DNA from: an uncultured virus (IMG/VR IMGVR_UViG_2820362221_000001)
Taxonomy: Duplodnaviria > Heunggongvirae > Uroviricota > Caudoviricetes
Length of the DNA stretch: 64,000 nt
Strand: one strand, 5' to 3'
Virus record (IMG/VR): IMGVR_UViG_2820362221_000001
Location: 1-64,000 of that record
In this document: positions 1 to 64,000 of the stretch, in pieces
Numbering within the stretch: the stretch's first letter is position 1
Layout of the letters: each line of letters starts with the position of its first letter
The notes under the pieces: model-generated
The model's input: only the letters and a program-made list of their open reading frames with translations
Databases searched by the model: none
Told to the model about the DNA's origin: nothing
Position numbers and translations under genes: made by a program

Positions 1-1083
1 ATGATCAAAATAAAAGACTTAATTAACTTAATGCAGGGATATTCTCAAGATTTTAAACGTATTATAATCAATTTAATAACCGAAAGGTTCGGTAAAATAA
101 ACAAAACTAATCCAGACGACTTGAAAAAATTAATGGGATTGCAAAATATTTATAGTGATTTAAAATTTATTGAAAAAGAAAAAGAAGCAATACTTGACAA
201 GACGCACCCAGAACTATATAATAATATTCATAATCAGTTTGCAGCAGAATATCTGTTTAAGACTGGATTATCTGTATTTGCCGCGAATATGTATGCGGAA
301 AATTTAAGTGCCGGCAACGGATTTTCACAGGTTCTTGGGATAAGCAGACAGTATATACATCTATATCGAAAATATAACATCGACGTACACGAGCATAAAG
401 TAATACAGGCTTCCGGTACTTGGGTTAGTTATGATAGTTTTGAAAAGTTTCGTGCATTAAAGCCGGAGAGAAACGATACTCACGATATTATTGAATTGCT
501 TGAATTGATGAGCTTTGAAAAATTCGTTAATTATTTCACCAAACAAAAAGCCATGCTCAAAAAGAAATTAAAATTTCTGATGATACAATACAAAGATTAC
601 ATAAGCATGTCAAAAAGTTTAAAAGTGGATTTATCAAGAAAATCCGTGAGTTTCCCTACAAACATAAAAGAATCCCACAACTTGATTTTAGAGCGTTTTA
701 ATAAAGTCAAACACGAGATTGAGGACGGAAATATGCGCCACGCAAAAGAAGTGTTGTACAAGGGCATGAACGAATACGCAAATGAAAGTTTTTGTATAGT
801 ATTCCCACAGTTACGCAGTGATTTTATAACCGAGGGGCAGAGTCTCAATCATTGTGTCGGAAGTGAATCCTATTATAAAAATCACATGGAAGGCACACGC
901 ATGGTGTTCTTTGTCAGACAGGCAACCGAGCCTGATAAACCCTATTTTACTATGGAGATTGATATGCGGGAACTGCGTATCAGACAGCTATACGGGTTCG
1001 GGGACGTATCGCCCTCAGCAGATGTAAGAAAATTCGCCAATGAGTTTTTAAGACTTTTAAAGCCGGCTGATAATATAAGCTGA
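1..1083 (+). CDS. PcfJ-like domain protein (probably 5'-truncated by window edge)
   Basis: C-terminal 'EGQSLNHCVG..Y......VFFVR....PDKPYFTMEI' signature typical of PcfJ-family proteins of ICEs and phages. Confidence 0.8.
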   Translation: MIKIKDLINLMQGYSQDFKRIIINLITERFGKINKTNPDDLKKLMGLQNIYSDLKFIEKEKEAILDKTHPELYNNIHNQFAAEYLFKTGLSVFAANMYAENLSAGNGFSQVLGISRQYIHLYRKYNIDVHEHKVIQASGTWVSYDSFEKFRALKPERNDTHDIIELLELMSFEKFVNYFTKQKAMLKKKLKFLMIQYKDYISMSKSLKVDLSRKSVSFPTNIKESHNLILERFNKVKHEIEDGNMRHAKEVLYKGMNEYANESFCIVFPQLRSDFITEGQSLNHCVGSESYYKNHMEGTRMVFFVRQATEPDKPYFTMEIDMRELRIRQLYGFGDVSPSADVRKFANEFLRLLKPADNIS

Positions 1084-1129
1084 AATAGAAACAGAGTCGC
1101 CCATCGGCGGCTCTTTAACATGAAAGGGG

Positions 1130-1312
1130 GTGCAAACCGTGAATATGTATCGTATTAGAATTACAGAACGCTTGGTGATGGTAGTCGAAGCTGAGGCTGA
1201 CGACGAAGCGGAAGCGAAAGAACAAGTCAAAGACGATTGGTTCAATCAAGAGTATGTGTTGGACTCCGAGAATTTTGCCAGCGTAGAATTTGAATGCGTA
1301 AAAGCAAGGTGA
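1130..1312 (+). CDS. DpnD/PcfM-like small protein
   Basis: 'YRIRITERLVMVVEAEADDEAEAKEQVKDDW..QEYVLDSENF..VEF' pattern; RBS gaaagggg; start may be ATG 1145. Confidence 0.7.
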   Translation: MQTVNMYRIRITERLVMVVEAEADDEAEAKEQVKDDWFNQEYVLDSENFASVEFECVKAR

Positions 1313-1348
1313 ATGATTTATAATAGTTTTAAAAGAGCAAATACAAGT

Positions 1349-1388
1349 AATAATACCCAGTGTAATAAAATACATCGGGTATTATTTT
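1349..1388. terminator. Intrinsic terminator-like hairpin
   Basis: aataataccc...gggtattatt inverted repeat followed by T run. Confidence 0.55.
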
Positions 1389-1530
1389 TATGAGCAAAAT
1401 ATTTTGTTTAAAAGCACAAAAAAGTAGTCGATTGCCATTTTAATGGGGTATAATTGGGGTAAAATGCGTTTTTCTTTCCATTGGAGTAAAAATTAAAAGT
1501 CAGATATACCGCAATATACCTGAGTTTCGA

Positions 1531-1607
1531 TGGTCGGAGTGACTGGACTTGAACCAGCGGCCTCTTGGTCCCGAACCAAGCGCTCTACCAAACTGAGCCA
1601 CACCCCG
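1531..1607 (-). tRNA. tRNA-Pro(CGG)
   Basis: Reverse complement folds as cloverleaf CGGGGTG...CACTCCG-ACCA; anticodon stem cttgg/ccaag with loop TT-CGG-GA; TTCAAGT T-loop; encoded CCA. Confidence 0.95.
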
Positions 1608-1639
1608 AAATATTTTATCCCTTATTCACAGACTTGTAT

Positions 1640-1668
1640 AGTATATCATAAATATTTTTGTTTTGCAA
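1640..1668 (-). promoter_or_regulatory. Sigma-A promoter of tRNA-Pro
   Basis: TTGCAA-N17-TATACT on minus strand. Confidence 0.55.
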
Positions 1669-1712
1669 TAGTTATTTTTGTTTTTTTCAAATTTATATAA
1701 ATTTTATTCAAG

Positions 1713-1740
1713 AAGGGCGGATCATTTGAATCCGCCCTTT
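1713..1740. terminator. Terminator downstream of ECF sigma gene
   Basis: aagggcggat...atccgccctt hairpin. Confidence 0.7.
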
Positions 1741-1748
1741 GATTTTAA

Positions 1749-2330
1749 TTATTTATCTTGATTTTCTTGATCGTTTTGTTTTCTTAATTCATCGCCAACT
1801 TTTTTAGTTATAGATTTTATCAAACGATAATATCTTTTTTTTGTATATGAATAATTTTCGCATAACTCAGCAGCTATATATTTTAACTGCAATTTTTTTA
1901 TATTATGATCTTTAATCAGTTTTTTGTCTTTTTTCGGCAATTCTTTGAATATTTTTAAAAATATGCCGAGTTTTTTTGTTTTTGTTTTATCAGGTTCGCC
2001 GTTTATTTTTGAAAAATAATTCTTGTAATCTATAATATCCGGCGTTATGATCATTTCCATATTATTAACTTTATCAGCAATTTTCAGTTCTTTATAAAAT
2101 AAATTTTTAGCTGTTTTATATAACCAGCCTTCAGGATTTGAATGATTATGAAAATCTAATTGATTCAATTGAGCGGTCCAATATGTATTTTGAACTATAT
2201 CTTCGGCTAAATATCTATCGCCAGATGTTAATTTCAACACGTACATTTCTAAATTTTTATATGTATATTCACAAAAATCTGAAAAAACCTTTTTGTTATC
2301 TTCTAAATTATCTTTAAAATTCCAAAACAT
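1749..2330 (-). CDS. ECF-type RNA polymerase sigma factor
   Basis: Region 2 'AEDIVQNTY...PEGWLYKTAKN' and region 4 HTH 'LPKKDK...LKYIAAELCEN'. Confidence 0.8.
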   Translation of the reverse strand: MFWNFKDNLEDNKKVFSDFCEYTYKNLEMYVLKLTSGDRYLAEDIVQNTYWTAQLNQLDFHNHSNPEGWLYKTAKNLFYKELKIADKVNNMEMIITPDIIDYKNYFSKINGEPDKTKTKKLGIFLKIFKELPKKDKKLIKDHNIKKLQLKYIAAELCENYSYTKKRYYRLIKSITKKVGDELRKQNDQENQDK

Positions 2331-2591
2331 ATTTTTTCTCCTTTTCCTTTTTATTCTTGTTATAATTCTCCTGATTTTTTAAATAATTATTAAAATATAT
2401 CCGCAAAATTAAACATTTCATTCATAATTATTTCCCAAAATGTTTTATATTATGTGTAAACACTATTATATCATAACAGGAAAAAGATAGCAATATATAT
2501 AATTAAATATTTTTAAAATTTACAAAATATTATTAATTATCTTAATTATTTCAATTATTTCAATAAAAATTATAAATTTTTAAAATTGCTC

Positions 2592-2620
2592 TTGACATAA
2601 AGGCAAGAGATATGTATAAT
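2592..2620 (+). promoter_or_regulatory. Perfect consensus sigma-A promoter
   Basis: TTGACA-N17-TATAAT upstream of the tRNA-Leu-like fragment. Confidence 0.8.
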
Positions 2621-2657
2621 ATATATTAATTATAAAAAAATATATAATAATATTTAT

Positions 2658-2697
2658 GCGAGAGTGGTGGAATTGGCAGACACGCACGTTTGTAGGG
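2658..2697 (+). pseudogene. tRNA-Leu 5' half fragment
   Basis: GCGAGAGTGGTGGAATTGGCAGACACGCACGTTTG parallels the 5' half of the tRNA-Leu at 3125; no 3' half or T-arm follows. Confidence 0.7.
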
Positions 2698-3124
2698 ACT
2701 TCGGCACGATGATTAAATTCCTAAGCGATTTTGATAAAGCAGAATACAGTCTTGGAAATCTAAACGATTTCAAAAATAAAAACACAGGGTAAAGATTCGT
2801 CAAAAATTTTTCGCCGATTTTAATCGGTCGTAAAACTCCCGATAAAAATGCGGCGAACTTTTTTCTGATAAAAAAACTCCGCCGCATTTTACTGTTTCAC
2901 CTTTTCCATTTTCTTACTTTTCTTTTTGCATTATTTTACAAATTCGAGTGTCTCAATATATATTTGTTTTCCCTCTTCAAATTCATTTATATGTTTTGGC
3001 AGACTATAATTTTTAGCACTCGGTTGACATAAATTTCCTCTCGTGAGAAAACAAAATCTTTATATGTGAGAGGGACTAAAAGCCAACTGAAATATCTCCC
3101 GTAAAATGGGGCAAAATTGAATAT

Positions 3125-3209
3125 GCGGTTGTGGTGGAATCGGCATACACGCACGTTTGAGGGGCGTGTCCAGCAATGGGTACGAGTTCAAGTCTCGTCA
3201 ACCGCACCA
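3125..3209 (+). tRNA. tRNA-Leu(GAG)
   Basis: Cloverleaf with long variable arm; anticodon GAG at 3159-3161; GTTCAAGT T-loop; 3' ACCA. Confidence 0.95.
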
Positions 3210-3213
3210 ATAA

Positions 3214-3243
3214 AAAAAACCTTGATTTGGGTCAAGGTTTTTT
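3214..3243 (+). terminator. Terminator after tRNA-Leu
   Basis: aaaaccttga...tcaaggtttt hairpin plus T run. Confidence 0.75.
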
Positions 3244-3268
3244 GCTTTTTTATAAAAATTTGATACTA

Positions 3269-3318
3269 TAAAATCACCCCTACGGAAACTTAAAATGACC
3301 GTAGGGGCGATTTTTATT
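3269..3318 (-). terminator. Terminator of giant surface-protein gene
   Basis: aaaatcacccctacgg...ccgtaggggcgatttt hairpin. Confidence 0.65.
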
Positions 3319-3327
3319 TATTATGAA

Positions 3328-6300
3328 TTAGACATCATTATCTTCGTCATCGCCGAAAATCTCGAAAAGGAAACGTTTCATTATCATCGCAATTTCTGCG
3401 CGGGTAGCCTCTCCCTGTGGAACTGTTGTGGTTTCGGTGCGACCGACAATCAGACCAACTGCAACTGCCCACTGCATTGCTTCGAGTGCCCAGTCGGAAA
3501 TCTTGCCGGCATCTTCATACTTAGACAAGTCTGCTCGTGCGCTTACATCAAATCCCATTATTTCAGCGTAACGGTAGAATACTGTCACGATCTGTTCACG
3601 GGTCAACAGTTCGCTTCCTTTGAATGTACCATCTGGGAAACCGTTCATCAATCCAGTTTCATATGCCCAGATTATTGCGTCTGAATACCATTCTCCGGCA
3701 ATAACATCGCTGAAGGGAATTATTGCATCTTCGCTTACTTCCGGTTCGCCATTTAACCGGTAAAGTATTGTCGCCAGCATATAACGGTTCGTCACATCAT
3801 GAGGTTTGAATGTATTAGTGTTTCCTGAACCTATCATAATTCCCAATTGATTCATAATACGCGCTGCTTCAGCAAACCAGTCATCTTCTTTTACATCGGT
3901 ATAAGGATTCACGTACCCTTCTGCCGACGGTTCGTCACCAAATTTTGCATTACTTAACGGGGTATCTTTGTCGGAAATTTCCTCCAAATCACCAGAATCA
4001 TCATCGTCAGAGGTATTATCAGAATCAATGCCTGAACCTGTTTCACCCGTTGTATCGCCATCGGTAGGAGGAGTGTATGGAGGAACATAAGAATCACCTG
4101 AACCGCTACTGGTATTAATCGTATATACAAATGTAGCGACATCGCTGACAATTTCGCCGTCTATTACAGCAACAGCCTTAATTGTTACGCTTTGATTAAC
4201 TGCTATCGCTCCGGTGTATAAAATATTATTTATCGTTGGCTCTGTACCGTTAACAGTATAGTAGATTCCTACATTTGCAGCATTAACCGATAATGTTACG
4301 CTCTGCGTATTGGTATATGTTCCCGTTGCTGGATTCGCTGTAATAATATAGTTAATCTTCGTGAAATTCGCTGTTAACATCACGTTGTTGTCCGGCATTG
4401 TAAATTCTATTGATCTCGCCGTATTTTCCGAAAGAGTTATACCGATTGCTGTCCAGCCAGCGAAAGTATAGCCGTTATTCTCTGTTGCAGTGATGCTTAC
4501 AGGTGTTCCTTCCGCATAACTTCCACTTGGCATACCTGATACTGTGCCGCCATCGCTTGAATTTATAGTTAATGTGAATATTGTAGGAATTACGGGGTTC
4601 ACAGTGAAGTTCACATCAAAACTTGCACTAATTCCATTATCGCCGCTTAATGTTACAGTTACCGTATATGTTCCCTCCGTAAGTTCTGTTTTGGGAACCA
4701 TATCGAAAGTATCAAATTCACCGATAGCAATATCATCAATAGACGTTTTTGAAATTATAAACGCATTGCTGTCCTCACCGTTAAGGGTAATTATCAATTC
4801 GCCTGTCGGCTGATTGCCTGTATTTGTTATTGTGACGGTTTTCGCCGTATTATCTATGAAAGTATAAGCCGACACGTCAAGCGATATGCCATAGAATGGA
4901 GTAGGGATATCTGATGTTATTATAACTGTTGCCATACCGAATTTATTTGTATCTATAGTCGATGTTGCCGTAACTATCAGCGTATTTGCCGTTTCGTCTA
5001 AACCCACAGTTAAAAGACCGATATCAGAAATTGTCGTTTCGTCGCTCTCATTATCCGAAACGCTCCATATTACGGTTTGTTCAGGATTATTTTCGCCTTC
5101 AACAGTCGCTCCGAATTGATGTGTGCCGCCTTGCTGTACCTCAATATCCTGCGGAGACACAATGACGTTTGTGACGATTGCTGAGTCAAGTTCAAAGTTC
5201 GCAGTCATTGTAACTGAGCCTGCAGGCATATTGAATGATACGGAACTTGCAATAATATCAGAAATTGCTACGCCGCTTACAGTCCAATCTTTGAAATGAT
5301 AACCTATATTTGCTGTCGCTGTTACGTTCATTTCTGTATTTTCTTCATAAGTGCCGCTTGGAGTTCCTGATATGTTGCCGCCTATGCCAGCCGATACATT
5401 AAACTCATATTTTTGAATATCCGGTACAGTATTCACAGTTAATGTAATAGAGGAGATTGCGGGAGCATTACTTCCATCCGACGGAGTTTCGGGATACGCT
5501 ATGCCTAACGGATTATAGCTTACAGTTAATGTATAAGTCCCTGCTACGAGCGTATCTAAATAACTTGCGCTGAAAATAATTTCATTTTCTGAAACTACAT
5601 AATCTGTTAATTCAATCAATGAATATTCGCCGTTTTTAATATTAGCTATAGTATTGCCGTTCAAATTAATTGTTGCGGATATATTATCTTCTGAGCCTTT
5701 TATATAATTAATTTTTGTCGTTATTAAGACGCTATCTTCATAAAGCACGATACCTTCAGAATTTATATACGCTACATTATCAGAAGAATCAGACAATTTT
5801 ACATAGATAATATATTTGTTTTTCGGATTAATGTCAAATGGGCTTGAATAGTCCATCCATTCCGCGTCGAGAGCCTGTATCTGTGCCAGCGTCAATTCCT
5901 CATCTGAAAGATAATATTGAATTGTCGCGGGATTTCCATTTTTATCGCTGGCTGTAATGGTCACGGTTTGGGTATTCTTGCAGATCAATCCGAATGTTAC
6001 AGTATTCCAAAAAGAGTTCCAGTAGTTCGTTTCTATACTTATTTCTCCCGTAGGTGGGGTAACATCTGGTTCGGCGTTCACTACTACGTTGAAATTGTCG
6101 GTTTCCGTTATATTATCCTCAGTATAACTGATTATAATAGTTTGTGTACCGATAATGTTAAGAACCGCACCATTTATCGGATTTGATGTAAAATCCGTAA
6201 CTTCATTATAACTGCTGTCGCTATAACTTGCGGTCACGACCATTCCTGTGAGGTCAAGTGCTTCGCCTACAGTATAAACCGTTTTGATTGGCGGTGTTGT

Positions 6301-9300
6301 CACACTGATACTCTCTAATATTACCGGAATAGCATTTACCGTTATCGTAAAGCTATCGGTTTTCATTATTTCGTTTTCGATGTAGCTTACCGTAACTACT
6401 ATTATATCTACTATATCAAGAATTGTGCCATTTGTCGGTTCTGTCGAGAAGTCCGTAATTATTTTAGTATTTTCGTCACTATATACGGCGGTCACTATCA
6501 TACCGGACAAGTCAAGTTCTTCGTCCACAGTATATACTGTTTTATCCGGTAATGTTGTTACAGATATGCTTTCCAGAACAATCGGCAGAGCGTTTACAAC
6601 CACGGTAAAGCTGGTTGTTTCTGTTACATCGTTTTCAGTATAACTGACTATTATGGTTTGTGTGCCAATAATATCAAGAATCGTACCATTAACCGGATCA
6701 GTAGTATAATCTGCCACTTCTTCCGAACTTCCGTCGCTATATGCAATAATTACAACTATACCCGTAAGTTCAAGTGGTTCGCCTACGATATATTCCATTT
6801 TTTCAGGGAGTGTTGTTATATTGATTCCCTCTGATATAATCGGACTGGGATTTACTGTGATTGTAAAATCGACCGTTTTTATTATATCGTCTTCCGTATA
6901 GCTGACTGTGATTGTCTTTATACCAATAGTATCAAGAATATCGCCATCATCAATGCTTGTATTAAAATCTGTTATTTCTTTTTCGCTGCCATCACTATAT
7001 ACAGCAGTTATTATTATGCCTGCAAGATCAAAGTTATCTCCTACAATATATTCCATTTTATCAGGCAGAGAAAAAATTATTATATTATCTAATATAATAG
7101 GTTCGGGAAGCACTTTTAAAGTAATTTCCGTGGTCGCCGGAATATCGTTTTCGTCAGCGTCCACATAATCTACGCCCAATGGATTATAATAGACTGTTAG
7201 CGTATATTCACCTGTTTCAAGACTTTCAAGGTATTCTGCGTTGAATTTTATTGTACCATCGGAAACAATATAATCCGTTCCGTCCTCAAGCGTGACTTCG
7301 CCATTCATAATCTTTTGGATTGTGTTGCCGTTGAGCAATACTTCGGCAATCTTATCAAGACCGAAGCCTTTGACAAAATTTATTTCGGTTGTCACCGCTT
7401 CGCTGTCGGTATATAACACGATACCCGTTGAATTAATATATGTTACGTTTCCGAATTCATCGGTTATCTTAACATAGATTATAATTTTGCTATTCGGATT
7501 TATATTGAATGAATTTTTATAATTTATCCATTCTGTCGTGAATTCATTCAAATCGTCTAATGTCAACTCAGAATCCGAAAGATAATATTGAATCGTTATT
7601 TCATCTGTACTATCAGAATCTGCGGTTAAAGATACGCTTTTCGTATCTTTATATATTAATCCGAATGTGACGGTATTCCAGAATGTATTCCAGAATGTAT
7701 TCCAATAATTAGTTCCTATCACAATTTCCCCTGTTGGCAGGTTTGTAATCGAATCAATAATTTCATACTCAAACAGTCCGCAATTTTCGCAAGTTCTGGT
7801 TTTTATGCCTACGGTGTTATTTGTTGGCTGAAACTCTGTCACCCATTCACCGAATATATGATTTCCGCAGGGTATCATTTCTTCAAGTTTAAGTAAATCT
7901 CCACAGACATCGCAGAGTATCGCTTTATATCCGACTGTATTCTCAGTCGGGGGAACTATAACAGTCCAATTATCGCTATGGCAGACATGAGGCTCAACCA
8001 CATCAATTATATAGGTATGTATATAGCCTTCGCTATTTTCAATATAGAGAATACCTCCCACACTATTTAAAGGCGTAATTTCAATTATACCAGAACCTTT
8101 AAATTCCAAAACACCGTCTATATATGTGGCTGTTTCATTATTCGTTGATAATATGAAATCCGTACTTGATGTTGATGCGAAACTTGACATCCTTGAATCG
8201 CGTGTTGCGGCGGGTTCTATCCACGCTCTGCTTGTTGATTCTCCAGTTCCTTTAACATTTAATCGTGCTATATTATCTTCGACGACTTTAATTCTTTTTA
8301 CAGCGTCTTGATATCCTGTTATATCTTTAGCAAACGGAACGCCTAACACATCTCCGCTTATCTCGCCAAAAGAAGCTATTACTAAATCATATATGTATTG
8401 TCCAATATTATCAACCCCGAAATAACGTGCTCCGACGGGGATTAATTTAATTGTATACGGAATTTCGGTTGTGGAACCGCTTAATGTTGTTACAGCAACA
8501 TTTGTTACAACAAAACGTATCGGAATATTAGCAATCGCAAAACGAATAGAATCATAAATATTAAATTTAGTTTCTTCCCCCTTGCCGAATTCCATATAAT
8601 CAAGAATGTCTCTTAATCCCCAAATACCTTCTATTAATTCCCAACTCAAGCCACCACTGTCAACAATGGAAGATAACGAGTCTATCCAACCACCCAAGCT
8701 ATTCAAAGCATTTGCGGCGGCATTAAGCATTTTCAAAGAAGTCATCAAAGTTTCAATATTATCTACCATCCCGATTAGTTTATTAAGTTCATGTTGAATC
8801 ATTTCGGAATGGAACATAATATTAGTAGTCATTTCAATTATTATTTTATCGCCCGGTTTAAATTCTTTTGCGCTGGCTGAAGTTCCTGATATTACGTGTT
8901 CTTCCGTTACTACAGTGCCGTCAGAATAATGCGTTACTTGTCCTTGAAGTGCATAAATCGTATGGCTCACACCGTAAAGGGATTTGTGAGAGACATTTTC
9001 GAGTTCAATCCTAATTGTATAATCTTCTCCTTCAAAAGCGGAATCAGGGATATAGAAAGTCATATGCATCGCACTACCTGCATAAACTTTTATCGGGTCT
9101 TGAGCAACATATTCATAACTGAATCGTTCGTCGAACGGCATCATTGTACCTTGCAAGGAAGCAGTTACGCTGTAAGTCCCTTCTTTATCACCACGTATAT
9201 ACCAATGAACAGATTTGCTGCCTCCTTCTTCAATATAATCTATTGTTTGAACGGCACTTTGCGCTCCATAGACCATATCCGCTAATGACAACCCATCTGG

Positions 9301-12300
9301 TAAAGTAAGTTCAGCCACACAATCCTCGATTGTGTCGGTAAGTGAATTATTAATAACGAGTAATTCTGCATCAAACATTTCTTTCAGCCAGCGAACTTCT
9401 CCGTAAATAATTAAATAGAACCGTTCGGAAACAGGGAATATAGTAACATCAGTACCATCAGATAACCTCCATCCGAATCCGCCGCCGCCGGTTCCTCCGG
9501 GGCTATACCCGCCGTTATACCATAAAACCCCATCACTTCCTCTGCCACCGCCACCATCAGGACCGACACCTCCTAAGAAATCGCCCGTGCCATTAAAGAA
9601 CGCTATTATACTTAACACGTCAATTTCCGCTCTAAACGTGATTTCAACTTGATATCTATAAACATGCTGGTTACCCGGTGCGTTTGGATCAATCCCTGCT
9701 GCAATTATTTCATCATAAGTCATTTCTCTGACAGTTAATTTTCCTTCTACCATTGGTTTCTCGCTCAAACCAATACGTGGGATTTCTTGAATGCCGGGTT
9801 TTATTGTTATTTTTAATTCACGTACTAAATAACCATTCGCATAAGCTGAGATTGTTAAGTTGCCAACGGGCAACACTTGACTTATTTTACCATTAGAGTC
9901 CGTTGATAATGTACATTCACCATCATTCGGTGTGGAGATAAATATTGATGCTCCACTGATAGGTTCAAGGGTTGTTGCATTTACAACTGTGAAATTAGCT
10001 AAACCATATTCATTTGTTTGACTTATATCAATAAATATCTGCGGTAAATTTTCAGTTTCTTTTTCTCCGCAAATTTCGCATTCCCTGCTTTTTAATCCAT
10101 TTGCAAGTACCGTTGCTTCTTTTTCGGTTGACCATTCACCGAATGTATGTCCCGTTGCTGGAATTATTTCAGATTCAAGTTCAACATTATCTATAATACA
10201 ATAATTTTTCTTTAAACCATCTTCTATGCATGTCGCTTCTTTAACTATTATCCAATCGCCCGGCGTATGTCCAAGAGGCTCTAAAACTTCTATATAATTA
10301 TATCCGCAGATTGAACAAGTATTAATTGCAGATCCGCCGCGAGTACACGTTGGAGATGTTTCTATCGTCGTGAAAAATTCGTGATCGTGAGCATCAAGCA
10401 GGAAATACGGATAACCATTATTTTCTGCCGCGTAGTGAGCCGCTGAACCGGAATAACAATATATTTTTAATTTCGGGCAGTTATTAAAACTATTTGCCGC
10501 AATAGATGTGACACTATTTGGTATTAATATTGAAGTCAAGTTTATACATGACGCAAACGAATATGAGGAAAGTGTTGTTAATCCATCATTCAATACAATA
10601 CTTGTTAACCCTGCACAACCATCAAACGCATTACTACCTATGGTTTTCAATCCTTCATTAAATATAATTAGCCTTAAACCGCTACAACCAGAATAAGCCG
10701 AGTTGCCAATAGATTCCATAGATTCAGGAAATTCTAAGACACTCAGACTTGAACATCCCATAAATGTAGATTGACTTATTGTTTTTAATCCTTCAACCAA
10801 ATTAATTTCCATAAGCCCCGTGCAGTTGGCAAAAGCATTATTACCGATGATAGCGAGTGTACTGGGTAGCACTACCGTCTGCAGGTTCGTACTACCACTA
10901 AACGTGTATGCTGGTATAGCAGTTACACCCTCTGGAACCGTGATACTTGTCAGCTTCGTACAACCATAGAACAATCGCGACACGTAGCCGATCGAACTGC
11001 TCACGTAAGTGTTGGCGACGTTCGTCAGACTACGAGGATAATTAATGCTCGTCAGGTTCGAGCAACCATCGAACACATAATATCCCATCGTCGTCACGCT
11101 GTCTGGCAACGTCAGGCTCACCAGTCCTGTACACCCACTGAATGCATAGTTATTTACCGTAGACAGAGCATTCGGCAGATTTACTGCAGCCAATCTTATG
11201 CACCCGTTGAATGTGCTGTCGTTTATCGTTGTCAGCGTATTCGGCAGGCTCACCGTCGTCATGCCCGTACAGCCGCTGAACGCGCTGTTTCCCACTATTG
11301 TCAATCCCTCGTTCAAGGTCACTTCGCTCAGACTTGTACAGCCGTTGAATGTACTATTACCTATCGTTCTCAGACTGTTAACGAAATTTATGTTGCTCAA
11401 CCCCGTGCAATTAGCGAAAGCGTTGTTACCGATACTTTCGAGAGTGTTTGGCAAAACCACCGTCTGAAGGCTCGTGTTGCCGCTGAATGTATATGCTGGT
11501 ATCGCCGTCACATCCTCCGGAACAGTAATGCTCGTCAGATTCGTACAGCCGTAAAATAGCCGAGACACGTAGCCGATCGAACTGCTCACATAGGTGTTGG
11601 CTACACTTGTCAGACTACGAGGATAGTTGATGCTCGTCAGGTTTGAACAGCCGTCGAACACGTAATATCCCATCGTCGTCACGCTGTCTGGCAACGTCAG
11701 ACTCACCACACCTGTACACCCACTGAATGCGTAGTTTCCTATAGTAGTTAATCCTTCATTCATGATCACTTCACGTAGGCTTATACAACCATTGAACATA
11801 CTATCGTTTAATGTTGTCAATGTACTTGGCAGACTCACTGTCGTCATTTCTGTACAGCCATTGAACACATTGTTACCGACTGATGTCAGCCCTTCGTTCA
11901 AGAACAATTCACGCAAGCTCGTACAACCATTAAAGGCGTTGTTGCCGATGGTAGCGAGGGTACTGGGCAAAACTATCGTTTGTAGGTTCGTGCTGCCGCT
12001 GAATGTGTACGCCGGTGTTGTTGTCACACCCTCTGGTATCGTGATGCTCGTCAGTTTCGTACAGCCATAGAACAGGCGCGACACATAGCCGATTGAACTG
12101 CTCACATATGTATTGGCGACACTCGTTAAGCTACGGGGGTAGTTGATGCTCGTCAGGTTTGAACAGCCGTCGAACACGTAATATCCCATCGTTGTCACGC
12201 TGTCCGGCAACGTCAGACTCACCAAACCCGTACAACCGCTGAATGCATAACTTTCTATCGTTGTCAGCGTATTCGGTAGGCTCACCGTTGTCAACCCTGT

Positions 12301-15300
12301 GCAGCCGCTAAAGATGCTGCTCCCTATTGTTTTTACTGTATTCGGCAATTGTACGATTGTCAACGATCTACAATTAGTGAACGCATTGTTGCCAATCGTT
12401 TCCAATCCGTCGTTAAACCCGATATATGACAAGTTCGTACAGCCAGAAAAAACATTGCTTCCCATTATTTCTAACGTACTCGGCAAGACGACGCTTGTCA
12501 GAGTTGTTTTGTTTTGGAATGCGTTGTTGTCGATTGATTGTACTATATATCCGTTGATTTCCTTCGGTATTATTATAACCGTGTCGCTCCCTGTGTACCC
12601 CGTAATCGCACAATATGTCCCATTGATGATACGGGTTGTAAATGATGAAGTCAGCGTTACCGTTCCATCAACGACCAATTCTACCACAACATCGGGAAGA
12701 ACATTTCCGTTGGAAGAAGCGACGCAATTTATTGTATCAATGTTGATTTTGTAAAGCGGGTGATGGAATCTAACTTGATAAGCGTAGCCAACCCGCGCAT
12801 TTGTACATACCCATTCACCAGAAGAGTTTGTGTAATATGTTCCGAGTATTTTTCCACTTAATGTATCATACAATGACACAGAAGCTCCACTAACCCCATT
12901 ATTATTGGTATCTACAACTTTTCCTGATACTGTGACACCTTCATAAACCAATGATTCTGTGGAAAATGGAATGCTGTTTGTATTCGCGTATGTTTCAGCA
13001 TATGTATCTGAAATACCATGTATCGTAAGCCTTGAGCAATTTAGGAACACATTGTTGCCGATAGTTGCGGCATTTCGGTCAATCCATACTTTCTCCAACC
13101 CCGTGCAATTGGCAAAGGCGTTGTTGCCGATACTGTCGAGCGTGCTGGGCAGAATCACCGTTTGGATGTTTGTACTTCCACTAAATGTGTACATTGGTAT
13201 AGCTGTCACGCCCTCTGGCACGACAATATTTGTCAATTTCGTACAACCGTAGAACAATCGCGACGCATAACCGATTGAGCTGCTAACATATGTGTTGGCT
13301 ACGCTCGTTAAGCTACGAGGGTAATTGATGCTCGTCAGGTTTGAACAGCCGTCGAACACGTAATATCCCATCGTCGTCACGCTGTCTGGCAACATCAGAC
13401 TCACCAACCCCGTACAACCGCTGAATGCGTAGTTACCCATCGTCGTCAATATATTCGGCAGGCTTACTGTCGTCAGTCCCGTACACCCACTGAATGCGCT
13501 ATCGCTTAGTGCCATTAGCGTATTCGGCAAACTCACCTTAGTCATGCCCGTACAGCCGCTGAACGCGCTGTTTCCCACCGATGTTAATCCCTCGTTCAAG
13601 GTCACTTCGCGCAGGCTCGTACAGCCGTTGAATGCACTATTACCTATCGTTTTCAAATTGTCCACGAAATTTATATTACCCAATCCCGTGCAATTGGCGA
13701 AGGCGTTGTTGCCTATACTTTCGAGAGTGTTTGGCAAAACCACCGTTTGCAGGCTTGTACTGCCACTGAATGCGTATGCTGGTATCGCCGTCACTCCCTC
13801 TGGTACGACGATACTTGTCAATTTCGGACAGCCGTAGAATAACCGCGACACGTAGCCGATCGAACTACTCACGTATGTGTTAGTGACGCTCGTCAGACTG
13901 CGAGGATAATTAATGCTCGTCAGGTTTGAACAGCCGTCGAACACGTAATATCCCATCGTCGTCACGCTGTCAGGTAACGTCAGACTCACCAATTCCATGC
14001 AACCACTGAATGCGTAATTGCCTATAGTTGTTATCATACTCGGCAGGCTTACTGTCGTCAATCTTATGCAGCCACTGAATGTATTGTCGCTTATTGTCAT
14101 CAGCGTATTCGGCAAATTCATCATCGTCATTCCAGTACAGCCATTGAAAGCACTATTACCCAACGATGTAAGTCCCTCGTTCAAAGTCACTTCACGCAAA
14201 CTGGTACAGCCGTTGAATGCACTGTTGCCTATCGTCCTCAGACTGTCCACGAAATTCACGTTACTCAGCCCCGTGCAATTGGCGAAGGCGTTGTTGCCGA
14301 TACTGTCGAGCGTGCTGGGCAGAATCACCGCCTGAAGGTTTGCGCTACCACTGAACGTGTAAGCCGGTATCGCCGTCACTCCCTCTGGTACGATGATACT
14401 TGTCAATTTCGGACAGCCGTAGAATAACCGAGATACATAGCCGATTGAACTGCTCACATATGTATTGGCTACACTCGTCAGGTTACGAGGGTAATTGACA
14501 TTCGTCAGGTTCGAGCAGCCATCGAACACATAATATCCCATTGTTGTCACGCTATCGGGTAGTGTCAGGCTTACCAGTTCTGTACACCCGCTGAATGCGT
14601 AACTATCTATTGTTGTAAGTGTATTCGGCAGGCTTACCGTTGTTAACCCTGTGCAGCCGCTAAATATATTGCTTCCTATTGTTTTTACTGTATTCGATAA
14701 TTGTACCATCGTCAACGACCTACAATTAGTGAACGCATTGTTGCCAATCGTTTCAAGTCCGTCGTTGAATCCGATATATGACAAGTTTGTACAACCGGAA
14801 AATACATTGCTTCCTATTGTTTCTAATGTATTTGGTAAGACTACGCTTGTCAGGGTTGTTTTATTTTGGAATGCGTTGTTGTCGATTGTCTGCACTATAT
14901 AACCGTTGATCGCGTTTGGTATCACAATCACTATGTCGCTCCCCGTGTAACCAGTTATAGCACAGTATGTCCCATTAATGATACGGGTTGTGAATGATGA
15001 TGGCGATGTTACCGCTCCTCCAGCGATTAGTTCTGCTAAAATATCCGGCAATATATTACCATCAGAAGAGGCGACGCAACTTATTGTATCAATGTTAATT
15101 TTGTAAAGCGGGTGATGGAATCTAACTTGATAAGCGTAGCCAACCCGCGCATTCAGGCAAGCCCAAGTACCAGTAGAATCGGTATAATATGTACCGAGTA
15201 TCTTTCCATTCAATATATCGTAAAGAGATACTGATACGCCGCTGATTTCGTTGTTATTAGTGTCTATCACTTTCCCTGATATTGTGACACCCTCATATAC

Positions 15301-17442
15301 TAACGGCTCTGTGGAAAACGGAATACTATTTATATTTGCATATGTTTCAACGTATGTATCTGAAATACCATGTATCGTAAGCTGTGAACAATTTAGGAAC
15401 ACATTGTTGCCGATAGTTGCGGCATTTCGGTCAATCCATACTTTTTCCAACCCCGTGCAGTTGGCAAAAGCGTTATTGCCGATGGTAACGAGGGTACTCG
15501 GTAGAATCACCGTTTGCAGATTTGTACTTCCACTGAACGTGTACGCTGGTATCGCCGTCACGTCTTCTGATACCGTGATACTCGTCAGCTTCGTACAGCC
15601 GTAAAACAGCCGCGACGCATAACCGACTGAGCTGCTCACGTATGTATTGGCTACATTCGTCAGGCTACGGGGATAGTTGATGCTCGTAAGGTTCGAGCAG
15701 CCGTCAAACACGTAATATCCCATCGTCGTCACGCTGTCAGGTAACGTCAGGCTTACCACCCCCGTACAACCGCTAAACGCATAATTGCCTATTGTCAGCA
15801 GGACGTTTGGCAAACTCACTATCGTCAGTCCTGTGCATCCGCTGAATGTGTTGTCGCTTATCGTTGTCAGCGTATTTGGTAGGCTCACCTTAGTCATGCC
15901 AGTGCAGCCATTGAATGCACCGTTACCGACCGATGCAAGCCCTTCGTTCAAAGTCACTTCACGCAGGCTCGTACAACCATTGAACACATTACTTCCTATC
16001 GTCCTCAGACTGTCCACGAAATTCACGTTACTCAACCCCGTGCAATTGGCGAAAGCGTTGTTGCCGATGGTAGAAATGGTACTGGAGAGAACCACCGTTT
16101 GCAAGTTTGTACTACCACTGAATGTGTACGCCGGTATCGTTGTCACTTCTTCTGGCACGACTATGTTTGTTAGTTTCGTACAACCGTAGAACAATCGCGA
16201 CACGTAGCCGATCGAACTACTCACGTATGTGTTGGCGACGCTCGTTAGGCTACGAGGATAATTAATGCTCGTAAGGTTCGAGCAACCGTCGAACACGTAA
16301 TATCCCATCGTCGTCACGCTGTCAGGTAACGTCAGGCTCACCAGACTCGTACAACCACTGAATGCGTAGTTGCCCACCGTAGTCAACATACTCGGCAGGC
16401 TCACTGTTGTCAACCCTGTGCAACCATTAAATGTGCTGTCGCTTACTGTCATCAGTGTACTCGGTAGGCTCACCTTAGTCATGCCAGTACAGCCATTGAA
16501 CGCGCTGTTACCGACCGATGTAAGCCCTTCGTTTAAGGTCACCTCACGCAAACTGGTACAGCCGTTGAATGCACTGTTGCCTATCGTCCTCAGACTGTCC
16601 ACGAAATTCACGTTACTCAGCCCCGTGCAATTAGCGAAAGCGTTGTTGCCGATGGAATTGAGGGTGCTGGGTAGAACTATTATTTGCAAGTTCGTACTAC
16701 CGCTGAATGTGTACGCCGGTATCGCCGTCACATCTTCTGGCACGACGATGTTCGTCAGATTCGTGCAGCCGTAAAACAGCCGCGACACATATCCAATCGA
16801 ACTACTTACATATGTATTGGCAACGCTCGCCAAGTTGCGAGGGTAATTAATACTCGTCAGGTTTGAGCAACTATCGAACACGTAATATCCCATCATTGTC
16901 ACGCTGTCAGGCAATGTCAAACTCACCAATCCTGTACAACCACTGAATGCGTAACTCTCTATCGTTGTAAGTGTGGTTGAAAAAACCATATTTTCTAAAT
17001 TCGTGCAACCGGAAAATGCATTGCTTCCTATCGTTTTTATTGTGTTCGACATTTGTACCGTTTCCAACGCCCTACAATCAGCGAACGCATTGCTGCCGAT
17101 GCTCACCAATCCGTCGTTGAACCCTATGTATGACAGATTCGAACAACCAGAAAACACGTTGCTACCCATCGTTTCAAGCGTATTCGGCAAAACCACGCTT
17201 GTCAGAGTGGTTTTGCTTTGGAAAGCTCCATTGTCAATTGTCTGCACTATGTACCCATTGACTTCGCTTGGAATCACGATGGCTGTGTCGCTCCCAGTAT
17301 AACCTGTCACTGCACAGTATGTTCCGTTTAATATACGGATTGTAAAATCGGAAGTATCTGCAGCCATTACTATTAATCCAACTGGTAAATAAGTAATTAA
17401 CATCGCCAAAATCAACAATAAACTTAACAATTTCTTTTTCAT
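3328..17442 (-). CDS. Giant (4704 aa) secreted BspA/LRR_5 leucine-rich-repeat protein with Ig-like domains and C-terminal SLH domains
   Basis: Signal peptide MKKKLLSLLL; dozens of 'LPxTLxxIGxxAFxGCxxL' repeats; carboxypeptidase-regulatory-like beta domains; CxxC/His repeats; X2-like and four Big_3-like domains; InlB-B-like repeats; three SLH motifs (e.g. TRAEIAMIM). Confidence 0.92.
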   Translation of the reverse strand: MKKKLLSLLLILAMLITYLPVGLIVMAADTSDFTIRILNGTYCAVTGYTGSDTAIVIPSEVNGYIVQTIDNGAFQSKTTLTSVVLPNTLETMGSNVFSGCSNLSYIGFNDGLVSIGSNAFADCRALETVQMSNTIKTIGSNAFSGCTNLENMVFSTTLTTIESYAFSGCTGLVSLTLPDSVTMMGYYVFDSCSNLTSINYPRNLASVANTYVSSSIGYVSRLFYGCTNLTNIVVPEDVTAIPAYTFSGSTNLQIIVLPSTLNSIGNNAFANCTGLSNVNFVDSLRTIGNSAFNGCTSLREVTLNEGLTSVGNSAFNGCTGMTKVSLPSTLMTVSDSTFNGCTGLTTVSLPSMLTTVGNYAFSGCTSLVSLTLPDSVTTMGYYVFDGCSNLTSINYPRSLTSVANTYVSSSIGYVSRLFYGCTKLTNIVVPEEVTTIPAYTFSGSTNLQTVVLSSTISTIGNNAFANCTGLSNVNFVDSLRTIGSNVFNGCTSLREVTLNEGLASVGNGAFNGCTGMTKVSLPNTLTTISDNTFSGCTGLTIVSLPNVLLTIGNYAFSGCTGVVSLTLPDSVTTMGYYVFDGCSNLTSINYPRSLTNVANTYVSSSVGYASRLFYGCTKLTSITVSEDVTAIPAYTFSGSTNLQTVILPSTLVTIGNNAFANCTGLEKVWIDRNAATIGNNVFLNCSQLTIHGISDTYVETYANINSIPFSTEPLVYEGVTISGKVIDTNNNEISGVSVSLYDILNGKILGTYYTDSTGTWACLNARVGYAYQVRFHHPLYKINIDTISCVASSDGNILPDILAELIAGGAVTSPSSFTTRIINGTYCAITGYTGSDIVIVIPNAINGYIVQTIDNNAFQNKTTLTSVVLPNTLETIGSNVFSGCTNLSYIGFNDGLETIGNNAFTNCRSLTMVQLSNTVKTIGSNIFSGCTGLTTVSLPNTLTTIDSYAFSGCTELVSLTLPDSVTTMGYYVFDGCSNLTNVNYPRNLTSVANTYVSSSIGYVSRLFYGCPKLTSIIVPEGVTAIPAYTFSGSANLQAVILPSTLDSIGNNAFANCTGLSNVNFVDSLRTIGNSAFNGCTSLREVTLNEGLTSLGNSAFNGCTGMTMMNLPNTLMTISDNTFSGCIRLTTVSLPSMITTIGNYAFSGCMELVSLTLPDSVTTMGYYVFDGCSNLTSINYPRSLTSVTNTYVSSSIGYVSRLFYGCPKLTSIVVPEGVTAIPAYAFSGSTSLQTVVLPNTLESIGNNAFANCTGLGNINFVDNLKTIGNSAFNGCTSLREVTLNEGLTSVGNSAFSGCTGMTKVSLPNTLMALSDSAFSGCTGLTTVSLPNILTTMGNYAFSGCTGLVSLMLPDSVTTMGYYVFDGCSNLTSINYPRSLTSVANTYVSSSIGYASRLFYGCTKLTNIVVPEGVTAIPMYTFSGSTNIQTVILPSTLDSIGNNAFANCTGLEKVWIDRNAATIGNNVFLNCSRLTIHGISDTYAETYANTNSIPFSTESLVYEGVTVSGKVVDTNNNGVSGASVSLYDTLSGKILGTYYTNSSGEWVCTNARVGYAYQVRFHHPLYKINIDTINCVASSNGNVLPDVVVELVVDGTVTLTSSFTTRIINGTYCAITGYTGSDTVIIIPKEINGYIVQSIDNNAFQNKTTLTSVVLPSTLEIMGSNVFSGCTNLSYIGFNDGLETIGNNAFTNCRSLTIVQLPNTVKTIGSSIFSGCTGLTTVSLPNTLTTIESYAFSGCTGLVSLTLPDSVTTMGYYVFDGCSNLTSINYPRSLTSVANTYVSSSIGYVSRLFYGCTKLTSITIPEGVTTTPAYTFSGSTNLQTIVLPSTLATIGNNAFNGCTSLRELFLNEGLTSVGNNVFNGCTEMTTVSLPSTLTTLNDSMFNGCISLREVIMNEGLTTIGNYAFSGCTGVVSLTLPDSVTTMGYYVFDGCSNLTSINYPRSLTSVANTYVSSSIGYVSRLFYGCTNLTSITVPEDVTAIPAYTFSGNTSLQTVVLPNTLESIGNNAFANCTGLSNINFVNSLRTIGNSTFNGCTSLSEVTLNEGLTIVGNSAFSGCTGMTTVSLPNTLTTINDSTFNGCIRLAAVNLPNALSTVNNYAFSGCTGLVSLTLPDSVTTMGYYVFDGCSNLTSINYPRSLTNVANTYVSSSIGYVSRLFYGCTKLTSITVPEGVTAIPAYTFSGSTNLQTVVLPSTLAIIGNNAFANCTGLMEINLVEGLKTISQSTFMGCSSLSVLEFPESMESIGNSAYSGCSGLRLIIFNEGLKTIGSNAFDGCAGLTSIVLNDGLTTLSSYSFASCINLTSILIPNSVTSIAANSFNNCPKLKIYCYSGSAAHYAAENNGYPYFLLDAHDHEFFTTIETSPTCTRGGSAINTCSICGYNYIEVLEPLGHTPGDWIIVKEATCIEDGLKKNYCIIDNVELESEIIPATGHTFGEWSTEKEATVLANGLKSRECEICGEKETENLPQIFIDISQTNEYGLANFTVVNATTLEPISGASIFISTPNDGECTLSTDSNGKISQVLPVGNLTISAYANGYLVRELKITIKPGIQEIPRIGLSEKPMVEGKLTVREMTYDEIIAAGIDPNAPGNQHVYRYQVEITFRAEIDVLSIIAFFNGTGDFLGGVGPDGGGGRGSDGVLWYNGGYSPGGTGGGGFGWRLSDGTDVTIFPVSERFYLIIYGEVRWLKEMFDAELLVINNSLTDTIEDCVAELTLPDGLSLADMVYGAQSAVQTIDYIEEGGSKSVHWYIRGDKEGTYSVTASLQGTMMPFDERFSYEYVAQDPIKVYAGSAMHMTFYIPDSAFEGEDYTIRIELENVSHKSLYGVSHTIYALQGQVTHYSDGTVVTEEHVISGTSASAKEFKPGDKIIIEMTTNIMFHSEMIQHELNKLIGMVDNIETLMTSLKMLNAAANALNSLGGWIDSLSSIVDSGGLSWELIEGIWGLRDILDYMEFGKGEETKFNIYDSIRFAIANIPIRFVVTNVAVTTLSGSTTEIPYTIKLIPVGARYFGVDNIGQYIYDLVIASFGEISGDVLGVPFAKDITGYQDAVKRIKVVEDNIARLNVKGTGESTSRAWIEPAATRDSRMSSFASTSSTDFILSTNNETATYIDGVLEFKGSGIIEITPLNSVGGILYIENSEGYIHTYIIDVVEPHVCHSDNWTVIVPPTENTVGYKAILCDVCGDLLKLEEMIPCGNHIFGEWVTEFQPTNNTVGIKTRTCENCGLFEYEIIDSITNLPTGEIVIGTNYWNTFWNTFWNTVTFGLIYKDTKSVSLTADSDSTDEITIQYYLSDSELTLDDLNEFTTEWINYKNSFNINPNSKIIIYVKITDEFGNVTYINSTGIVLYTDSEAVTTEINFVKGFGLDKIAEVLLNGNTIQKIMNGEVTLEDGTDYIVSDGTIKFNAEYLESLETGEYTLTVYYNPLGVDYVDADENDIPATTEITLKVLPEPIILDNIIIFSLPDKMEYIVGDNFDLAGIIITAVYSDGSEKEITDFNTSIDDGDILDTIGIKTITVSYTEDDIIKTVDFTITVNPSPIISEGINITTLPEKMEYIVGEPLELTGIVVIIAYSDGSSEEVADYTTDPVNGTILDIIGTQTIIVSYTENDVTETTSFTVVVNALPIVLESISVTTLPDKTVYTVDEELDLSGMIVTAVYSDENTKIITDFSTEPTNGTILDIVDIIVVTVSYIENEIMKTDSFTITVNAIPVILESISVTTPPIKTVYTVGEALDLTGMVVTASYSDSSYNEVTDFTSNPINGAVLNIIGTQTIIISYTEDNITETDNFNVVVNAEPDVTPPTGEISIETNYWNSFWNTVTFGLICKNTQTVTITASDKNGNPATIQYYLSDEELTLAQIQALDAEWMDYSSPFDINPKNKYIIYVKLSDSSDNVAYINSEGIVLYEDSVLITTKINYIKGSEDNISATINLNGNTIANIKNGEYSLIELTDYVVSENEIIFSASYLDTLVAGTYTLTVSYNPLGIAYPETPSDGSNAPAISSITLTVNTVPDIQKYEFNVSAGIGGNISGTPSGTYEENTEMNVTATANIGYHFKDWTVSGVAISDIIASSVSFNMPAGSVTMTANFELDSAIVTNVIVSPQDIEVQQGGTHQFGATVEGENNPEQTVIWSVSDNESDETTISDIGLLTVGLDETANTLIVTATSTIDTNKFGMATVIITSDIPTPFYGISLDVSAYTFIDNTAKTVTITNTGNQPTGELIITLNGEDSNAFIISKTSIDDIAIGEFDTFDMVPKTELTEGTYTVTVTLSGDNGISASFDVNFTVNPVIPTIFTLTINSSDGGTVSGMPSGSYAEGTPVSITATENNGYTFAGWTAIGITLSENTARSIEFTMPDNNVMLTANFTKINYIITANPATGTYTNTQSVTLSVNAANVGIYYTVNGTEPTINNILYTGAIAVNQSVTIKAVAVIDGEIVSDVATFVYTINTSSGSGDSYVPPYTPPTDGDTTGETGSGIDSDNTSDDDDSGDLEEISDKDTPLSNAKFGDEPSAEGYVNPYTDVKEDDWFAEAARIMNQLGIMIGSGNTNTFKPHDVTNRYMLATILYRLNGEPEVSEDAIIPFSDVIAGEWYSDAIIWAYETGLMNGFPDGTFKGSELLTREQIVTVFYRYAEIMGFDVSARADLSKYEDAGKISDWALEAMQWAVAVGLIVGRTETTTVPQGEATRAEIAMIMKRFLFEIFGDDEDNDV
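10400..17350 (-). repeat. Intragenic repeats: three 2352-bp modules, mostly with 585-bp subrepeats
   Basis: Equivalent N-cap sequence at 17332, 14980 and 12628; 'taatatcccat' at 16883, 16298 and 15713. Confidence 0.9.
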
Positions 17443-17656
17443 ACTTACAATATTTAACCTTTCAATAAAATAGTTTACATTTTTATAATATTTTAAACAT
17501 TATAATTATACATTATATTTTGAAGAAATGCAATACTTTTTTCAAAAAAAATTACCCTAATTGTTAAATTCAATATACCCTGTTAGTTCATATATATTTA
17601 CCCTATAAATTAATTTAACAAAATAGTTTTTAGATTTAAAATATAATCAAAGGGGT

Positions 17657-17983
17657 GTGATTATGGATTTAGATTTTAAAATTATAGGGCAACGGATACG
17701 CAGTCAACGTGAATTTTTAGGGTACACGCGGGAACAGTTTTCTGAGTTGATAGATAAAACTCCCAAATTTTGTTCTGATATTGAGTTGGGTGTTAAAGGT
17801 ATGTCATTGCAAACATTAAATTTGATATGCGATAAATTAAAATTATCGGCTGATTACATATTATATGGAGTTACATCGGATAAAGAAAATAATCCAATCT
17901 ACAAAATGTTATCAGCATGCCCTGAACACAAAAGAAAATATGCCGAGCAGATATTAAAAAATTTTTTACAGGCATTAGATTAA
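17657..17983 (+). CDS. XRE-family HTH transcriptional regulator
   Basis: 'IGQRIRSQREFLGYTREQFSE...CSDIELG...SLQTL..IC..L..SADYILYG'. Confidence 0.9.
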   Translation: MIMDLDFKIIGQRIRSQREFLGYTREQFSELIDKTPKFCSDIELGVKGMSLQTLNLICDKLKLSADYILYGVTSDKENNPIYKMLSACPEHKRKYAEQILKNFLQALD

Positions 17984-18103
17984 ATTTACAAATATATTGT
18001 TGAAAACTCTGTAAAAGAACCCACAAAAATGTTGAAAAAATAACGTCCATATGATATAATAAACCGGAACAAAAATATTTTTGAACAACGGAGTGTATTT
18101 TAG

Positions 18104-19939
18104 ATGGCGTTAAAAGGAAAAAATGAACTGGAACGGTTTACGGATAAATGCGGATATAATAATATTTGGGCAGCACTCAAAGAGTGGATTAAAGATTCCT
18201 CGGACAAACTTGAAATTGACGGCAACGATATCATTCTTGATGATATAGATATAAAATTTACCCGTAATCTACAAGTCGACGGCTGCTGCTTTACATATGA
18301 CGCAGTGATTGAGGCAGATATAGCCTATACGGATTTATATCGCGAACTTCAGAGTAAATCACAATGGTTTATGATGCGTTGCGCCGCCGAAGTAGACGAT
18401 ACATTAAAATTATTTGAAGTCTCAAATGTTAAGATTTACGAGAAAATTCCAACACTTAAAAGTAATGTCACAGATAATTTTGTCCCCGTAATTTCTAAAG
18501 CACAAATGGACGACGAAGCCCGCGCATTTCTCCGCAAGTATTGCCCGAAAGCACTATTGGAGCCAACAAAAGTGCCGATTCGTGAGATTGCCGCCGAAAT
18601 GGGGCTGGAACTCAAATTCGGATATATTTTGAGCGAGGATTTCAGCTATTTCGGACAAATCTCATTCTCTGACACGAAAACCCGCGTATATGATCTGGAA
18701 TCCGGCAAATCCCGTGAATTGGATGTGACTCGCGGAACGGTTCTCATTGACCCGGAAGTTTTTTGGGAACGCTCTTTGGGATGCGAAGATTTTACAATTA
18801 CCCACGAAGTAGTGCATTGGGAAAAACACAGGCTTTTCGCCGATATAAAGAGGCTTCTTCACCGTAATTATTACAATGCGCACCGATGCCCAAAACCTAC
18901 CTATATTCATTGGAACAGCGACAGCACATGGTCGGATGAAGAATGGCTGGAGTGGCATGCAAACGGTATCGGCGCGCGGATTCTCATGCCGAAAGAAACA
19001 GTTGCGGCGAAAATTAAAGAATTAAAAGAAAATTTTTCTTATGAACTTTTGATAGATAAAACCGAATTTTTCGTTGTGTTGATTGATGAACTCGCTACAT
19101 TTTATGGCACATCCCGACTGACGGCAAAATACCGGTTGAAAGAGTTAGGATATAAAGCCGTGGAAAATATCCAACTCCACGAATATGATTATCAAGCGTA
19201 CACACATGAGATAGACGAATATAAAGCATTTTACGAAATATGCGAAAGCCCCGAATTACATATGCTGGTCAGTATGGGTATGTTTGCATATGCAGACAGG
19301 CATTTTGTAATTAACCATGAAAAATGTGTCTCAGTTGATGAAGACGGAATCCCTCACTTAACAGACTTCGCATGGGCGAATCTTGAAAAATGCACCATTA
19401 AGTTTTCCAATGTACGTATAAATATTAAGGAAAGCAACCGACTGTTCAGCGATATATTATATCGCGGCAAAACATATGAGACCTTTCAGAAATATAACAG
19501 CAATGACAACGAGGCGGCATTTGAATTCGCGCGGGAACTTGCGGCAGATTATCAGGTAAAAGCGCCGGAGCGGGAGAAATTGAATATCACTTTTTCTCAG
19601 CGCGTGAGACAAATCATTGAGGCGAAAAATATAAATGAGATGCGTTTTCAAGAGCGTACAAAACTGTCAAAAGCCACATTTTATAGGCTTCAAAGCGAGA
19701 AAGACAAACAATCATTCGACACAATCCTTGCTTTTTGCGCGGGATTGGATTTGGATATTTTTCTAACACAAGAGTTGCTCGGAAAAGCGGGGTTATCTTT
19801 CAACGGAGGAATGGCGCATAACGCATACATGCTGGCAATAACACAATTTCCCGGTAAGTCCATAGATGTGCGGAATGAATTCCTTTCCAACCTTGATATT
19901 AAAGGCGTTAAACCTTTGGGAGAAGATTTATCTAAATAA
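18104..19939 (+). CDS. ImmA/IrrE-family metallopeptidase with C-terminal XRE-like HTH
   Basis: HExxH 'THEVVHWEKH', 'EWHANGIGARILMP', C-terminal 'TKLSKATFYRL...FDTILAFCAGL'. Confidence 0.85.
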   Translation: MALKGKNELERFTDKCGYNNIWAALKEWIKDSSDKLEIDGNDIILDDIDIKFTRNLQVDGCCFTYDAVIEADIAYTDLYRELQSKSQWFMMRCAAEVDDTLKLFEVSNVKIYEKIPTLKSNVTDNFVPVISKAQMDDEARAFLRKYCPKALLEPTKVPIREIAAEMGLELKFGYILSEDFSYFGQISFSDTKTRVYDLESGKSRELDVTRGTVLIDPEVFWERSLGCEDFTITHEVVHWEKHRLFADIKRLLHRNYYNAHRCPKPTYIHWNSDSTWSDEEWLEWHANGIGARILMPKETVAAKIKELKENFSYELLIDKTEFFVVLIDELATFYGTSRLTAKYRLKELGYKAVENIQLHEYDYQAYTHEIDEYKAFYEICESPELHMLVSMGMFAYADRHFVINHEKCVSVDEDGIPHLTDFAWANLEKCTIKFSNVRINIKESNRLFSDILYRGKTYETFQKYNSNDNEAAFEFARELAADYQVKAPEREKLNITFSQRVRQIIEAKNINEMRFQERTKLSKATFYRLQSEKDKQSFDTILAFCAGLDLDIFLTQELLGKAGLSFNGGMAHNAYMLAITQFPGKSIDVRNEFLSNLDIKGVKPLGEDLSK

Positions 19940-19954
19940 GATACTTAATCATAT

Positions 19955-19994
19955 ATAAGAGTACCAAAAAAATACGGTACTCTTATTTTTTTTT
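19955..19994 (+). terminator. Terminator after ImmA gene
   Basis: ataagagtacc...ggtactcttat followed by T run. Confidence 0.75.
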
Positions 19995-20011
19995 GCATAA
20001 TTTTAAAATTT

Positions 20012-20089
20012 AGTCTCACACCGTGAGACTAAAAATTATCACCAAACCCGCGCAATTACACGATTATGTTTTATCTCAATTCCTGAGAC
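20012..20089. promoter_or_regulatory. Two related palindromic operators (TCTCA-N5-TGAGA)
   Basis: agtctcacaccgtgagact (20012-20030) and tctcaattcctgaga (20074-20088). Confidence 0.6.
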
Positions 20090-20186
20090 AACGTATAAAC
20101 CCGCATTATCGCGGTTTTTTTGTATTTCACGGAAAGAGACGATTTAACGGACAGTAATCAGTATACTTAGAGTTAAAGAAAATACA

Positions 20187-20366
20187 ATGAGGAAAAAGGT
20201 GAAAAAAATTAGGAAAATTGAAAATCTTGACCATAAACGCGTCTGCGATATCAGTACCGACTCTAAAATAATCGAAATACGGAAAAAAGACTGTATAACA
20301 AGGATTAAAGCAAACTCTGACGGAACATTGAAAATTACCCATGAACGCATTAACCCGGCAACATAA
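20187..20366 (+). CDS. Small basic hypothetical protein (59 aa, not in ORF track)
   Basis: Open frame MRKKVKKIRKIENLDHKRVCDISTDSKIIEIRKKDCITRIKANSDGTLKITHERINPAT; RBS gagg before alternative GTG 20199. Confidence 0.6.
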   Translation: MRKKVKKIRKIENLDHKRVCDISTDSKIIEIRKKDCITRIKANSDGTLKITHERINPAT

Positions 20367-20376
20367 CCATCATACA

Positions 20377-20465
20377 GAAATCCGCCAGAACGCGAGACGG
20401 CAGAGCGGAACTCCCGGTATAAGGGAGTTTCACCTGCCGTCTTTTTTTGTTTTTGCGGATTTTTT
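20377..20465 (+). promoter_or_regulatory. Nested-stem structured leader/terminator upstream of sigma-like gene
   Basis: aaatccgc/gcggattt enclosing agacggcag/ctgccgtct enclosing gaactccc/gggagttt, with T run. Confidence 0.55.
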
Positions 20466-20513
20466 TGCGGCTTCGGCGGATTTCAAAAATTTGAAATTCA
20501 AAGGAGTCAAACA

Positions 20514-20996
20514 ATGCCAAAATTCAGAACACCGAAAAACAACCGCCCCACCTACATTTACCGCGACGCTTACGGGAGGAAAATCGCGGAACTGCGTCCG
20601 GGCGAAAACGGCGTAACCGAAGCGTATATCAACGCTCTCCACAGAGCGGACGACGACGAACAGAACGCCGCAAAAAAAGACAGTTATTACGGGGTATTTC
20701 ACTATGAGCAAATAAATGACGACGGTGAAGATTTTTCCGACGAAAAGCAACCTGATTTAGCCGATTATGCCGCCGACCCCGAAACGCAGTTTTTTGAAGC
20801 GTTGGAAACCGCCGAGCGGTCTGGCGCAATCAAAGCCGCTTGGGACAGCCTGCAACCGCAACAGCGCGACCTAATTTTAAAGAAACTGCTTAAACGCACG
20901 AACGTGAGTATAGCCGACGAAGAAGGCGTTTCGGAAGCGGCTGTCAGAAACCGTCTCGCAAAAATCCAAAAGAAATTTGAAGAATTTCTAAAATAG
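20514..20996 (+). CDS. Phage sigma-70 region-4-like factor
   Basis: C-terminal 'LQPQQRDLI...TNVSIADEEGVSEAAVRNRL'; RBS aaggag. Confidence 0.75.
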   Translation: MPKFRTPKNNRPTYIYRDAYGRKIAELRPGENGVTEAYINALHRADDDEQNAAKKDSYYGVFHYEQINDDGEDFSDEKQPDLADYAADPETQFFEALETAERSGAIKAAWDSLQPQQRDLILKKLLKRTNVSIADEEGVSEAAVRNRLAKIQKKFEEFLK

Positions 20997-21070
20997 AGGG
21001 TTCGATTCGGCTTGTTTTTTCGGGGTAACGTAGAGGGAGATATACAAGCCCTCGGAAAGGAGCGAAAAAA

Positions 21071-21319
21071 ATGAGCCTCAAGCACAAAATTTGTATCAGC
21101 GTGAGCCGCCCGAATAACGAAACTTCTGAAATTATAAAGAGCGGCTCGCGCACGATACGAAGCAAACTATTAAAATTCCTGTTCGGAGAAAAAGTCGGAG
21201 TGTTAATCCTAACGCCGGGCAGGACGGTAGAAACCGTGGAAATACGCGAAGTACCGGAAAGGGGTGACGACGGTGACGAAAACGCCGAACCAACGGCAAT
21301 ACCCACCGATGCCGGTTAA
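21071..21319 (+). CDS. Hypothetical phage protein
   Basis: RBS aaggag; operon position. Confidence 0.7.
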   Translation: MSLKHKICISVSRPNNETSEIIKSGSRTIRSKLLKFLFGEKVGVLILTPGRTVETVEIREVPERGDDGDENAEPTAIPTDAG

Positions 21320-21446
21320 GGCGACGCCGTATAAACACCAGCGCGAGGCGTTTGAACTCGCCTGCAGATTGTTCGGTTTATCGGAAGGTGGTGACGCCCA
21401 ATCCTCCATTAAGAGCCAAGGCGTGGCTCTCTTAATGGAGATGTAG
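21264..21446 (+). CDS. SNF2-family helicase, N-terminal segment (Q motif to first half of Walker A)
   Basis: 'PYKHQREA' Q motif and 'GVALLMEM', then TAG. Confidence 0.75.
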   Translation: MTTVTKTPNQRQYPPMPVKATPYKHQREAFELACRLFGLSEGGDAQSSIKSQGVALLMEM

Positions 21447-21451
21447 CCATA

Positions 21452-22747
21452 GGAACGGGAAAAACCATCACGAGTATCGCCGTAGCGGGAGCGTTGTATC
21501 TATCAGAGAAAATCCGGCGTATCCTTGTCGTCGCTCCGCTCTCCATCCTTGGCGTGTGGGAAGAGGAATTCGCTAAGTTCGCGGACTTTGATTATACCCT
21601 TGCCGTTTTATCCGGCGTTGGCGCAAAAAAATCTGATACTCTTCGACATATGGACGGAACTCCCTTGCAGGTAGCCGTGGTAAATTACGAATCGGCATGG
21701 CGGTTAGAAAATGATATTCTCGCATGGAATCCTGATCTTGTAATCGCCGATGAAGGACATAAAATAAAAACCTACAATATCTCCGCGTCAAAAGCCATGC
21801 ACCGTATCGGCGCGAGAGCAACGTACCGTCTGCTGCTCACCGGCACCGTTATCACCAATAAAGCCATCGATGTGTTCAGCCAGTATAAATTCCTGAATCC
21901 GGCGATATTCGGCAACAGCTTTTATTCATTCAGGAATCGTTATTTCGACATGGTCGGTTACGGGAATCATACGCCGGTATTGAAACAATCTATGGAACAG
22001 GAATTAATGAAGCGACTCCACAGCATCGCGTTCCGGGCGACAAAAGCAGAGTGCCTCGACCTGCCAGAAACAACGGATATCATACGGTACGCGGAACTTG
22101 AACCGGCTGCCGCAAAAGTGTACCGCAATTTGGTGAAGGACAGTTATGCTGAACTTTCTAAAGGCGAAGTGACGGTAACAAATGTTTTGACGCGCCTGCT
22201 CCGGTTGTCGCAGCTTACGGGCGGATTCATCGGAGACGACGAAGGAAACACACCGGTTCGTATCAGCACGGCGAAACAAAACGCTCTGGAGGATATTATT
22301 GAAGAAGTTATGCAGGAAGGCAAAAAACTGGTTATCATCGCCCGTTTTGTGCCGGAGATTATGGCTATCTGCAAACTGCTGGAAAAACGCGGCATCGGTT
22401 ATTCCCGCATCATGGGCGGCGTTAAAGACCGCGACGAACAGGTTTCGGCGTTCCAGAACAATCCGGATATACAGGTTTTTGTCGGGCAGATTGCCACGGC
22501 GGGACTCGGCATCACGCTCACCGCCGCCGGCACGATGGTTTTCTATTCGATGGATTACAACATGAGTAATTTTGAGCAGGCAAAAGCGCGTATCCACCGC
22601 GTCGGTCAGAAAGAAAACTGCGCATATATTTACCTGACAGCCAAAGGCACAGTCGACGAAAAGATACTCAAAGTGTTACAAAATAAGGCAGACTTGGCGA
22701 AAACGCTGATAGATGATTACCGGCAAGGTCTGAACCCATTCCAATGA
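21452..22747 (+). CDS. SNF2/DEAD-like helicase, main segment (starts at GTGKT; no RBS-linked start)
   Basis: GTGKT at 21452 in frame with ORF 21494; DEGH, 'LLLTGT', 'GLGITLT', 'QAKARIHRVGQ' motifs. Confidence 0.9.
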   Translation, partial: GTGKTITSIAVAGALYLSEKIRRILVVAPLSILGVWEEEFAKFADFDYTLAVLSGVGAKKSDTLRHMDGTPLQVAVVNYESAWRLENDILAWNPDLVIADEGHKIKTYNISASKAMHRIGARATYRLLLTGTVITNKAIDVFSQYKFLNPAIFGNSFYSFRNRYFDMVGYGNHTPVLKQSMEQELMKRLHSIAFRATKAECLDLPETTDIIRYAELEPAAAKVYRNLVKDSYAELSKGEVTVTNVLTRLLRLSQLTGGFIGDDEGNTPVRISTAKQNALEDIIEEVMQEGKKLVIIARFVPEIMAICKLLEKRGIGYSRIMGGVKDRDEQVSAFQNNPDIQVFVGQIATAGLGITLTAAGTMVFYSMDYNMSNFEQAKARIHRVGQKENCAYIYLTAKGTVDEKILKVLQNKADLAKTLIDDYRQGLNPFQ

Positions 22748-22764
22748 AAGGAGTCATTTATTTT

Positions 22765-23193
22765 ATGGAAGAATTATTTATCCTCGCGGACAACCTCCGC
22801 GAACTGCGCGAGGAAAGAGACGCACAAACGGCAATTCTCAAAGATATCAATACCGAAATCGACTCGGCTGAATACAACCTTTCGGAAGCGATGGCGGCAG
22901 CCGAATGCTCCAATTTCACTCGCGGCGACAAGCAGTTCATTCTTACCGCTACCACGCGCTGGTCAGCCGAAACAGAGCGTAAAGACGAGTTATACGCCGT
23001 ACTCAAAGAAAACGGATACGACTATCTGTTTACGGTGAACACGCAGACACTCGGTTCTTTTATCCGCGAACAAGTCGGCGAAACGGCGGACGAGAACGGC
23101 GAACCCCGCGTTCCCGGCTGGCTGTCGGGGCTTGTCAAAAGCTACGACGACGTTGGAATCACAATGAAATCAACAACAAAAAAATCAAAATAA
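22765..23193 (+). CDS. Phage replication-module hypothetical protein
   Basis: RBS aaggag; coiled-coil N-terminus; between helicase and SSB-like gene. Confidence 0.65.
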   Translation: MEELFILADNLRELREERDAQTAILKDINTEIDSAEYNLSEAMAAAECSNFTRGDKQFILTATTRWSAETERKDELYAVLKENGYDYLFTVNTQTLGSFIREQVGETADENGEPRVPGWLSGLVKSYDDVGITMKSTTKKSK

Positions 23194-23211
23194 TACGGAG
23201 GATACTGCAAT

Positions 23212-23988
23212 ATGGCAAAAAAAGAAAATACCGCGCTCACAGCGCAGAACAATGGTTTCAACACCCTCGCAAACATAGATTTTTCGCAAATGGTCAGCGA
23301 CGAACTTGACGGATTGGATATCGGTTTCGAGCGTATAAAGATTCCATCGGGCGGCGCGACGATGTTTGAACTGCCGTCGGAGGGCGACGCCGCCGAAACG
23401 GTCAGGGAATTTTCAGGGGTTATTCTGTTCCATCATACTTTGAACGCATATTACAAAACCAAATACACAGGCGGATCCAACCCGCCGGACTGCGGCAGCT
23501 TCGACGGCGTTACCGGCGAAGGCGACCCCGGCGGCAACTGCAAAGCCTGTCCGTTTAATCAGTTCGGAAGCGGCGAAAACGGCGCGAAAGCCTGTAAAAA
23601 TAAACGGCGCATATATATCCTGCGCGAAGGCGAGGTTTTCCCCCTCCTGCTCTCGCTTCCGACGGGCAGCCTTAAACCGTTTACAAAATATCTTAAAGCG
23701 CAGCTTTCCAAAGGACGCAAGACGAATTCCATCGTCACGCGGTTTTCCCTGAAGAAAGTAATCAACAATACCGGCATCGCTTATTCGCAGGCGAATTTCG
23801 CGGCGGACAGACTGCTCACACCCGAAGAATACACGCTGGTCGAGCCGATGAGCGGTCAGGTCAAGAGTTACGCGGCGAGAATCGGATTTGAAACGGATAT
23901 TGTTTCCGATGAGGACACCGGTATTTATGTCGACCATGAAACAGGCGAAGTCATCGAGCCGCTGGTCGGAGGTAACCGAAATGTATAG
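23212..23988 (+). CDS. Phage protein, probable ssDNA-binding protein with Cys cluster
   Basis: RBS ggagg; 'PPDCGS.DG','CKACPFNQFGS','KACKN'; acidic tail; precedes PolA. Confidence 0.55.
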   Translation: MAKKENTALTAQNNGFNTLANIDFSQMVSDELDGLDIGFERIKIPSGGATMFELPSEGDAAETVREFSGVILFHHTLNAYYKTKYTGGSNPPDCGSFDGVTGEGDPGGNCKACPFNQFGSGENGAKACKNKRRIYILREGEVFPLLLSLPTGSLKPFTKYLKAQLSKGRKTNSIVTRFSLKKVINNTGIAYSQANFAADRLLTPEEYTLVEPMSGQVKSYAARIGFETDIVSDEDTGIYVDHETGEVIEPLVGGNRNV

Positions 23989-25891
23989 GCTGGTAACCGA
24001 TATCGGAGGGGTACGCGAGTACCTCTCCGGCGCAAAAATCATCGCGTTCGACTTCGAGACCGCTCCCGGCGAACCGTACCGGCACGAAGAAAAAGCGGCG
24101 CTCGATCCGCATAAATCTCATATAGCCGGGGTCAGTTTTTCGGTTTCCGAAGAAAGCGGGATATATGTCCCTATCGCCCATCAAATCGGCGAAAACGCTG
24201 ATAAAACCGAAATTATGGCGTTTCTCGCTGAATTCGCCGTCGATGTTAATATTATAAAAGTGGCGCATAATCTGGCGTTTGAATCTATGTTTTTGTATAA
24301 AAACGGCATTGTGATTAAAGAGCCGGTATATGACACAATTTGCGCGGCGCAGTTATCGTTAAAAAGCCATACGGTATTTCGCGCCCTTGCCGACAGCGGC
24401 TTGAAAACCCTTGCGCCAGAACTTTTGAACGCGACGCTTCCTACTTTCGGCGAGGTAGTGGACGGGCGGTTGTTTGACGAACTTGACCCGCAGGACACAG
24501 GAACAATCTGCTACGCCTGTGCCGACGCCGATTATACCCTGCGGCTGTATCATCTTTTTAATAACTGGTTTGACCGTTTCCTGCCGAAACACCGCTATAT
24601 TACAGAGCAAATCGAATCGCCCGCAGCCGTGTATGTCGGACTGATGAAGTATAACGGCATACAAGTGGACAGCGAACTTATGAAACGGAAAGCCGCCGAG
24701 TGCGAAAAACGGCTCGCAGAATTGCGTGAAGAAATAGCCTTTATTATAGGGGATATAAATATCGGAGCGAATGCCAGTACAAGCGCGTTCAAAAATTATT
24801 TGTATAAAGAACTCGGTTTGCCTGTATTGAAAACGACGGCGAAATATCAGGAAGCGGCAGATGAAGAGTGTTTCGTTTTCCTTAAAGAATGGTGCCGCGG
24901 CAACCGTCCCGAATTGGAAAAGCTGATGGAGCTTGTTATTGATTACCGGACGCTCGGAAAAGTGTACGGCACATATATCGAGGGTTATTTGAAACACATA
25001 AACGATTCTACCGGGCGCATTCATCCGCAATTATTACAGCTTGGAGCGGACAGCGGACGGTTCTCCTGCCGTCAGCCGAATATACAGAACCAAAAATCCG
25101 GCAGCATTGACGGAATCAACGTCCGCGACTTCATCATCGCGTCTGAAGGGAACAGCCTCGTCGAATTCGACTACAGCCAGATAGAGGCGCGGCTTGCGGC
25201 ATACCTTTCACGCGACGAACGGCTTTTGAATGTTTACAGTTCAGGAGACGACCTTCACGCCATGACCACCGCCGCCGTGTTCAAAATTCCGTTCGCGGAA
25301 GCGGCGGACAGGAAAAACCCCGATTACAAGCGCCGCCGTACCGTCGCCAAGACCACGTTCTTCGGGTTTCTGTACGGTATTTACGCTAAATCGCTGCAAC
25401 GTAATTTAAAATTGGACGCCGGTATAAACGCAGATATTGACGAGTGCAAGGCGTTTCTCGGCAACCTTGCCGCGTCCTATCCCACATTAACGGAATGGCA
25501 AAAAGATGCTATCGCCGAATGCCGCGAACACAGATATGCCGAAACCGTTCTTGGGCGGCGGAGATACCTGCCGGATATCCGCTCCGATAATTTTTTGAAA
25601 CAGGGCAGTGCCGAACGCGCCGCGCTCAATCACGGAGTACAGGGATTGGCGGCGGATTTATTGAAATTGTCAATGGTTCGGCTGATTGCGGTATTGCCGC
25701 CCGACGTCCGCCCTGTGTTTACCGTGCATGACAGCCTTGTATTCGAGTGTCCGGACGGTAAAGCCGGGGAAACCGTTCTGTTGATTAAAAGCATAATGGA
25801 GATACCGCCGCCGGTTACAGGGTTTGATATTCCGATAGCCGCCGAAGCGGGCGTAGGTAAAAGTTACGGAAAAATGGAGGAACTAATATAA
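23981..25891 (+). CDS. polA: Family A DNA polymerase with 3'-5' exonuclease
   Basis: 'FDFET','AHNLAFE','DYSQIEAR','AKTTFFGFLYG','VHDSL'. Confidence 0.93.
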   Translation: MYRLVTDIGGVREYLSGAKIIAFDFETAPGEPYRHEEKAALDPHKSHIAGVSFSVSEESGIYVPIAHQIGENADKTEIMAFLAEFAVDVNIIKVAHNLAFESMFLYKNGIVIKEPVYDTICAAQLSLKSHTVFRALADSGLKTLAPELLNATLPTFGEVVDGRLFDELDPQDTGTICYACADADYTLRLYHLFNNWFDRFLPKHRYITEQIESPAAVYVGLMKYNGIQVDSELMKRKAAECEKRLAELREEIAFIIGDINIGANASTSAFKNYLYKELGLPVLKTTAKYQEAADEECFVFLKEWCRGNRPELEKLMELVIDYRTLGKVYGTYIEGYLKHINDSTGRIHPQLLQLGADSGRFSCRQPNIQNQKSGSIDGINVRDFIIASEGNSLVEFDYSQIEARLAAYLSRDERLLNVYSSGDDLHAMTTAAVFKIPFAEAADRKNPDYKRRRTVAKTTFFGFLYGIYAKSLQRNLKLDAGINADIDECKAFLGNLAASYPTLTEWQKDAIAECREHRYAETVLGRRRYLPDIRSDNFLKQGSAERAALNHGVQGLAADLLKLSMVRLIAVLPPDVRPVFTVHDSLVFECPDGKAGETVLLIKSIMEIPPPVTGFDIPIAAEAGVGKSYGKMEELI

Positions 25892-26334
25892 TGGATATAT
25901 GTAAATTTAACAGCGAGGGCTATTACGACCCGACCGCTTATGAGGCGCTGCTGGCAGTCGAGCGCGAAGCCAAAAAGAAACCGTACCGACCGCTGGTATT
26001 TATCTGCTCCCCGCTTGCGGGGGACATTGAGAATAATATCGCAAACGCCCGGCGGTACTCAAAGTTTGCCATGGAACAGGGTATGATACCATTCGCGCCC
26101 CATCTCCTATTCCCGCAGTTTATGGACGACGGCGACAAAGAACAGCGCAGCCTCGGCATATTTTTCGGACTGGTGATGATGGGCAAGTGCGACGATATGT
26201 GGGTATTTGGCGACCCGCCGTCTTGCGGCATGAAGTTGGAAATCGCAAAGGCGCGGAAACGCGGTATACATATACGATATTTTAATGAAAATTGTCAGGA
26301 AAGGTCGGGTGATAATATTGGATATACCTCTTGA
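25891..26334 (+). CDS. DUF4406/nucleoside deoxyribosyltransferase-like phage protein
   Basis: 'VFICSPLAGD','APHLLFPQF','CDDMWVFG...GMKLEI'. Confidence 0.7.
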   Translation: MDICKFNSEGYYDPTAYEALLAVEREAKKKPYRPLVFICSPLAGDIENNIANARRYSKFAMEQGMIPFAPHLLFPQFMDDGDKEQRSLGIFFGLVMMGKCDDMWVFGDPPSCGMKLEIAKARKRGIHIRYFNENCQERSGDNIGYTS

Positions 26335-28843
26335 AGAATTTTTGCGTCCGTTCTTTGATCCCGCCGAGGATGTGCATATCCGCGTGTTCGACGACCGCAA
26401 GACGGGAACGTTCAAAGGCGCAAAATTATGCTGCGAGGCGGGTAAAATCGGTACGCTGACCGACACCCTCCGCAAACACAACGCGCAGAATCGCGGTATA
26501 TTTTTCGTGGTCAACTACGGCGGCGACAGCGACGCGGAGATTACCCGTATCAACGCCGTGTTCGTGGAAAATGACAGCCTTTCTATTGACGAGCAAATAC
26601 GGCAGTTGGAAGAATTTTCGCTACCGCCGTCGCTGATGGTAAAGACAGCGAAGTCGGTTCACGCTTACTGGCTCGTTAAGGATGCGCCGGTTTCGGATTT
26701 CCGAAGATTACAAAAAAAATTAATCGCTCAATTTAACGGCGACGCTTCGTGCGTCAACGAGAGCCGTGTACTTCGTTTGCCGGGCTTTAATCACTGCAAA
26801 AACGAACCGGTCATGGTGGAGTGCGTGAAGTTCTCTCCTGAACTCCGTTATACTATGGCGGAGCTTGAGACGGTGCTGCCGCAAATCGCCGAAGAACCGG
26901 ATAACGTGAATAATAGTGCGCTCCCTGTAGAAAAAGGCAACCGGCGAGGGTTGGCTCTGGTCGGCAAACGGTGTGACTTTATTCAATATTGCAAAGATAA
27001 CGCCGCCGCACTCCCCGAAAATTTGTGGTACGCGATGATTAGCAACCTTGCGGTGTTCGAGGACGGCGACAAGGAAATTCATGCGCTGTCAAAACCCTAT
27101 CCAAACTATAATTATAATGAAGCACAGTCTAAAATATCGCATTTTTTAGAGAGCGGCACGAAACCCATGACCTGCGCCAAAATATCCGAGTACAGCTATA
27201 AATGCCCGAAATTTGATAATGGCGGCTGCGACTGCAAATCCCCCGCCGCTCTGTGTTACAAGCCCATGACGGCAGACGAAATTTTGATTATTTTGAATTC
27301 TTTTGATATTCCCGCCTCCGCGATTGAAAAAATCAAAATAATCAAAAATTTTATACAGGATTATTTATACAACATCGAGCCGGTCATAGCAGAAACGATT
27401 ATAAATTACAATATAAAAACACAATTTAATTTTAAGGCAAATGACATTTTGCCGTTAATAAAACTGCATCGCGAGGTGTATAAAAAGTACGCAGACAGCA
27501 AGGAAATGAAGCGTGAAACGGAATTTGACGAACTGCCGGAGTGGTATGAAGTCACAGGCAAAGGCGGCGTGAAGTTCATTGCGGGGCTGCTCGCAGACCA
27601 TATGGCAAACAACGTCTTCGCTATTTATACCGCAGGAAGTCATTACTTTTATGAGCATGGCGTTTACGTTCAAAAGGACGATATCGAGGCATGGGCGGCA
27701 GTGCGCTCGTTCATGATTTCCCGTTATACGAAATCCAACGATATAACCGATGCGGCAAATCAATGGCGTATGCTGACTCAGCGCAATGTACGCGAAATCA
27801 ACGCAAACCCGTATATCATCAATCTCAAAAACGGTCTGTATGATTTAAATTCAAATGAATTCCGTCCGCATGACTCGAATTACCTGTCAACGGTGCAACT
27901 GCAAGCGAATTATAACCCAAGCGCAAAATGCCCGCAGTTCCTTGATTTTCTATCCGGTATATTGCCGGAAAGCGAAATACCGCTCATACAGGAGATGTTC
28001 GGTTATTTGTTGATACCAGTAAATAAGGCGCAAAAATCGTTTGTGCTTGTAGGCGCGGCAAACGCAGGGAAAAGCACTCTGCTCTCTATTGCCCAGACCG
28101 TACTGCTCGGTATAGAAAACGTGTCCAATATTCCGTGGCAGTCGCTGAACGACCGATTCAAGACGGCTGAACTGTTCGGCAAACTGGCTAATATTTTCGC
28201 GGACTTGCCGTCAAAAAACATTGAGGACGCTGGATTTTTCAAGACCATAACGGGCGAGGATTATATCATCGCGGAACGCAAAAATAAAGACCCGTTCAGC
28301 TTTCAGCCGTATGCGAGATTATTATTCTCTTGTAACGAAATACCGAAAAATTATGCCGACCGCTCCGATGGCTTCTACCGCAGGCTCATTATTATCCGTT
28401 TCGATAAATCCGTGCCTGCCGAAAAACGCGACCCAAGCCTCAAAAACCGTGTCTCCTGCGAACGCGACGGTATTTTCACATGGGCACTGGACGGACTGCG
28501 CCGTCTTACCGCCAACAATTACCGCTTCAGCGAAACTGCGCGTACAGGCGAAGAATTACGGCGTTACAAAGTCGAAAGCAATTCTGCGCTGATGTTTCTT
28601 GAGGAATGCTGTGAAATCGGCAACGGTACTGTAGTGCGCGAAGAACTATTTGAAAGATACTGCGATTATTGCCGCAGAAACGGCTTGAAATCCTCATCGC
28701 AGACGAAATTCAACAAAGAAGTGGAACAAGCCGACTCGCGCATCGAAAAAGACCGTGACGGCGTTGCACGGCGGGCGGTATGGAAAGGTCTGCGGTTATC
28801 TGACACGGAAAGACACGATTTTGACGAACTTCCGACAGACTAA
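26285..28843 (+). CDS. Primase-helicase (RepB-like primase, Cys-rich domain, D5/P4-type SF3 helicase)
   Basis: 'KSVHAYW','RVLRLPGF','INLKNG','GAANAGKS','FYRRLIII'; true start may be 26309 or 26318. Confidence 0.9.
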   Translation: MKIVRKGRVIILDIPLEEFLRPFFDPAEDVHIRVFDDRKTGTFKGAKLCCEAGKIGTLTDTLRKHNAQNRGIFFVVNYGGDSDAEITRINAVFVENDSLSIDEQIRQLEEFSLPPSLMVKTAKSVHAYWLVKDAPVSDFRRLQKKLIAQFNGDASCVNESRVLRLPGFNHCKNEPVMVECVKFSPELRYTMAELETVLPQIAEEPDNVNNSALPVEKGNRRGLALVGKRCDFIQYCKDNAAALPENLWYAMISNLAVFEDGDKEIHALSKPYPNYNYNEAQSKISHFLESGTKPMTCAKISEYSYKCPKFDNGGCDCKSPAALCYKPMTADEILIILNSFDIPASAIEKIKIIKNFIQDYLYNIEPVIAETIINYNIKTQFNFKANDILPLIKLHREVYKKYADSKEMKRETEFDELPEWYEVTGKGGVKFIAGLLADHMANNVFAIYTAGSHYFYEHGVYVQKDDIEAWAAVRSFMISRYTKSNDITDAANQWRMLTQRNVREINANPYIINLKNGLYDLNSNEFRPHDSNYLSTVQLQANYNPSAKCPQFLDFLSGILPESEIPLIQEMFGYLLIPVNKAQKSFVLVGAANAGKSTLLSIAQTVLLGIENVSNIPWQSLNDRFKTAELFGKLANIFADLPSKNIEDAGFFKTITGEDYIIAERKNKDPFSFQPYARLLFSCNEIPKNYADRSDGFYRRLIIIRFDKSVPAEKRDPSLKNRVSCERDGIFTWALDGLRRLTANNYRFSETARTGEELRRYKVESNSALMFLEECCEIGNGTVVREELFERYCDYCRRNGLKSSSQTKFNKEVEQADSRIEKDRDGVARRAVWKGLRLSDTERHDFDELPTD

Positions 28844-28984
28844 AATCCCCATTATATCATGCTTTGACACGGCTGACACGGTTTTCTGTATTTCTTGCGT
28901 AGAACCACAGCGGTAAGGAGATATATACGTTAAAACTGAAAATATATAAAAATATATGCAAAAAAATACCGTGTCAATCGTGTC
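28801..28984. repeat. TGACACGG iterons flanking AT-rich core (putative origin)
   Basis: Direct copies at 28801, 28865, 28874; inverted CCGTGTCA at 28969 and CGTGTC at 28979. Confidence 0.7.
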
Positions 28985-29011
28985 GGGTATGTCAAAGGAG
29001 TATGTTTTAAA

Positions 29012-29296
29012 ATGGGTGAAAAAGATATAATAACCGCGATACTGCGGTATTTAAAGACCGTTTCCGGCTGTTTCGCGTGGAAAACCCACGGCGGTATGTA
29101 CGGAACGGCGGGTTTGCCGGATATCATTTGTTGTATAAATGGCAGGTTTGTTGCGCTGGAAGTAAAAACGCCCGCAGGCAAACTCACAAAGCTACAGGAA
29201 ATAACGATACAAAAAATCAATGCCGCAAAAGGGAAAGCCTACAAAGTCACGTCGCTTCAGGAAGTCAGGGAAATAATACAAAATCTTAATTCTTGA
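29012..29296 (+). CDS. VRR-NUC domain nuclease
   Basis: 'GLPDII','ALEVKTPAGKLTKLQ'. Confidence 0.9.
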   Translation: MGEKDIITAILRYLKTVSGCFAWKTHGGMYGTAGLPDIICCINGRFVALEVKTPAGKLTKLQEITIQKINAAKGKAYKVTSLQEVREIIQNLNS

Positions 29297-29311
29297 AACG
29301 GAGGAACTTTT

Positions 29312-29551
29312 ATGTATATAAATTGTTTTGCGTATAATGCCGAAAAAGGCTGTCAAATCCTGAAAACCGAAAGCGGGTGCGGTTATAGCTGCCCTTTCTA
29401 CAAAAACAGGGAGGAGTTGGAAGCCGGACGGATGAAGAGCAATAAGAGGCTGGCTTCATTGCCTGATGAGCGCCAGCGGTACATTGCCGAAACTTATCAC
29501 GGCGGAAAACGGTCATGGCTGGAAACCGCGCAGAAGGCGGTGAGCGTATGA
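29312..29551 (+). CDS. Small Cys-rich hypothetical protein
   Basis: RBS ggagg; CFAY...C...C...CPFYK. Confidence 0.65.
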   Translation: MYINCFAYNAEKGCQILKTESGCGYSCPFYKNREELEAGRMKSNKRLASLPDERQRYIAETYHGGKRSWLETAQKAVSV

Positions 29552-29997
29552 TAGCTTGGAAATATATCAACAAGAATTCTGCGGTAATTGCCGCTATCCG
29601 CGACTACCGCAATATGCTGTTTATCATCAGCAACACTTCGGAAGAAATAAAAGAAGCGTACGATAAAATGACCGCGCCCCGCACAGCCAACCTTACCGGC
29701 GTTCCGTCCGGACTCAACCCCAAAGCCGGCGAAGATAAACTGGCGGAGCAGCTTGATAAACTGGATTTGCTTCGTGAGCGGTATCGTGCCGCCGTCGAAT
29801 ATATGGCGTGGTTTGACCCGGCATGGTTAAACATGACAGATAACGAACGGTATATACTGACAGAATTTTATATGGGTAATAATCAGAAGTCCGGTGCGAC
29901 CTACCGTCTCATGGCTGAACTAAATTACAGCGAAAGTCATGTAGAAAGGCTGCGGTCAAATGCTCTTAACCGCCTGCGGACACTCCTGTACGGATAA
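29548..29997 (+). CDS. ArpU/RinA-like late transcriptional activator
   Basis: Last gene of replication module; C-terminal sigma4-like helices 'ERYILTEFY...LNYSESHVERLRSNAL'. Confidence 0.6.
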   Translation: MIAWKYINKNSAVIAAIRDYRNMLFIISNTSEEIKEAYDKMTAPRTANLTGVPSGLNPKAGEDKLAEQLDKLDLLRERYRAAVEYMAWFDPAWLNMTDNERYILTEFYMGNNQKSGATYRLMAELNYSESHVERLRSNALNRLRTLLYG

Positions 29998-30132
29998 AAG
30001 ATGAGGGAATTATGAGGGAGTGTTTGCTAAAATATATGGTACAATAATATTGTTAAAATATATACACAGCCATAGAGCCTTTGGAGCAGTCCGCTCCGGG
30101 GGCTTTGCGTTTTATATAGGGGGCTGATTTTT

Positions 30133-30492
30133 TTGCCATACAAACCGAAGAAACCGTGCGCTTTCCACGGCTGCCGTGAACTGACGGCAAACCGATACTG
30201 CGACGCCCATGCCAAACAGGAGACCAAACGATACAACAAATACGACCGTGATTCTGGCAGTAATAAAAGGTACGGCAGGACGTGGAAACGTATCCGTGAC
30301 CGATATATCGCTGCACACCCGCTATGCGAAAAATGCGGGGAATCAGGTAAACTGACCCCCGCCGATGAAATTCATCATATAAAACCGCTTTCCAAAAGCG
30401 GAACTCACGCTGCGGATAACCTGATGAGTTTGTGTAAACCATGCCACTCCGAGATTACCGCGCGTAACGGCGACCGATGGAATCGTAAATAA
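30133..30492 (+). CDS. HNH endonuclease (terminase-associated)
   Basis: 'PLCEKC','EIHHIKPL..GTH..DNLMSLCKPCHS'. Confidence 0.9.
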   Translation: MPYKPKKPCAFHGCRELTANRYCDAHAKQETKRYNKYDRDSGSNKRYGRTWKRIRDRYIAAHPLCEKCGESGKLTPADEIHHIKPLSKSGTHAADNLMSLCKPCHSEITARNGDRWNRK

Positions 30493-30909
30493 TTACGCTG
30501 AATAAAACTGTTCTAAAAACGCCTGCGGTGATATTGCCGGAACCGGCGATCCTATAAAATCATCCAAATTACGGGTAATTATATAATCAAGTTTATATCG
30601 TTTACTCCCGAAAGCAAGCAGCGCGTCTTCATAATCATTTATACTGGAATCAAGCGCGTTCTTAACGTCAGTAACGGTAACGTCCATCACTTTTAAATTG
30701 TCGGTCAGCTTTTTAAGGATTTCTTTCACGAATTCGCTGGTTTTACCAAACCGCCGCATCACAAAAAAAATGTCGGTGGTCTGGTTTGTAGTTATATGCC
30801 CTGTTAATTGTCCGGGACAAAGCCGGAGAACTTCGTCAGAAAATTCAAAATGAGGTTCGCGTTTCATAAACACATCAAGTATGATGTTTGTGTCAATCAA
30901 GACTTTCAT
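30493..30909 (-). CDS. PIN-domain (VapC-like) toxin
   Basis: 'MKVLIDTNIILD','DYEDAL','IITRNLDDF'. Confidence 0.9.
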   Translation of the reverse strand: MKVLIDTNIILDVFMKREPHFEFSDEVLRLCPGQLTGHITTNQTTDIFFVMRRFGKTSEFVKEILKKLTDNLKVMDVTVTDVKNALDSSINDYEDALLAFGSKRYKLDYIITRNLDDFIGSPVPAISPQAFLEQFYSA

Positions 30910-31132
30910 ATTTTTTTGCCAGCCTTTCCGCTTTAAATTGTTTGATGTCGATATCTTCGCCATCCCATGGAACGATACCAATCAGTTCATCCACCCAGCT
31001 TTCCTTTGACTTGGGTGCGGTTAGTACGGCAATGTTCGTACCATTTTTGGTAATGTGGATTTCTTCGCGTCGGGCAAGCGAGAGGTATTTGCCGAGATTT
31101 GCTTTGAAGTCGGTTGCTGTGATTTGCATCAT
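30893..31132 (-). CDS. Phd/YefM-family antitoxin
   Basis: 'ITATDFKANLGKYL....EEIHITKNG'; overlaps PIN start; RBS aaaggag. Confidence 0.88.
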   Translation of the reverse strand: MMQITATDFKANLGKYLSLARREEIHITKNGTNIAVLTAPKSKESWVDELIGIVPWDGEDIDIKQFKAERLAKKYESLD

Positions 31133-31165
31133 GATAAAAAACTCCTTTCGTTTGATACTATTTAT

Positions 31166-31194
31166 ATTATACTCAAATCGGACGAAAATGTCAA
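31166..31194 (-). promoter_or_regulatory. Consensus sigma-A promoter of TA operon
   Basis: TTGACA-N17-TATAAT on minus strand. Confidence 0.8.
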
Positions 31195-31326
31195 GAGCAA
31201 ATAATATATCGGACGGTAGAAAGTAGGGGTGATTACATCTCCACAACTTTCCAGTAGGACAGCGGGTGCGGCGTTTCGCGTGAATTTCCCCCTTTATCAA
31301 AAATTTTTCGGCTGGAGGTGATTGTC

Positions 31327-31860
31327 ATGCCGAGCGGCGGTAAGCGTCCGGGGGCTGGGAGACCGAGAAAACCCCTCACAGCGCGGATAGAAGAAGGAAT
31401 CGGCACAGTCAGCCACAGGAAGCCCAAGGTTCTGGAGTTCCCGGAAAATAATCAAAATTCAAAAATTCAAAATAATCAAAAATCAAAACTGCCGACGTTT
31501 CTCGAAATGTCGAGTAAGGAAGGCAGCGACGATTTGCCATCCGCGATGGCGATATACGAACAGACGCTCGATTGGGTTATAGGCACGGGCTGTGAGAAGT
31601 TCGTGCCGGTACAGCTTATTGAGGATTTCGCGTTCACACGGCGAAGTTATATCGAATGCGAGTACATGAATAAAAAATTAGGTCGCGTAGTACAGGGCGG
31701 CAAAATATCGCCATATGTTAAATCCGCGCTCGAATATATGAAACAGACAACGGCGTTCTACCGCGAGATATGGTCGATAGTAGCGCAAAATTCAACAACT
31801 GATTTCAACGGGAACGGCAGTAATGCTTTTCTCGAAATGTTAAAAAACAGAGGATTTTAG
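31327..31860 (+). CDS. terS: Terminase small subunit (P27-like)
   Basis: 'GGKRPGAGRPRK' N-terminus, 'SPYV', position after HNH and candidate cos. Confidence 0.8.
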   Translation: MPSGGKRPGAGRPRKPLTARIEEGIGTVSHRKPKVLEFPENNQNSKIQNNQKSKLPTFLEMSSKEGSDDLPSAMAIYEQTLDWVIGTGCEKFVPVQLIEDFAFTRRSYIECEYMNKKLGRVVQGGKISPYVKSALEYMKQTTAFYREIWSIVAQNSTTDFNGNGSNAFLEMLKNRGF

Positions 31861-31863
31861 AAT

Positions 31864-33105
31864 ATGCAATCAACAGAGAGATTTGAAAAAGTTAATATAG
31901 ACCGGCTCGTGCCGTATGTGCGGAATGCCCGGACTCACAGCAAAGAACAAATATTACAGCTTCGCTCATCATTACGGGAATTCGGATTTGTTAATCCGGT
32001 CATAGTGGATAAAGACTATAACATCATTGCGGGTCACGGTCGTATAATAGCGGCGAAAGCAGAGGGACTGACTGAAGTCCCGTGCGTATTCGTGGAGCAT
32101 CTGACCGAGGCGCAGAAAAAAGCATATATCCTTGCGGACAATCGGCTCGCCATGAATGCCGGTTGGGACGACGAATTATTGACTCTTGAATTTACAGACC
32201 TAAAAGACCTCGGCTTTGATGTCGAACTGACCGGTTTTGATACAAAAGAAATAGAAAAGTTATTCGCTGCCGGAAACGGCGACGCGCAGGAAGACGAATT
32301 TGACGTCGACGCGGAACTCGATAAACCTATGTTTTCAAAACTTGGAGATATATGGACGCTCGGTCGGCATCGCGTTATATGCGGCGACAGCACAAAAGCT
32401 GATATATACGGTACACTTATGCAAGGTAAGCAGGCAAATCTTATCGTGACCGATCCGCCGTATGGCATAGATTACCAAGGCACGGCGGGAAAAATCAAAA
32501 ATGACAAATTTAATACCGACGAAAAGTTTTATGATTTTTTATTCGCTGCGTTTAAAAATATGGAATCCGCTCTTGCCAGCGATGGCGCGGCTTATGTTTT
32601 TCATGCTGACAGCAAAGGGCTAACATTCCGAAAAGCATTTGACGATGCAGGTTTCAAGTTGTCCGGTGCGTGTATATGGGTTAAAAACACATTCACGCTC
32701 GGTCGGAGCGATTATCAATGGTGTCACGAACCTTGCCTGTATGGTTGGAAAAAGTCGGGTAAACATATATGGTACGGCGACAGAAAGCAGTCCACCATTT
32801 GGAACTGCGACAAACCGTCGCGTTCAGAGAAACATCCGACCATGAAACCCGTGCCGTTGTTGGCAATACCAATTACAAACTCCACGCAGACAAACGGCAT
32901 CGTGCTTGAACCGTTCGGCGGTTCGGGAAGTACCCTCATTTGTTGCGAGCAGCTTGGGCGTATATGTTATGTTATTGAGTTAGACGAAAAATTTGTGGAT
33001 GTTATTGTGAACAGATATATAGAAACCATCGGAAACGCTGACGGCGTCTTTTTGGAACGCGGCGGCGCAACTATTCCTTATTCGGAGGTGGCAGCCGATG
33101 GATAA
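31864..33105 (+). CDS. ParB-N domain fused to N6A/N4C DNA methyltransferase
   Basis: 'NARTHS','IIAGHGR','DPPY','HPTMKP','EPFGGSGST'. Confidence 0.9.
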   Translation: MQSTERFEKVNIDRLVPYVRNARTHSKEQILQLRSSLREFGFVNPVIVDKDYNIIAGHGRIIAAKAEGLTEVPCVFVEHLTEAQKKAYILADNRLAMNAGWDDELLTLEFTDLKDLGFDVELTGFDTKEIEKLFAAGNGDAQEDEFDVDAELDKPMFSKLGDIWTLGRHRVICGDSTKADIYGTLMQGKQANLIVTDPPYGIDYQGTAGKIKNDKFNTDEKFYDFLFAAFKNMESALASDGAAYVFHADSKGLTFRKAFDDAGFKLSGACIWVKNTFTLGRSDYQWCHEPCLYGWKKSGKHIWYGDRKQSTIWNCDKPSRSEKHPTMKPVPLLAIPITNSTQTNGIVLEPFGGSGSTLICCEQLGRICYVIELDEKFVDVIVNRYIETIGNADGVFLERGGATIPYSEVAADG

Positions 33106-35104
33106 AAAATTAACGCTTGGTTCGCTTTTCGACGGGAGCGGAGGTTTCCCACTCGGCGGGCTGCTCTGCGGTATAGAACCGCTTTGGGCTTCGGAAGTTG
33201 AACCGTTCCCGATTCGTGTCACGACAAAACGGCTGTCGAACGTAAAACATTACGGCGATATAAATAAAATAGACGGCGCAACAGTCCCGCCCGTGGATAT
33301 CATCACGGCGGGTTTTTGCTGTCAGGATTTATCGGTGGCGGGCAATCGCGCCGGACTCCATGGCGAAAGGTCGGGGCTGTTTTTTCAGGTGATACGCATC
33401 ATAAAAGAAATGCGGGTTGCTACAAATAACAAATACCCGACATTCGCCGTTTTGGAAAACGTGCCGGGTATGTATTCGAGTAATAATGGTTTGGATTTTT
33501 TGGAGGTACTCAATGAACTCATCAAAATCAAAAACGAAACCCTGTCAGTATATCTGCCTGAAAATGGCAAATGGTCAACGGCGGGCGAGGTCGTGGGAGA
33601 CGGTTTCTCAGTCGGCTGGCGGACGCTTGACGCTCAATTTTGGGGAGTCGCCCAGAGACGCCGCCGTTGTTACATTGTCGTCGATTTTACAGGCGAACGC
33701 GCCGGGGAAATACTATTTGACGAGTCGCGCCTGCGAAGGAATCCTCCGCAGAGCGGCTTCGCGCGGCAAGCAACTGCCGGAGATTCTGCGGCTGGCGTTG
33801 GAAGCGCAGTCAATGTGCTGAACGATCAGGGCGGTTCATTCATGGATATATCCGAAGAGGTAACTGGTACGCTGCGGTCGCAGGAACACGGGCATCAGCC
33901 GATAGTGTTTGAACCCGGCATTACCGCCCGTCTCGGACGCAAAGGAAGCATAAATATTTCTTCCACGCTTCGCGCAGATATGGGCGATAATCAGACGGCG
34001 GTCGCTATCCCCATAAACACGCAAGTCGGACTCCGAAACCACAAGGACGGGGACGGCACAGGGCTTGGCGTTGGTGAAGATGGGGATTCAGCTTACACCA
34101 TTCAAGCCGGGCATTCCCATGCCGTAGCGATAGAAAACCGTCCGCAGGATAGCCGCGTGAAAATAAATGAGGACGGCGTTGTTCAAACTCTCGACGCCCG
34201 AATGGGTATGGGCGGCGGGAACGTACCGCTCGTAATGAATGAACGGCAATACGCTCTGACGGTCGGCGAGGATGTTGCGAATACCCTCACCGGCACGGAT
34301 TTCAAAGGAACTCAATGCGTGTTCGAGCCGAAAACTCTAAAAATTAGGTGTGGTCAGGGAAAAGGTGGAAAGGGGGCGTTGGTGCAGGATAATATGTCTG
34401 CAACGCTGTCTACAAGTAACGACCAGACCGTATTTGTTCCGAAAGTTTATGGTATATGTTCAAAAAACAGTAATTCCATGAAATCGGCGAATCCGCATAG
34501 CGGGATTTACGAAGCGGAAACGGCACGAACGCTCGATACAACAATACCCGACCCGAACAAGAACGCGGGCGGCATGGCAGTAGTATCGGTGCAGGGCTCT
34601 ATGATAGGTCGAAAGCCGGAAAACGGTCCCCAAGGGAGCGGCATTGGCGATGATGTCAGTTTTACCTTAACCGAAGCTGACAGACACAGCATCGCTTATT
34701 CGATGACGTGCGGAAGTTACACGCAAGTCTGCGAAGAAAAATCTCCGACATTAATGAGCCGGGATTATAAGGATGCGCCTGTTGTCGTATCAAAAAACCA
34801 ATATATTGTCCGTAGGCTCACTCCGATTGAATGCGCTCTTTTACAAGGATTCCCACCCGATTGGTGTTCGGGACTTGAAACATCCGAACCGACCGATGAG
34901 GATATATCGTTCTGGTCGGAGATTTGGGAAACGCATCGTAATATAACAGGTACTTCAAATAAACCGAAAAGCCGCAATCAGATAATCAAGTGGCTGAAAA
35001 ACCCACACAGCGATTCTGCTGAATACAAAATGTGGGGTAACGGAGTCGCGCTGCCCTGCGTGATTTTTGTCCTTGACGGGATTGTGAAACAAGCGGAATT
35101 ATAG
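33098..35104 (+). CDS. DNA cytosine-C5 methyltransferase with expanded variable region
   Basis: 'SLFDGSGG','GFCCQDLS','ENVPG','QRRRR','RRLTPIECALLQGFP','GNGV'. Confidence 0.9.
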   Translation: MDKKLTLGSLFDGSGGFPLGGLLCGIEPLWASEVEPFPIRVTTKRLSNVKHYGDINKIDGATVPPVDIITAGFCCQDLSVAGNRAGLHGERSGLFFQVIRIIKEMRVATNNKYPTFAVLENVPGMYSSNNGLDFLEVLNELIKIKNETLSVYLPENGKWSTAGEVVGDGFSVGWRTLDAQFWGVAQRRRRCYIVVDFTGERAGEILFDESRLRRNPPQSGFARQATAGDSAAGVGSAVNVLNDQGGSFMDISEEVTGTLRSQEHGHQPIVFEPGITARLGRKGSINISSTLRADMGDNQTAVAIPINTQVGLRNHKDGDGTGLGVGEDGDSAYTIQAGHSHAVAIENRPQDSRVKINEDGVVQTLDARMGMGGGNVPLVMNERQYALTVGEDVANTLTGTDFKGTQCVFEPKTLKIRCGQGKGGKGALVQDNMSATLSTSNDQTVFVPKVYGICSKNSNSMKSANPHSGIYEAETARTLDTTIPDPNKNAGGMAVVSVQGSMIGRKPENGPQGSGIGDDVSFTLTEADRHSIAYSMTCGSYTQVCEEKSPTLMSRDYKDAPVVVSKNQYIVRRLTPIECALLQGFPPDWCSGLETSEPTDEDISFWSEIWETHRNITGTSNKPKSRNQIIKWLKNPHSDSAEYKMWGNGVALPCVIFVLDGIVKQAEL

Positions 35105-35115
35105 AGTATTTGGTT

Positions 35116-36072
35116 TTATTTTGAATCTATTTTACCAATACATTTAACTTCAATTAAAAATTCATCATCTGATATGTCGCTTTTCGCTAATTCTAAAATC
35201 CATTTATTTTCCGGGAATTCAGCCCATAGGTTCATTTTATCAGAAAATGCACTAATTCCCATACCCCATGGAATATCATGTTCTTGAATGTCGTTTTTTT
35301 TATCGTCTAATACATTAATTGAATCAGATATTTCTTGTTTATTTGGAAATGTATCGCCATCTTTTAAAATAGAATGTTCTGTACATTTAAATATACTTTG
35401 TTTTTCAAATAATAATAACGCGTGACGCCAATTTAACAATTCATATTCGGCGTTATATTCTAAGTCAGGAATAAATAAATATGGATTTTTTGTCAAACAA
35501 TGTCCATATTCATAGTAATTATCGTTTTCTTTTTCTAATAATTCATTGAATATTTTCGTAAATTCTTTCTTTGATTTATCTATATACTCTTTGAAAATTT
35601 TTATTAAAGTTTTAAAGTTTGAGATGAATCTATCAATGGCGATTAAACATGAAAACCCCAATAATATCCCTTCCGCTTCAGATTTAATCAAATCAACATC
35701 TTTAATAGCATTACTTATAACCAAATACATATATACAGCAAAACAAAAACATTTTACTATATACGGTATCATAAGATAAAATTTATCGCCTTTCATATCA
35801 TCGTAAAAGAATTCTCTGATTATTTTTATTTTTAATAATAATGGGAGTATTAATTCTGGAAATACAATAAGAAGAATTGAGATTTCAAGTATTACATAAA
35901 AAATATATTTATCTGGATTTGATATTACTTGGGTTTGTAACTTCAATAAAGGAAGTGTCGAAATCATACAATAACACAATACTACAATATAAAAAATTAT
36001 GTAATTTCGCACTCTGACTTTTTTTGTTTTATTAGGCTCTAAATCGTTTTTTTTATTCATATAATTCACCAT
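35116..36072 (-). CDS. Low-GC membrane protein (about 4 TM plus soluble C-terminus), moron
   Basis: 318-aa ORF with hydrophobic segments; antisense to phage genes; AT-rich. Confidence 0.65.
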   Translation of the reverse strand: MVNYMNKKNDLEPNKTKKVRVRNYIIFYIVVLCYCMISTLPLLKLQTQVISNPDKYIFYVILEISILLIVFPELILPLLLKIKIIREFFYDDMKGDKFYLMIPYIVKCFCFAVYMYLVISNAIKDVDLIKSEAEGILLGFSCLIAIDRFISNFKTLIKIFKEYIDKSKKEFTKIFNELLEKENDNYYEYGHCLTKNPYLFIPDLEYNAEYELLNWRHALLLFEKQSIFKCTEHSILKDGDTFPNKQEISDSINVLDDKKNDIQEHDIPWGMGISAFSDKMNLWAEFPENKWILELAKSDISDDEFLIEVKCIGKIDSK

Positions 36073-36366
36073 TTTTTATATATCTGTAAATCAAGTATCA
36101 TTTATATAATACATTCAATATATGCATAAATATAACATAAAAAATATTTTCAGTCAAGATATTTCAAATAATTCAACGAATTAGCCGACTATAAATTATT
36201 AATGTTGCCATTGTCTAATATATACGGCTCTATACTGTTATTTTCCTTGATATTTGGTACATTTATTATGCGTAAATGCCTTGCTATTATTATGTTTTTA
36301 TGGCAATATGTGATTAGCAGAAGGCACAAAGCCTACGCAAAATCAAACAAAAACGGAGGGAAAAAC

Positions 36367-37200
36367 ATGAAAATCAATTACAATGTAACTGGCAGCGAAC
36401 GCAAATCATTAGTGGCTGCAATTACCCAAGAATTAAACACCCCAAGTAAATACCTCGGCGCACCGACATTCGCTTACGAAGTCGGCGGTTACCATATCGA
36501 CAAAAACGGTACGCTCACGGGAGAGGAGGACAACCCCGGACTGGTCGCAGACCTTTGCGGGCTACACAGTTTCACAGCAGTCAGCGAAGAATATGATGAA
36601 CCGACCGAAACGACGGAAACCCCTGCTTTTGAGAATTTACATATGACCGAACGTGAGGAATTGGGGCTTGGGCAGGAACGCCGCGACCCCATCGGAGAGA
36701 ACGGAATGCAGGCGGGCGATGTTCCCGACCCCGACGCCAATGACAGCAACAAGCTGACGATTGAAATTCCATTGGACGGTTTCAACGATAAATCGATAGA
36801 AAATCTCGGAGAAATCGTAGCCAGTAAAAATCGGCTCATAAAAAAAGCACTCGGCACAAATAGTCTGCGGATTGATACGACCGACGATAAATTGCTATTC
36901 CCATGGTTTACCTTAACGGGTACAGATGGCGAAGTAGAGGCTTATTCCGCTTTTGTCAGCCTGCTCTGCAAAACGGCGAAAGAGAAAAAGCACATCACGG
37001 CAAAAGAAAAAGATGTCGGGGACAATCCAAAATACGCAATGCGGTGCTTTCTGCTGAGTTTGGGCTTTATCGGCGACGAATACAAAACGGCACGGAAAAT
37101 CCTGCTTTCCAACCTTGAGGGAAATTCAAGCTGGGGCAGTAACGAAGCCTACACCGCAATGCAGGAACAGCGTCGTAAGACGGCAACTGAATCTGAATAA
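36367..37200 (+). CDS. Phage 'virulence-related' hypothetical protein
   Basis: 'YLGAPTFAYEVG','NPKYAMRCFLLSLGFIGDEYK.ARKILL.NLEGNS'; RBS ggagg. Confidence 0.7.
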   Translation: MKINYNVTGSERKSLVAAITQELNTPSKYLGAPTFAYEVGGYHIDKNGTLTGEEDNPGLVADLCGLHSFTAVSEEYDEPTETTETPAFENLHMTEREELGLGQERRDPIGENGMQAGDVPDPDANDSNKLTIEIPLDGFNDKSIENLGEIVASKNRLIKKALGTNSLRIDTTDDKLLFPWFTLTGTDGEVEAYSAFVSLLCKTAKEKKHITAKEKDVGDNPKYAMRCFLLSLGFIGDEYKTARKILLSNLEGNSSWGSNEAYTAMQEQRRKTATESE

Positions 37201-37342
37201 TCGGCAATTTATGTACACACATAGTTATCAATATATATCGCATAATTGACTTGCTATTCCCGTTTTTTTATGGCAATATGGTACTAACGAAAAAGGGAGA
37301 AAACCCCTGTAAAACCAAGAAAAAACGAGGAGAAAAAGAAAA

Positions 37343-38245
37343 ATGTTCAACAGTAGATTTGGCATAGAAGTAGAGTTCACAGGGATAACGAGGACACAGG
37401 CGGCGAGGGTTGTTGCCGATTACCTTAACGGAACGGTCAGCGCGACACACGATTATTACGATACGCAAAAGGTCGCCGCTCCGGACGGCAGGGTTTGGAA
37501 AATCATGTCCGACGCAAGCGTCAAATCCCAAAGGAAAGACCACGGCAGGACAATCGACGCAGGCAGCGAATACAAGGTTGAACTGGTCAGCCCGATACTT
37601 ACCTACCGCGATGACATAGACACCCTGCAGGAACTTATCCGCAGGCTGCGGAAAGCGGGCGGTTTCGCCAACAGCAGTTCGGGGATTCACATACACCTCG
37701 ACGGCGCGAACCACACTCCGAAAAGCATCAAAAACTTCATAAACATCATCGCAAGCAAAAACGACCTTTTTTACAAGGCACTCCAAATTGAGCCGGACAG
37801 AATGCGGTTTTGCAAAAAGATGGACAGTTATTTGGTAGAGCGAATGAACCAACGCAGACCGCAAACCCTGTCGCAGATAGAAAACATTTGGTACGAGGGA
37901 TACAACGGAAGCCGCAATCAGCATTACCACGACAGCCGATACCATTTTCTGAACCTGCACAGCTTTTTCGGCGGCAACCATACGGTCGAACTTCGAGGCT
38001 TCAACAGCGAACTCCACGCAGGAAAGATACGGTCGTACATAGTCCTCGCATTGGCGCTCAACCAACAAGCGTTGACACAAAAGAGTGCGTCAGCGCGAAA
38101 ACCGCAGACCGACAATGAAAAATTCGCCATGAGGACGTACCTGAACCGAGTCGGATTCATCGGAGAGGAGTTCAAAAACTGCCGCGAACACCTCTGCAAG
38201 CACCTTTCAGGGTCGGCGGCATGGCGTTACCGGACAACCGTTTAA
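37343..38245 (+). CDS. Amidoligase (COOH-NH2 ligase type 2)
   Basis: 'FGIEVEF','ELVSPIL','GIHIHL','RYHFLN','TVELRGFN'. Confidence 0.88.
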   Translation: MFNSRFGIEVEFTGITRTQAARVVADYLNGTVSATHDYYDTQKVAAPDGRVWKIMSDASVKSQRKDHGRTIDAGSEYKVELVSPILTYRDDIDTLQELIRRLRKAGGFANSSSGIHIHLDGANHTPKSIKNFINIIASKNDLFYKALQIEPDRMRFCKKMDSYLVERMNQRRPQTLSQIENIWYEGYNGSRNQHYHDSRYHFLNLHSFFGGNHTVELRGFNSELHAGKIRSYIVLALALNQQALTQKSASARKPQTDNEKFAMRTYLNRVGFIGEEFKNCREHLCKHLSGSAAWRYRTTV

Positions 38246-38283
38246 CGGTAATACAATTATATAACATAAGGAGAAGAAAAATC

Positions 38284-38724
38284 ATGAACGGCGAAAACAA
38301 AATTTATGTGGCATACGGCAGCAACCTCAATTTAGAGCAAATGAAATTCCGCTGCCCATACGCAACGGTAATCGGCGGCGGTACGCTGCCGGATTATCAG
38401 CTTTTATTCAGAGGAGGCGACGGCGGTTCTGTGGCAACCGTAGAGCCGAAAAAAGACGGCAGCGTACCCGTGCTGCTTTGGGAGATAACCCCGCGAGACG
38501 AACAATCGCTTGACCGCTACGAGGGTTATCCGCATCTTTACCGCAAAGAAACGGTCGAGGTTCAATACGGCGAAAAATTAGTCGAAGCTATGGTGTATAT
38601 CATGAACGGGAACAGACCGCTTGGTACGCCAAGCGAATATTATTTGAACGCCATTTTGGAAGGATACGAGTCTGCGGATTTCGACAAGGAAGTATTGGAA
38701 CAGGCTGTACGGAATTCAAAATAA
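38284..38724 (+). CDS. Gamma-glutamylcyclotransferase (AIG2-like)
   Basis: 'YVAYGSNL','LDRYEGYP.LY'. Confidence 0.9.
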   Translation: MNGENKIYVAYGSNLNLEQMKFRCPYATVIGGGTLPDYQLLFRGGDGGSVATVEPKKDGSVPVLLWEITPRDEQSLDRYEGYPHLYRKETVEVQYGEKLVEAMVYIMNGNRPLGTPSEYYLNAILEGYESADFDKEVLEQAVRNSK

Positions 38725-38742
38725 CATTAAAATAACCGTCAT

Positions 38743-38770
38743 AAAAAGGGCTTCGCCGAAGCTCTTTTTT
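38743..38770 (+). terminator. Intrinsic terminator
   Basis: aaaaagggcttc gcc gaagctcttttt. Confidence 0.75.
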
Positions 38771-38906
38771 CGTTAAAAAATGTACACACATAAGTATCAA
38801 TATATAGCGTATAATTGACTTGCTATACTCCGCAGCCTATGGTAATATGTAATCAGCGGAAGGGAAAAATCCCCGCAAAACCATATGAAAACGGAGGATT
38901 CACGAA

Positions 38907-39314
38907 ATGAAAAGAACAGAGGAAATCAAAAACCAATTAGCGTACATCGAAACCCGCAAAGTCCGCGCCCTTAAACATTACGAGGAGACAATCGCTAAAA
39001 TAGACCAAGAGGCGGCAGACCTTCAAGCCGAACTCGAAAACATCAAAATCGCCGAAAAAATCGCCCGCAATACCCCCAAAACGATAGGCGCGTTTACACA
39101 GACAAACGAAAAAATCACAATTACTTTCGGCGGCTGGGACGGTCGGAGCTACAATGGCGAAGGCGTTAACTTGAGGATATGGACAAACAAACATTACCCG
39201 GATAAAAGATTTGTAAAATCCAGTCACTACGGCGGAGTATTCCATGAAGTATTAGACGATAAACACGAAAAAAGCGGTTTAACCGAAGTGACATATTTTG
39301 CGGACTGCAAATAA
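38907..39314 (+). CDS. Hypothetical protein (coiled-coil N-terminus)
   Basis: Own promoter copy and RBS ggagg. Confidence 0.7.
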   Translation: MKRTEEIKNQLAYIETRKVRALKHYEETIAKIDQEAADLQAELENIKIAEKIARNTPKTIGAFTQTNEKITITFGGWDGRSYNGEGVNLRIWTNKHYPDKRFVKSSHYGGVFHEVLDDKHEKSGLTEVTYFADCK

Positions 39315-39426
39315 TAACCGAATATTACATCGAAAATACCGAGAACTGCCCGAAAGGGTTGTATCTCGTAGATATAGATTTCATAAGACTTTTTATAGGT
39401 CTTTTTTTATTTTATGGGAGTTTCCA

Positions 39427-41037
39427 ATGAGCAGTTATATTTATACTCCGACAAAATTAATGCTGCCGACAAGCCGTTACGATGCGCGGCGAGCCGACTT
39501 TGCGGTAAATTTCATTCAGATGCTCAGACACACCACGGGTGAATGGTATGGGAAACCGTTCCGGCTCATGCCTTGGCAAGAGCAGATTGTGCGCGATATT
39601 TTCGGCATAGTCGGCGGGGACGGTTACCGTCAGTTCCGCACGGCTTATGTAGAAGTCGGCAAAAAAAACGGCAAGTCCGAACTGGCTGCCGCCATCGCCC
39701 TATATCTTTTGTTCGCGGACGGCGAAGCGGGAGCGGAGGTGTACTCCTGCGCCGCCGACATCAATCAGGCGAGCATCGTTTTCAATACCGCCAAGGCAAT
39801 GGTTGAGCAATGCGGGGATTTGGCAAGGCTGTCAAAACTCGTGCCATCTACCAAGCGGATCATATTCCCGCATACAAATAGTTTTTATAGAGTTTTATCT
39901 TCCGAAACAAAATCAAAACAAGGATTCAATGTGTCGGGACTCATATTTGATGAATTATTCGCGCAGCAAACCCGCGAGTTGTTTGACACCATGACGAAAT
40001 ACACGGGCGATGCCAGACGGCAGCCGCTATATTTTTTAATCACAACAGCCGGTCGTGATAGAACGTCCATTTGTTATGAAATACACCAAAAGGCAAAAGC
40101 GGTACTGGACGGCTCGAAAGTTGACTCCTCGTTCTACCCCGCCGTGTTCGGCATCGAAGAAGGCGACGACTGGAACGACGAATCCGTATGGCGGCGGGTG
40201 AACCCGTCCATCGACGTGACGATACCTTTTGAAACCGTGCAAGCCGCCTATGAACAGGCGAAACAAAATCCTGCCGAAGAGATGCACTTCCGTCAGTTTC
40301 GTTTAAACGAATGGTGTAATGCTGATGTCCGGTGGATACCTATGGAGAAATGGGACGCTTGCGGCGAGGATTTCGACCCCGATGATTTCAAAGGGCGCGA
40401 CTGTTACGCCGGACTGGATTTATCTTCGACGGGCGACCTTACGGCTCTGATGTTAGTGTTCCCCCCGAACGGCGATGATGATAAATACACCGTCCTGCCG
40501 TTTTTTTGGCTGCCAGAAAATGCTGTCGACCTGCGTACACGGCGCGACCATGTGCCGTATGCCGTTTGGCGCAAGACTGGCGTAATCAACACAACCGAGG
40601 GCGATGTGGTTGATTACGATTATATCGTTTCTTTTATAGAGGAACTCGTTGCGGATTTCCGAATCCGCGAAATTGCCTACGACCGCTGGGGCGCGGAGAA
40701 GATACGCCGCGACCTTGAGGAACTTGGAGCGGAGCGTGGATTTACCGTATTCCCGTTCGGTCAGGGGTTTGCGAGCATGGCTGCCCCGACCCGCGACCTC
40801 ATGCAGCTTGTTCAGGAAGGCAAGCTGCGTCACGGCAAACACCCTGTCCTCGACTGGAATATGGGTAACGTAGTCGCCGAGACCGACGCTCATCTTAATG
40901 TGAAAATGTCAAAGAAAAAATCCACGGAGAAAATCGACGGCGCGGTCGCTTTCGTCATGGGACTTGCCCGCGCGATGATGCAGAGCGGCAGTACGACGGT
41001 GTCTGTTTATGACGAGAGAGGGTTGCTATTTGTATAA
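39427..41037 (+). CDS. terL: Terminase large subunit
   Basis: 'GKKNGKSEL','FDEL','ITTAG','GLDLS','KIDGAVA'. Confidence 0.95.
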   Translation: MSSYIYTPTKLMLPTSRYDARRADFAVNFIQMLRHTTGEWYGKPFRLMPWQEQIVRDIFGIVGGDGYRQFRTAYVEVGKKNGKSELAAAIALYLLFADGEAGAEVYSCAADINQASIVFNTAKAMVEQCGDLARLSKLVPSTKRIIFPHTNSFYRVLSSETKSKQGFNVSGLIFDELFAQQTRELFDTMTKYTGDARRQPLYFLITTAGRDRTSICYEIHQKAKAVLDGSKVDSSFYPAVFGIEEGDDWNDESVWRRVNPSIDVTIPFETVQAAYEQAKQNPAEEMHFRQFRLNEWCNADVRWIPMEKWDACGEDFDPDDFKGRDCYAGLDLSSTGDLTALMLVFPPNGDDDKYTVLPFFWLPENAVDLRTRRDHVPYAVWRKTGVINTTEGDVVDYDYIVSFIEELVADFRIREIAYDRWGAEKIRRDLEELGAERGFTVFPFGQGFASMAAPTRDLMQLVQEGKLRHGKHPVLDWNMGNVVAETDAHLNVKMSKKKSTEKIDGAVAFVMGLARAMMQSGSTTVSVYDERGLLFV

Positions 41038-41105
41038 ATGTTCATAATTTTATGCTATGATTATTACAGCCTAATTAACGATATAAATATATTGGAGGGA
41101 AAGAA

Positions 41106-42284
41106 ATGTTATATCTTTTCAATTCAGGTTATTGGCAAAACCATATCAATAATTTGTTGAATACTCTTCATTTTCCCAAGGGAGTAATCAATGTTTATCA
41201 ATACAAAACGGATGATCCGAGTTATTCCATATCACAAAATGCAATTAACGCTCGTGTCGGAACAAAAGTGCTTATTAATTATATAGATCGACTCAGTTCT
41301 CCTGAATTTTGTTATTACCCAATGCGTTACGGGAAATTAGTTAAATGTGAGAAAAACAATACAAATATATATTTCCATATCGAACTATGCGATTATTGTA
41401 ATGCACAGGATATAAACGATTTTAATAATAATTTTTCTTCATCCTTTGATAATACTCTTTTCAAAAATAAAGATAACTCTGTAATAATGCCTGTTGAAAA
41501 CCAACAAACAGAAGGTTGTTTAGCATTTTGCGAAAATACTTATGATTTGAAGATAATGAATTTATTATCTTCAGACCATAACTCATGGAAAGAAACAGTA
41601 GAGCAGTTGTCTAACTGTGAATTGTTCAAAAATAATTTCCCCATTTTTACAAAAGTAAAGATACTAAATGCCAAGGATAAGGAAGTTTCGATTAAAAGAA
41701 AAAACTTGAAAAACAATTTTATTTTAAGAGTTGGTAATACCTATAATTTTAAAACTACTTATTATTTACCATATATTAATCAAAATATTAAATTTAAAGC
41801 TTACATCAATACTGCGAGTAATCCCGATGTCTTTCTTAAGAAAGAAGATTCAAAATTATTTGGTGCAGCAACAGGTGACGAAAACTTTTCTTGTAACATT
41901 AGCAAAGAAGTTAAAAATTGTATTGTAGATATTAAATATGAAGCCAAGATCGGCGACGCAAAAGATGATAAAAATACGCAACTTCTAATTGCAAACAAAC
42001 CAATTCCGATTATTACGAAATCAAAATGTTCAAAATGGTGGAAAGTAATATTATTTGCAGTATTATTTGCAATATCTTCATTTATTTTAAGTGTGCAGGT
42101 TGATAATATAATTGAAGAAGTAAAAATTTTAAATACTGCTGGCGATCCAGTACCAATGCAATTAAATATATTTTATCAAATAGCACGTATACTTGATTCT
42201 TTTAAATATATTTATCAAGTTATTTTTAGTATAGTGTCGTCATTATCTTTGTTCTTTTTGGTAAAAATATATGGAAAAGATTAA
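41106..42284 (+). CDS. Low-GC hypothetical protein with two C-terminal TM helices (moron gene 1)
   Basis: RBS ggagg; hydrophobic 'WWKVILFAVLFAISSFIL' and 'VIFSIVSSLSLFFLV'. Confidence 0.7.
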   Translation: MLYLFNSGYWQNHINNLLNTLHFPKGVINVYQYKTDDPSYSISQNAINARVGTKVLINYIDRLSSPEFCYYPMRYGKLVKCEKNNTNIYFHIELCDYCNAQDINDFNNNFSSSFDNTLFKNKDNSVIMPVENQQTEGCLAFCENTYDLKIMNLLSSDHNSWKETVEQLSNCELFKNNFPIFTKVKILNAKDKEVSIKRKNLKNNFILRVGNTYNFKTTYYLPYINQNIKFKAYINTASNPDVFLKKEDSKLFGAATGDENFSCNISKEVKNCIVDIKYEAKIGDAKDDKNTQLLIANKPIPIITKSKCSKWWKVILFAVLFAISSFILSVQVDNIIEEVKILNTAGDPVPMQLNIFYQIARILDSFKYIYQVIFSIVSSLSLFFLVKIYGKD

Positions 42285-42975
42285 CGATGGAATTGTGTCC
42301 ATTAATAAAACGGAAGCTGAAGTTTTCTATAAAAAGTATGAGCATTTAGGGAATTGTGGATTAGGTGTTTGGCATTATGGATATTATGTGGATGGTGTAT
42401 TACTATCTGTTGTATCTTTCGGAACAGCAAATTTCAATCCCAAGCGTTCTTTCATTGGGAAAATAGCCGCCGCTCATAATGTGAAAATAATACAACTTAC
42501 GCGCGGGGGAACTTTATACGATGCTCCAAGCAATACTCCAAGCAAAGTAATAGCACTCGTGTTAAAGGCTATAATGAAGCGATTTGGAAATACAATTATT
42601 ATTGCTTATTCAGACACGAAATTTTATGAAGTCGGAACAATATATCAAGCATCAAATTTCTTATATCTTGGATGCACCAATCCTAAAAATCAATCGAATT
42701 ATATAGTGAATGGAAAACAATACACGGGGTGGACAATAAGAAAAAAATACGGAACAAGAAATATGTCTACCCTTGTTAATGAATTGGAATTAAATATAAA
42801 AAAAATAACTTTGTCAGAAAAACATCAATATGTATATATTAATACTTCACCGCTTATTAAAAAAAGTATAAAAAATTGTCTTAATTATAAAATTAAAGCA
42901 TATCCCAAAAGGGATGTGTTACAAATAGGTAGTATGTTAGATTACCACAAAAGTATTGGGCTGCGTAAAAATTGA
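42271..42975 (+). CDS. Mom-like GNAT-fold DNA adenine modification protein (moron gene 2)
   Basis: 'QLTRG...APSNTPSKVI...IIIAYSD....VGTIYQASNFLYLG' matches Mom-family motifs. Confidence 0.7.
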   Translation: MEKINDGIVSINKTEAEVFYKKYEHLGNCGLGVWHYGYYVDGVLLSVVSFGTANFNPKRSFIGKIAAAHNVKIIQLTRGGTLYDAPSNTPSKVIALVLKAIMKRFGNTIIIAYSDTKFYEVGTIYQASNFLYLGCTNPKNQSNYIVNGKQYTGWTIRKKYGTRNMSTLVNELELNIKKITLSEKHQYVYINTSPLIKKSIKNCLNYKIKAYPKRDVLQIGSMLDYHKSIGLRKN

Positions 42976-43014
42976 ATATTATAAAAGCACTTTTTCAAAA
43001 TTAAAATATTATTA

Positions 43015-43045
43015 AAAGCATCGTTTTCGACGGTGCTTTTTTCAT
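43015..43045 (+). terminator. Terminator, repeated at 56222
   Basis: aaagcatcgttttcgacggtgcttttttcat. Confidence 0.8.
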
Positions 43046-43071
43046 ATCCATTTTACGGAGGAAACGCAACT

Positions 43072-44310
43072 ATGAGCATATTTTCAGGGCTTTTCCGTTC
43101 CCGCGACAAACCCAAAAACAAAGTCGGCGGCGGATTTTCATTCTTCTTCGGCGGCACATCGTCCGGAAAGGCGGTCAACGAGCGCACAGCCATGCAGACC
43201 ACGGCGGTGTACGCCTGTGTCCGAATACTCGCTGAATCCATCGCGGGACTGCCACTTCACATATATAAATACAAGAGCGACGGCGGCAACGAAAAAGCTG
43301 TCAGTCACCCGCTATATCATACGCTCCATGACGAGCCGAATCCGGAGATGACTTCGTTTGTGTTCAGGGAAACACTGATGAGCCATCTTCTTTTGTGGGG
43401 TAACGCATATGCACAAATCATCCGCGACGGGCGAGGTAAAGTATTATCGCTTTTTCCCCTGCTGCCGAATATGGTGGAAGTTGACCGCTCCGCGAACGGG
43501 GAGATATTTTATACATACAAGCGCGGAGCAGACGAAAACGAAAAAGTCACATTGCGCCGCGACGAAGTGCTACACATACCCGGACTCGGTTTCGACGGAC
43601 TTGTCGGCTATTCACCGATAGCCATGGCAAAAAACGCCGTCGGTATGGCTATTGCCACCGAGGAGTACGGCGCGTCATTTTTCGCCAACGGCGCGAATCC
43701 GGGCGGCGTACTGGAACATCCAAATGTAGTCAAAGACATACAGCGCGTTAAAGATTCGTGGAATACCGCATACCAAGGCAGTAAAAACGCTCACCGCGTC
43801 GCAATCCTTGAAGAGGGCATGAAATTCCATCAAATCGGTATTCCACCCGAACAGGCGCAGTTCTTGGAAACGCGGAAGTTTCAAATCAATGAAATCGCCC
43901 GTATCTTTCGAGTTCCACCGCACATGGTCGGCGACCTCGAAAAATCGAGTTTCAGCAACATAGAACAGCAGTCGCTGGAATTTGTTAAATATACGCTCGA
44001 CCCGTGGGTAGTGCGGTGGGAACAGGCTCTACAGCAATCACTTATGCTACCCTCGGAAAAAGGCGCGTATTTTGTGCGGTTCAACCTTGACGGACTGCTG
44101 CGCGGCGATTACGCCAGCCGAATGACTGGTTATTCCACCGCCCGTCAGAACGGCTGGATGAGCGCGAACGACATAAGGGAGTTAGAGAACATGAACCGTA
44201 TTCCGGCAGAGGAAGGCGGCGACTTATATCTCGTAAACGGCAATATGCTGCCGCTTAAGGACGCGGGGGCTTTTGCGAATAAAAATCAGAAGGAGGAAGA
44301 TACAATATGA
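43072..44310 (+). CDS. Phage portal protein (HK97 family)
   Basis: 'AVYACVRILAESIAGLP','LLLWGNAY','EIARIFRVPPHM'. Confidence 0.95.
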   Translation: MSIFSGLFRSRDKPKNKVGGGFSFFFGGTSSGKAVNERTAMQTTAVYACVRILAESIAGLPLHIYKYKSDGGNEKAVSHPLYHTLHDEPNPEMTSFVFRETLMSHLLLWGNAYAQIIRDGRGKVLSLFPLLPNMVEVDRSANGEIFYTYKRGADENEKVTLRRDEVLHIPGLGFDGLVGYSPIAMAKNAVGMAIATEEYGASFFANGANPGGVLEHPNVVKDIQRVKDSWNTAYQGSKNAHRVAILEEGMKFHQIGIPPEQAQFLETRKFQINEIARIFRVPPHMVGDLEKSSFSNIEQQSLEFVKYTLDPWVVRWEQALQQSLMLPSEKGAYFVRFNLDGLLRGDYASRMTGYSTARQNGWMSANDIRELENMNRIPAEEGGDLYLVNGNMLPLKDAGAFANKNQKEEDTI

Positions 44311-45008
44311 AAAAATTCTGGAATTGGGTACATAACGAAAACGATGAACGCACCCTATATTTAGACGGCGTGATATCGGAAGAAACATGGTGGGGCGATG
44401 AGGTCACTCCAAAAATGTTCAAAGATGAATTGCTCTCCGGCTCCGGCAACATCACCGTATGGATAAACTCACCCGGCGGAGATGTGTTCGCGGCGGCGCA
44501 AATATATAATATGCTGATGGACTACGCCGGACAAGTCACTGTAAAAATCGATGGTCTTGCGGCAAGTGCCGCTTCGGTCATCGCCATGGCTGGTGGTGAA
44601 GTATATATGTCGCCGGTGAGCATGATGATGATACATAATCCGGCAACCATCGCTTGGGGTGATTCGGAGGAGATGCGCCGCGCTAAAGATATGCTGGATG
44701 AGGTCAAGGAGAGCATTATTAACGCTTACGAATTGAAAACCAGTATGTCGCGCACAAAACTCGCCCGTATGATGGACGACGAGTCGTGGATGAACGCCCG
44801 TAAAGCGGTGGAGTTAGGCTTCGCTGACAAAATCATGTTCACAGAGGAGGAAATCGAACCGCAGGACAACAATCAAGGCTTCATATTCAGCCGTATGGCT
44901 GTGACAAATTCGTTAATCAGTAAATTTCCAAAACCCAAAGAAACCGAAAAACCCGCAGGCACACCGATTGAGTCGCTTGATAAGCGGCTTTCTTTAATTT
45001 CGCATTAA
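44307..45008 (+). CDS. ClpP-type prohead protease
   Basis: 'INSPGGDVF','AASAAS','MMIHNP'. Confidence 0.93.
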   Translation: MKKFWNWVHNENDERTLYLDGVISEETWWGDEVTPKMFKDELLSGSGNITVWINSPGGDVFAAAQIYNMLMDYAGQVTVKIDGLAASAASVIAMAGGEVYMSPVSMMMIHNPATIAWGDSEEMRRAKDMLDEVKESIINAYELKTSMSRTKLARMMDDESWMNARKAVELGFADKIMFTEEEIEPQDNNQGFIFSRMAVTNSLISKFPKPKETEKPAGTPIESLDKRLSLISH

Positions 45009-45046
45009 ATTAAAAATATATATAAAAATTTTGGAGGATATATAAA

Positions 45047-46237
45047 ATGATAAAAATACTTGAACTGCGCGAAAAACGCGCAAAAGCATGGGATACGGCA
45101 AAAGCATTCCTTGACAGCAAACGCAGCGACGATGGGATTTTATCCGCAGAAGATACCGCAACATACGAGAAAATGGAGTCCGAAGTCGTGGCTCTCGGCA
45201 AGGAAATCGACCGCTTGGAGCGTCAGGCTACAATCGACGCCGAACTCTCCAAGCCTACCAGTAATCCCATCACCAACAAACCCACTACCGGTGACGGAGA
45301 GGAAAAGACCGGCAGGGCGACCGCCGAATACAAAAAGGCGTTCTGGAACGCCATGCGTACAAAAACGCCCCATTCCGAAGTGTTAAATTCTCTCAGTATC
45401 GGAACTGACAGCGACGGCGGTTATCTTGTCCCTGACGAATTCGAGCGAATCCTTGTAGCGGCTCTGGAAGACGAGAATATTCTTCGTACCCTCGCCCATG
45501 TCATCACATCATCGTCCGGCGAAAAGAAAATCCCCGTCGTGGCAAGCAACGGTACGGCAAGCTGGGTTGACGAGGGCGACGCTATCCCCGAATCGGACGA
45601 TACTTTCGGTCAGGTCAACCTCGGCGCGCACAAATTGGCTACAATGCTCAAAATTTCAGAGGAACTCTTGAACGACAGCGCGTTCAATTTGGAACAATAC
45701 GCCGCGAAAGAGTTCGGGCGCAGAATCGGCAGAGCCGAAGAAGAAGCGTTCATTGGCGGCGACGGCACAGGTAAACCTACCGGATTCCTGAACTCAGCGC
45801 AGCTTGGCATCACCACCGCAGGCGCGAATATATCGCTGGACGAGATGATTGACTTATATCACAGTCTGCGTGAACCCTACCGCCGTAAAGCCGTGTTCAT
45901 CGTAAACGACTTGACGGTCAAGGCTATCCGCAAGTTGAAAGATACCACAGGGCAGTACCTGTGGCAGCCGTCTTTGATTGCGAACACACCCGATACCATC
46001 TTAGGCAGACCTGTGAAAACAAGCAGTTTCATGCCTGTAATCGAAGCGGCAAAAAAAGTCGTCGCGTTCGGCGATTTTTCGTATTATTGGATTGCCGACC
46101 GTCAGGGCAGGGCGTTCAAACGTCTCAATGAATTGTACGCCGCCAACGGTCAGGTAGGTTTCCTCGGCTCGTAGCGCGTGGACGGCAAACTGATTCTGCC
46201 GGAAGCGGTCAAAATTTTACAGATGAAATCTGCGTAA
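45047..46237 (+). CDS. Major capsid protein (HK97 fold) with in-frame TAG at 46172-46174
   Basis: 'GGYLVP','GDGTGKPTG','YLWQP','FGDFSYY'; the frame after TAG continues RVDGKLILPEAVKILQMKSA to TAA 46237. Confidence 0.9.
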
Positions 46238-46257
46238 TGAAGGGAGGTACGGCGGTA

Positions 46258-46578
46258 ATGGCTGTTACGGTTAAAATGAAGTCCCTGCTTCAAAAAGTCA
46301 AGGCTAACCTCATATTACAGCATGACGAAGACGATGAATTGCTTCTCGGTTATATTACCGCCGCCGTTGATTACGCCGAAACCTATCAAAAACACAAATA
46401 CGGTCGTAAAAAGCTGCCGCCTACCACCGAGCAAGCCGTGATAATGCTGTCGAGTCATTTCTACGAGAGCAGGGACGGTTCGACGGCGGGCTTTTTCACC
46501 GATTATGCCAGCGCGGTAGCGAATGTATGGCAAACAGTCAACCGGCTTTTGGCTATGGAGAAGAGGTGGGAAGTGTGA
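46258..46578 (+). CDS. Head-tail connector (gp6-like)
   Basis: 'VKANL....DDELL','QAVIMLSSHFYESR'. Confidence 0.85.
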   Translation: MAVTVKMKSLLQKVKANLILQHDEDDELLLGYITAAVDYAETYQKHKYGRKKLPPTTEQAVIMLSSHFYESRDGSTAGFFTDYASAVANVWQTVNRLLAMEKRWEV

Positions 46579-46910
46579 GCCTCGGCAAAATGAACACTTT
46601 TATTGACATCGTTTCAACCGCTCCGACCAAGGACACAGAAGGTTTCGTTACCAACGGCGACAATATCCTCGCTTCAGTTCGCGCATATATGGAGGAACGG
46701 CGCGGCAACGAGAAATGGGCGAATATGGCGGCGTTTTCAACGGCGACCGCTCTGTTCCGTTTCCGTAAGATACCGGGATTGACTATTGATACCTCGCTAT
46801 ATATTATTTGTTCTAATGAGCGTTACCGTATTATGAGTGTCGAGGACGTTCGCGGGCGTGGGTTGTACGTTGAGGTTTTTACTGAGAAAGTTATTCCATC
46901 GAAGAAATAA
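46575..46910 (+). CDS. Head closure/head-tail adaptor protein
   Basis: GTG start overlapping previous stop; 'SLGKMNTFI','FRFRKIPG'; synteny. Confidence 0.8.
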   Translation: MSLGKMNTFIDIVSTAPTKDTEGFVTNGDNILASVRAYMEERRGNEKWANMAAFSTATALFRFRKIPGLTIDTSLYIICSNERYRIMSVEDVRGRGLYVEVFTEKVIPSKK

Positions 46911-46913
46911 AGG

Positions 46914-46942
46914 TTGACAATACGGCGGTTATATGGTAAAAT
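46914..46942 (+). promoter_or_regulatory. Sigma-A promoter of VOC moron
   Basis: TTGACA-N17-TAAAAT. Confidence 0.7.
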
Positions 46943-47038
46943 TGGCATAAAGAAAAAGTGCGACTGGTATTTTTATTTTCTTCGCTGTCGTTGCTCTGTG
47001 TATCAGCGCGGAAAGTTTATATTATCGGAGGTTGCATT

Positions 47039-47398
47039 ATGAGTCAATTAACTGTGCAAATTTTTTCATCAGATTTACTCGAAACATTTGAACATTATAG
47101 AAAAGCATTTAACGCTACTCAAATTTCTCTTGCGCGGGGTTCTGAAAATGAACCAATCCATCTTGTAATGGATATATTGGAAAATCATATAGCTATCGCG
47201 CCACTTGCACCTCATGAAATAACAAAAGGCAATGTAACTGTTATCTGCTTAGGCTTTCAAGATAAAGATACATTGATGACGGCTTACAATGTATTAAAAG
47301 AAGGCGGACAGTCAGATGGGTTAAAAGAATTGCCGTGGAGTCCATTACAAGGTTATGTAACCGATAAATATGGTGTTGTTTGGTGTATCGGATTATAA
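47039..47398 (+). CDS. VOC/glyoxalase (PhnB-like) protein, moron
   Basis: 'HYRKAF','LKEGG...LPWS...GYVTDKYGVVW'. Confidence 0.85.
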   Translation: MSQLTVQIFSSDLLETFEHYRKAFNATQISLARGSENEPIHLVMDILENHIAIAPLAPHEITKGNVTVICLGFQDKDTLMTAYNVLKEGGQSDGLKELPWSPLQGYVTDKYGVVWCIGL

Positions 47399-47540
47399 GC
47401 ACTTCCGACGCAACGTCGTAAAAAACACAACACCGTAATAACATATATTATCAACTAAAAAATAAAACAACATACCGAAACGCTCCCGATTATATCGGGG
47501 GCGTTCTTTATACACAAAACAATGAAGGGACGGTACGCTG

Positions 47541-47972
47541 ATGGCAGCTATACAGATAAAAATGCCGGACGATTTCCTGATACAAATCTCGCGGCTCGCT
47601 GACAAGACCGACGAAATTGTACCAAAGGTGCTGGAAGCGGGCGGCGAGGTTGTACTGGCGAAAATCAAAAGCAATCTCCAGTCGGTTATCGGCAAAAACA
47701 CAAAAGTACAGTCCCGTTCCACGGGAGAACTGGTACGTTCTATCGGTATGACAAAGGCTCGTATGGACAGGAACGGCAATTGGGACATAAAGATTGGCTT
47801 CGCAGAGCCGAGGGACGGCGGCAATTCCAACGCGAAAATCGCCAACATACTCGAATACGGCAGGCACGGACAACCGGCGAAACCGTTTCTGAAACCGGCA
47901 AAATCCGCGTCGAAACAACCGTGTATTGACGCTATGAAAGCGAAACTGACGGAGGAGATTAATAAAAAATGA
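47541..47972 (+). CDS. HK97 gp10-like tail/neck protein
   Basis: 'TGELVRSI','LEYG','PAKPFLKPA'. Confidence 0.85.
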   Translation: MAAIQIKMPDDFLIQISRLADKTDEIVPKVLEAGGEVVLAKIKSNLQSVIGKNTKVQSRSTGELVRSIGMTKARMDRNGNWDIKIGFAEPRDGGNSNAKIANILEYGRHGQPAKPFLKPAKSASKQPCIDAMKAKLTEEINKK

Positions 47973-48322
47973 GTATATTAAAAGAACTGAACGCAATATT
48001 GGACACGGTCGGCATCTCTGTGGAGACAGGCGTGTTCTCCGGCAAAGCCCCGGACGAGTACGCGGTCATAACTCCGATGGGTGATAATTTCGGCGGTTAC
48101 GCCGATAACGCGCCGCAGTATGAAATACAGGAAGCGCGTATATCGCTGTATTCCAAAGACAACTATCAGAAACGCAAAAACCAAATCGTGAAGTCACTCC
48201 TCGCCGCGGGTATAACGGTGACAGACCGCCGTTACATCGGTCACGAGGACGATACAGGCTACCACCACTACGCCGTTGACGCGGCAAAAGAATATTTTTT
48301 ATCGGAAGGAGACGAAGTATAA
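47969..48322 (+). CDS. Tail completion/terminator protein
   Basis: Synteny; 'EDDTGYHH'. Confidence 0.7.
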   Translation: MSILKELNAILDTVGISVETGVFSGKAPDEYAVITPMGDNFGGYADNAPQYEIQEARISLYSKDNYQKRKNQIVKSLLAAGITVTDRRYIGHEDDTGYHHYAVDAAKEYFLSEGDEV

Positions 48323-48904
48323 ATGGCACAAATTGGATTGAAATATCTCATATGCGCGCCCGTCACCGAAACAAATAATGATGTTTCCTACTCGGATGGG
48401 TTGGTGATGTCATACGCAATCAAAACAGATTTATCAATCGAGATAAATGATGTCAAACTCTACGGCGACGACAGGATTGTTGAGGCGATTAAGGAGTTTA
48501 AGTCGGGAAAACTGACGCTCAACGGAGATCATTTGGAGTATGAAGTTTTATCGCTTATCTTGGGACATAAAGTCGAAACTATCAATCCCGGTAACGGCAA
48601 AAAAATGACGGCAAAAGGCGATGACGACGGCAAGCCCGTGGGCGTCGGGTTTTATTCCACTACGGTCAAGGACGGCAAGCGCAGGTTCAGGGCTATATGG
48701 CTCCGCAAAGTAAAGTTCGGAGTCCCGAACGAGTCGCTCGAAACGAAGGGCGATAGTATCAATTTCCAAACACCAAGTCTGGAAGGCACGATACAGACGG
48801 ACATTTTGGGACTGTGGAAAGAGGAAACCACATTTGAAAAAGAATCCGACGCCAAAGCGTGGCTTAACGAGCAGGCGGATATTGACGATGGGGGTAACGG
48901 ATAA
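48323..48904 (+). CDS. Major tail protein (phi13 family)
   Basis: 'IGLK','LYGDD','VGVGF','KVKF','ETKGDSINFQTP'. Confidence 0.88.
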   Translation: MAQIGLKYLICAPVTETNNDVSYSDGLVMSYAIKTDLSIEINDVKLYGDDRIVEAIKEFKSGKLTLNGDHLEYEVLSLILGHKVETINPGNGKKMTAKGDDDGKPVGVGFYSTTVKDGKRRFRAIWLRKVKFGVPNESLETKGDSINFQTPSLEGTIQTDILGLWKEETTFEKESDAKAWLNEQADIDDGGNG

Positions 48905-49290
48905 TGAACGATAACGACAGAACCGCCGCCATATCCATCGGCGGCACGGACTACGAACTGGTGCTGACCACGAAAGCTACAAAAGAGATAGCAAAAAAAT
49001 ACGGCGGATTGTCCGACCTCGGCGATAAGCTGATGAAGCCCGAAAACTTTGAACTTGCCCTCGATGAAATTGTATGGCTGATTACGCTGTTGGCTAACCA
49101 GAGCATTTTGATTCACAATCTGAAAAACAAGGACTCCCCGAAACCGCTCCTGACCGACGACGAGGTTGAACTTCTGACTTCGCCGCTGGAACTGGCGGCG
49201 TATAAGGACGCAATCGTAGAGGCGATGTTCAAAGGCACGAAACGTAATATAGAGAGCGAGGAAGATTCAAAAAACGTGATAGCCGGGTAA
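48904..49290 (+). CDS. Tail assembly chaperone (gpG-like)
   Basis: Follows major tail gene; ends at slippery A AAA AAC. Confidence 0.8.
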   Translation: MNDNDRTAAISIGGTDYELVLTTKATKEIAKKYGGLSDLGDKLMKPENFELALDEIVWLITLLANQSILIHNLKNKDSPKPLLTDDEVELLTSPLELAAYKDAIVEAMFKGTKRNIESEEDSKNVIAG

Positions 49291-49481
49291 TAAGCGATGA
49301 AGAGTTGTTTACCCGGCTATTATATTACGGAACGGTACATTTGAACCGTTCCGAAGAGGCGACATGGCTGACGCCGCTCGGACTGCTGCTGGATTTGTGG
49401 GAGTGCCACAGGCAGTTTTTGGGCATCGCGAAACCGGACAGGGAGTGCGACATTGACGATGTAATTCCTGAGGGAATATGA
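49269..49481 (+). CDS. Tail assembly chaperone -1 frameshift extension (gpGT-like)
   Basis: -1 frame open from slippery site: ...ISDEELFTRLLYYGTVHL...DDVIPEGI*; no independent start. Confidence 0.75.
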   Translation, partial: KKRDSRVISDEELFTRLLYYGTVHLNRSEEATWLTPLGLLLDLWECHRQFLGIAKPDRECDIDDVIPEGI

Positions 49482-49484
49482 AAA

Positions 49485-50738
49485 TTAAATCATCCATGCA
49501 GGAACAAACCAATTCTTTCTGTCCACCGGCAGTAAATCATTAGCCATGCAAACCACAGTACCATTGCCTATTTCTATTTTGTACTGCTCAAGTTCGCCGA
49601 AGCGTTCCGGTTCGGTCACAGGGTTAAGAGCTTTAAAATTCTTTACCGATTCGGTGCCGGGAGACGCCGCTTTTTTTATTTCGATTGGATATAATGTGCC
49701 ACTCTCGTAAATCAAAATGTCGATTTCACGTTTTTCCTTGTCGCGGTAATAGTACAGCGGCGGTTCTTTTCCCGCGTTGATGTAACTCTTGTATATCTCG
49801 GAGAACACCCAACTTTCAAAGAAGGCGCCGGACATAGCGCCGCGTTCCAGTATCTCGGCGTTTCCCCACTTCAAAAGATAAGCGCAAAGCCCCGTGTCCA
49901 AAAAGTGCATCAACGGCATTTTCGTGGCGCGTTTCAACACGTTATTGTGATAAGGTCGTACTAAGGCGACAAGCCCCGACGATACCAAAATCGACAGCCA
50001 GCTTTTGGCTGTGGGAGGACTGATTCCCGCGTCCTTGGCTATTTCCTCATACACGATAGGTTTTGCGGTACGCGCCGCGACAATTATCATGAAGTTATGA
50101 AATGCCGTCTCATCGGCGACTTGGGATAAGTCTTTTATGTCCCTTTGCAGATAAGTGTTCATATAGGAACGGTAAAAATCGTCTAAATCGGGAATATCCT
50201 CAGTATAAAGCGCGGGGAAAGCGCCGCGGAATATTCTTTCATATATCTCGTTTATTCCCATCTTTTTCACTGTGTTTAATCTTGACATCAGGCGTTCGGG
50301 GGATGTTGTAAACGGTTCGGACTGTATGCCGGCGATTTCGCTTGCCGAAAGCCCAAGCAAGTTGACTATACCAACCCGTCCCGCAAGGGATTCGCTGACG
50401 TTCTTCATCATGTGGAACGCCTGCGAACCGGTCAGCCAGAAATCACCTTTTTTGCCTGAAGTGTCAACGCTCATCTTGACATAAGGCAGAATGCCGGGGG
50501 CGTATTGGATTTCGTCGATTAATACCGGCGGCGGGAAACGCTGCATAAACAAAGCAGGGTCGCTCCTCGCCATATGGCGGATATCCGGGTCGTCAAGCGT
50601 TACATACTTACGCGAGTTATCCGCGAGCCGCTTAAGCAACGTGGTTTTCCCGACTTGGCGCGGTCCCGTGACTAACAGCGCGGGAAATGTCTTTGATATT
50701 TTCAGGATTGAATTTTCAATAGCTCGGTTGATATACAT
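49485..50738 (-). CDS. AAA+ ATPase (AAA_14) with C-terminal DUF4143, moron
   Basis: 'GPRQVGKTT','IDEIQ','LTGS','ESLAGR','DTGL','EIDIL...PIEIK'. Confidence 0.9.
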   Translation of the reverse strand: MYINRAIENSILKISKTFPALLVTGPRQVGKTTLLKRLADNSRKYVTLDDPDIRHMARSDPALFMQRFPPPVLIDEIQYAPGILPYVKMSVDTSGKKGDFWLTGSQAFHMMKNVSESLAGRVGIVNLLGLSASEIAGIQSEPFTTSPERLMSRLNTVKKMGINEIYERIFRGAFPALYTEDIPDLDDFYRSYMNTYLQRDIKDLSQVADETAFHNFMIIVAARTAKPIVYEEIAKDAGISPPTAKSWLSILVSSGLVALVRPYHNNVLKRATKMPLMHFLDTGLCAYLLKWGNAEILERGAMSGAFFESWVFSEIYKSYINAGKEPPLYYYRDKEKREIDILIYESGTLYPIEIKKAASPGTESVKNFKALNPVTEPERFGELEQYKIEIGNGTVVCMANDLLPVDRKNWFVPAWMI

Positions 50739-50777
50739 GGCGCACCTCTTTTTTTGACTATTCTAAAACATAACTTT

Positions 50778-50806
50778 ATTATAGTCAATTTTTCGAGTTT
50801 TGTCAA
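50778..50806 (-). promoter_or_regulatory. Consensus sigma-A promoter of ATPase moron
   Basis: TTGACA-N17-TATAAT; overlapping inverted repeat ttgactat/atagtcaa. Confidence 0.8.
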
Positions 50807-50846
50807 GTCAATCAGGCAATTTTTTTTAGAAGGGAACGGATGTTTT

Positions 50847-53800
50847 ATGGCAGAAAACTCGAAATTCGGATTGAAGATTGGCGTCGAAGGCGAAAAAGAA
50901 TTCAAGAACGCTCTCTCGGAAATAAACCAGTCGTTCAAGGTTCTCGGCAGCGAAATGCAGCTTGTGTCTTCGCAGTTTGACAAAAACGACAAGTCCGTCG
51001 AGGCTGTCACCGCCCGGAATAAAGCCCTCAATAAAGAAATCGACACCCAGAAAGATAAAGTCTCCGTGCTGGAAAAAGCCCTCGCCAACTCCGCCGAGTC
51101 GTTCGGCGAAAACGACAAACGGACGCAGAACTGGCAGATACAGCTTAACAAGGCGCAGGCTGAACTGAACGGCATGGAGCGGGAACTCGGCGAAAACGAA
51201 AAAGCCCTCTCCGGAGTCGGCGGCGAGATGAAGGATACCGGCAAAGAGGCGGGGAAACTCGGAGACGAATTCGGCGACACGGGCGAAACCGCCGACGAAG
51301 CGGGCGGCAAGTTCGAAAAACTCGGCGATGTAGTCAAAGGTATCGGCATAGCGGTCGGAGCGGCGATGGCGGCAATCGGCGCGGCTACGGTCGCGGCGGG
51401 CAAGGCGCTGTACGATATGGCGAACGACGCGGCTGCCGCGGGCGACCGCGTAGATAAAGCGTCGCAGAAACTCGGTCTGTCCGCCGAAGCCTATCAGGAA
51501 TGGGATTATGTCCTGTCACAGAACGGCGCGTCTATCGACAGTCTCGGAGCGGGCATGAAAACCCTGCAAAAGACGATGGACGGTCTGACCGAGGACGGAG
51601 ATAAGGCTTCCGAGTCGTTCAAGAAAATCGGCATAAATTTCGACGATATAAAAGATAAATCGCCGGAGGAAGCCTTCGATATGACCGTTAAGGCGTTACA
51701 GAATATGCCGCCCGGAGCGGAGAAGTCCGCCGCCGCAATGAAACTGCTCGGAAAACAGGGCATGGAACTCATGCCTCTGCTGAACCAAACCGCCGACAGT
51801 ACCGACGCTCTGAAACAGAAAGCGAACGACCTCGGCATGGTCATGTCGGGCGACGCCGTGGGCGCGTCGGCGGCTTTCACCGATTCTATGGACACCCTTC
51901 AGCGTACATTTACAGGCATGAAAAACTCAATCGGCGCGGAACTGCTGCCGGGAATGACGATGGTAATCGACGGGTTTGTCGGCATCATATCTGGGAGCGA
52001 CGGAGCGGCGGCTTCGATTGAGGAGGGGGTAAAATTCATCATCGCCCAGATAGGCGAAATGCTGCCTCGAATGCTTGAGTTGTTCACGTCAATCGTGACG
52101 GTAATCTCAAGCATCGCACCGGAACTCATATCCGCGCTGATTACGGGCATTACGGAAAATATACCCGTGCTTGTCACCGCAGCCGGAGGGCTGATTAACG
52201 CTCTGCTGGACAGTATAGTCGCGGCAATACCCGCTCTGACCGGGGCAGCCGTACAGATAATTGTCATGATAGGCACATCGCTGATTGCGGAAGCTCCGCG
52301 TCTGCTTGAAGCCGCCGCCGCGATTGTCAGCAATCTTGCCAAAGGGCTCGGCAACGCCGTCCCTATCCTGAAACCCATAATGACGGTTATCTCCGGCTTG
52401 ATGACCGCGTTACAGAAACTCACTCCGTTTATTCTGGCGGCAGCGGCGGCATTCGGAACGTTTCAGATAGTGATGACAATCGCCAACGCCATCAAAGCGA
52501 TGACAGCAGCAACCTCCGCGCAGTCAATAGCAACGGCGGCTCACACCGTGGTAATGACCGTATGGTCAACGGTCACCGGAGTAGCGACAGGGGTGATGGC
52601 GGCGTTCAACGCGATGATGGCGGCAAATCCCATCGGGCTTGTCGTGGCGGCTATTGCCGCTCTGGTCGTGGGAGTGATTGCGCTCATCGGCTGGCTTAAC
52701 CGCGAGACTGAGGAGCAGAAAGCCCTGAAAAAGAGTACCGAGGATTTGGTGGAAGCCAACGAAAAACTCATAGAATCCACCAGTGAGAGCGCCGCGGCTT
52801 ACGAAGATAAAATAAAGGGTATGCAGTACGAAGCGGAGGCAGCCGAAAGCCTTGCCGACAGGATAGCTGAACTCGCGGCGGTGGAAGATAAATCCACAGA
52901 GCAGAAAGAGCGTTTAGCGGCTTATGTCGATATGCTCAACGAAGCTATGGGTGAGTCTATCGTCCAGTACGACATGGAAAACGACGCCATGAGCCGTAAT
53001 GTTGACGAAATCTACAATATCCTCACCGCCCGTCAGGAGGAAGCGAAAGCCCAAGCCGCCCGCGAACGCGCGGTCGAGATCGCGAAAGAGCAGATGGCGG
53101 TTGAGGATCAGTTGGTGCAGATAGAAAAACAGCGCGAGGCTCTGGCTGAGGCTCTTGCCGACGGTGTATACAAAAAAGGTGAAAAAGACAAAAAGTATAA
53201 AGAAGTCGTAGATATGCTGAACAAATCCGAATCGGAACTTGTTGAGCGTCAGTCCGAGCTTGCGGACAGTTTCGAGAGTACGACGAAAGTAGTGGCGGAG
53301 AGCGCGGCGAAACAGGCTGAGGCAAACGCCGCCATCATAGAAAGCGCGGAGGAAGTCGTGGACGCTATGACCGAGGCGTACAAAACGCAGGAGGAAATAG
53401 CGCAGAAACGTGCGGAGGTTGAAAAAGAGTTGACCGACGCGATGATTATAGAGGCGAACGCACAGGGACTCACGCTTGACGAGTACAAGAAGAAATTACA
53501 GGAAATGCAAAAAGACGAAGAGGAAATCATCAAGCAGCGGGAAAAGACCCTCGAAAGCTACACCAAATCCGCCACGGAGATGTTCAAACAAATATCCGAA
53601 ACTTCTGATGTGAGCGTGACCGAAATGACTACAAACCTTGAGCATAACCAGAGAGTCATCGGCGAATGGGCTGAAAACATAGCGGTTCTGGCTGAGATGG
53701 GCATTGACGAGGGACTGCTCCAAAAGTTAGAGGACGCGGGACCCGAATCAGCGGGCTTGGTGAAAACGCTGGTGAACTCCTCAGAAGAGGAACTGGAAAA

Positions 53801-54443
53801 ACTGAGCGACACGTTCGCCAACGGCTCGAAAGTGGCGACCGACGCGTTACTCACGCAGCTTGGTATGCCGAACGTGACCAACTCCGGCTCAGACATGGTT
53901 GACAAAATCGCCGGCGGCGTTGATAACAATAACTCGCTGACGAAATCTACGGAAAAACTCATAACGACAGCGAAGTCAACGGCTGCTGATTCCGTCATTA
54001 AAAACGATTTCATTTCGGTTGGCGAATCTATCGTGGACGGCGTATGGCAGGGCTTCTCGAATAAGGAAGCCACATTCAGGAGTCAGGTATTGACGTTTTT
54101 CAAAAAAATAGTGGGCGACGTAAAATCAGAATTGGGGATTCAATCGCCATCGACTGTATTCGCCGAAGTAGGTAAAAACATGGCTCTGGGCGTTGGCGTC
54201 GGTTTCGGCGACCAGATGAATAAAGTTGCCGACGATATGCAGAACGCCATACCGATGGATTTGGATATGCCCGATTTTGATATATTCGGCGGAGTGGCTG
54301 ACAGCCGTAAAAATAGCCCCGGCACAAACGCTCCCGTATATATTTATACAACGGTGGAACTTGACAAAAAAGCTGTGGGACACAGCGTAACGCCTGTTGT
54401 TTCGCAGGATTTGGCGTTCGCCGCGAGAGGGGGTAGGTTCTGA
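50847..54443 (+). CDS. Tape measure protein
   Basis: 'FGLKIGVEGEKEFK', coiled coils, Ala/Ile-rich hydrophobic middle, 'ANPIG', 'LGIQSPS'. Confidence 0.92.
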   Translation: MAENSKFGLKIGVEGEKEFKNALSEINQSFKVLGSEMQLVSSQFDKNDKSVEAVTARNKALNKEIDTQKDKVSVLEKALANSAESFGENDKRTQNWQIQLNKAQAELNGMERELGENEKALSGVGGEMKDTGKEAGKLGDEFGDTGETADEAGGKFEKLGDVVKGIGIAVGAAMAAIGAATVAAGKALYDMANDAAAAGDRVDKASQKLGLSAEAYQEWDYVLSQNGASIDSLGAGMKTLQKTMDGLTEDGDKASESFKKIGINFDDIKDKSPEEAFDMTVKALQNMPPGAEKSAAAMKLLGKQGMELMPLLNQTADSTDALKQKANDLGMVMSGDAVGASAAFTDSMDTLQRTFTGMKNSIGAELLPGMTMVIDGFVGIISGSDGAAASIEEGVKFIIAQIGEMLPRMLELFTSIVTVISSIAPELISALITGITENIPVLVTAAGGLINALLDSIVAAIPALTGAAVQIIVMIGTSLIAEAPRLLEAAAAIVSNLAKGLGNAVPILKPIMTVISGLMTALQKLTPFILAAAAAFGTFQIVMTIANAIKAMTAATSAQSIATAAHTVVMTVWSTVTGVATGVMAAFNAMMAANPIGLVVAAIAALVVGVIALIGWLNRETEEQKALKKSTEDLVEANEKLIESTSESAAAYEDKIKGMQYEAEAAESLADRIAELAAVEDKSTEQKERLAAYVDMLNEAMGESIVQYDMENDAMSRNVDEIYNILTARQEEAKAQAARERAVEIAKEQMAVEDQLVQIEKQREALAEALADGVYKKGEKDKKYKEVVDMLNKSESELVERQSELADSFESTTKVVAESAAKQAEANAAIIESAEEVVDAMTEAYKTQEEIAQKRAEVEKELTDAMIIEANAQGLTLDEYKKKLQEMQKDEEEIIKQREKTLESYTKSATEMFKQISETSDVSVTEMTTNLEHNQRVIGEWAENIAVLAEMGIDEGLLQKLEDAGPESAGLVKTLVNSSEEELEKLSDTFANGSKVATDALLTQLGMPNVTNSGSDMVDKIAGGVDNNNSLTKSTEKLITTAKSTAADSVIKNDFISVGESIVDGVWQGFSNKEATFRSQVLTFFKKIVGDVKSELGIQSPSTVFAEVGKNMALGVGVGFGDQMNKVADDMQNAIPMDLDMPDFDIFGGVADSRKNSPGTNAPVYIYTTVELDKKAVGHSVTPVVSQDLAFAARGGRF

Positions 54444-54586
54444 AAATTTATTGTGAATTATGTTATGGAAATATTGATATATGATGGGTTTTGTGGTAAT
54501 ATTAAGATCAAGTATTTTAATTAGGCGGTATCTAAAGAAATAATGCAATACAAATATTTTGAACACGCCAAGGGAAGTAGGTATGC

Positions 54587-55456
54587 ATGGCACAACCAAA
54601 AAACAAACTCGGAAAAAACATAAGAGATTTACGAAAAGCTCATGGCGAAACGCAAGAAGAACTCGGAAGAGCCATTAATGTTGAACATAACACTATTTCT
54701 ATGTATGAGAGTGGCGAACGGGAGCCAGCACTACAAACATTACAAGCAATAGCATCCCATTATGGTTATCCGTTAGACCAACTTATCAGAGATGATTTTT
54801 CAGAATTAGATTTTTCAAAAATTGCTCTTACTTGGGAAAACATAGTGGCAATGATTGAAGTAATATGCCCTTTATTAGTTTCAGACAAAGCATTGAAAGA
54901 CCCTCATTTTGCAAAAGGTTACGAATATACACGCAAGATTGTTGATGGTTTCCAAACCCCTGAAAACGTAGTAATGCGAAGTATATTTGAAAGAGCCATA
55001 GAAGAATATTCTGAATCATTAGAGAAGTCAGAAACAATGGAATCCGCTGTAAATATTCTATGGTTAATTTATATATTATACACATTACTTCCTGATGAAC
55101 ATTCTATAAAAGTGGGAAAAGCTATATTATACGGCAAAGCCTATGGAAAAGAGTTTGTAAAAAATTATTTTCTTAAGAATAGTGAAAATGTAAATAAAGA
55201 AGAGGAAACAAATAAAAAGCTATATGCCCGCGACATGAGTGAATGCATATTAGCGTGTATAGAAATTTTGAAAAGTTCTCCGGAATACAATCATATTGCA
55301 GATTATTATTTAGCGCTTAGATATATTATCGGCGTGGTAGATACAGATTATGGGCAGGAAATAAATACAATAATCGGAATGGAAATTATGTTGTCTTATT
55401 TGTCGCTGGGTAATCCATATGCTTTTGCCTATATAGAAAAAGCACTATTTTTATAA
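54587..55456 (+). CDS. XRE-HTH protein with helical C-terminal domain (moron)
   Basis: 'IRDLRKAHGETQEELG...TISMYESGEREP'; AT-rich. Confidence 0.8.
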   Translation: MAQPKNKLGKNIRDLRKAHGETQEELGRAINVEHNTISMYESGEREPALQTLQAIASHYGYPLDQLIRDDFSELDFSKIALTWENIVAMIEVICPLLVSDKALKDPHFAKGYEYTRKIVDGFQTPENVVMRSIFERAIEEYSESLEKSETMESAVNILWLIYILYTLLPDEHSIKVGKAILYGKAYGKEFVKNYFLKNSENVNKEEETNKKLYARDMSECILACIEILKSSPEYNHIADYYLALRYIIGVVDTDYGQEINTIIGMEIMLSYLSLGNPYAFAYIEKALFL

Positions 55457-55547
55457 AAAAACTGTAATTTCACACTTTGTGAACTTCAATCTAAGAATTT
55501 TACTCTATAATGGTGCTATATAATAAAAGCCATATATAAACAGGAGG

Positions 55548-55955
55548 TTGAAGAACATGAGTGAAGAAAACAAGAGACTCTATGATAGAGTTAAAGAAAA
55601 AGTCAAGGAACATAAAACCGAAATAATAATCGCAGGCATTACTGTTGCCACAATAGTGGGAGTTGTATTGCTTACAGAAAACTGGGATGTAATAAAAAAG
55701 CAGGTCTTAATAAGCGATGTAAAAAATAGCATTATAAAAAATAAAAGCATTCCCTCTTTAACTCCTACACCTATCAATATTAACATCACAAACAATGTGC
55801 CTGTTGAGAAACCTGTTGATGTAAGTAAGCATCTTCGAAATCTTCCAATGGGGTGGAACGCATCACTTGAGAAAATTAAATCCGCTTTAGAGCATGGATT
55901 TACATTGACAGAGAATCAAACATGGGTCGATAATTATACGAAAATGTGTGCATGA
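55548..55955 (+). CDS. Hypothetical single-TM protein (moron)
   Basis: RBS aggagg; hydrophobic 'IIIAGITVATIVGVVLL'. Confidence 0.65.
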   Translation: MKNMSEENKRLYDRVKEKVKEHKTEIIIAGITVATIVGVVLLTENWDVIKKQVLISDVKNSIIKNKSIPSLTPTPININITNNVPVEKPVDVSKHLRNLPMGWNASLEKIKSALEHGFTLTENQTWVDNYTKMCA

Positions 55956-55970
55956 ATTGGAGGGAGAAAT

Positions 55971-56156
55971 ATGGGAAAAAACAAATTACCGGCTGTAGAT
56001 TTTTGTAAAATTTTAGATGATTTTGGAGAAGAAGCTGCAAGAGATACATTGAATGATGTTAATGAAGGAAGGATAAAAGTTGAGACACTCCAAAAGTATT
56101 TATACGATAAAAATGAAACCAGAGATGAATATGCCGAAAGAATTAAAAAAGAGTAA
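55971..56156 (+). CDS. Small hypothetical protein (moron)
   Basis: RBS ggagg; 61 aa. Confidence 0.6.
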   Translation: MGKNKLPAVDFCKILDDFGEEAARDTLNDVNEGRIKVETLQKYLYDKNETRDEYAERIKKE

Positions 56157-56221
56157 GAAAAAGTAATAATTAATTACACAAAATAAACATTTTAGTTAGT
56201 ACAAAAATTTTATATAAAATC

Positions 56222-56251
56222 AAAGCATCGTTTCGACGGTGCTTTTTTCAT
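56222..56251 (+). terminator. Terminator, repeat of 43015
   Basis: aaagcatcgtttcgacggtgcttttttcat. Confidence 0.8.
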
Positions 56252-56280
56252 GCCTATTTATATATTGAGGTAACAAATCT

Positions 56281-56955
56281 ATGAACGTAACTATCAATTC
56301 TGAACCGCTTACGCTTTCGGATTATATGGCGACATATCTGAATCATAAATATATCCCCTCCGCGCTTGACATAAAGAATTTCTGGGCTGACAAATCCTTA
56401 ACGCCGTTATACTTCGATACTGAACGGAAATACGACGAGTTGGAAATACAAGTCATGTTCAAGGATGCCGCGTTTACCGATATATCGGCGTTCAGCGAAA
56501 AGCTGAAGCGGTGCGAAATCCAAATCGACCACGCTTTTACTGCGGACAGGATATTTGATTGTATATTGAAAAATACGGAACTGGAAAAAGTATCACAAAA
56601 AATTTATACCGTGACATATACATTCGATTGTTTTGTTTTCGGCAAAACGCATGAAATTACGGTGGGTGATTCAATATTTATTCATAGCTCGAAAGAAACC
56701 GAAGCGGTCATAACGATAGAAAACACAACGGCGTCGGTTATTTCTGTCGCGGGTATTACCGGTTTTACTGTAAAAAATCTCGCCGCCGGTGAGATTATCG
56801 TCATTGACGGCATAAAAAAGATCGTGACCGCTAACGGTGTACACGCTTTTGACCGAGTGGAATTTTTCAGCTTTCCGAGGTTCAAGCCCGGTAATAACGA
56901 TATAAGAGTCACAGGAAACGCGGAGATAACGATAATGTACAGGGAACGGTGGTGA
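56281..56955 (+). CDS. Distal tail protein (Dit)
   Basis: First structural gene after TMP and moron; C-terminal 'FPRFKPGNNDI...YRERW'. Confidence 0.75.
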   Translation: MNVTINSEPLTLSDYMATYLNHKYIPSALDIKNFWADKSLTPLYFDTERKYDELEIQVMFKDAAFTDISAFSEKLKRCEIQIDHAFTADRIFDCILKNTELEKVSQKIYTVTYTFDCFVFGKTHEITVGDSIFIHSSKETEAVITIENTTASVISVAGITGFTVKNLAAGEIIVIDGIKKIVTANGVHAFDRVEFFSFPRFKPGNNDIRVTGNAEITIMYRERW

Positions 56956-56962
56956 TTGAGAC

Positions 56963-59900
56963 TTGGCGATGATTTATCTTAAAAATATAGGCTATCTGGA
57001 CGATGTGCAGAATTTGCACACCGTTGAGGTCTACAACAACGGCGAATATGAATTGAATTTCAACATACCAACCGACCACAAACTTTACCGTAATATCTGC
57101 GAAGAAATGGGACTGGTGTACGACGGACAGGACTATGTCATAAAAAGCATTGATGAACAAAATGACATAGCGGTTATATCCTGCCGCATTGACATTGACG
57201 CATTACAGGCAAACGCCGTGACAAATTACCGTGAGGAAAACCAACACCTATATACCCTCATGAATTTCGCTCTCACGAGTACAGGCTGGTCGTACATCGG
57301 CGCGGACAGGGTTTCCATTCGCCGTACCGTCGAACTTGAGGGCGGCAATACCCTCGACCTGCTACGGAAAGCGCAGGAAGTATATAGATGCGTATTCTGG
57401 TATGATACGGCGAAAAAGGAAATAACGGTATTTCCGTTGGACGGTTTCGAGTACAAAGGCGTATATTTTACCGACGAACTAAACACCGGCAAGCCGCTCC
57501 TTCGCGGCGACAGTTTCGATTTCTGCACACGCCTTATACCCATCGGTGCGGAGGGGCTGAAAATCGACGATATAAACGGCGGTAAAAGCTATGTTGAGAA
57601 CTTCGGCTATTCGTCAAAAATCATCACGAAAGTATGGAAAGACGAGCGTTATACTGACGTGCAGTCACTCAAGGACGACGCTATCGAAAAGTTGAAAGTT
57701 CTCTCTAACCCGAACCGCACATATTCGCTGGACGTTATCGACCTCGCTGCGGTTAATTCCGAATACAGCCATCTTTCTTTTAACGTCGGCGACAAAGTTA
57801 TGCTCGTTGACCGCAGCCGTAATGTCAAAGTCGAACATCAGGTTGCGCGGCTTATCACATACCCCGACAACCCGCAGAATAACAAAGCGGAATTGTCCGC
57901 GACGGCGAAAGGGTTTGAGAGCGTCTTACAAAATCTGACCGGAATGATAGACGGCACAAAAGTCGTAATAGATATACAAGGCAGACGAATATCGCAACTG
58001 ACACTTGATATAGAGGCATTTACGCTTGAGTTGGCAAACTACTATACACGCGGCGAAACCGAGATTTATGTCGGCTCGCAGATAAAAGCCGAAGCATCGC
58101 GCATCGATTTAATCGTCAGCGAACAAACGTCGCGGATTAATGACTTATCGGGTGAAATCGAAACCGTGGGTCATAATATTTCGGAACTTTCCTTGACTGT
58201 CGGCGGTTTCGACACACGCATCACTAATGCTGAAGGTCAGGTCTCCACTCTTTCGCAGACCGTAGGCGGTTTTGATATGAGAATAACAAATCTGTATTCG
58301 CTCGTGGACGGTTTCGACGCGCAGATTACCGAAGCCAAAGAAGCCGCAGTATCGTTATCTACGGAAGCGTTCAACGTCACTCTGCAAAATTATTCGACTA
58401 CCACGCAAATCAATACCGCCATTACCAATCAGGCAAACGCTACGCTGACATTGGCGCAGGATAGTTTTTCGGTTTCGTTACAGAGCTATTCGACCACCAC
58501 GGAAATGAACGGCACAATAAATTCTTCGGCTAATACGGTAAAAACTGAGTTAAGGTCGGAAATACAACAAAAAATAGACAGCTTGACCTTATCGGTTTCA
58601 AACGGCTCAACGAGTTCAACGCTGTCTTTGAAGTCGGGTTCGACAACCCTGTCAAGCGCAAATATAACTTTTACCGGGTTTGTGACTTTCACGAGTCTGT
58701 CATCTGCAGGGCAGACGACGATAAACGGCGGGAATTTAACGACGAACAGCGTCACAGCCGATAAGATTTATGTCACTACTTTAGCCTCTATCAGTACGGA
58801 TATCGGAAACGTGACAGCCGGAAGTATTCCCGCAGGCTTAATTGCGTCGGGAACACTGGCTGACGCAAGATTATCGACAAACGTAGTATTACTGAATAAC
58901 GCTCAAACAGTAACCGGCAATAAAACCTTTTCAGGTACGACGTCAATCGGGGCTCTATCTCTTACGGGTATAACTACAATATCGGGGAATATCTCCGCAG
59001 GCTCACAGACGGTAACCCCCGAGCAGCTTGGGTATGTGTCCGGCGTTACGTCGAATATTCAGACGCAATTAAACGAAAAACAGGCGTCGTTACCGTCAGG
59101 CGGCAATTCAGGCAACTGGCTGCGCGGCGATTTGACTTGGCAAACACACCCTGCCGCGACTATAACGCAAATTCAATTAAGCAACAGCGTACAAAACTAT
59201 ATTTATACGTCAAACACTATAAACTTTGGTACTTCATCATCAACAAATATTTCAATATCAGGAAACCGTATAACGCCAAACGGGACAAACAGTATCATCG
59301 GGACCGGGTCGGCGAGATTCAATGAATCGTATATAGCGAGTATGTACACATCGGCTGTATACGGAGGAACAGGCGGAGGTACTTCGTATGGAAATTTGAC
59401 AATAGCAGCCGGTACGCTGTCATTATACGCAAACAGTATACCCGGCGGAGGTTTTGTGCTGGGTACGGCTTCATCGAGAGTGGCGACAATTTATGTAAAC
59501 TTTATTGAAATGGCAAGCACCCTGTCGGGCGGTACAGGCGTCAGTTTGGGAACATCAACAACGCGAATCGGCAACGGATATTTCACAAATCTTAACGTAA
59601 CTAATTTTACGGTTTCAAGCCTCGGAACGTCATCGGGTTTTATTGCGAACGCCTATGTCACGACGTATAACGGCGGCACTTCCGTAACGGTCGGCACATC
59701 AACGACAAGAGTGGCTAACGGGTATTTTACAAATTTGAACGTAACTACACTAACCGTTACGACTATTTCCGGCGTGACGAACCTCGGTTCATCTTCGTCG
59801 CGTATCACAAACGGTTATTTTACGTCGCTTTTCGCAACGAACCTTGGCAGTACCTCTGTTGTCGGAACCGGTCTGTATGTTACGGGCATATTCGGCGGCA

Positions 59901-60076
59901 ATACGACGACCGCTTCAATACGATTAGGCGCGGCGCAACTCGGTTTTTACGGCGTAACTCCGATTTCAAGACAAACCGGGTGGACGAATCTATCAAATAC
60001 CGCTTGGAGTACAGCTGAAAGAGACAGAATAAACGCTATTACAACATTTTTACGAACAATAGGATTAACAACATGA
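56963..60076 (+). CDS. Tail-associated (Tal/endopeptidase-like) spike protein with coiled coil and Ser/Thr-rich beta repeats
   Basis: 'CTRLIPIGAEGL','KVWKDERYTD','VGDKV'; repeats 'GTSTTR..NGYFTNLNVT'. Confidence 0.85.
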   Translation: MAMIYLKNIGYLDDVQNLHTVEVYNNGEYELNFNIPTDHKLYRNICEEMGLVYDGQDYVIKSIDEQNDIAVISCRIDIDALQANAVTNYREENQHLYTLMNFALTSTGWSYIGADRVSIRRTVELEGGNTLDLLRKAQEVYRCVFWYDTAKKEITVFPLDGFEYKGVYFTDELNTGKPLLRGDSFDFCTRLIPIGAEGLKIDDINGGKSYVENFGYSSKIITKVWKDERYTDVQSLKDDAIEKLKVLSNPNRTYSLDVIDLAAVNSEYSHLSFNVGDKVMLVDRSRNVKVEHQVARLITYPDNPQNNKAELSATAKGFESVLQNLTGMIDGTKVVIDIQGRRISQLTLDIEAFTLELANYYTRGETEIYVGSQIKAEASRIDLIVSEQTSRINDLSGEIETVGHNISELSLTVGGFDTRITNAEGQVSTLSQTVGGFDMRITNLYSLVDGFDAQITEAKEAAVSLSTEAFNVTLQNYSTTTQINTAITNQANATLTLAQDSFSVSLQSYSTTTEMNGTINSSANTVKTELRSEIQQKIDSLTLSVSNGSTSSTLSLKSGSTTLSSANITFTGFVTFTSLSSAGQTTINGGNLTTNSVTADKIYVTTLASISTDIGNVTAGSIPAGLIASGTLADARLSTNVVLLNNAQTVTGNKTFSGTTSIGALSLTGITTISGNISAGSQTVTPEQLGYVSGVTSNIQTQLNEKQASLPSGGNSGNWLRGDLTWQTHPAATITQIQLSNSVQNYIYTSNTINFGTSSSTNISISGNRITPNGTNSIIGTGSARFNESYIASMYTSAVYGGTGGGTSYGNLTIAAGTLSLYANSIPGGGFVLGTASSRVATIYVNFIEMASTLSGGTGVSLGTSTTRIGNGYFTNLNVTNFTVSSLGTSSGFIANAYVTTYNGGTSVTVGTSTTRVANGYFTNLNVTTLTVTTISGVTNLGSSSSRITNGYFTSLFATNLGSTSVVGTGLYVTGIFGGNTTTASIRLGAAQLGFYGVTPISRQTGWTNLSNTAWSTAERDRINAITTFLRTIGLTT

Positions 60077-60275
60077 TATATGATAAAATACTGCGCGTCT
60101 GTTACGCGGTTATAGTAGTCTCGATGCTCGTGTTATAATTGCGTTGTTTTTGCTGGTCGGTAATCTCGAACAGCAAATAGAGGACTTGTCTCCGACGAGA
60201 GAACCAAAACTGATACCCATTCCTCCCGTGGAGGAAAACGATACAAATTATATATTTATATATGCGGAGGAAAAT

Positions 60276-60638
60276 ATGAAATTATATGAAATAATCAACG
60301 CAACCCCGGCGTTAAATAAACTGGGTAATTCCAACATGAAAATGACGGAAGCGTACAGACTGCAAAAATTATTAGCCGCGTTGCAGGTAGAAATTGACTT
60401 CTACAACAAACATCACATGGAACTGATAGAAGCGAACGGACAGATAAAAGACGACGGGACATTTACTATTGATAAAGAAAACCAGAGTGATTTTGGGAAA
60501 TCCATGACCGAGCTTGCTCAGACCGACGTAGAGCCGGCGTTTACACAAATGCAAATAGCGATAAGTGAAAACATAGAAATATCGGCGAACGACATCGGGG
60601 CTCTGCTGCCGTTCGTGGAATTTACGGAGGAGGAATAA
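60276..60638 (+). CDS. Phage tail-region hypothetical protein
   Basis: RBS ggagg before ATG 60276. Confidence 0.65.
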   Translation: MKLYEIINATPALNKLGNSNMKMTEAYRLQKLLAALQVEIDFYNKHHMELIEANGQIKDDGTFTIDKENQSDFGKSMTELAQTDVEPAFTQMQIAISENIEISANDIGALLPFVEFTEEE

Positions 60639-60642
60639 CCCT

Positions 60643-60957
60643 ATGGCTGAAAACAAAAAAATCACGCTCGAACTGGCGGACGGCACAAAATTTGAAATAG
60701 AATCATTCAACGGAAACGACAACTATGAGGTTGACACAGACAATATATTTTTTATCATACCGATAAAAAACAAAATAACGGGCGACCTTGTAAAGAAGAT
60801 TACACCTGAAAACATGGCGCGTATTTCCGTGCTGGCGGATAGCAAGGTAATAGACGAAATCGAGGGTTACTCAAAGTTACTTTCCGTTGATAAGGCTATC
60901 GACTGCTACAGGCAGACCATAACGGTACGCGCCGCAATGACTCAGGCAGCGGAATAA
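60643..60957 (+). CDS. Phage hypothetical protein
   Basis: RBS ggagg. Confidence 0.65.
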   Translation: MAENKKITLELADGTKFEIESFNGNDNYEVDTDNIFFIIPIKNKITGDLVKKITPENMARISVLADSKVIDEIEGYSKLLSVDKAIDCYRQTITVRAAMTQAAE

Positions 60958-60987
60958 GATTTTTGTAAAAGAGGGAGGCGCGGCTGT

Positions 60988-61506
60988 ATGGATAAAAATG
61001 ATTTGATTTTAAACTTTAATGTAAAGGGACAATTAATCTATTATCAGGAGAAAAACAAAGCGGCGGCGGACAGCATGAAATATCTGTACGCCAAGTTCAG
61101 TTTCAGCCGCGAGTGGGATATATCGCCGAAATACGCCCTGTTTTACGGCTCTGATAAAACCTCTTTACCTATCGAGGTACAGCTTGAAAATGACGGCTGT
61201 TACGTCCCGCAGGAAGTAATAAAGCCGCCTCGCTTTTATGTTTCTGTGTACTGCGCAAACGCGGTCAAACGCATTACAACCGAAAAACAGGCGGTTTCTG
61301 TTCTGGCGGGCGGATATGCCGGAGATACCGCGCAATCTTTACCATCGCAGGGTAATACTATCTCCATACATACCCCGGCAGACGAAACCAAGATAACGCA
61401 GTTCAGGAATAACGGCGGCGTCGCCGAATTTACATCGGACGGGACAGACTGGCAGCAATTAAAAGGTGTCAGCGACATAGGCAGATTGGATATGATTGAT
61501 TTTTAA
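60988..61506 (+). CDS. BppU-like baseplate/fibre adaptor protein
   Basis: 'YLYAKFSFSREW...KYALF','CYVPQEVI'; position. Confidence 0.55.
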   Translation: MDKNDLILNFNVKGQLIYYQEKNKAAADSMKYLYAKFSFSREWDISPKYALFYGSDKTSLPIEVQLENDGCYVPQEVIKPPRFYVSVYCANAVKRITTEKQAVSVLAGGYAGDTAQSLPSQGNTISIHTPADETKITQFRNNGGVAEFTSDGTDWQQLKGVSDIGRLDMIDF

Positions 61507-61523
61507 ACGGAGGAATTTATTAT

Positions 61524-62144
61524 ATGGCAACAGAATTTAAAATTTACAGGCAGACCGGAGCGGAAACGCAACCGGCAGCAATAGTGTACGGCAATATAGT
61601 TATACTGAAAAACGGCTCGTTCTGGACGGTTAACGAACTGAACCAAATGGTGAAAATCGGTCCATTTGACGACGCGGCATTGTTACAGCACTTGGGGGAC
61701 GCTGTCATACACGTTACCCAGCAGGACAAAGACAGATGGGACAGCGTGGAAATGGCTAAGGTATTCGATACGGTTTCCGAAATGGAGACATGGCTCGAAA
61801 ACGCTGAAAATACGGCGAATCTCCCGATTGGGTTTAACTTTTTCATACGCGACCCGGACGTACCCGACTACTGGTGGGACGGCGAAGAGCCTGTCGAGGC
61901 GGCAACCGCAAAAGTCGATTTGACGGAATACTTAAAAACGGCTAACGCGGTGGATATGTTTGTGGCGAAGGAGACCGGCAAACGCCTGATGACAGATGCG
62001 GAGGGGACAAAACTTTCGGGGATAGCTACCGGAGCGCAGGTAAACGTACTGGAATCTATAAAGGTAAACGGCACGGCGTTAACGCCTGATGGAAGCAAAG
62101 CGGTTGACATAACCATACCGACTCTGGAGATAATCGATTTTTAA
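61524..62144 (+). CDS. Tail fibre-like protein
   Basis: 'KVDLTEY','GKRLMT..E.TKLSGIATGAQVNVLESIKVNG' fibre-type motifs. Confidence 0.6.
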   Translation: MATEFKIYRQTGAETQPAAIVYGNIVILKNGSFWTVNELNQMVKIGPFDDAALLQHLGDAVIHVTQQDKDRWDSVEMAKVFDTVSEMETWLENAENTANLPIGFNFFIRDPDVPDYWWDGEEPVEAATAKVDLTEYLKTANAVDMFVAKETGKRLMTDAEGTKLSGIATGAQVNVLESIKVNGTALTPDGSKAVDITIPTLEIIDF

Positions 62145-62156
62145 TGGGGTGGGAGT

Positions 62157-62645
62157 ATGAAGATATATGTTTCGTCTGTAGATGGGGCTTTACCGCAAAA
62201 CCCGCAAAAACCATACATAATTTTAGACAAAATGGGTACGGTGAGGGTACTTGCCACAGACATGATAAAAGTTCAGTTTGAGGATATATCAAAAGACGGC
62301 GAAGACGGTATGGTCATTCCTGTGATGTCTGAGCTTAACAATCTTGAGAATGTTGAAATCCGGGTGGGAAAAGCTCAGGTAAACGCGGCAGGGTATAAGC
62401 AGGTTAAATTCCTGACCCCTTTTACCGATATTCCTGTAGTGACGGCAAACGCGGCGGGGTTGTATTTTGTTGATATAACGAATATTACCGTTACAGGTTT
62501 TCAGTACAGGACGATAGGGCTTTCGGTAAATACGGGAAGCCAAAGCGCGTCAAATACGCAATCGACAGTCGTGACATCCGCGTCAATGGCTGACGTTGCG
62601 AATATCCCGATAAACTATATCGCCGTCTCAAACAAGGGGGTGTAG
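62157..62645 (+). CDS. Tail fibre tip-like protein (gp53/H-lectin-like domain)
   Basis: 'VKFLTPFTDIPVVTA...ITNITVTGF...INYIAV'. Confidence 0.5.
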   Translation: MKIYVSSVDGALPQNPQKPYIILDKMGTVRVLATDMIKVQFEDISKDGEDGMVIPVMSELNNLENVEIRVGKAQVNAAGYKQVKFLTPFTDIPVVTANAAGLYFVDITNITVTGFQYRTIGLSVNTGSQSASNTQSTVVTSASMADVANIPINYIAVSNKGV

Positions 62646-62650
62646 CACAA

Positions 62651-63385
62651 ATGGCGAGTAATAAAGACTATTTATTCTATACCGCGCTGTTAAAAAGCAA
62701 TTCGGTAAAAGGCGCGAACGCTCTGGAGGGTATGCTGCTAAACAAAGGGCAGGCGAATGAATTAATGGCGAATGACGCCGCCATGACCGTTATATTTGAG
62801 CCGATGACGACGGGCGGAGCGAGGTATCTGCCGGATATTTTCTTCAGGGGGAATTACAGGGTAGGTAAAGGCTTACAGACATATCTTCGCGCCATTGACA
62901 GCGCGTTCGATCCGTCGGACTACATGGGCGGACTCAGCACGACTGACAATTTATGCGCGGACGCAAACGCCATGGCTCTGATAGCGGGCAGGCTGGACGC
63001 GCTGAAAGCAATGCTGAAATCCCCGTATGCCGCGTCAAGGGTGGTCGCGTCGGCAACGGCGAAAAACGCTCTGTTCAACAGCCCTCTCAAAACAACAGTG
63101 AGCGTCGTCGTCGATTACAGCGCGACAAATAACTGGACGCGGCGGACAAATCTGGGGACGCTGGCGTGGATTGCGACCGCAAGGCATACGCTGTCTGCCG
63201 GGTCGGGGAACTATGTGATGAGAACGGCGGCGGATTTAGGCGCGAACGCTTCGGCGTCGAGAGCCAACACTTACAATACGGATTACAGGATAGACAGGCT
63301 TATATCTAACGCCGAAAACGCCGTATCCAACGTAGGGTTCGCGGTCAGCCCCATCACGCAGCAAGTCATAATAATAGAACCATAA
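62651..63385 (+). CDS. Phage tail-region hypothetical protein
   Basis: 244-aa ORF in operon. Confidence 0.65.
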   Translation: MASNKDYLFYTALLKSNSVKGANALEGMLLNKGQANELMANDAAMTVIFEPMTTGGARYLPDIFFRGNYRVGKGLQTYLRAIDSAFDPSDYMGGLSTTDNLCADANAMALIAGRLDALKAMLKSPYAASRVVASATAKNALFNSPLKTTVSVVVDYSATNNWTRRTNLGTLAWIATARHTLSAGSGNYVMRTAADLGANASASRANTYNTDYRIDRLISNAENAVSNVGFAVSPITQQVIIIEP

Positions 63386-63410
63386 ATTATATTCAGGGAG
63401 GGAAACGTCT

Positions 63411-64000
63411 ATGGAAGACATGGCAAAAATGATTACGACCTACGGACTGGCGGTGATAATCTCCTCGCTTGTCCTGTACTTCGCGGTCAGATTCATCAAC
63501 ATATTTTTAAAGGATTTCGAGCAAAAGCGAAACATACGCAAGCATGACGAACTGGCAATGCTGCGAAACCAGATAAGCGCGACTATCAACGCTTTACTGG
63601 AGAGAACCGCGCTGCGTACCAACGCCGACAGAGTATATGTGTTCGAGTTCCATAATGGGAATACCGCGCTGGGCGGTTTGCCGTTTATGAAAATGACAAA
63701 CACATACGAAGCTCTCAATGGCACGGCAAAATCGGAGATGCACAAGCGGGCTGATATGCCGTTTCAGTTGTTCCAGCCGTTTGTCGACGCGATATACGGA
63801 GAGGATTATCTCGTCATGGACGTGAACAGCCGGACGGATAAATACTCCGCGTTTGTCTATGAAACGCTGGTGGAGCGGAACATATCAGTCACGGTACGGG
63901 TAAAAATCGCGGACATCAGCAAACGGATTATTGGCTATTTCGGCATCGACTACTGCAATGGCAATCCTGTCAGCGAGGCGAAAGTCGAGGAGAGCGTAAA
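63411..64000 (+). CDS. Single-TM plus GAF-like domain protein, putative holin (3'-truncated; not in ORF track)
   Basis: ATG 63411 with RBS gggagg, open to edge: MEDMAKMITTYGLAVIISSLVLYFAV...NADRVYVFEFHNG...IIGYFGIDY. Confidence 0.7.
   Translation, partial: MEDMAKMITTYGLAVIISSLVLYFAVRFINIFLKDFEQKRNIRKHDELAMLRNQISATINALLERTALRTNADRVYVFEFHNGNTALGGLPFMKMTNTYEALNGTAKSEMHKRADMPFQLFQPFVDAIYGEDYLVMDVNSRTDKYSAFVYETLVERNISVTVRVKIADISKRIIGYFGIDYCNGNPVSEAKVEESV

What the first reader, a model, noticed from the sequence alone, without database searches (positions are those of the whole stretch)
21380..21500. SNF2 helicase split inside Walker A by an 8-nt ATG-TAG-CC-ATA spacer: candidate translational bypass
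Seen: the upstream ORF ends ...GVALLMEM (ATG 21441) TAG; 8 nt after that ATG codon, in another frame, comes GGA ACG GGA AAA ACC (GTGKT). Removing exactly TAGCCATA restores LLMEMGTGKT, the canonical SNF2 motif I. The spacer ends in ATA, a near-match of the take-off ATG, right before the resume codon. An SD-like AAGGTGGTGA lies about 50 nt upstream inside the coding region. Known: take-off codon, stop, then matching landing codon is the layout of T4 gene 60 bypassing. Inference: programmed ribosome hopping could gate an early replication gene of this prophage family; a simple -1 shift would leave extra residues in the P-loop. A random 8-nt insertion or assembly error is also possible.
Basis: partly seen in the sequence, partly recalled or inferred. 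Interest (0 to 1): 0.8.

Follow-up and report, generated by a model that had tools for sequence, protein, structure and literature searches.

The report
Ribosome-hop gap in phage helicase gene
Eight extra bases that start with a stop codon break the ATP-binding loop of a prophage helicase gene; many related phages carry 4 to 10 base breaks of the same design at the same spot, often beside a selfish DNA-cutting gene, so ribosomes most likely hop over the gap.

Summary
Window 21444-21451 (TAGCCATA) interrupts an SNF2 helicase gene between ...ALLMEM and GTGKT. It is not an assembly error: contigs of two runs from two studies hold it unchanged.

Of 157 distinct homologous alleles, 39 are interrupted at the same three codons, by 20 different junction types (inserts of 4-10 nt). 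In all 20 the upstream frame meets a stop with no foreign sense codon first. In 19 of 20 the codon before the resume point matches the last decoded codon in at least 2 of 3 bases. Skipping the insert always restores MEMGTGK[TS].

Downstream ORFs stay open and under strong purifying selection, even within clades that share one insert (pN/pS 0.05-0.12).

24 of 39 interrupted alleles, against 3 of 118 intact ones, carry an HNH endonuclease gene inside the helicase gene about 50 nt upstream. Distant relatives of that HNH sit by other helicase families with the same kind of break.

Best reading (0.72): a short translational hop over an insert that probably protects against a homing endonuclease, as in T4 mobA/gene 60. 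The window keeps the insert but has no HNH gene. No protein or RNA evidence exists. I found no published description.

The parts
21264..21443 (+). N-terminal coding segment of the SNF2 helicase, ending in the take-off codon (...PYKHQREAFELACRLFGLSEGGDAQSSIKSQGVALLMEM). The start is uncertain: GTG 21264, GTG 21273 or ATG 21309.
   Evidence: It aligns with the N-termini of intact homologues.
21385..21394 (+). SD-like AAGGTGGTGA (codes E-G-G-D). It is a hallmark of interrupted alleles and corresponds to the ribosome-binding region at the edges of the HNH cassette in relatives.
   Evidence: The motif lies 61-74 nt before the Thr codon in 30 of 39 interrupted against 1 of 118 intact alleles. Cassette anatomy.
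21430..21454 (+). Predicted hairpin. The stem is 21430-21438 with 21447-21454 (8 pairs, one bulge). The 8-nt loop 21439-21446 holds the take-off ATG and the stop TAG.
   Evidence: MFE fold. The same stem (CTTATGG / CCATAGG) appears in L057 and L060. It is not general to other junction types, so its role is open.
21441..21443 (+). Take-off codon ATG (Met), the last codon decoded before the gap.
   Evidence: junction table.
21444..21448 (+). Coding gap TAGCC: stop codon TAG followed by C (a poor termination context), not decoded.
   Evidence: C after the stop in 16 of 20 junction types.
21449..21451 (+). Landing codon ATA, which matches ATG in positions 1-2. The peptidyl-tRNA-Met is proposed to re-pair here.
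   Evidence: TAGCCATA is identical in three lineages whose flanking third codon positions are only 33-57% identical.
21452..22747 (+). C-terminal coding segment, resuming at GGA (GTGKTITSIAVAGALY...): SNF2 ATPase core and Helicase_C, with the stop codon at 22745-22747.
   Evidence: There is no ATG/GTG/TTG between the gap and TTG 21494.

Best explanation
The 8 nt at 21444-21451 are a short programmed coding gap. SHOWN BY SEQUENCE: the ribosome reads ...ALLMEM and then meets TAG followed by C in the A site. INFERRED: peptidyl-tRNA-Met leaves ATG 21441, the mRNA slides 8 nt, the tRNA re-pairs with ATA 21449, and decoding resumes at GGA 21452. This gives one SNF2 helicase with an intact Walker A (LLMEMGTGKT). 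INFERRED ORIGIN: the insert is the target-breaking part of an HNH homing-endonuclease cassette. In relatives that cassette sits inside the helicase gene about 50 nt upstream and splits it. In the window the HNH gene is gone and the two pieces are fused again, leaving the SD-like footprint (SEGGDA...SIKS) and the gap. By analogy with T4 MobA/gene 60, the insert would protect the allele from cleavage by such endonucleases brought in by co-infecting phages, while hopping keeps the helicase working. Cleavage, protection and hop efficiency are all untested.
For: (1) Recurrence. There are 175 loci including the window and 157 distinct alleles: 39 interrupted and 118 intact. Every interruption falls at the Glu, Met or Gly codon of MEMG.
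(2) Design. In 20 of 20 junction types the insert begins with a stop in the upstream frame. The landing codon equals the take-off codon in 5 types, matches 2 of 3 bases in 14, and matches 1 of 3 in one (GGT to AGC). The base after the stop is C in 16 of 20. Skipping always restores MEMGTGK[TS]. Insert lengths are 4, 5, 6, 7, 8, 9 and 10 nt, so no single frameshift or readthrough fits them all.
(3) Selection. Within clades that share one insert, pS is 0.09-0.35 and pN 0.006-0.022, with no indels. All 38 interrupted alleles whose ORF ends inside the locus keep a full-length open downstream ORF. The peptide ALLME(M)(G) before the stop is kept through synonymous Leu and Glu codon changes.
(4) Insert constraint. 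TAGCCATA is identical in 3 lineages and TAGCTG in 4, while flanking third positions are 24-62% identical.
(5) HNH link. An HNH_3 gene (PF13392) lies within the helicase gene in 24 of 39 interrupted against 3 of 118 intact alleles (Fisher p = 4e-15). Two near-identical pairs show the cassette or insert inside a divergent tract that ends just past the insert.
(6) Generality. Distant HNH relatives lie beside other helicase families that carry breaks such as GTC|TAG|GTC, CTT|TGAGG|CTT, GGT|TGA|GGT and GGC|TAACT|GGC.
(7) The insert is real DNA.
Against: No protein, ribosome-profiling or RNA evidence exists for any member.
- The window's landing codon is only a 2-of-3 match, and the window has no HNH gene; none was found in its genome with one query (genome 91% complete).
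- Junction types are not all independent, and alleles are spread by recombination. The interrupted/intact state changes at least 20 times on a 147-row tree. Part of the divergence between interrupted alleles could therefore predate the inserts.
- The independent-pairs test for HNH against interruption is weak: 6 pairs, median p 0.06.
- Five +4/+5 junctions have a literal match of only 1 of 3 bases (GGT to AGC twice, GGT to GAC twice, GGC to AGT).
- L184 has a 16-nt insert with no stop right after ATG, and L293 (CTT|TGA|GTA) fits the rule poorly.
- Three alleles have the HNH gene but no insert (L064, L087, L090).
- No general stimulatory RNA structure was found (mean z -0.92 against -0.17).
- From recall of the bench literature, hops of this kind in E. 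coli constructs are inefficient.
Confidence: 0.72

Rival explanations
1. Termination and re-initiation. The ribosome stops at TAG and restarts at the nearby near-cognate codon ATA, or at CTG, TTG, ATC or ATG in relatives. The helicase is then made as two chains that assemble.
For: In Met-type junctions every landing codon is a possible weak start: ATA, CTG, TTG, ATC. In GAG|T|GAG|ATG types a true ATG follows the stop by 1-2 nt. In the window GGAG lies 8 nt before ATA. Split helicase halves do exist in the HNH-bearing alleles.
Against: Gly-, Val- and Leu-type junctions have no start-like codon after the stop: GGT|TGACCC|GGT, GTC|TAG|GTC, CTT|TGAGG|CTT, GGC|TAACT|GGC. The cut would fall between strand beta-1 and the P-loop. 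In HNH-bearing alleles the upstream piece would be a 14-16 residue peptide, yet its sequence is conserved.
Confidence: 0.1
2. Frameshifting or stop-codon readthrough. Extra residues (for example MEM-VAI-GTGKT after a -1 shift in the window) are tolerated in the P-loop.
For: A -1 shift at ATG-TAG would enter the open downstream frame from 21443. 4-nt inserts such as GGT TAG C could be read by an RF2-like +1 shift, adding one residue.
Against: It needs at least three different mechanisms (+1, -1/+2, readthrough) at one site across relatives with inserts of 4-10 nt. It leaves the take-off/landing codon matches unexplained (19 of 20, p = 8e-15 under independence). It would add 1-3 residues inside motif I, which is invariant in all 118 intact alleles.
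Confidence: 0.07
3. Inactivating scar. The insert only makes the allele resistant to the endonuclease, or is repair debris, and the helicase is dead and dispensable.
For: The window has no HNH gene and is a prophage. Interrupted alleles are scattered among intact ones, as recent conversion events would be.
Against: Within clades that share one insert, pN/pS is 0.05-0.12 with no indel, and 38 of 38 downstream ORFs are intact. The GTGK[TS] codons right after the gap are kept in all 39. The insert itself is constrained. Random scars would not begin with a stop and end with a matching codon.
Confidence: 0.06
4. Assembly or sequencing error, or a removal step at DNA or RNA level (slippage between 3-nt repeats, splicing).
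Against: Contigs of two runs from two studies hold the insert with 0 differences. Identical or similar inserts occur in dozens of unrelated assemblies. No intron family matches around the site in 6 loci, and inserts of 4-10 nt are too small for any known self-splicing RNA (established knowledge).
Confidence: 0.03

Closest known systems
Phage T4 gene 39 / mobA / gene 60 element: HNH homing endonuclease plus 50-nt translational bypass (Manning and Atkins, bioRxiv 10.1101/2022.08.31.505936, abstract and section 12 read; Bonocora 2011 seen only as a citation and recalled)
   Same: An HNH gene splits an essential DNA-enzyme gene. The downstream piece restarts at its own ATG, and a few codons later (14-16 here, 46 in T4) comes a non-coding insert with a take-off codon, an immediate stop and a matched landing codon. 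All the variant forms that paper describes are seen here too: nuclease plus gap, nuclease lost with gap kept (the window), nuclease with no gap, and pieces re-fused.
   Different: The gap is 1-7 nt (a hop of 4-10 nt) instead of 47 nt. No general take-off stem-loop was found, and no nascent-peptide signal or SD inside the gap was looked for. The target is the Walker A of SF2 helicases, not topoisomerase II. The HNH shows no sequence likeness to the T4 mobA remnant. Many different junction sequences occur at three neighbouring codons.
Synthetic 'stop-hops' and short hops in E. coli (Weiss et al. 1987, as described in Atkins et al. 2016, PMC5009743, passages read)
   Same: Matched codons flank a stop, so that 9 nt specify one amino acid. 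ATG TAG CTG, GGT TGA GGT and GTC TAG GTC in relatives are exactly this layout; the window is a +8 version.
   Different: Those were engineered constructs. The review passage says that no natural in-frame stop-hopping occurrences were known. Here the layout is natural, conserved and tied to a mobile element.
Candidate UUA-triggered bypass of 10-nt inserts in the Streptomyces phage Hau3 terminase (Antonov et al. 2023, PMC10732093, passages read)
   Same: Short inserts (10 nt) in an essential phage gene, with a take-off codon, a slow A-site codon and a landing codon. A junction peptide was found by mass spectrometry in E. coli.
   Different: The trigger there is a rare sense codon (UUA) and the proposed role is regulatory. 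No endonuclease link appears in the passages I saw, and the gene and host are different.
Mitochondrial 'byp' elements of Magnusiomyces (mentioned; details recalled)
   Same: Many short non-coding inserts in coding genes are skipped by the ribosome, with matching take-off and landing codons.
   Different: Longer inserts (27-55 nt, recalled), a mitochondrial translation system, and no associated endonuclease gene reported to my knowledge.

Membership tests
Programmed translational bypassing (hopping) | Take-off and landing codons that the same peptidyl-tRNA can pair with | tested here: met
   Window: ATG to ATA (2 of 3). Family 1: 19 of 20 junction types match in at least 2 of 3 bases, 5 of them exactly. 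Other helicase families: 13 of 19.
Programmed translational bypassing (hopping) | Stop or slow-to-decode codon in the A site at take-off | tested here: met
   TAG 21444 comes directly after ATG. In 20 of 20 family-1 junction types no foreign sense codon precedes the stop, and C follows the stop in 16 of 20. Exception elsewhere: L184.
Programmed translational bypassing (hopping) | Both coding segments maintained by selection, with no independent start for the second | tested here: met
   Within-clade pN/pS is 0.05-0.12, and 38 of 38 ORFs are intact. There is no ATG/GTG/TTG between the gap and 21494.
Programmed translational bypassing (hopping) | One polypeptide spanning the gap, lacking gap-encoded residues | not testable with these tools
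   This needs mass spectrometry or a reporter assay.
Programmed translational bypassing (hopping) | Stimulatory signals (take-off hairpin, nascent peptide, SD) | tested here: inconclusive
   A hairpin with take-off codon and stop in its loop appears in the three TAGCCATA alleles only. Mean z is -0.92 (39 interrupted) against -0.17 (118 intact). The SD-like element lies 47 nt upstream.
T4 MobA / gene 60 cassette (homology) | Endonuclease homologous to MobA, inserted in the topoisomerase II large subunit, with a 50-nt gap | tested here: not met
   BLASTP of the L058 HNH against T4 gp60.1 gives E = 0.033 over 15 residues. This is a weak test, because T4 mobA is defective. The target is SNF2 and the gaps are 1-7 nt. 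The resemblance is an analogue, not membership.
Free-standing HNH homing endonuclease cassette | HNH nuclease gene next to or inside its target gene, with patchy distribution among close relatives and flanking conversion tracts | tested here: met
   This holds for relatives, not for the window. PF13392 at 1.9e-11 and 7.6e-12. At least 8 changes of HNH state on the tree. Pairs L164/L114 and L076/L115. No HNH was found in the window's genome with one query.
Free-standing HNH homing endonuclease cassette | The nuclease cleaves insert-free alleles and spares insert-bearing ones | not testable with these tools
   This needs a cleavage assay or mixed infection.
SNF2 family helicase/ATPase (PF00176 + PF00271) | SNF2-related N-lobe with motif I (GxGKT) and a Helicase_C lobe | tested here: met
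   PF00176 at 1.8e-29 and PF00271 at 2e-12 on P0001. Motif I is complete only if the gap is skipped.

The most novel reading that the evidence does not exclude
Natural short ribosome hops ('stop-hops' of +4 to +10 nt) form a widespread, selected class in phages. HNH homing-endonuclease cassettes plant a tiny stop-led insert in the Walker A codons of SF2 helicase genes (at least two SNF2 subfamilies and one PTGxGKT helicase). This blocks cleavage of their own allele, and the host gene survives because peptidyl-tRNA (Met, Glu, Gly, Val or Leu) re-pairs a few bases downstream. The window is a survivor that lost the nuclease but keeps an invariant 8-nt gap, possibly with its own hairpin signal. 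This would be a second, independently evolved and much more diverse counterpart of T4 gene 60, and it would supply dozens of natural sequence variants for working out the rules of hopping.
Probability: 0.65. Interest if true: 0.9.

Novelty: new variant of a known kind. Interest (0 to 1): 0.85.

Why it matters
According to the review passages and preprint sections I read, utilised translational bypassing in bacteria and phages is known essentially from T4 gene 60 and its homologues, plus the candidate Hau3 case. Natural in-frame stop-hops are said to be unknown there. This gene family offers about 40 natural junction variants. They differ in stop codon, gap length, frame and tRNA, and all restore the same invariant motif. 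That makes a ready-made mutational series for testing what makes a ribosome hop. It also shows that the pairing of a homing endonuclease with a coding gap is a recurring solution, not a T4 oddity. On the practical side, gene callers split or discard these helicase genes. Knowing the rule would let annotation pipelines recognise them.

Tried and rejected
- blastn of window 21200-22800 against the phage collection found no match. By protein, the nearest cultured phages are only 51% (THSA-485A) and 47% (FP_Epona) identical. Their matches are single tblastn pieces annotated as one gene; I did not examine their Walker A junctions.
- One HNH query (L033) against the window's own genome found nothing. 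This shows little, because the genome is 91% complete and only one query was used.
- The HNH of L058 against PDB sequences gave nothing better than E = 0.25.
- Rfam at E <= 0.1 on L018, L033, L058, L164, L187 and L091 found no intron or other family at the site.
- No RNA holder was listed among the sequencing runs, so nothing can be said about expression.
- A general take-off RNA structure was not found.
- The upstream-anchor regex failed for all loci and was dropped. The Walker A regex missed 34 of 80 loci and was replaced.
- The family-2 scan keeps the 80 best of 527 relatives and is therefore biased towards intact genes (78 intact, 2 interrupted). I do not use it for frequencies.
- Earlier notes of this scan by place and by sequence returned nothing.
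- Considered and rejected: recoding of TAG as a sense codon (TGA and TAA variants occur at the same site); a group I intron (the HNH ORF fills the insertion, and Rfam has no match); and regulation by the upstream SD acting on the hopping ribosome (47 nt is too far; inference).
Full report
**1. What is in the window**

In frame 0 the sequence reads CTC TTA ATG GAG ATG TAG. The last ATG is at 21441-21443 and TAG is at 21444-21446. After CC ATA (21447-21451), GGA ACG GGA AAA ACC follows from 21452 in the frame of the long ORF that runs to 22747. The upstream ORF ends ...SEGGDAQSSIKSQGVALLMEM*. The downstream part is an SNF2 ATPase: PF00176 at 1.8e-29 and Helicase_C at 2e-12. There is no ATG, GTG or TTG between the gap and TTG 21494. 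The neighbours are phage replication genes, namely a sigma-like protein, several PHROGs of unknown function and a family A DNA polymerase. The window lies in a 2.59-Mb genome.

**2. Not an error**

Contigs of two runs from two studies, both labelled termite gut metagenome by the tool, hold the stretch with 0 differences and no indel.
- X1, which may be the source, covers 21250-21750.
- X2 covers 21250-21573.

**3. The same break recurs**

Homologous loci came from three collections:
- Genome contigs: 17 loci, 14 of them close homologues that cover the junction;
- Viral contigs: the best 80 of 480 relatives;
- Metagenome contigs: the best 80 of 496 relatives.

The classification dropped L015 (a fragment), L016 and L017 (26-29% identity) and L018 (the window itself). 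Together with the window this leaves 175 loci, or 157 distinct alleles by a 750-nt key. Of these, 118 are intact (...[LF]L[MIFL][EQ]MG.GK[ST]) and 39 are interrupted (two misclassified loci were corrected). Because only the best-scoring loci are kept, 39 of 157 is not a population frequency.

**4. Anatomy of the breaks**

There are 20 junction types, with inserts of 4 to 10 nt. In every type the upstream frame reads normal codons up to Glu, Met or Gly of MEMG and then meets TAG, TGA or TAA with no foreign sense codon first.

The take-off codon was defined as the codon before that stop, so the non-trivial point is that the stop is the first codon of the insert. The landing codon was fixed by homology alone, as the codon just before the point where the normal sequence resumes.
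- It equals the take-off codon in 5 types: GGT|TGACCC|GGT, GGC|TGACAA|GGC, GGA|TAACTC|GGA, GGA|TAGCCC|GGA and GAG|T|GAG.
- It matches in 2 of 3 bases in 14 types, for example ATG|TAGCC|ATA (the window), ATG|TAG|CTG, ATG|TAGC|TTG, ATG|TAGC|ATC, GAA|T|GAC and GGC|TGACCC|CGC.
- It matches in 1 of 3 bases in one type, GGT|T|AGC. Positions 2-3 fit a Gly tRNA that reads GGC/GGT; this tRNA point is inferred.

Chance expectation for at least 2 of 3 matches is 10/64. Getting 19 of 20 has p = 8e-15 if the types were independent, which they are not fully. The base after the stop is C in 16 of 20 types (p = 4e-7). By recall, C after a stop is the weakest termination context in bacteria and is the one used at the RF2 shift site.

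Skipping from take-off to landing always restores MEMGTGK[TS]. Lengths of 4, 5, 7, 8 and 10 nt need different frameshifts, and 6 and 9 nt would need readthrough. One hop rule covers them all.

**5. Selection**

Between interrupted alleles, pN is 0.10-0.24 and pS 0.65-0.89. Because inserts move between backgrounds (section 7), the stronger test is within clades that share one insert and one HNH gene. There pS is 0.09-0.35 and pN 0.006-0.022, a ratio of 0.05-0.12, and all ORF lengths are identical.

All 38 interrupted alleles whose ORF ends inside the locus are full length; one more runs off its contig. The peptide just before the stop is kept through synonymous change (CTC/CTT/TTA/TTG/CTG for Leu, GAA/GAG for Glu).

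The insert itself is constrained. TAGCCATA is identical in the window, L057 and L060, while flanking third codon positions are only 33-57% identical. TAGCTG is identical in four lineages whose flanking third positions are 24-62% identical. The 9-nt Gly types vary in stop codon and middle codon but keep the pattern stop-C-NN-GGN.

**6. The endonuclease link**

In 24 of 39 interrupted alleles, against 3 of 118 intact ones, an HNH motif lies 150-190 nt before Walker A (Fisher p = 4e-15). One of the 15 alleles counted as HNH-less, L140, has only about 130 nt of upstream sequence, so its status is really unknown.

The ORFs are HNH_3 (PF13392, at 1.9e-11 and 7.6e-12), and L033 also has a zinc finger. 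The two HNH groups are homologous: 33% identity, E = 6e-18.

The anatomy is as follows:
- The N-terminal helicase piece ends after ...LFGLxxGGD plus a short tail.
- The HNH ORF starts within that region, behind an SD.
- The HNH stop overlaps or precedes a second SD and an ATG. This ATG restarts the helicase 14-16 codons before the gap (MNISSKGAALLMEMG|, MSKENALSRGVALLME|).

No Rfam intron family matches, and the HNH ORF fills the insertion. It is therefore a free-standing nuclease that splits the gene.

Four forms exist:
- HNH with gap: 24 alleles.
- HNH without gap: 3 alleles (L064, L087, L090).
- Gap without HNH: 15 alleles. Some are still split (L007, L074). Others are re-fused.
- Neither: 115 alleles.

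The window belongs to the re-fused group. Its SEGGDA-QSS-IKSQG lines up with L033's AKGGDA-[HNH]-MSMTPIKISPG.

The SD-like GGNGGTGAY lies 61-74 nt before the Thr codon in 30 of 39 interrupted alleles against 1 of 118 intact ones; the one intact case is the HNH-bearing L064. It is present in 15 of 15 HNH-less interrupted alleles. I read it as the cassette's ribosome-binding region left behind. Whether it still has a role is open.

**7. Mobility**

The tree used 147 distinct C-terminal proteins (FastTree). Rows under 380 residues and identical proteins were left out. On this tree the interrupted/intact state changes at least 20 times and HNH presence at least 8 times. The independent-pairs test has only 6 pairs; interruption goes the same way as HNH in 4.8 and the other way in 0.1, with median p 0.06.

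Two near-identical pairs show the events directly.
- L076 (10-nt gap, no HNH) and L115 (intact) are nearly identical on both sides. They differ strongly from the helicase start to about 15 nt past the insert.
- L164 (HNH with gap) and L114 (intact) differ by the cassette and a tract reaching about 90 nt downstream.

These look like co-conversion tracts around a break near the Walker A codons. That is an inference; no cleavage site is known.

**8. Beyond this family**

A scan with the HNH alignment (A2) kept the best 80 of 348 relatives. HNH proteins 30-42% identical to the query lie next to or inside a second SNF2 subfamily (...GLFLDMGLGKT...). Many of those genes are broken in Walker A by the same design:
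- GGT|TGA|GGC (L187)
- GGT|TGA|GGT (L197)
- GGT|TAG|GGC (L202)
- GGT|TA|GGT (L196)
- GGT|TA|GGA (L194)
- GGT|TAAG|GGC (L203)
- GGT|TGAA|GGC (L211)
- GGC|TGAAATA|GGA and GGC|TGAAATA|GGT (L200, L213)
- GGC|TGATAG|GGT (L185)
- GTC|TAG|GTC (L188)
- CTT|TGAGG|CTT (L190)
- GGT|T|AGC (L195)
- GGT|T|GAC (L198, L201)
- GGC|TG|AGT (L207)

A different SF2 helicase (MPTGCGKT) has GGC|TAACT|GGC behind an HNH gene (L229). One HNH-less case, GGT|TGA|GGC (L309), turned up among the best 80 family-2 loci, of which 78 are intact.

Of these 19 further junctions, 13 match in at least 2 of 3 bases.

Two cases do not fit the rule:
- L184 has a 16-nt insert with no stop right after ATG (landing codon ATT).
- L293 has CTT|TGA|GTA five codons upstream.

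**9. Mechanism proposed**

Shown: the sequence layout, its recurrence, the selection on both halves and on the insert, and the HNH association.

Inferred: that the ribosome hops, that the insert protects against the nuclease, and that the window's allele descends from an HNH-bearing one.

In the three TAGCCATA alleles a hairpin puts the take-off ATG and the stop in an 8-nt loop, with the landing codon in the 3' arm. In the window the stem pairs 21430-21438 with 21447-21454. At take-off its 5' arm would lie inside the ribosome, so its role, if any, is unclear. Other junction types lack it.

**10. Comparison with the literature**

Searches found no paper that combines SNF2 with bypassing.

The closest known system is the T4 MobA/gene 60 element (Manning and Atkins preprint; outline, abstract and section 12 read). 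That text describes the same set of forms, including loss of the nuclease with the bypass retained, and states that the insert prevents self-cleavage.

Passages of Atkins et al. [quoted passage not shown]

Passages of Antonov et al. 2023 report a 10-nt bypass candidate in the phage Hau3 terminase, with a junction peptide detected in E. coli.

The Cluster O mycobacteriophage paper (passages) mentions bypassing only as one possibility next to an HNH insertion.

Supplements of these papers were not read.

**11. Earlier notes of this scan**

These are unchecked AI notes and are not independent evidence. Searches list similar readings in other genomes. They include an SNF2 gene with an 11-nt insert between CTT codons beside an HNH cassette (e1-5888540), and a GTT-TAG-GTT stop-hop in a helicase Walker A (e1-5988090). 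My loci L190 and L188 show the same kinds of junction. Nothing was on record for this genome or for this protein family.

**12. Verdict**

The 'gating' idea is not supported. The more likely role is protection against a homing endonuclease, of which the window keeps only the footprint. No product has been seen, and bench tests are needed.

Noticed in passing
L064, L090, L087 (Walker A at about 2233, 3065, 1248): Three alleles have the HNH gene inside the helicase gene and a restart ATG, but an uninterrupted Walker A (MSFTHSTGAALLMEMGTGKS). How they would avoid cutting themselves is unexplained. The nuclease may be inactive, or the target may be altered elsewhere.
   Followed up: partly
L184:700-770: A family-1 allele behind an HNH gene has a 16-nt insert (ATG|CCAGTAAGCCCTT|ATT|GGA) with no stop directly after the take-off codon. 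It is an exception to the rule, a decaying copy, or a 'hungry codon' variant.
   Followed up: no
L293 (about 45 nt before GKT): An in-frame 6-nt insert, CTT TGA GTA, lies five codons upstream of Walker A in the second SNF2 subfamily. It has an RF2-like CTT TGA, a poor codon match and no HNH nearby.
   Followed up: no
L229:2900-2970: A different SF2 helicase (..VMPTGCGKT..) directly behind an HNH gene carries GGC|TAACT|GGC in its Walker A, so the design is not limited to SNF2.
   Followed up: partly
L091:1634-1796: A DUF2800 RNA motif (RF02960, 110.7 bits, E = 4e-19) lies upstream of the helicase region in one related phage contig.
   Followed up: no
window 21413-21429: A perfect 6-bp hairpin (GAGCCA / TGGCTC, 5-nt loop) lies inside the coding sequence, directly before the junction hairpin.
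   Followed up: no
L015 (same contig as L006): The contig that holds the intact allele L006 has a second match to helicase residues 167-403 only, about 50 kb away. This is possibly a fragment or a second prophage.
   Followed up: no
L020, L022, L100, L106 (intact alleles): These intact alleles carry GGCGGYGAT 48 nt before the Thr codon. That is a different spacing from the 61-74 nt seen in interrupted alleles. They may be alleles that once held the cassette and lost the insert.
   Followed up: no

Follow-up and report, generated by a model that had tools for sequence, protein, structure and literature searches.

Two plus-strand genes that overlap by 14 nt form an AT-rich cassette between the terminase large subunit gene (terL) and the portal gene of the 64,000-nucleotide stretch of viral DNA analysed here (the window). 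The flanking genes lie outside the cassette and also run on the plus strand: terL at 39298–41037 (Pfam TerL_ATPase and TerL_nuclease) and the portal gene at 43072–44310 (Pfam Phage_portal, E = 1.5e-132). Gene 1 (41106–42284) encodes a 392-residue predicted sensor-effector, for which an AF2 model and comparison with relatives delineate a PUA-like domain of the EVE/YTH type, an Ig-like domain and two transmembrane (TM) helices. Gene 2 (42271–42975) encodes a 234-residue GNAT of the Mom family (Pfam PF25680, PHROG 1384, Mu Mom 8bv8), the predicted writer of the pair. The GC contents of genes 1 and 2 are 0.276 and 0.316 (GC3 0.22 and 0.25), compared with 0.506 for terL and 0.516 for the portal gene. 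Candidate expression signals were found on the plus strand, namely an extended −10 element (TG-n-TATGAT, 41053–41061) that was identified by eye, lacks a good −35 and is absent from the list of our consensus scan, and a Shine-Dalgarno-like GGAGG (41094–41098) 7 nt upstream of the gene 1 ATG. On the same strand, a 12-bp hairpin resembling an intrinsic terminator (43014–43042) is preceded by an A-tract and followed by a T-tract (z = −5.2, with 0 of 200 shuffles equally stable); a strict terminator scan listed it for the minus strand only. These features bear out the original prediction of an AT-rich overlapping pair with its own terminator.

The surroundings are those of a siphovirus-like prophage, with helicase, polymerase, primase and methylase genes as well as head and tail genes, and the genome contains one copy each of gene 1 and gene 2. 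Single contigs span the whole cassette with zero differences in two runs that are possibly the DNA's own source, so that the cassette is not an assembly artefact, although this does not count as independent support. No insertion-site repeats stand out around the cassette. To place the insertion in context, we surveyed 80 viral loci fetched by portal protein, of which six had no terL in reach. Among the remaining 74 related viral contigs with both genes, the gap measured less than 200 bp in 47 and held other inserts in 27, such that the adjacency of terL and portal assumed in the original prediction holds for the former and fails for the latter. Since 27 of 74 contigs carry inserts at this position, the terL-portal junction is a cargo hotspot and the cassette a moron. 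In the subset that was scanned, the inserts of other phages included SoFic, ParE/RelB, PDC-S01 ATPase, PD-Lambda-2-like and PAPS-reductase-like genes, along with regulators and unknowns.

Next, we examined the two proteins individually. Gene 2 matched the Pfam Mom family (PF25680) with E = 8e-23 and 81.6 bits, against a curated cut-off of 27.1, and PHROG 1384 with E = 3.6e-27. A profile built from 46 of its 98 relatives aligned to Mu Mom (8bv8_A) over positions 34–211 with E = 1.6e-6. By homology, gene 2 is a Mom-family enzyme. According to the available part of the literature on Mu Mom, this enzyme transfers glycine from Gly-tRNA to the N6 of adenine in dsDNA, depends most on R111, S124, D149 and R151, and needs an HTH-like insertion (PMC13219725). 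Read off the profile alignment, R111, S124, D149 and Y159 of Mu Mom correspond to R78, S91, D115 and Y125 of gene 2, which are kept in 40, 39, 39 and 40, respectively, of the 40 Mom rows paired with a gene 1 relative; an equivalent of H58 is present as well. The region matching the HTH-like DNA-binding insertion aligns without a large deletion, at low identity and at the level of sequence only. By contrast, R151, which is essential in Mu Mom, is replaced by K117, in a column that is variable in paired and other Mom-like rows alike, and the equivalents of Y59 and W181 are not conserved. Owing to these losses, the substrate or donor may differ from that of Mu Mom. Another residue near the active site, Q75, is specific to the clade (39 of 40 paired rows). 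The gene 2 proteins are strongly basic (median net charge +17.5), and gene 2 probably acts on a nucleic-acid polymer.

Gene 1 was less tractable by sequence comparison. It has no match in Pfam, PHROG, NCBIfam or PADLOC, and no such match is common to its 125 aligned relatives. None of these 125 family members matched the named EVE, YTH or ASCH profiles at E ≤ 0.05, and a PDB sequence search with the gene 1 profile returned nothing below E = 0.17. A word-based homolog search recovered gene 1 itself alone, and a full HMMER scan was required to find its relatives (201 representatives at E ≤ 0.001). The AF2 model (pLDDT 93, pTM 0.88) is divided into three parts. The first and best-conserved part, residues 1–158 (41106–41579, assigned with VIA-align), was folded alone, and the top 18 VIA-align rows were then all EVE, YTH, ASCH, McrB-N, VcaM4I and DrmA entries, led by THYN1 (Z = 8.4, rmsd 3.3, 128 aligned residues). 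Atlas structure rows, EVE clusters included, gave TM scores of 0.54–0.56; an Atlas feature search with the domain pointed to no named family, and Foldseek with the domain alone gave no match at E ≤ 0.001. The fold scores are middling and tied across families, with Z values of about 8 falling in the tool's unclear-match range. The assignment of residues 1–158 to the PUA-like superfamily is therefore supported by the consistency of the predicted matches, and we assign no single family.

Residues 175–306 (41628–42023) are modelled as an Ig-like beta-sandwich, with Ig-fold matches at Z = 7–8.8 and support from Foldseek. They are followed by two TM helices joined by a short loop and a conserved G-K tail (residues 309–389; 42030–42272), as judged by hydropathy, which peaks at residues 313–331 and 370–388, and by the model helices. 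Two C-terminal hydrophobic segments are present in 103 of the 125 relatives, and K or R occurs within the last eight residues in 124 of 125. Given the basic C-terminal tail and the two TM helices, we infer that the reader domain is cytoplasmic. Together, these analyses agree with the original prediction on the Mom-family GNAT assignment of gene 2 and on the two C-terminal TM helices of gene 1, and the motifs it quoted for both genes are all present. Of the PUA/SRA-like fold it had raised for gene 1, the PUA-like half is retained, with the model closer to EVE, YTH and ASCH than to SRA domains.

Conservation of gene 1 is concentrated over residues 1–100 (0.48, versus 0.24–0.31 elsewhere), where F5, Y13, N16, P24, Y33, D61, P72 and R74 are conserved. 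The net charge of the reader domain has a family median of −1 and amounts to −6 in gene 1 of the window, and this neutral-to-acidic character would suit a pocket for a small ligand better than a surface for binding DNA. Modified bases in polymers are the ligands of the best fold matches (THYN1 in 5mC DNA, YTH domains in RNA, as well as VcaM4I and the McrB N-domains), in keeping with a reader that would recognize a mark in polymeric DNA or RNA, for example in newly replicating phage DNA, and then damage the membrane. We consider such polymer reading improbable, given that the reader domain is not basic, that a constitutive writer would mark self DNA too and that a membrane tether seems badly placed for DNA scanning. 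A weak search for proteins in which the reader domain is part of a longer fusion retrieved nine proteins among 7999 candidates scored, all of them gene 1-sized and devoid of a Pfam domain. Gene 1 was not found in plasmids, nor was the pattern of its subfamily found in viral contigs.

We then asked how often the two genes occur together. From the Mom side, we surveyed 157 loci, comprising 77 from genomes and the best 80 viral ones. A gene 1 relative adjoins Mom in 22 of them, namely the 19 best genome loci, the loci L021 and L079 and the viral copy of the window itself; the other 135 have no such neighbour. Starting from gene 1 instead, the survey covered one 51-sequence subfamily at 34 metagenome loci; a Mom-like neighbour was present in 24, nine loci end no more than 106 nt downstream, and the remaining locus (L189) has a truncated gene 1 and no Mom in 2.1 kb downstream. 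The original prediction had hinged on the two genes recurring together elsewhere, and both surveys show that they do. In a Mom tree of 142 rows (151 before duplicate removal, with rows of fewer than 150 profile positions excluded), the 40 paired rows make up one side of a branch (FastTree, SH-like support 98). Of these, 19 had been found via gene 1; all 21 clade members found via Mom were also paired, and no unpaired member was observed inside the clade. Its members are labelled as belonging to eight phyla (Bacillota, Bacteroidota, Acidobacteriota, Planctomycetota, Pseudomonadota, Myxococcota, Ignavibacteriota and Zixiibacteriota), and 10 of 38 full pairs have the genes in reverse order, with reversed pairs clustering in both trees. 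The pairing of Mom with a predicted reader is conserved across at least eight phyla, in both gene orders and mostly outside phages.

The distances between Mom proteins and between gene 1 proteins are correlated (Mantel r = 0.30, with 3 of 2000 permutations as high), a modest value obtained from kin that are not independent. In addition, 29 of 147 gene 1 representatives are less than 30% identical to any protein with an observed partner. Near the window's branch, we noted by eye that 10 of 28 gene 1 clusters include a member whose longest contig is equal in length to that of a Mom-like match, which is circumstantial. No third conserved gene was found among 28 clustered loci, and neighbours differ in every lineage. 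No full-length matches beyond the seeds were found in 399 other genomes of the window's class or in 400 and 390 genomes of two phyla. This two-gene system is rare and patchy. In 27 of 33 loci, the cassette is more than 3 points more AT-rich than its flanks.

A tightly coupled two-gene unit that tolerates either order could also represent a toxin-antitoxin or guard pair in which one protein restrains the other by contact or modification, as proposed for GNAT-EVE operons in the available text of PMC7641849, and ParE/RelB-type cargo does occur at the same terL-portal junction. The pair, however, has no DNA-binding autoregulator and gene 2 retains the nucleobase-modifying residues of Mom, which makes this explanation quite improbable.

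The distribution of the pair also bears on the counter-defence role that the original prediction had offered beside defence, in which a late-expressed Mom would, as in Mu, shield progeny DNA from restriction, and the membrane protein would serve in superinfection exclusion or be a passenger. In the window, the cassette shares its strand with terL and is part of the late operon, two further paired loci are phage-like (L021 and L079), and Mom homologs are common in phages, with 210 in phage records. On the other hand, the paired clade accounts for only two of the best 80 viral loci (the window's own copy and L079), and the L079 pair is on the strand opposite to terL and portal. The best of the phage-record matches listed are 26–33% identical, and we saw no clade member that was unpaired. 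The counter-defence half of the original prediction is thereby weakened, the paired clade being mostly outside viral contigs, and we hold it to be very improbable. Protection from restriction could still arise as a side effect. Relative to Mu Mom, the gene 2 clade is separate, resides mostly in bacterial genomes and is always seen beside the predicted membrane reader.

To characterize the genomic neighbourhood, we scanned ORFs over 130–140 aa, with PADLOC applied to a subset. About nine of 45 paired loci have defence genes beside them, a raw count from a set in which many loci are too short to judge. These neighbours include SoFic and Lamassu (L002), type I RM (L003 and L164), a helicase-methylase pair (L005), a Panacea antitoxin (L170), PRTase-CE (L171), REase-ARP (L175), E2 with E1-JAB (L179) and DruA (L185). 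Other paired loci are in prophages or near recombinases (L021, L079, L173 and L187), and several are among housekeeping genes (L008, L011, L014, L017–L019 and L162). The latter would be compatible with a role outside defence, for instance in signalling at the membrane, be it epigenetic or stress-related. Such a role would fit poorly with a cassette that is AT-rich relative to its flanks, has different neighbours from lineage to lineage and is so patchy that the 399, 400 and 390 genomes mentioned above held no full-length match beyond the seeds, and we regard it as hardly probable at all. No ASCH gene was present among the scanned neighbours of Mom-paired loci, and the scanned neighbours, together with a crude motif scan, revealed no MisB-like HAD or other cleaner gene beside the pair.

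The closest published parallel is the Metis defence system. As described in the available text of the preprint, Metis senses m6dAMP that phages set free in degrading Dam-methylated DNA; MisA employs a PUA-like domain, and type II Metis (MisC-MisB) a membrane protein; MisB limits basal toxicity, with defence persisting in its absence; and the authors expect there to be systems equipped with a DNA-modifying enzyme of their own (bioRxiv 10.1101/2025.11.05.686725). The logic proposed here is alike, in that a sensor would read a modified adenine nucleotide and act through a membrane effector, in an own-writer system of the kind predicted in that text. As in type II, the predicted sensor-effector spans the membrane, with two TM helices compared with three in MisC. 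MisC carries no annotated domain in the preprint text available, whereas gene 1 combines PUA-like, Ig-like and 2TM parts, and the HAD phosphatase MisB adjacent to MisC has no counterpart among the scanned neighbours of our pair. Type I, putative type III and PUA-Cal-HAD systems fuse a calcineurin-like effector with their PUA-like domain; gene 1 has Ig-like and TM parts instead, and no Pfam match to such an effector was found. The writer of putative type III (MisA with a methylase) is a methyltransferase, whereas here it would be a Mom GNAT and not Dam or another methylase. The available Metis text makes no mention of Mom or GNAT (bioRxiv 10.1101/2025.11.05.686725).

PUA-Cal-HAD responds to the same m6dAMP trigger, and its PUA-like domain mixes with many effectors (Calcineurin-CE, HEPN, DrHyd, TIR, HNH, McrB and MazG), according to the main text of a second preprint (bioRxiv 10.64898/2026.01.15.699771). 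It shares with our cassette a PUA-like sensor, interchangeable effectors and links to modified-adenine enzymes. Mom, GNAT, transmembrane and 2TM do not occur in this main text; Figure 1, Figure S1 and Table S1 may hold the architecture. The (PIN)-GNAT-EVE/ASCH operons likewise combine a GNAT with PUA-like readers in conflict contexts, some of them in prophages, and differ in lacking a membrane effector and in having GNAT and EVE fused, whereas the genes are separate here; the available text of that study (Bell et al. 2020, PMC7641849) contains neither 'transmembrane' nor 'Mom'. In jumbo-phage Mom-REase fusions, as far as the available text describes them, Mom also serves as the writer of a two-part conflict system, with a nuclease partner and restriction-modification logic instead of a membrane reader (PMC7824862).

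Consistent with the original prediction of an undescribed module, neither gene matched a system model of PADLOC-DB 2.0 (2023), which returned four stray single-member matches (E ≥ 4e-4). In the literature, we found no description of a Mom enzyme with a PUA-like membrane protein; the Science version of the Metis study, the preprint supplements and Iyer et al. 2013 may bear on novelty. By analogy, the system appears to resemble Metis in its proposed logic and to fall outside types I, II and putative III. We regard it as real and conserved, and as a variant, apparently unpublished, of a type of defence that was described recently. The original prediction had missed both the Ig-like middle domain and this close published model.

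Building on what was observed, namely the anatomy, the homology to Mom, the conserved pairing and the predicted fold, we infer a mechanism as follows. A lysogen would express the cassette from its own signals, and the Mom-like enzyme would, by homology to Mu Mom, transfer an amino acid from charged tRNA to motif adenines in the DNA of its own cell. Once a lytic phage breaks down the chromosome, the marked mononucleotide would be freed, as in Metis. The cytoplasmic PUA-like domain of gene 1 would bind this mononucleotide, gene 1 may then oligomerize, and its two TM helices would damage the membrane such that infection is aborted. Because the cassette consists of exactly a predicted writer, a PUA-like reader and a membrane effector, we favour the reading that it is a Metis-like system of abortive infection, complete in itself, which the prophage carries as a moron, and we give this reading about an even chance. 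A basic enzyme and a neutral reader domain suit a polymer writer and a small-ligand reader; the Metis and PUA-Cal-HAD precedents, the defence neighbours, the AT-richness relative to the flanks and the retention of key Mom residues also speak for it. Against it stand the middling fold scores, the loss of the R151 equivalent, the many paired loci among housekeeping genes, the modest Mantel correlation, a gene 1-side sample drawn from one subfamily and the absence of a cleaner gene beside the pair, while Metis uses MisB to contain basal toxicity.

The last point would be accommodated by an infection-activated signal synthase, similar to Kongming or CBASS, in which no cleaner gene is needed. The Mom-like enzyme would idle until infection and then aminoacylate either a free nucleotide or a product derived from tRNA, to be read by the PUA-2TM protein as a second messenger. 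The Kongming signal is made from free nucleotides, according to the available text of PMC13728456, and such chemistry is compatible with the neutral reader domain and with the changes close to the active site that are specific to the clade (Q75 in 39 of 40 rows and the variable position 117). Mu Mom, however, acts on dsDNA only and not on ssDNA in the published text available, and gene 2 is a strongly basic enzyme whose DNA-binding insertion region aligns without a large deletion. We therefore judge a signal synthase unlikely, though the most probable of the rival explanations.

A distant relative raised the possibility that the reader also serves other writers. A weak match in an Acidobacteriota genome is a 394-aa protein that aligns with gene 1 as a homologue across 290 columns (hhalign 94.6%, E = 6.5e-8), and its locus (L279) places this gene 1-like reader with a DruA (PF14236) gene on one side and two ASCH genes on the other. 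This arrangement was seen at one locus only, the weak second match being an unrelated ATPase. The PF14236 family was, we presume, earlier named DUF4338. In the available text of one study, DUF4338 is described as a GNAT domain (PMC10853773). Alignment of the DruA-type partner with Mom gave no detectable similarity (E = 0.63). One member of the ASCH group is the ac4C amidohydrolase YqfB (title of PDB 9kyf), on which account the ASCH proteins of L279 could, by analogy, act as erasers. The most distant readers are not always paired with Mom, and this one locus suggests that the reader architecture follows base-acylating enzymes in general. More broadly, we tentatively propose that the cassette is the prototype of a modular, self-barcoding class of defence, to which we give somewhat less than an even chance. 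Bacteria would have adopted Mom, an anti-restriction enzyme of phages, to write a private barcode on the chromosome with charged tRNA, a pore of a new PUA-Ig-2TM family would read it after degradation, and the writer would be swappable (Mom, or the DruA/DUF4338 GNAT of L279, with the two ASCH proteins as possible erasers).

The cassette thus offers a concrete, easily cloned two-gene candidate for the alarm with its own DNA-modifying enzyme that the Metis work predicts. If the Metis-like reading is true, it would be the first cellular defence role found for a Mom-type tRNA-dependent DNA aminoacylase, reversing the known phage use. It would also define a new family of membrane effectors, with about 200 clusters at 50% identity, and a DNA base or motif that is probably new as well. 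Phage enzymes directed against m6dAMP or Dam would fail to silence such a private signal. As minor observations from the wider set of loci, gene 1 has an in-frame TGA in L178 and is frameshifted in L180, changes that may reflect recoding or errors and were not counted as evidence of toxicity, and one apparent split of Mom was traced to unresolved bases.

In this prophage group, the site between terL and portal (41038-43071 in the window; also loci L192-L271, fetched with the portal protein) is a hotspot for cargo, and 27 of the 74 related viral contigs that hold both genes carry inserts there. Cargo without annotation includes a pair of 409 and 346 aa (L269:1459-3685) and single proteins of 342 aa (L208), 344 aa (L239) and 253 aa (L235). 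The junction in L246 carries an AAA_14 plus DUF4143 Pfam pair that matches PADLOC PDC-S01, and an ATPase with the same pair is encoded in the window at 49485-50738 (minus strand), where it is inserted in the tail module, opposite to that module's gene direction.

Elsewhere in the window, a second AT-rich moron (25% GC; 35116-36072, minus strand) lies between the methylase and amidoligase genes and encodes a 318-aa protein with several hydrophobic segments and no match to any family. Three genes at 36202-38724, between the methylases and terL, resemble amidoligases (two of them) and gamma-glutamylcyclotransferase (one), and a 4704-aa ORF (3328-17442, minus strand) lies left of the prophage.

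Among the relatives of gene 1, the predicted PUA-Ig-2TM reader, P0207 (508 aa) has an additional hydrophobic N-terminal region of ~145 aa, and an otherwise full relative in L178 contains an in-frame TGA (1457-1459), which may represent a stop, an error or a recoded TGA. In an Acidobacteriota genome (G439), a DruA/DUF4338 gene, a distant reader and two ASCH genes are consecutive (L279:5661-8904), possibly constituting the same system as the cassette, with a different GNAT writer plus erasers.

Mom-like genes of Bdellovibrionota (300-420 aa; L031-L067) form a separate clade, with several copies in some genomes and often a ~340-aa ORF next downstream, which in L031, the one scanned, is a tyrosine integrase; the clade is perhaps a mobile element. 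Mom domains with long extensions, unannotated or DUF7487, were found in L020, L022, L023, L025, L028, L030 and L055, including two Mom domains in L025. Finally, other Mom-like genes are adjoined by ParB in L024, L027 and L068, and by C5 methylases in L071 and L075.
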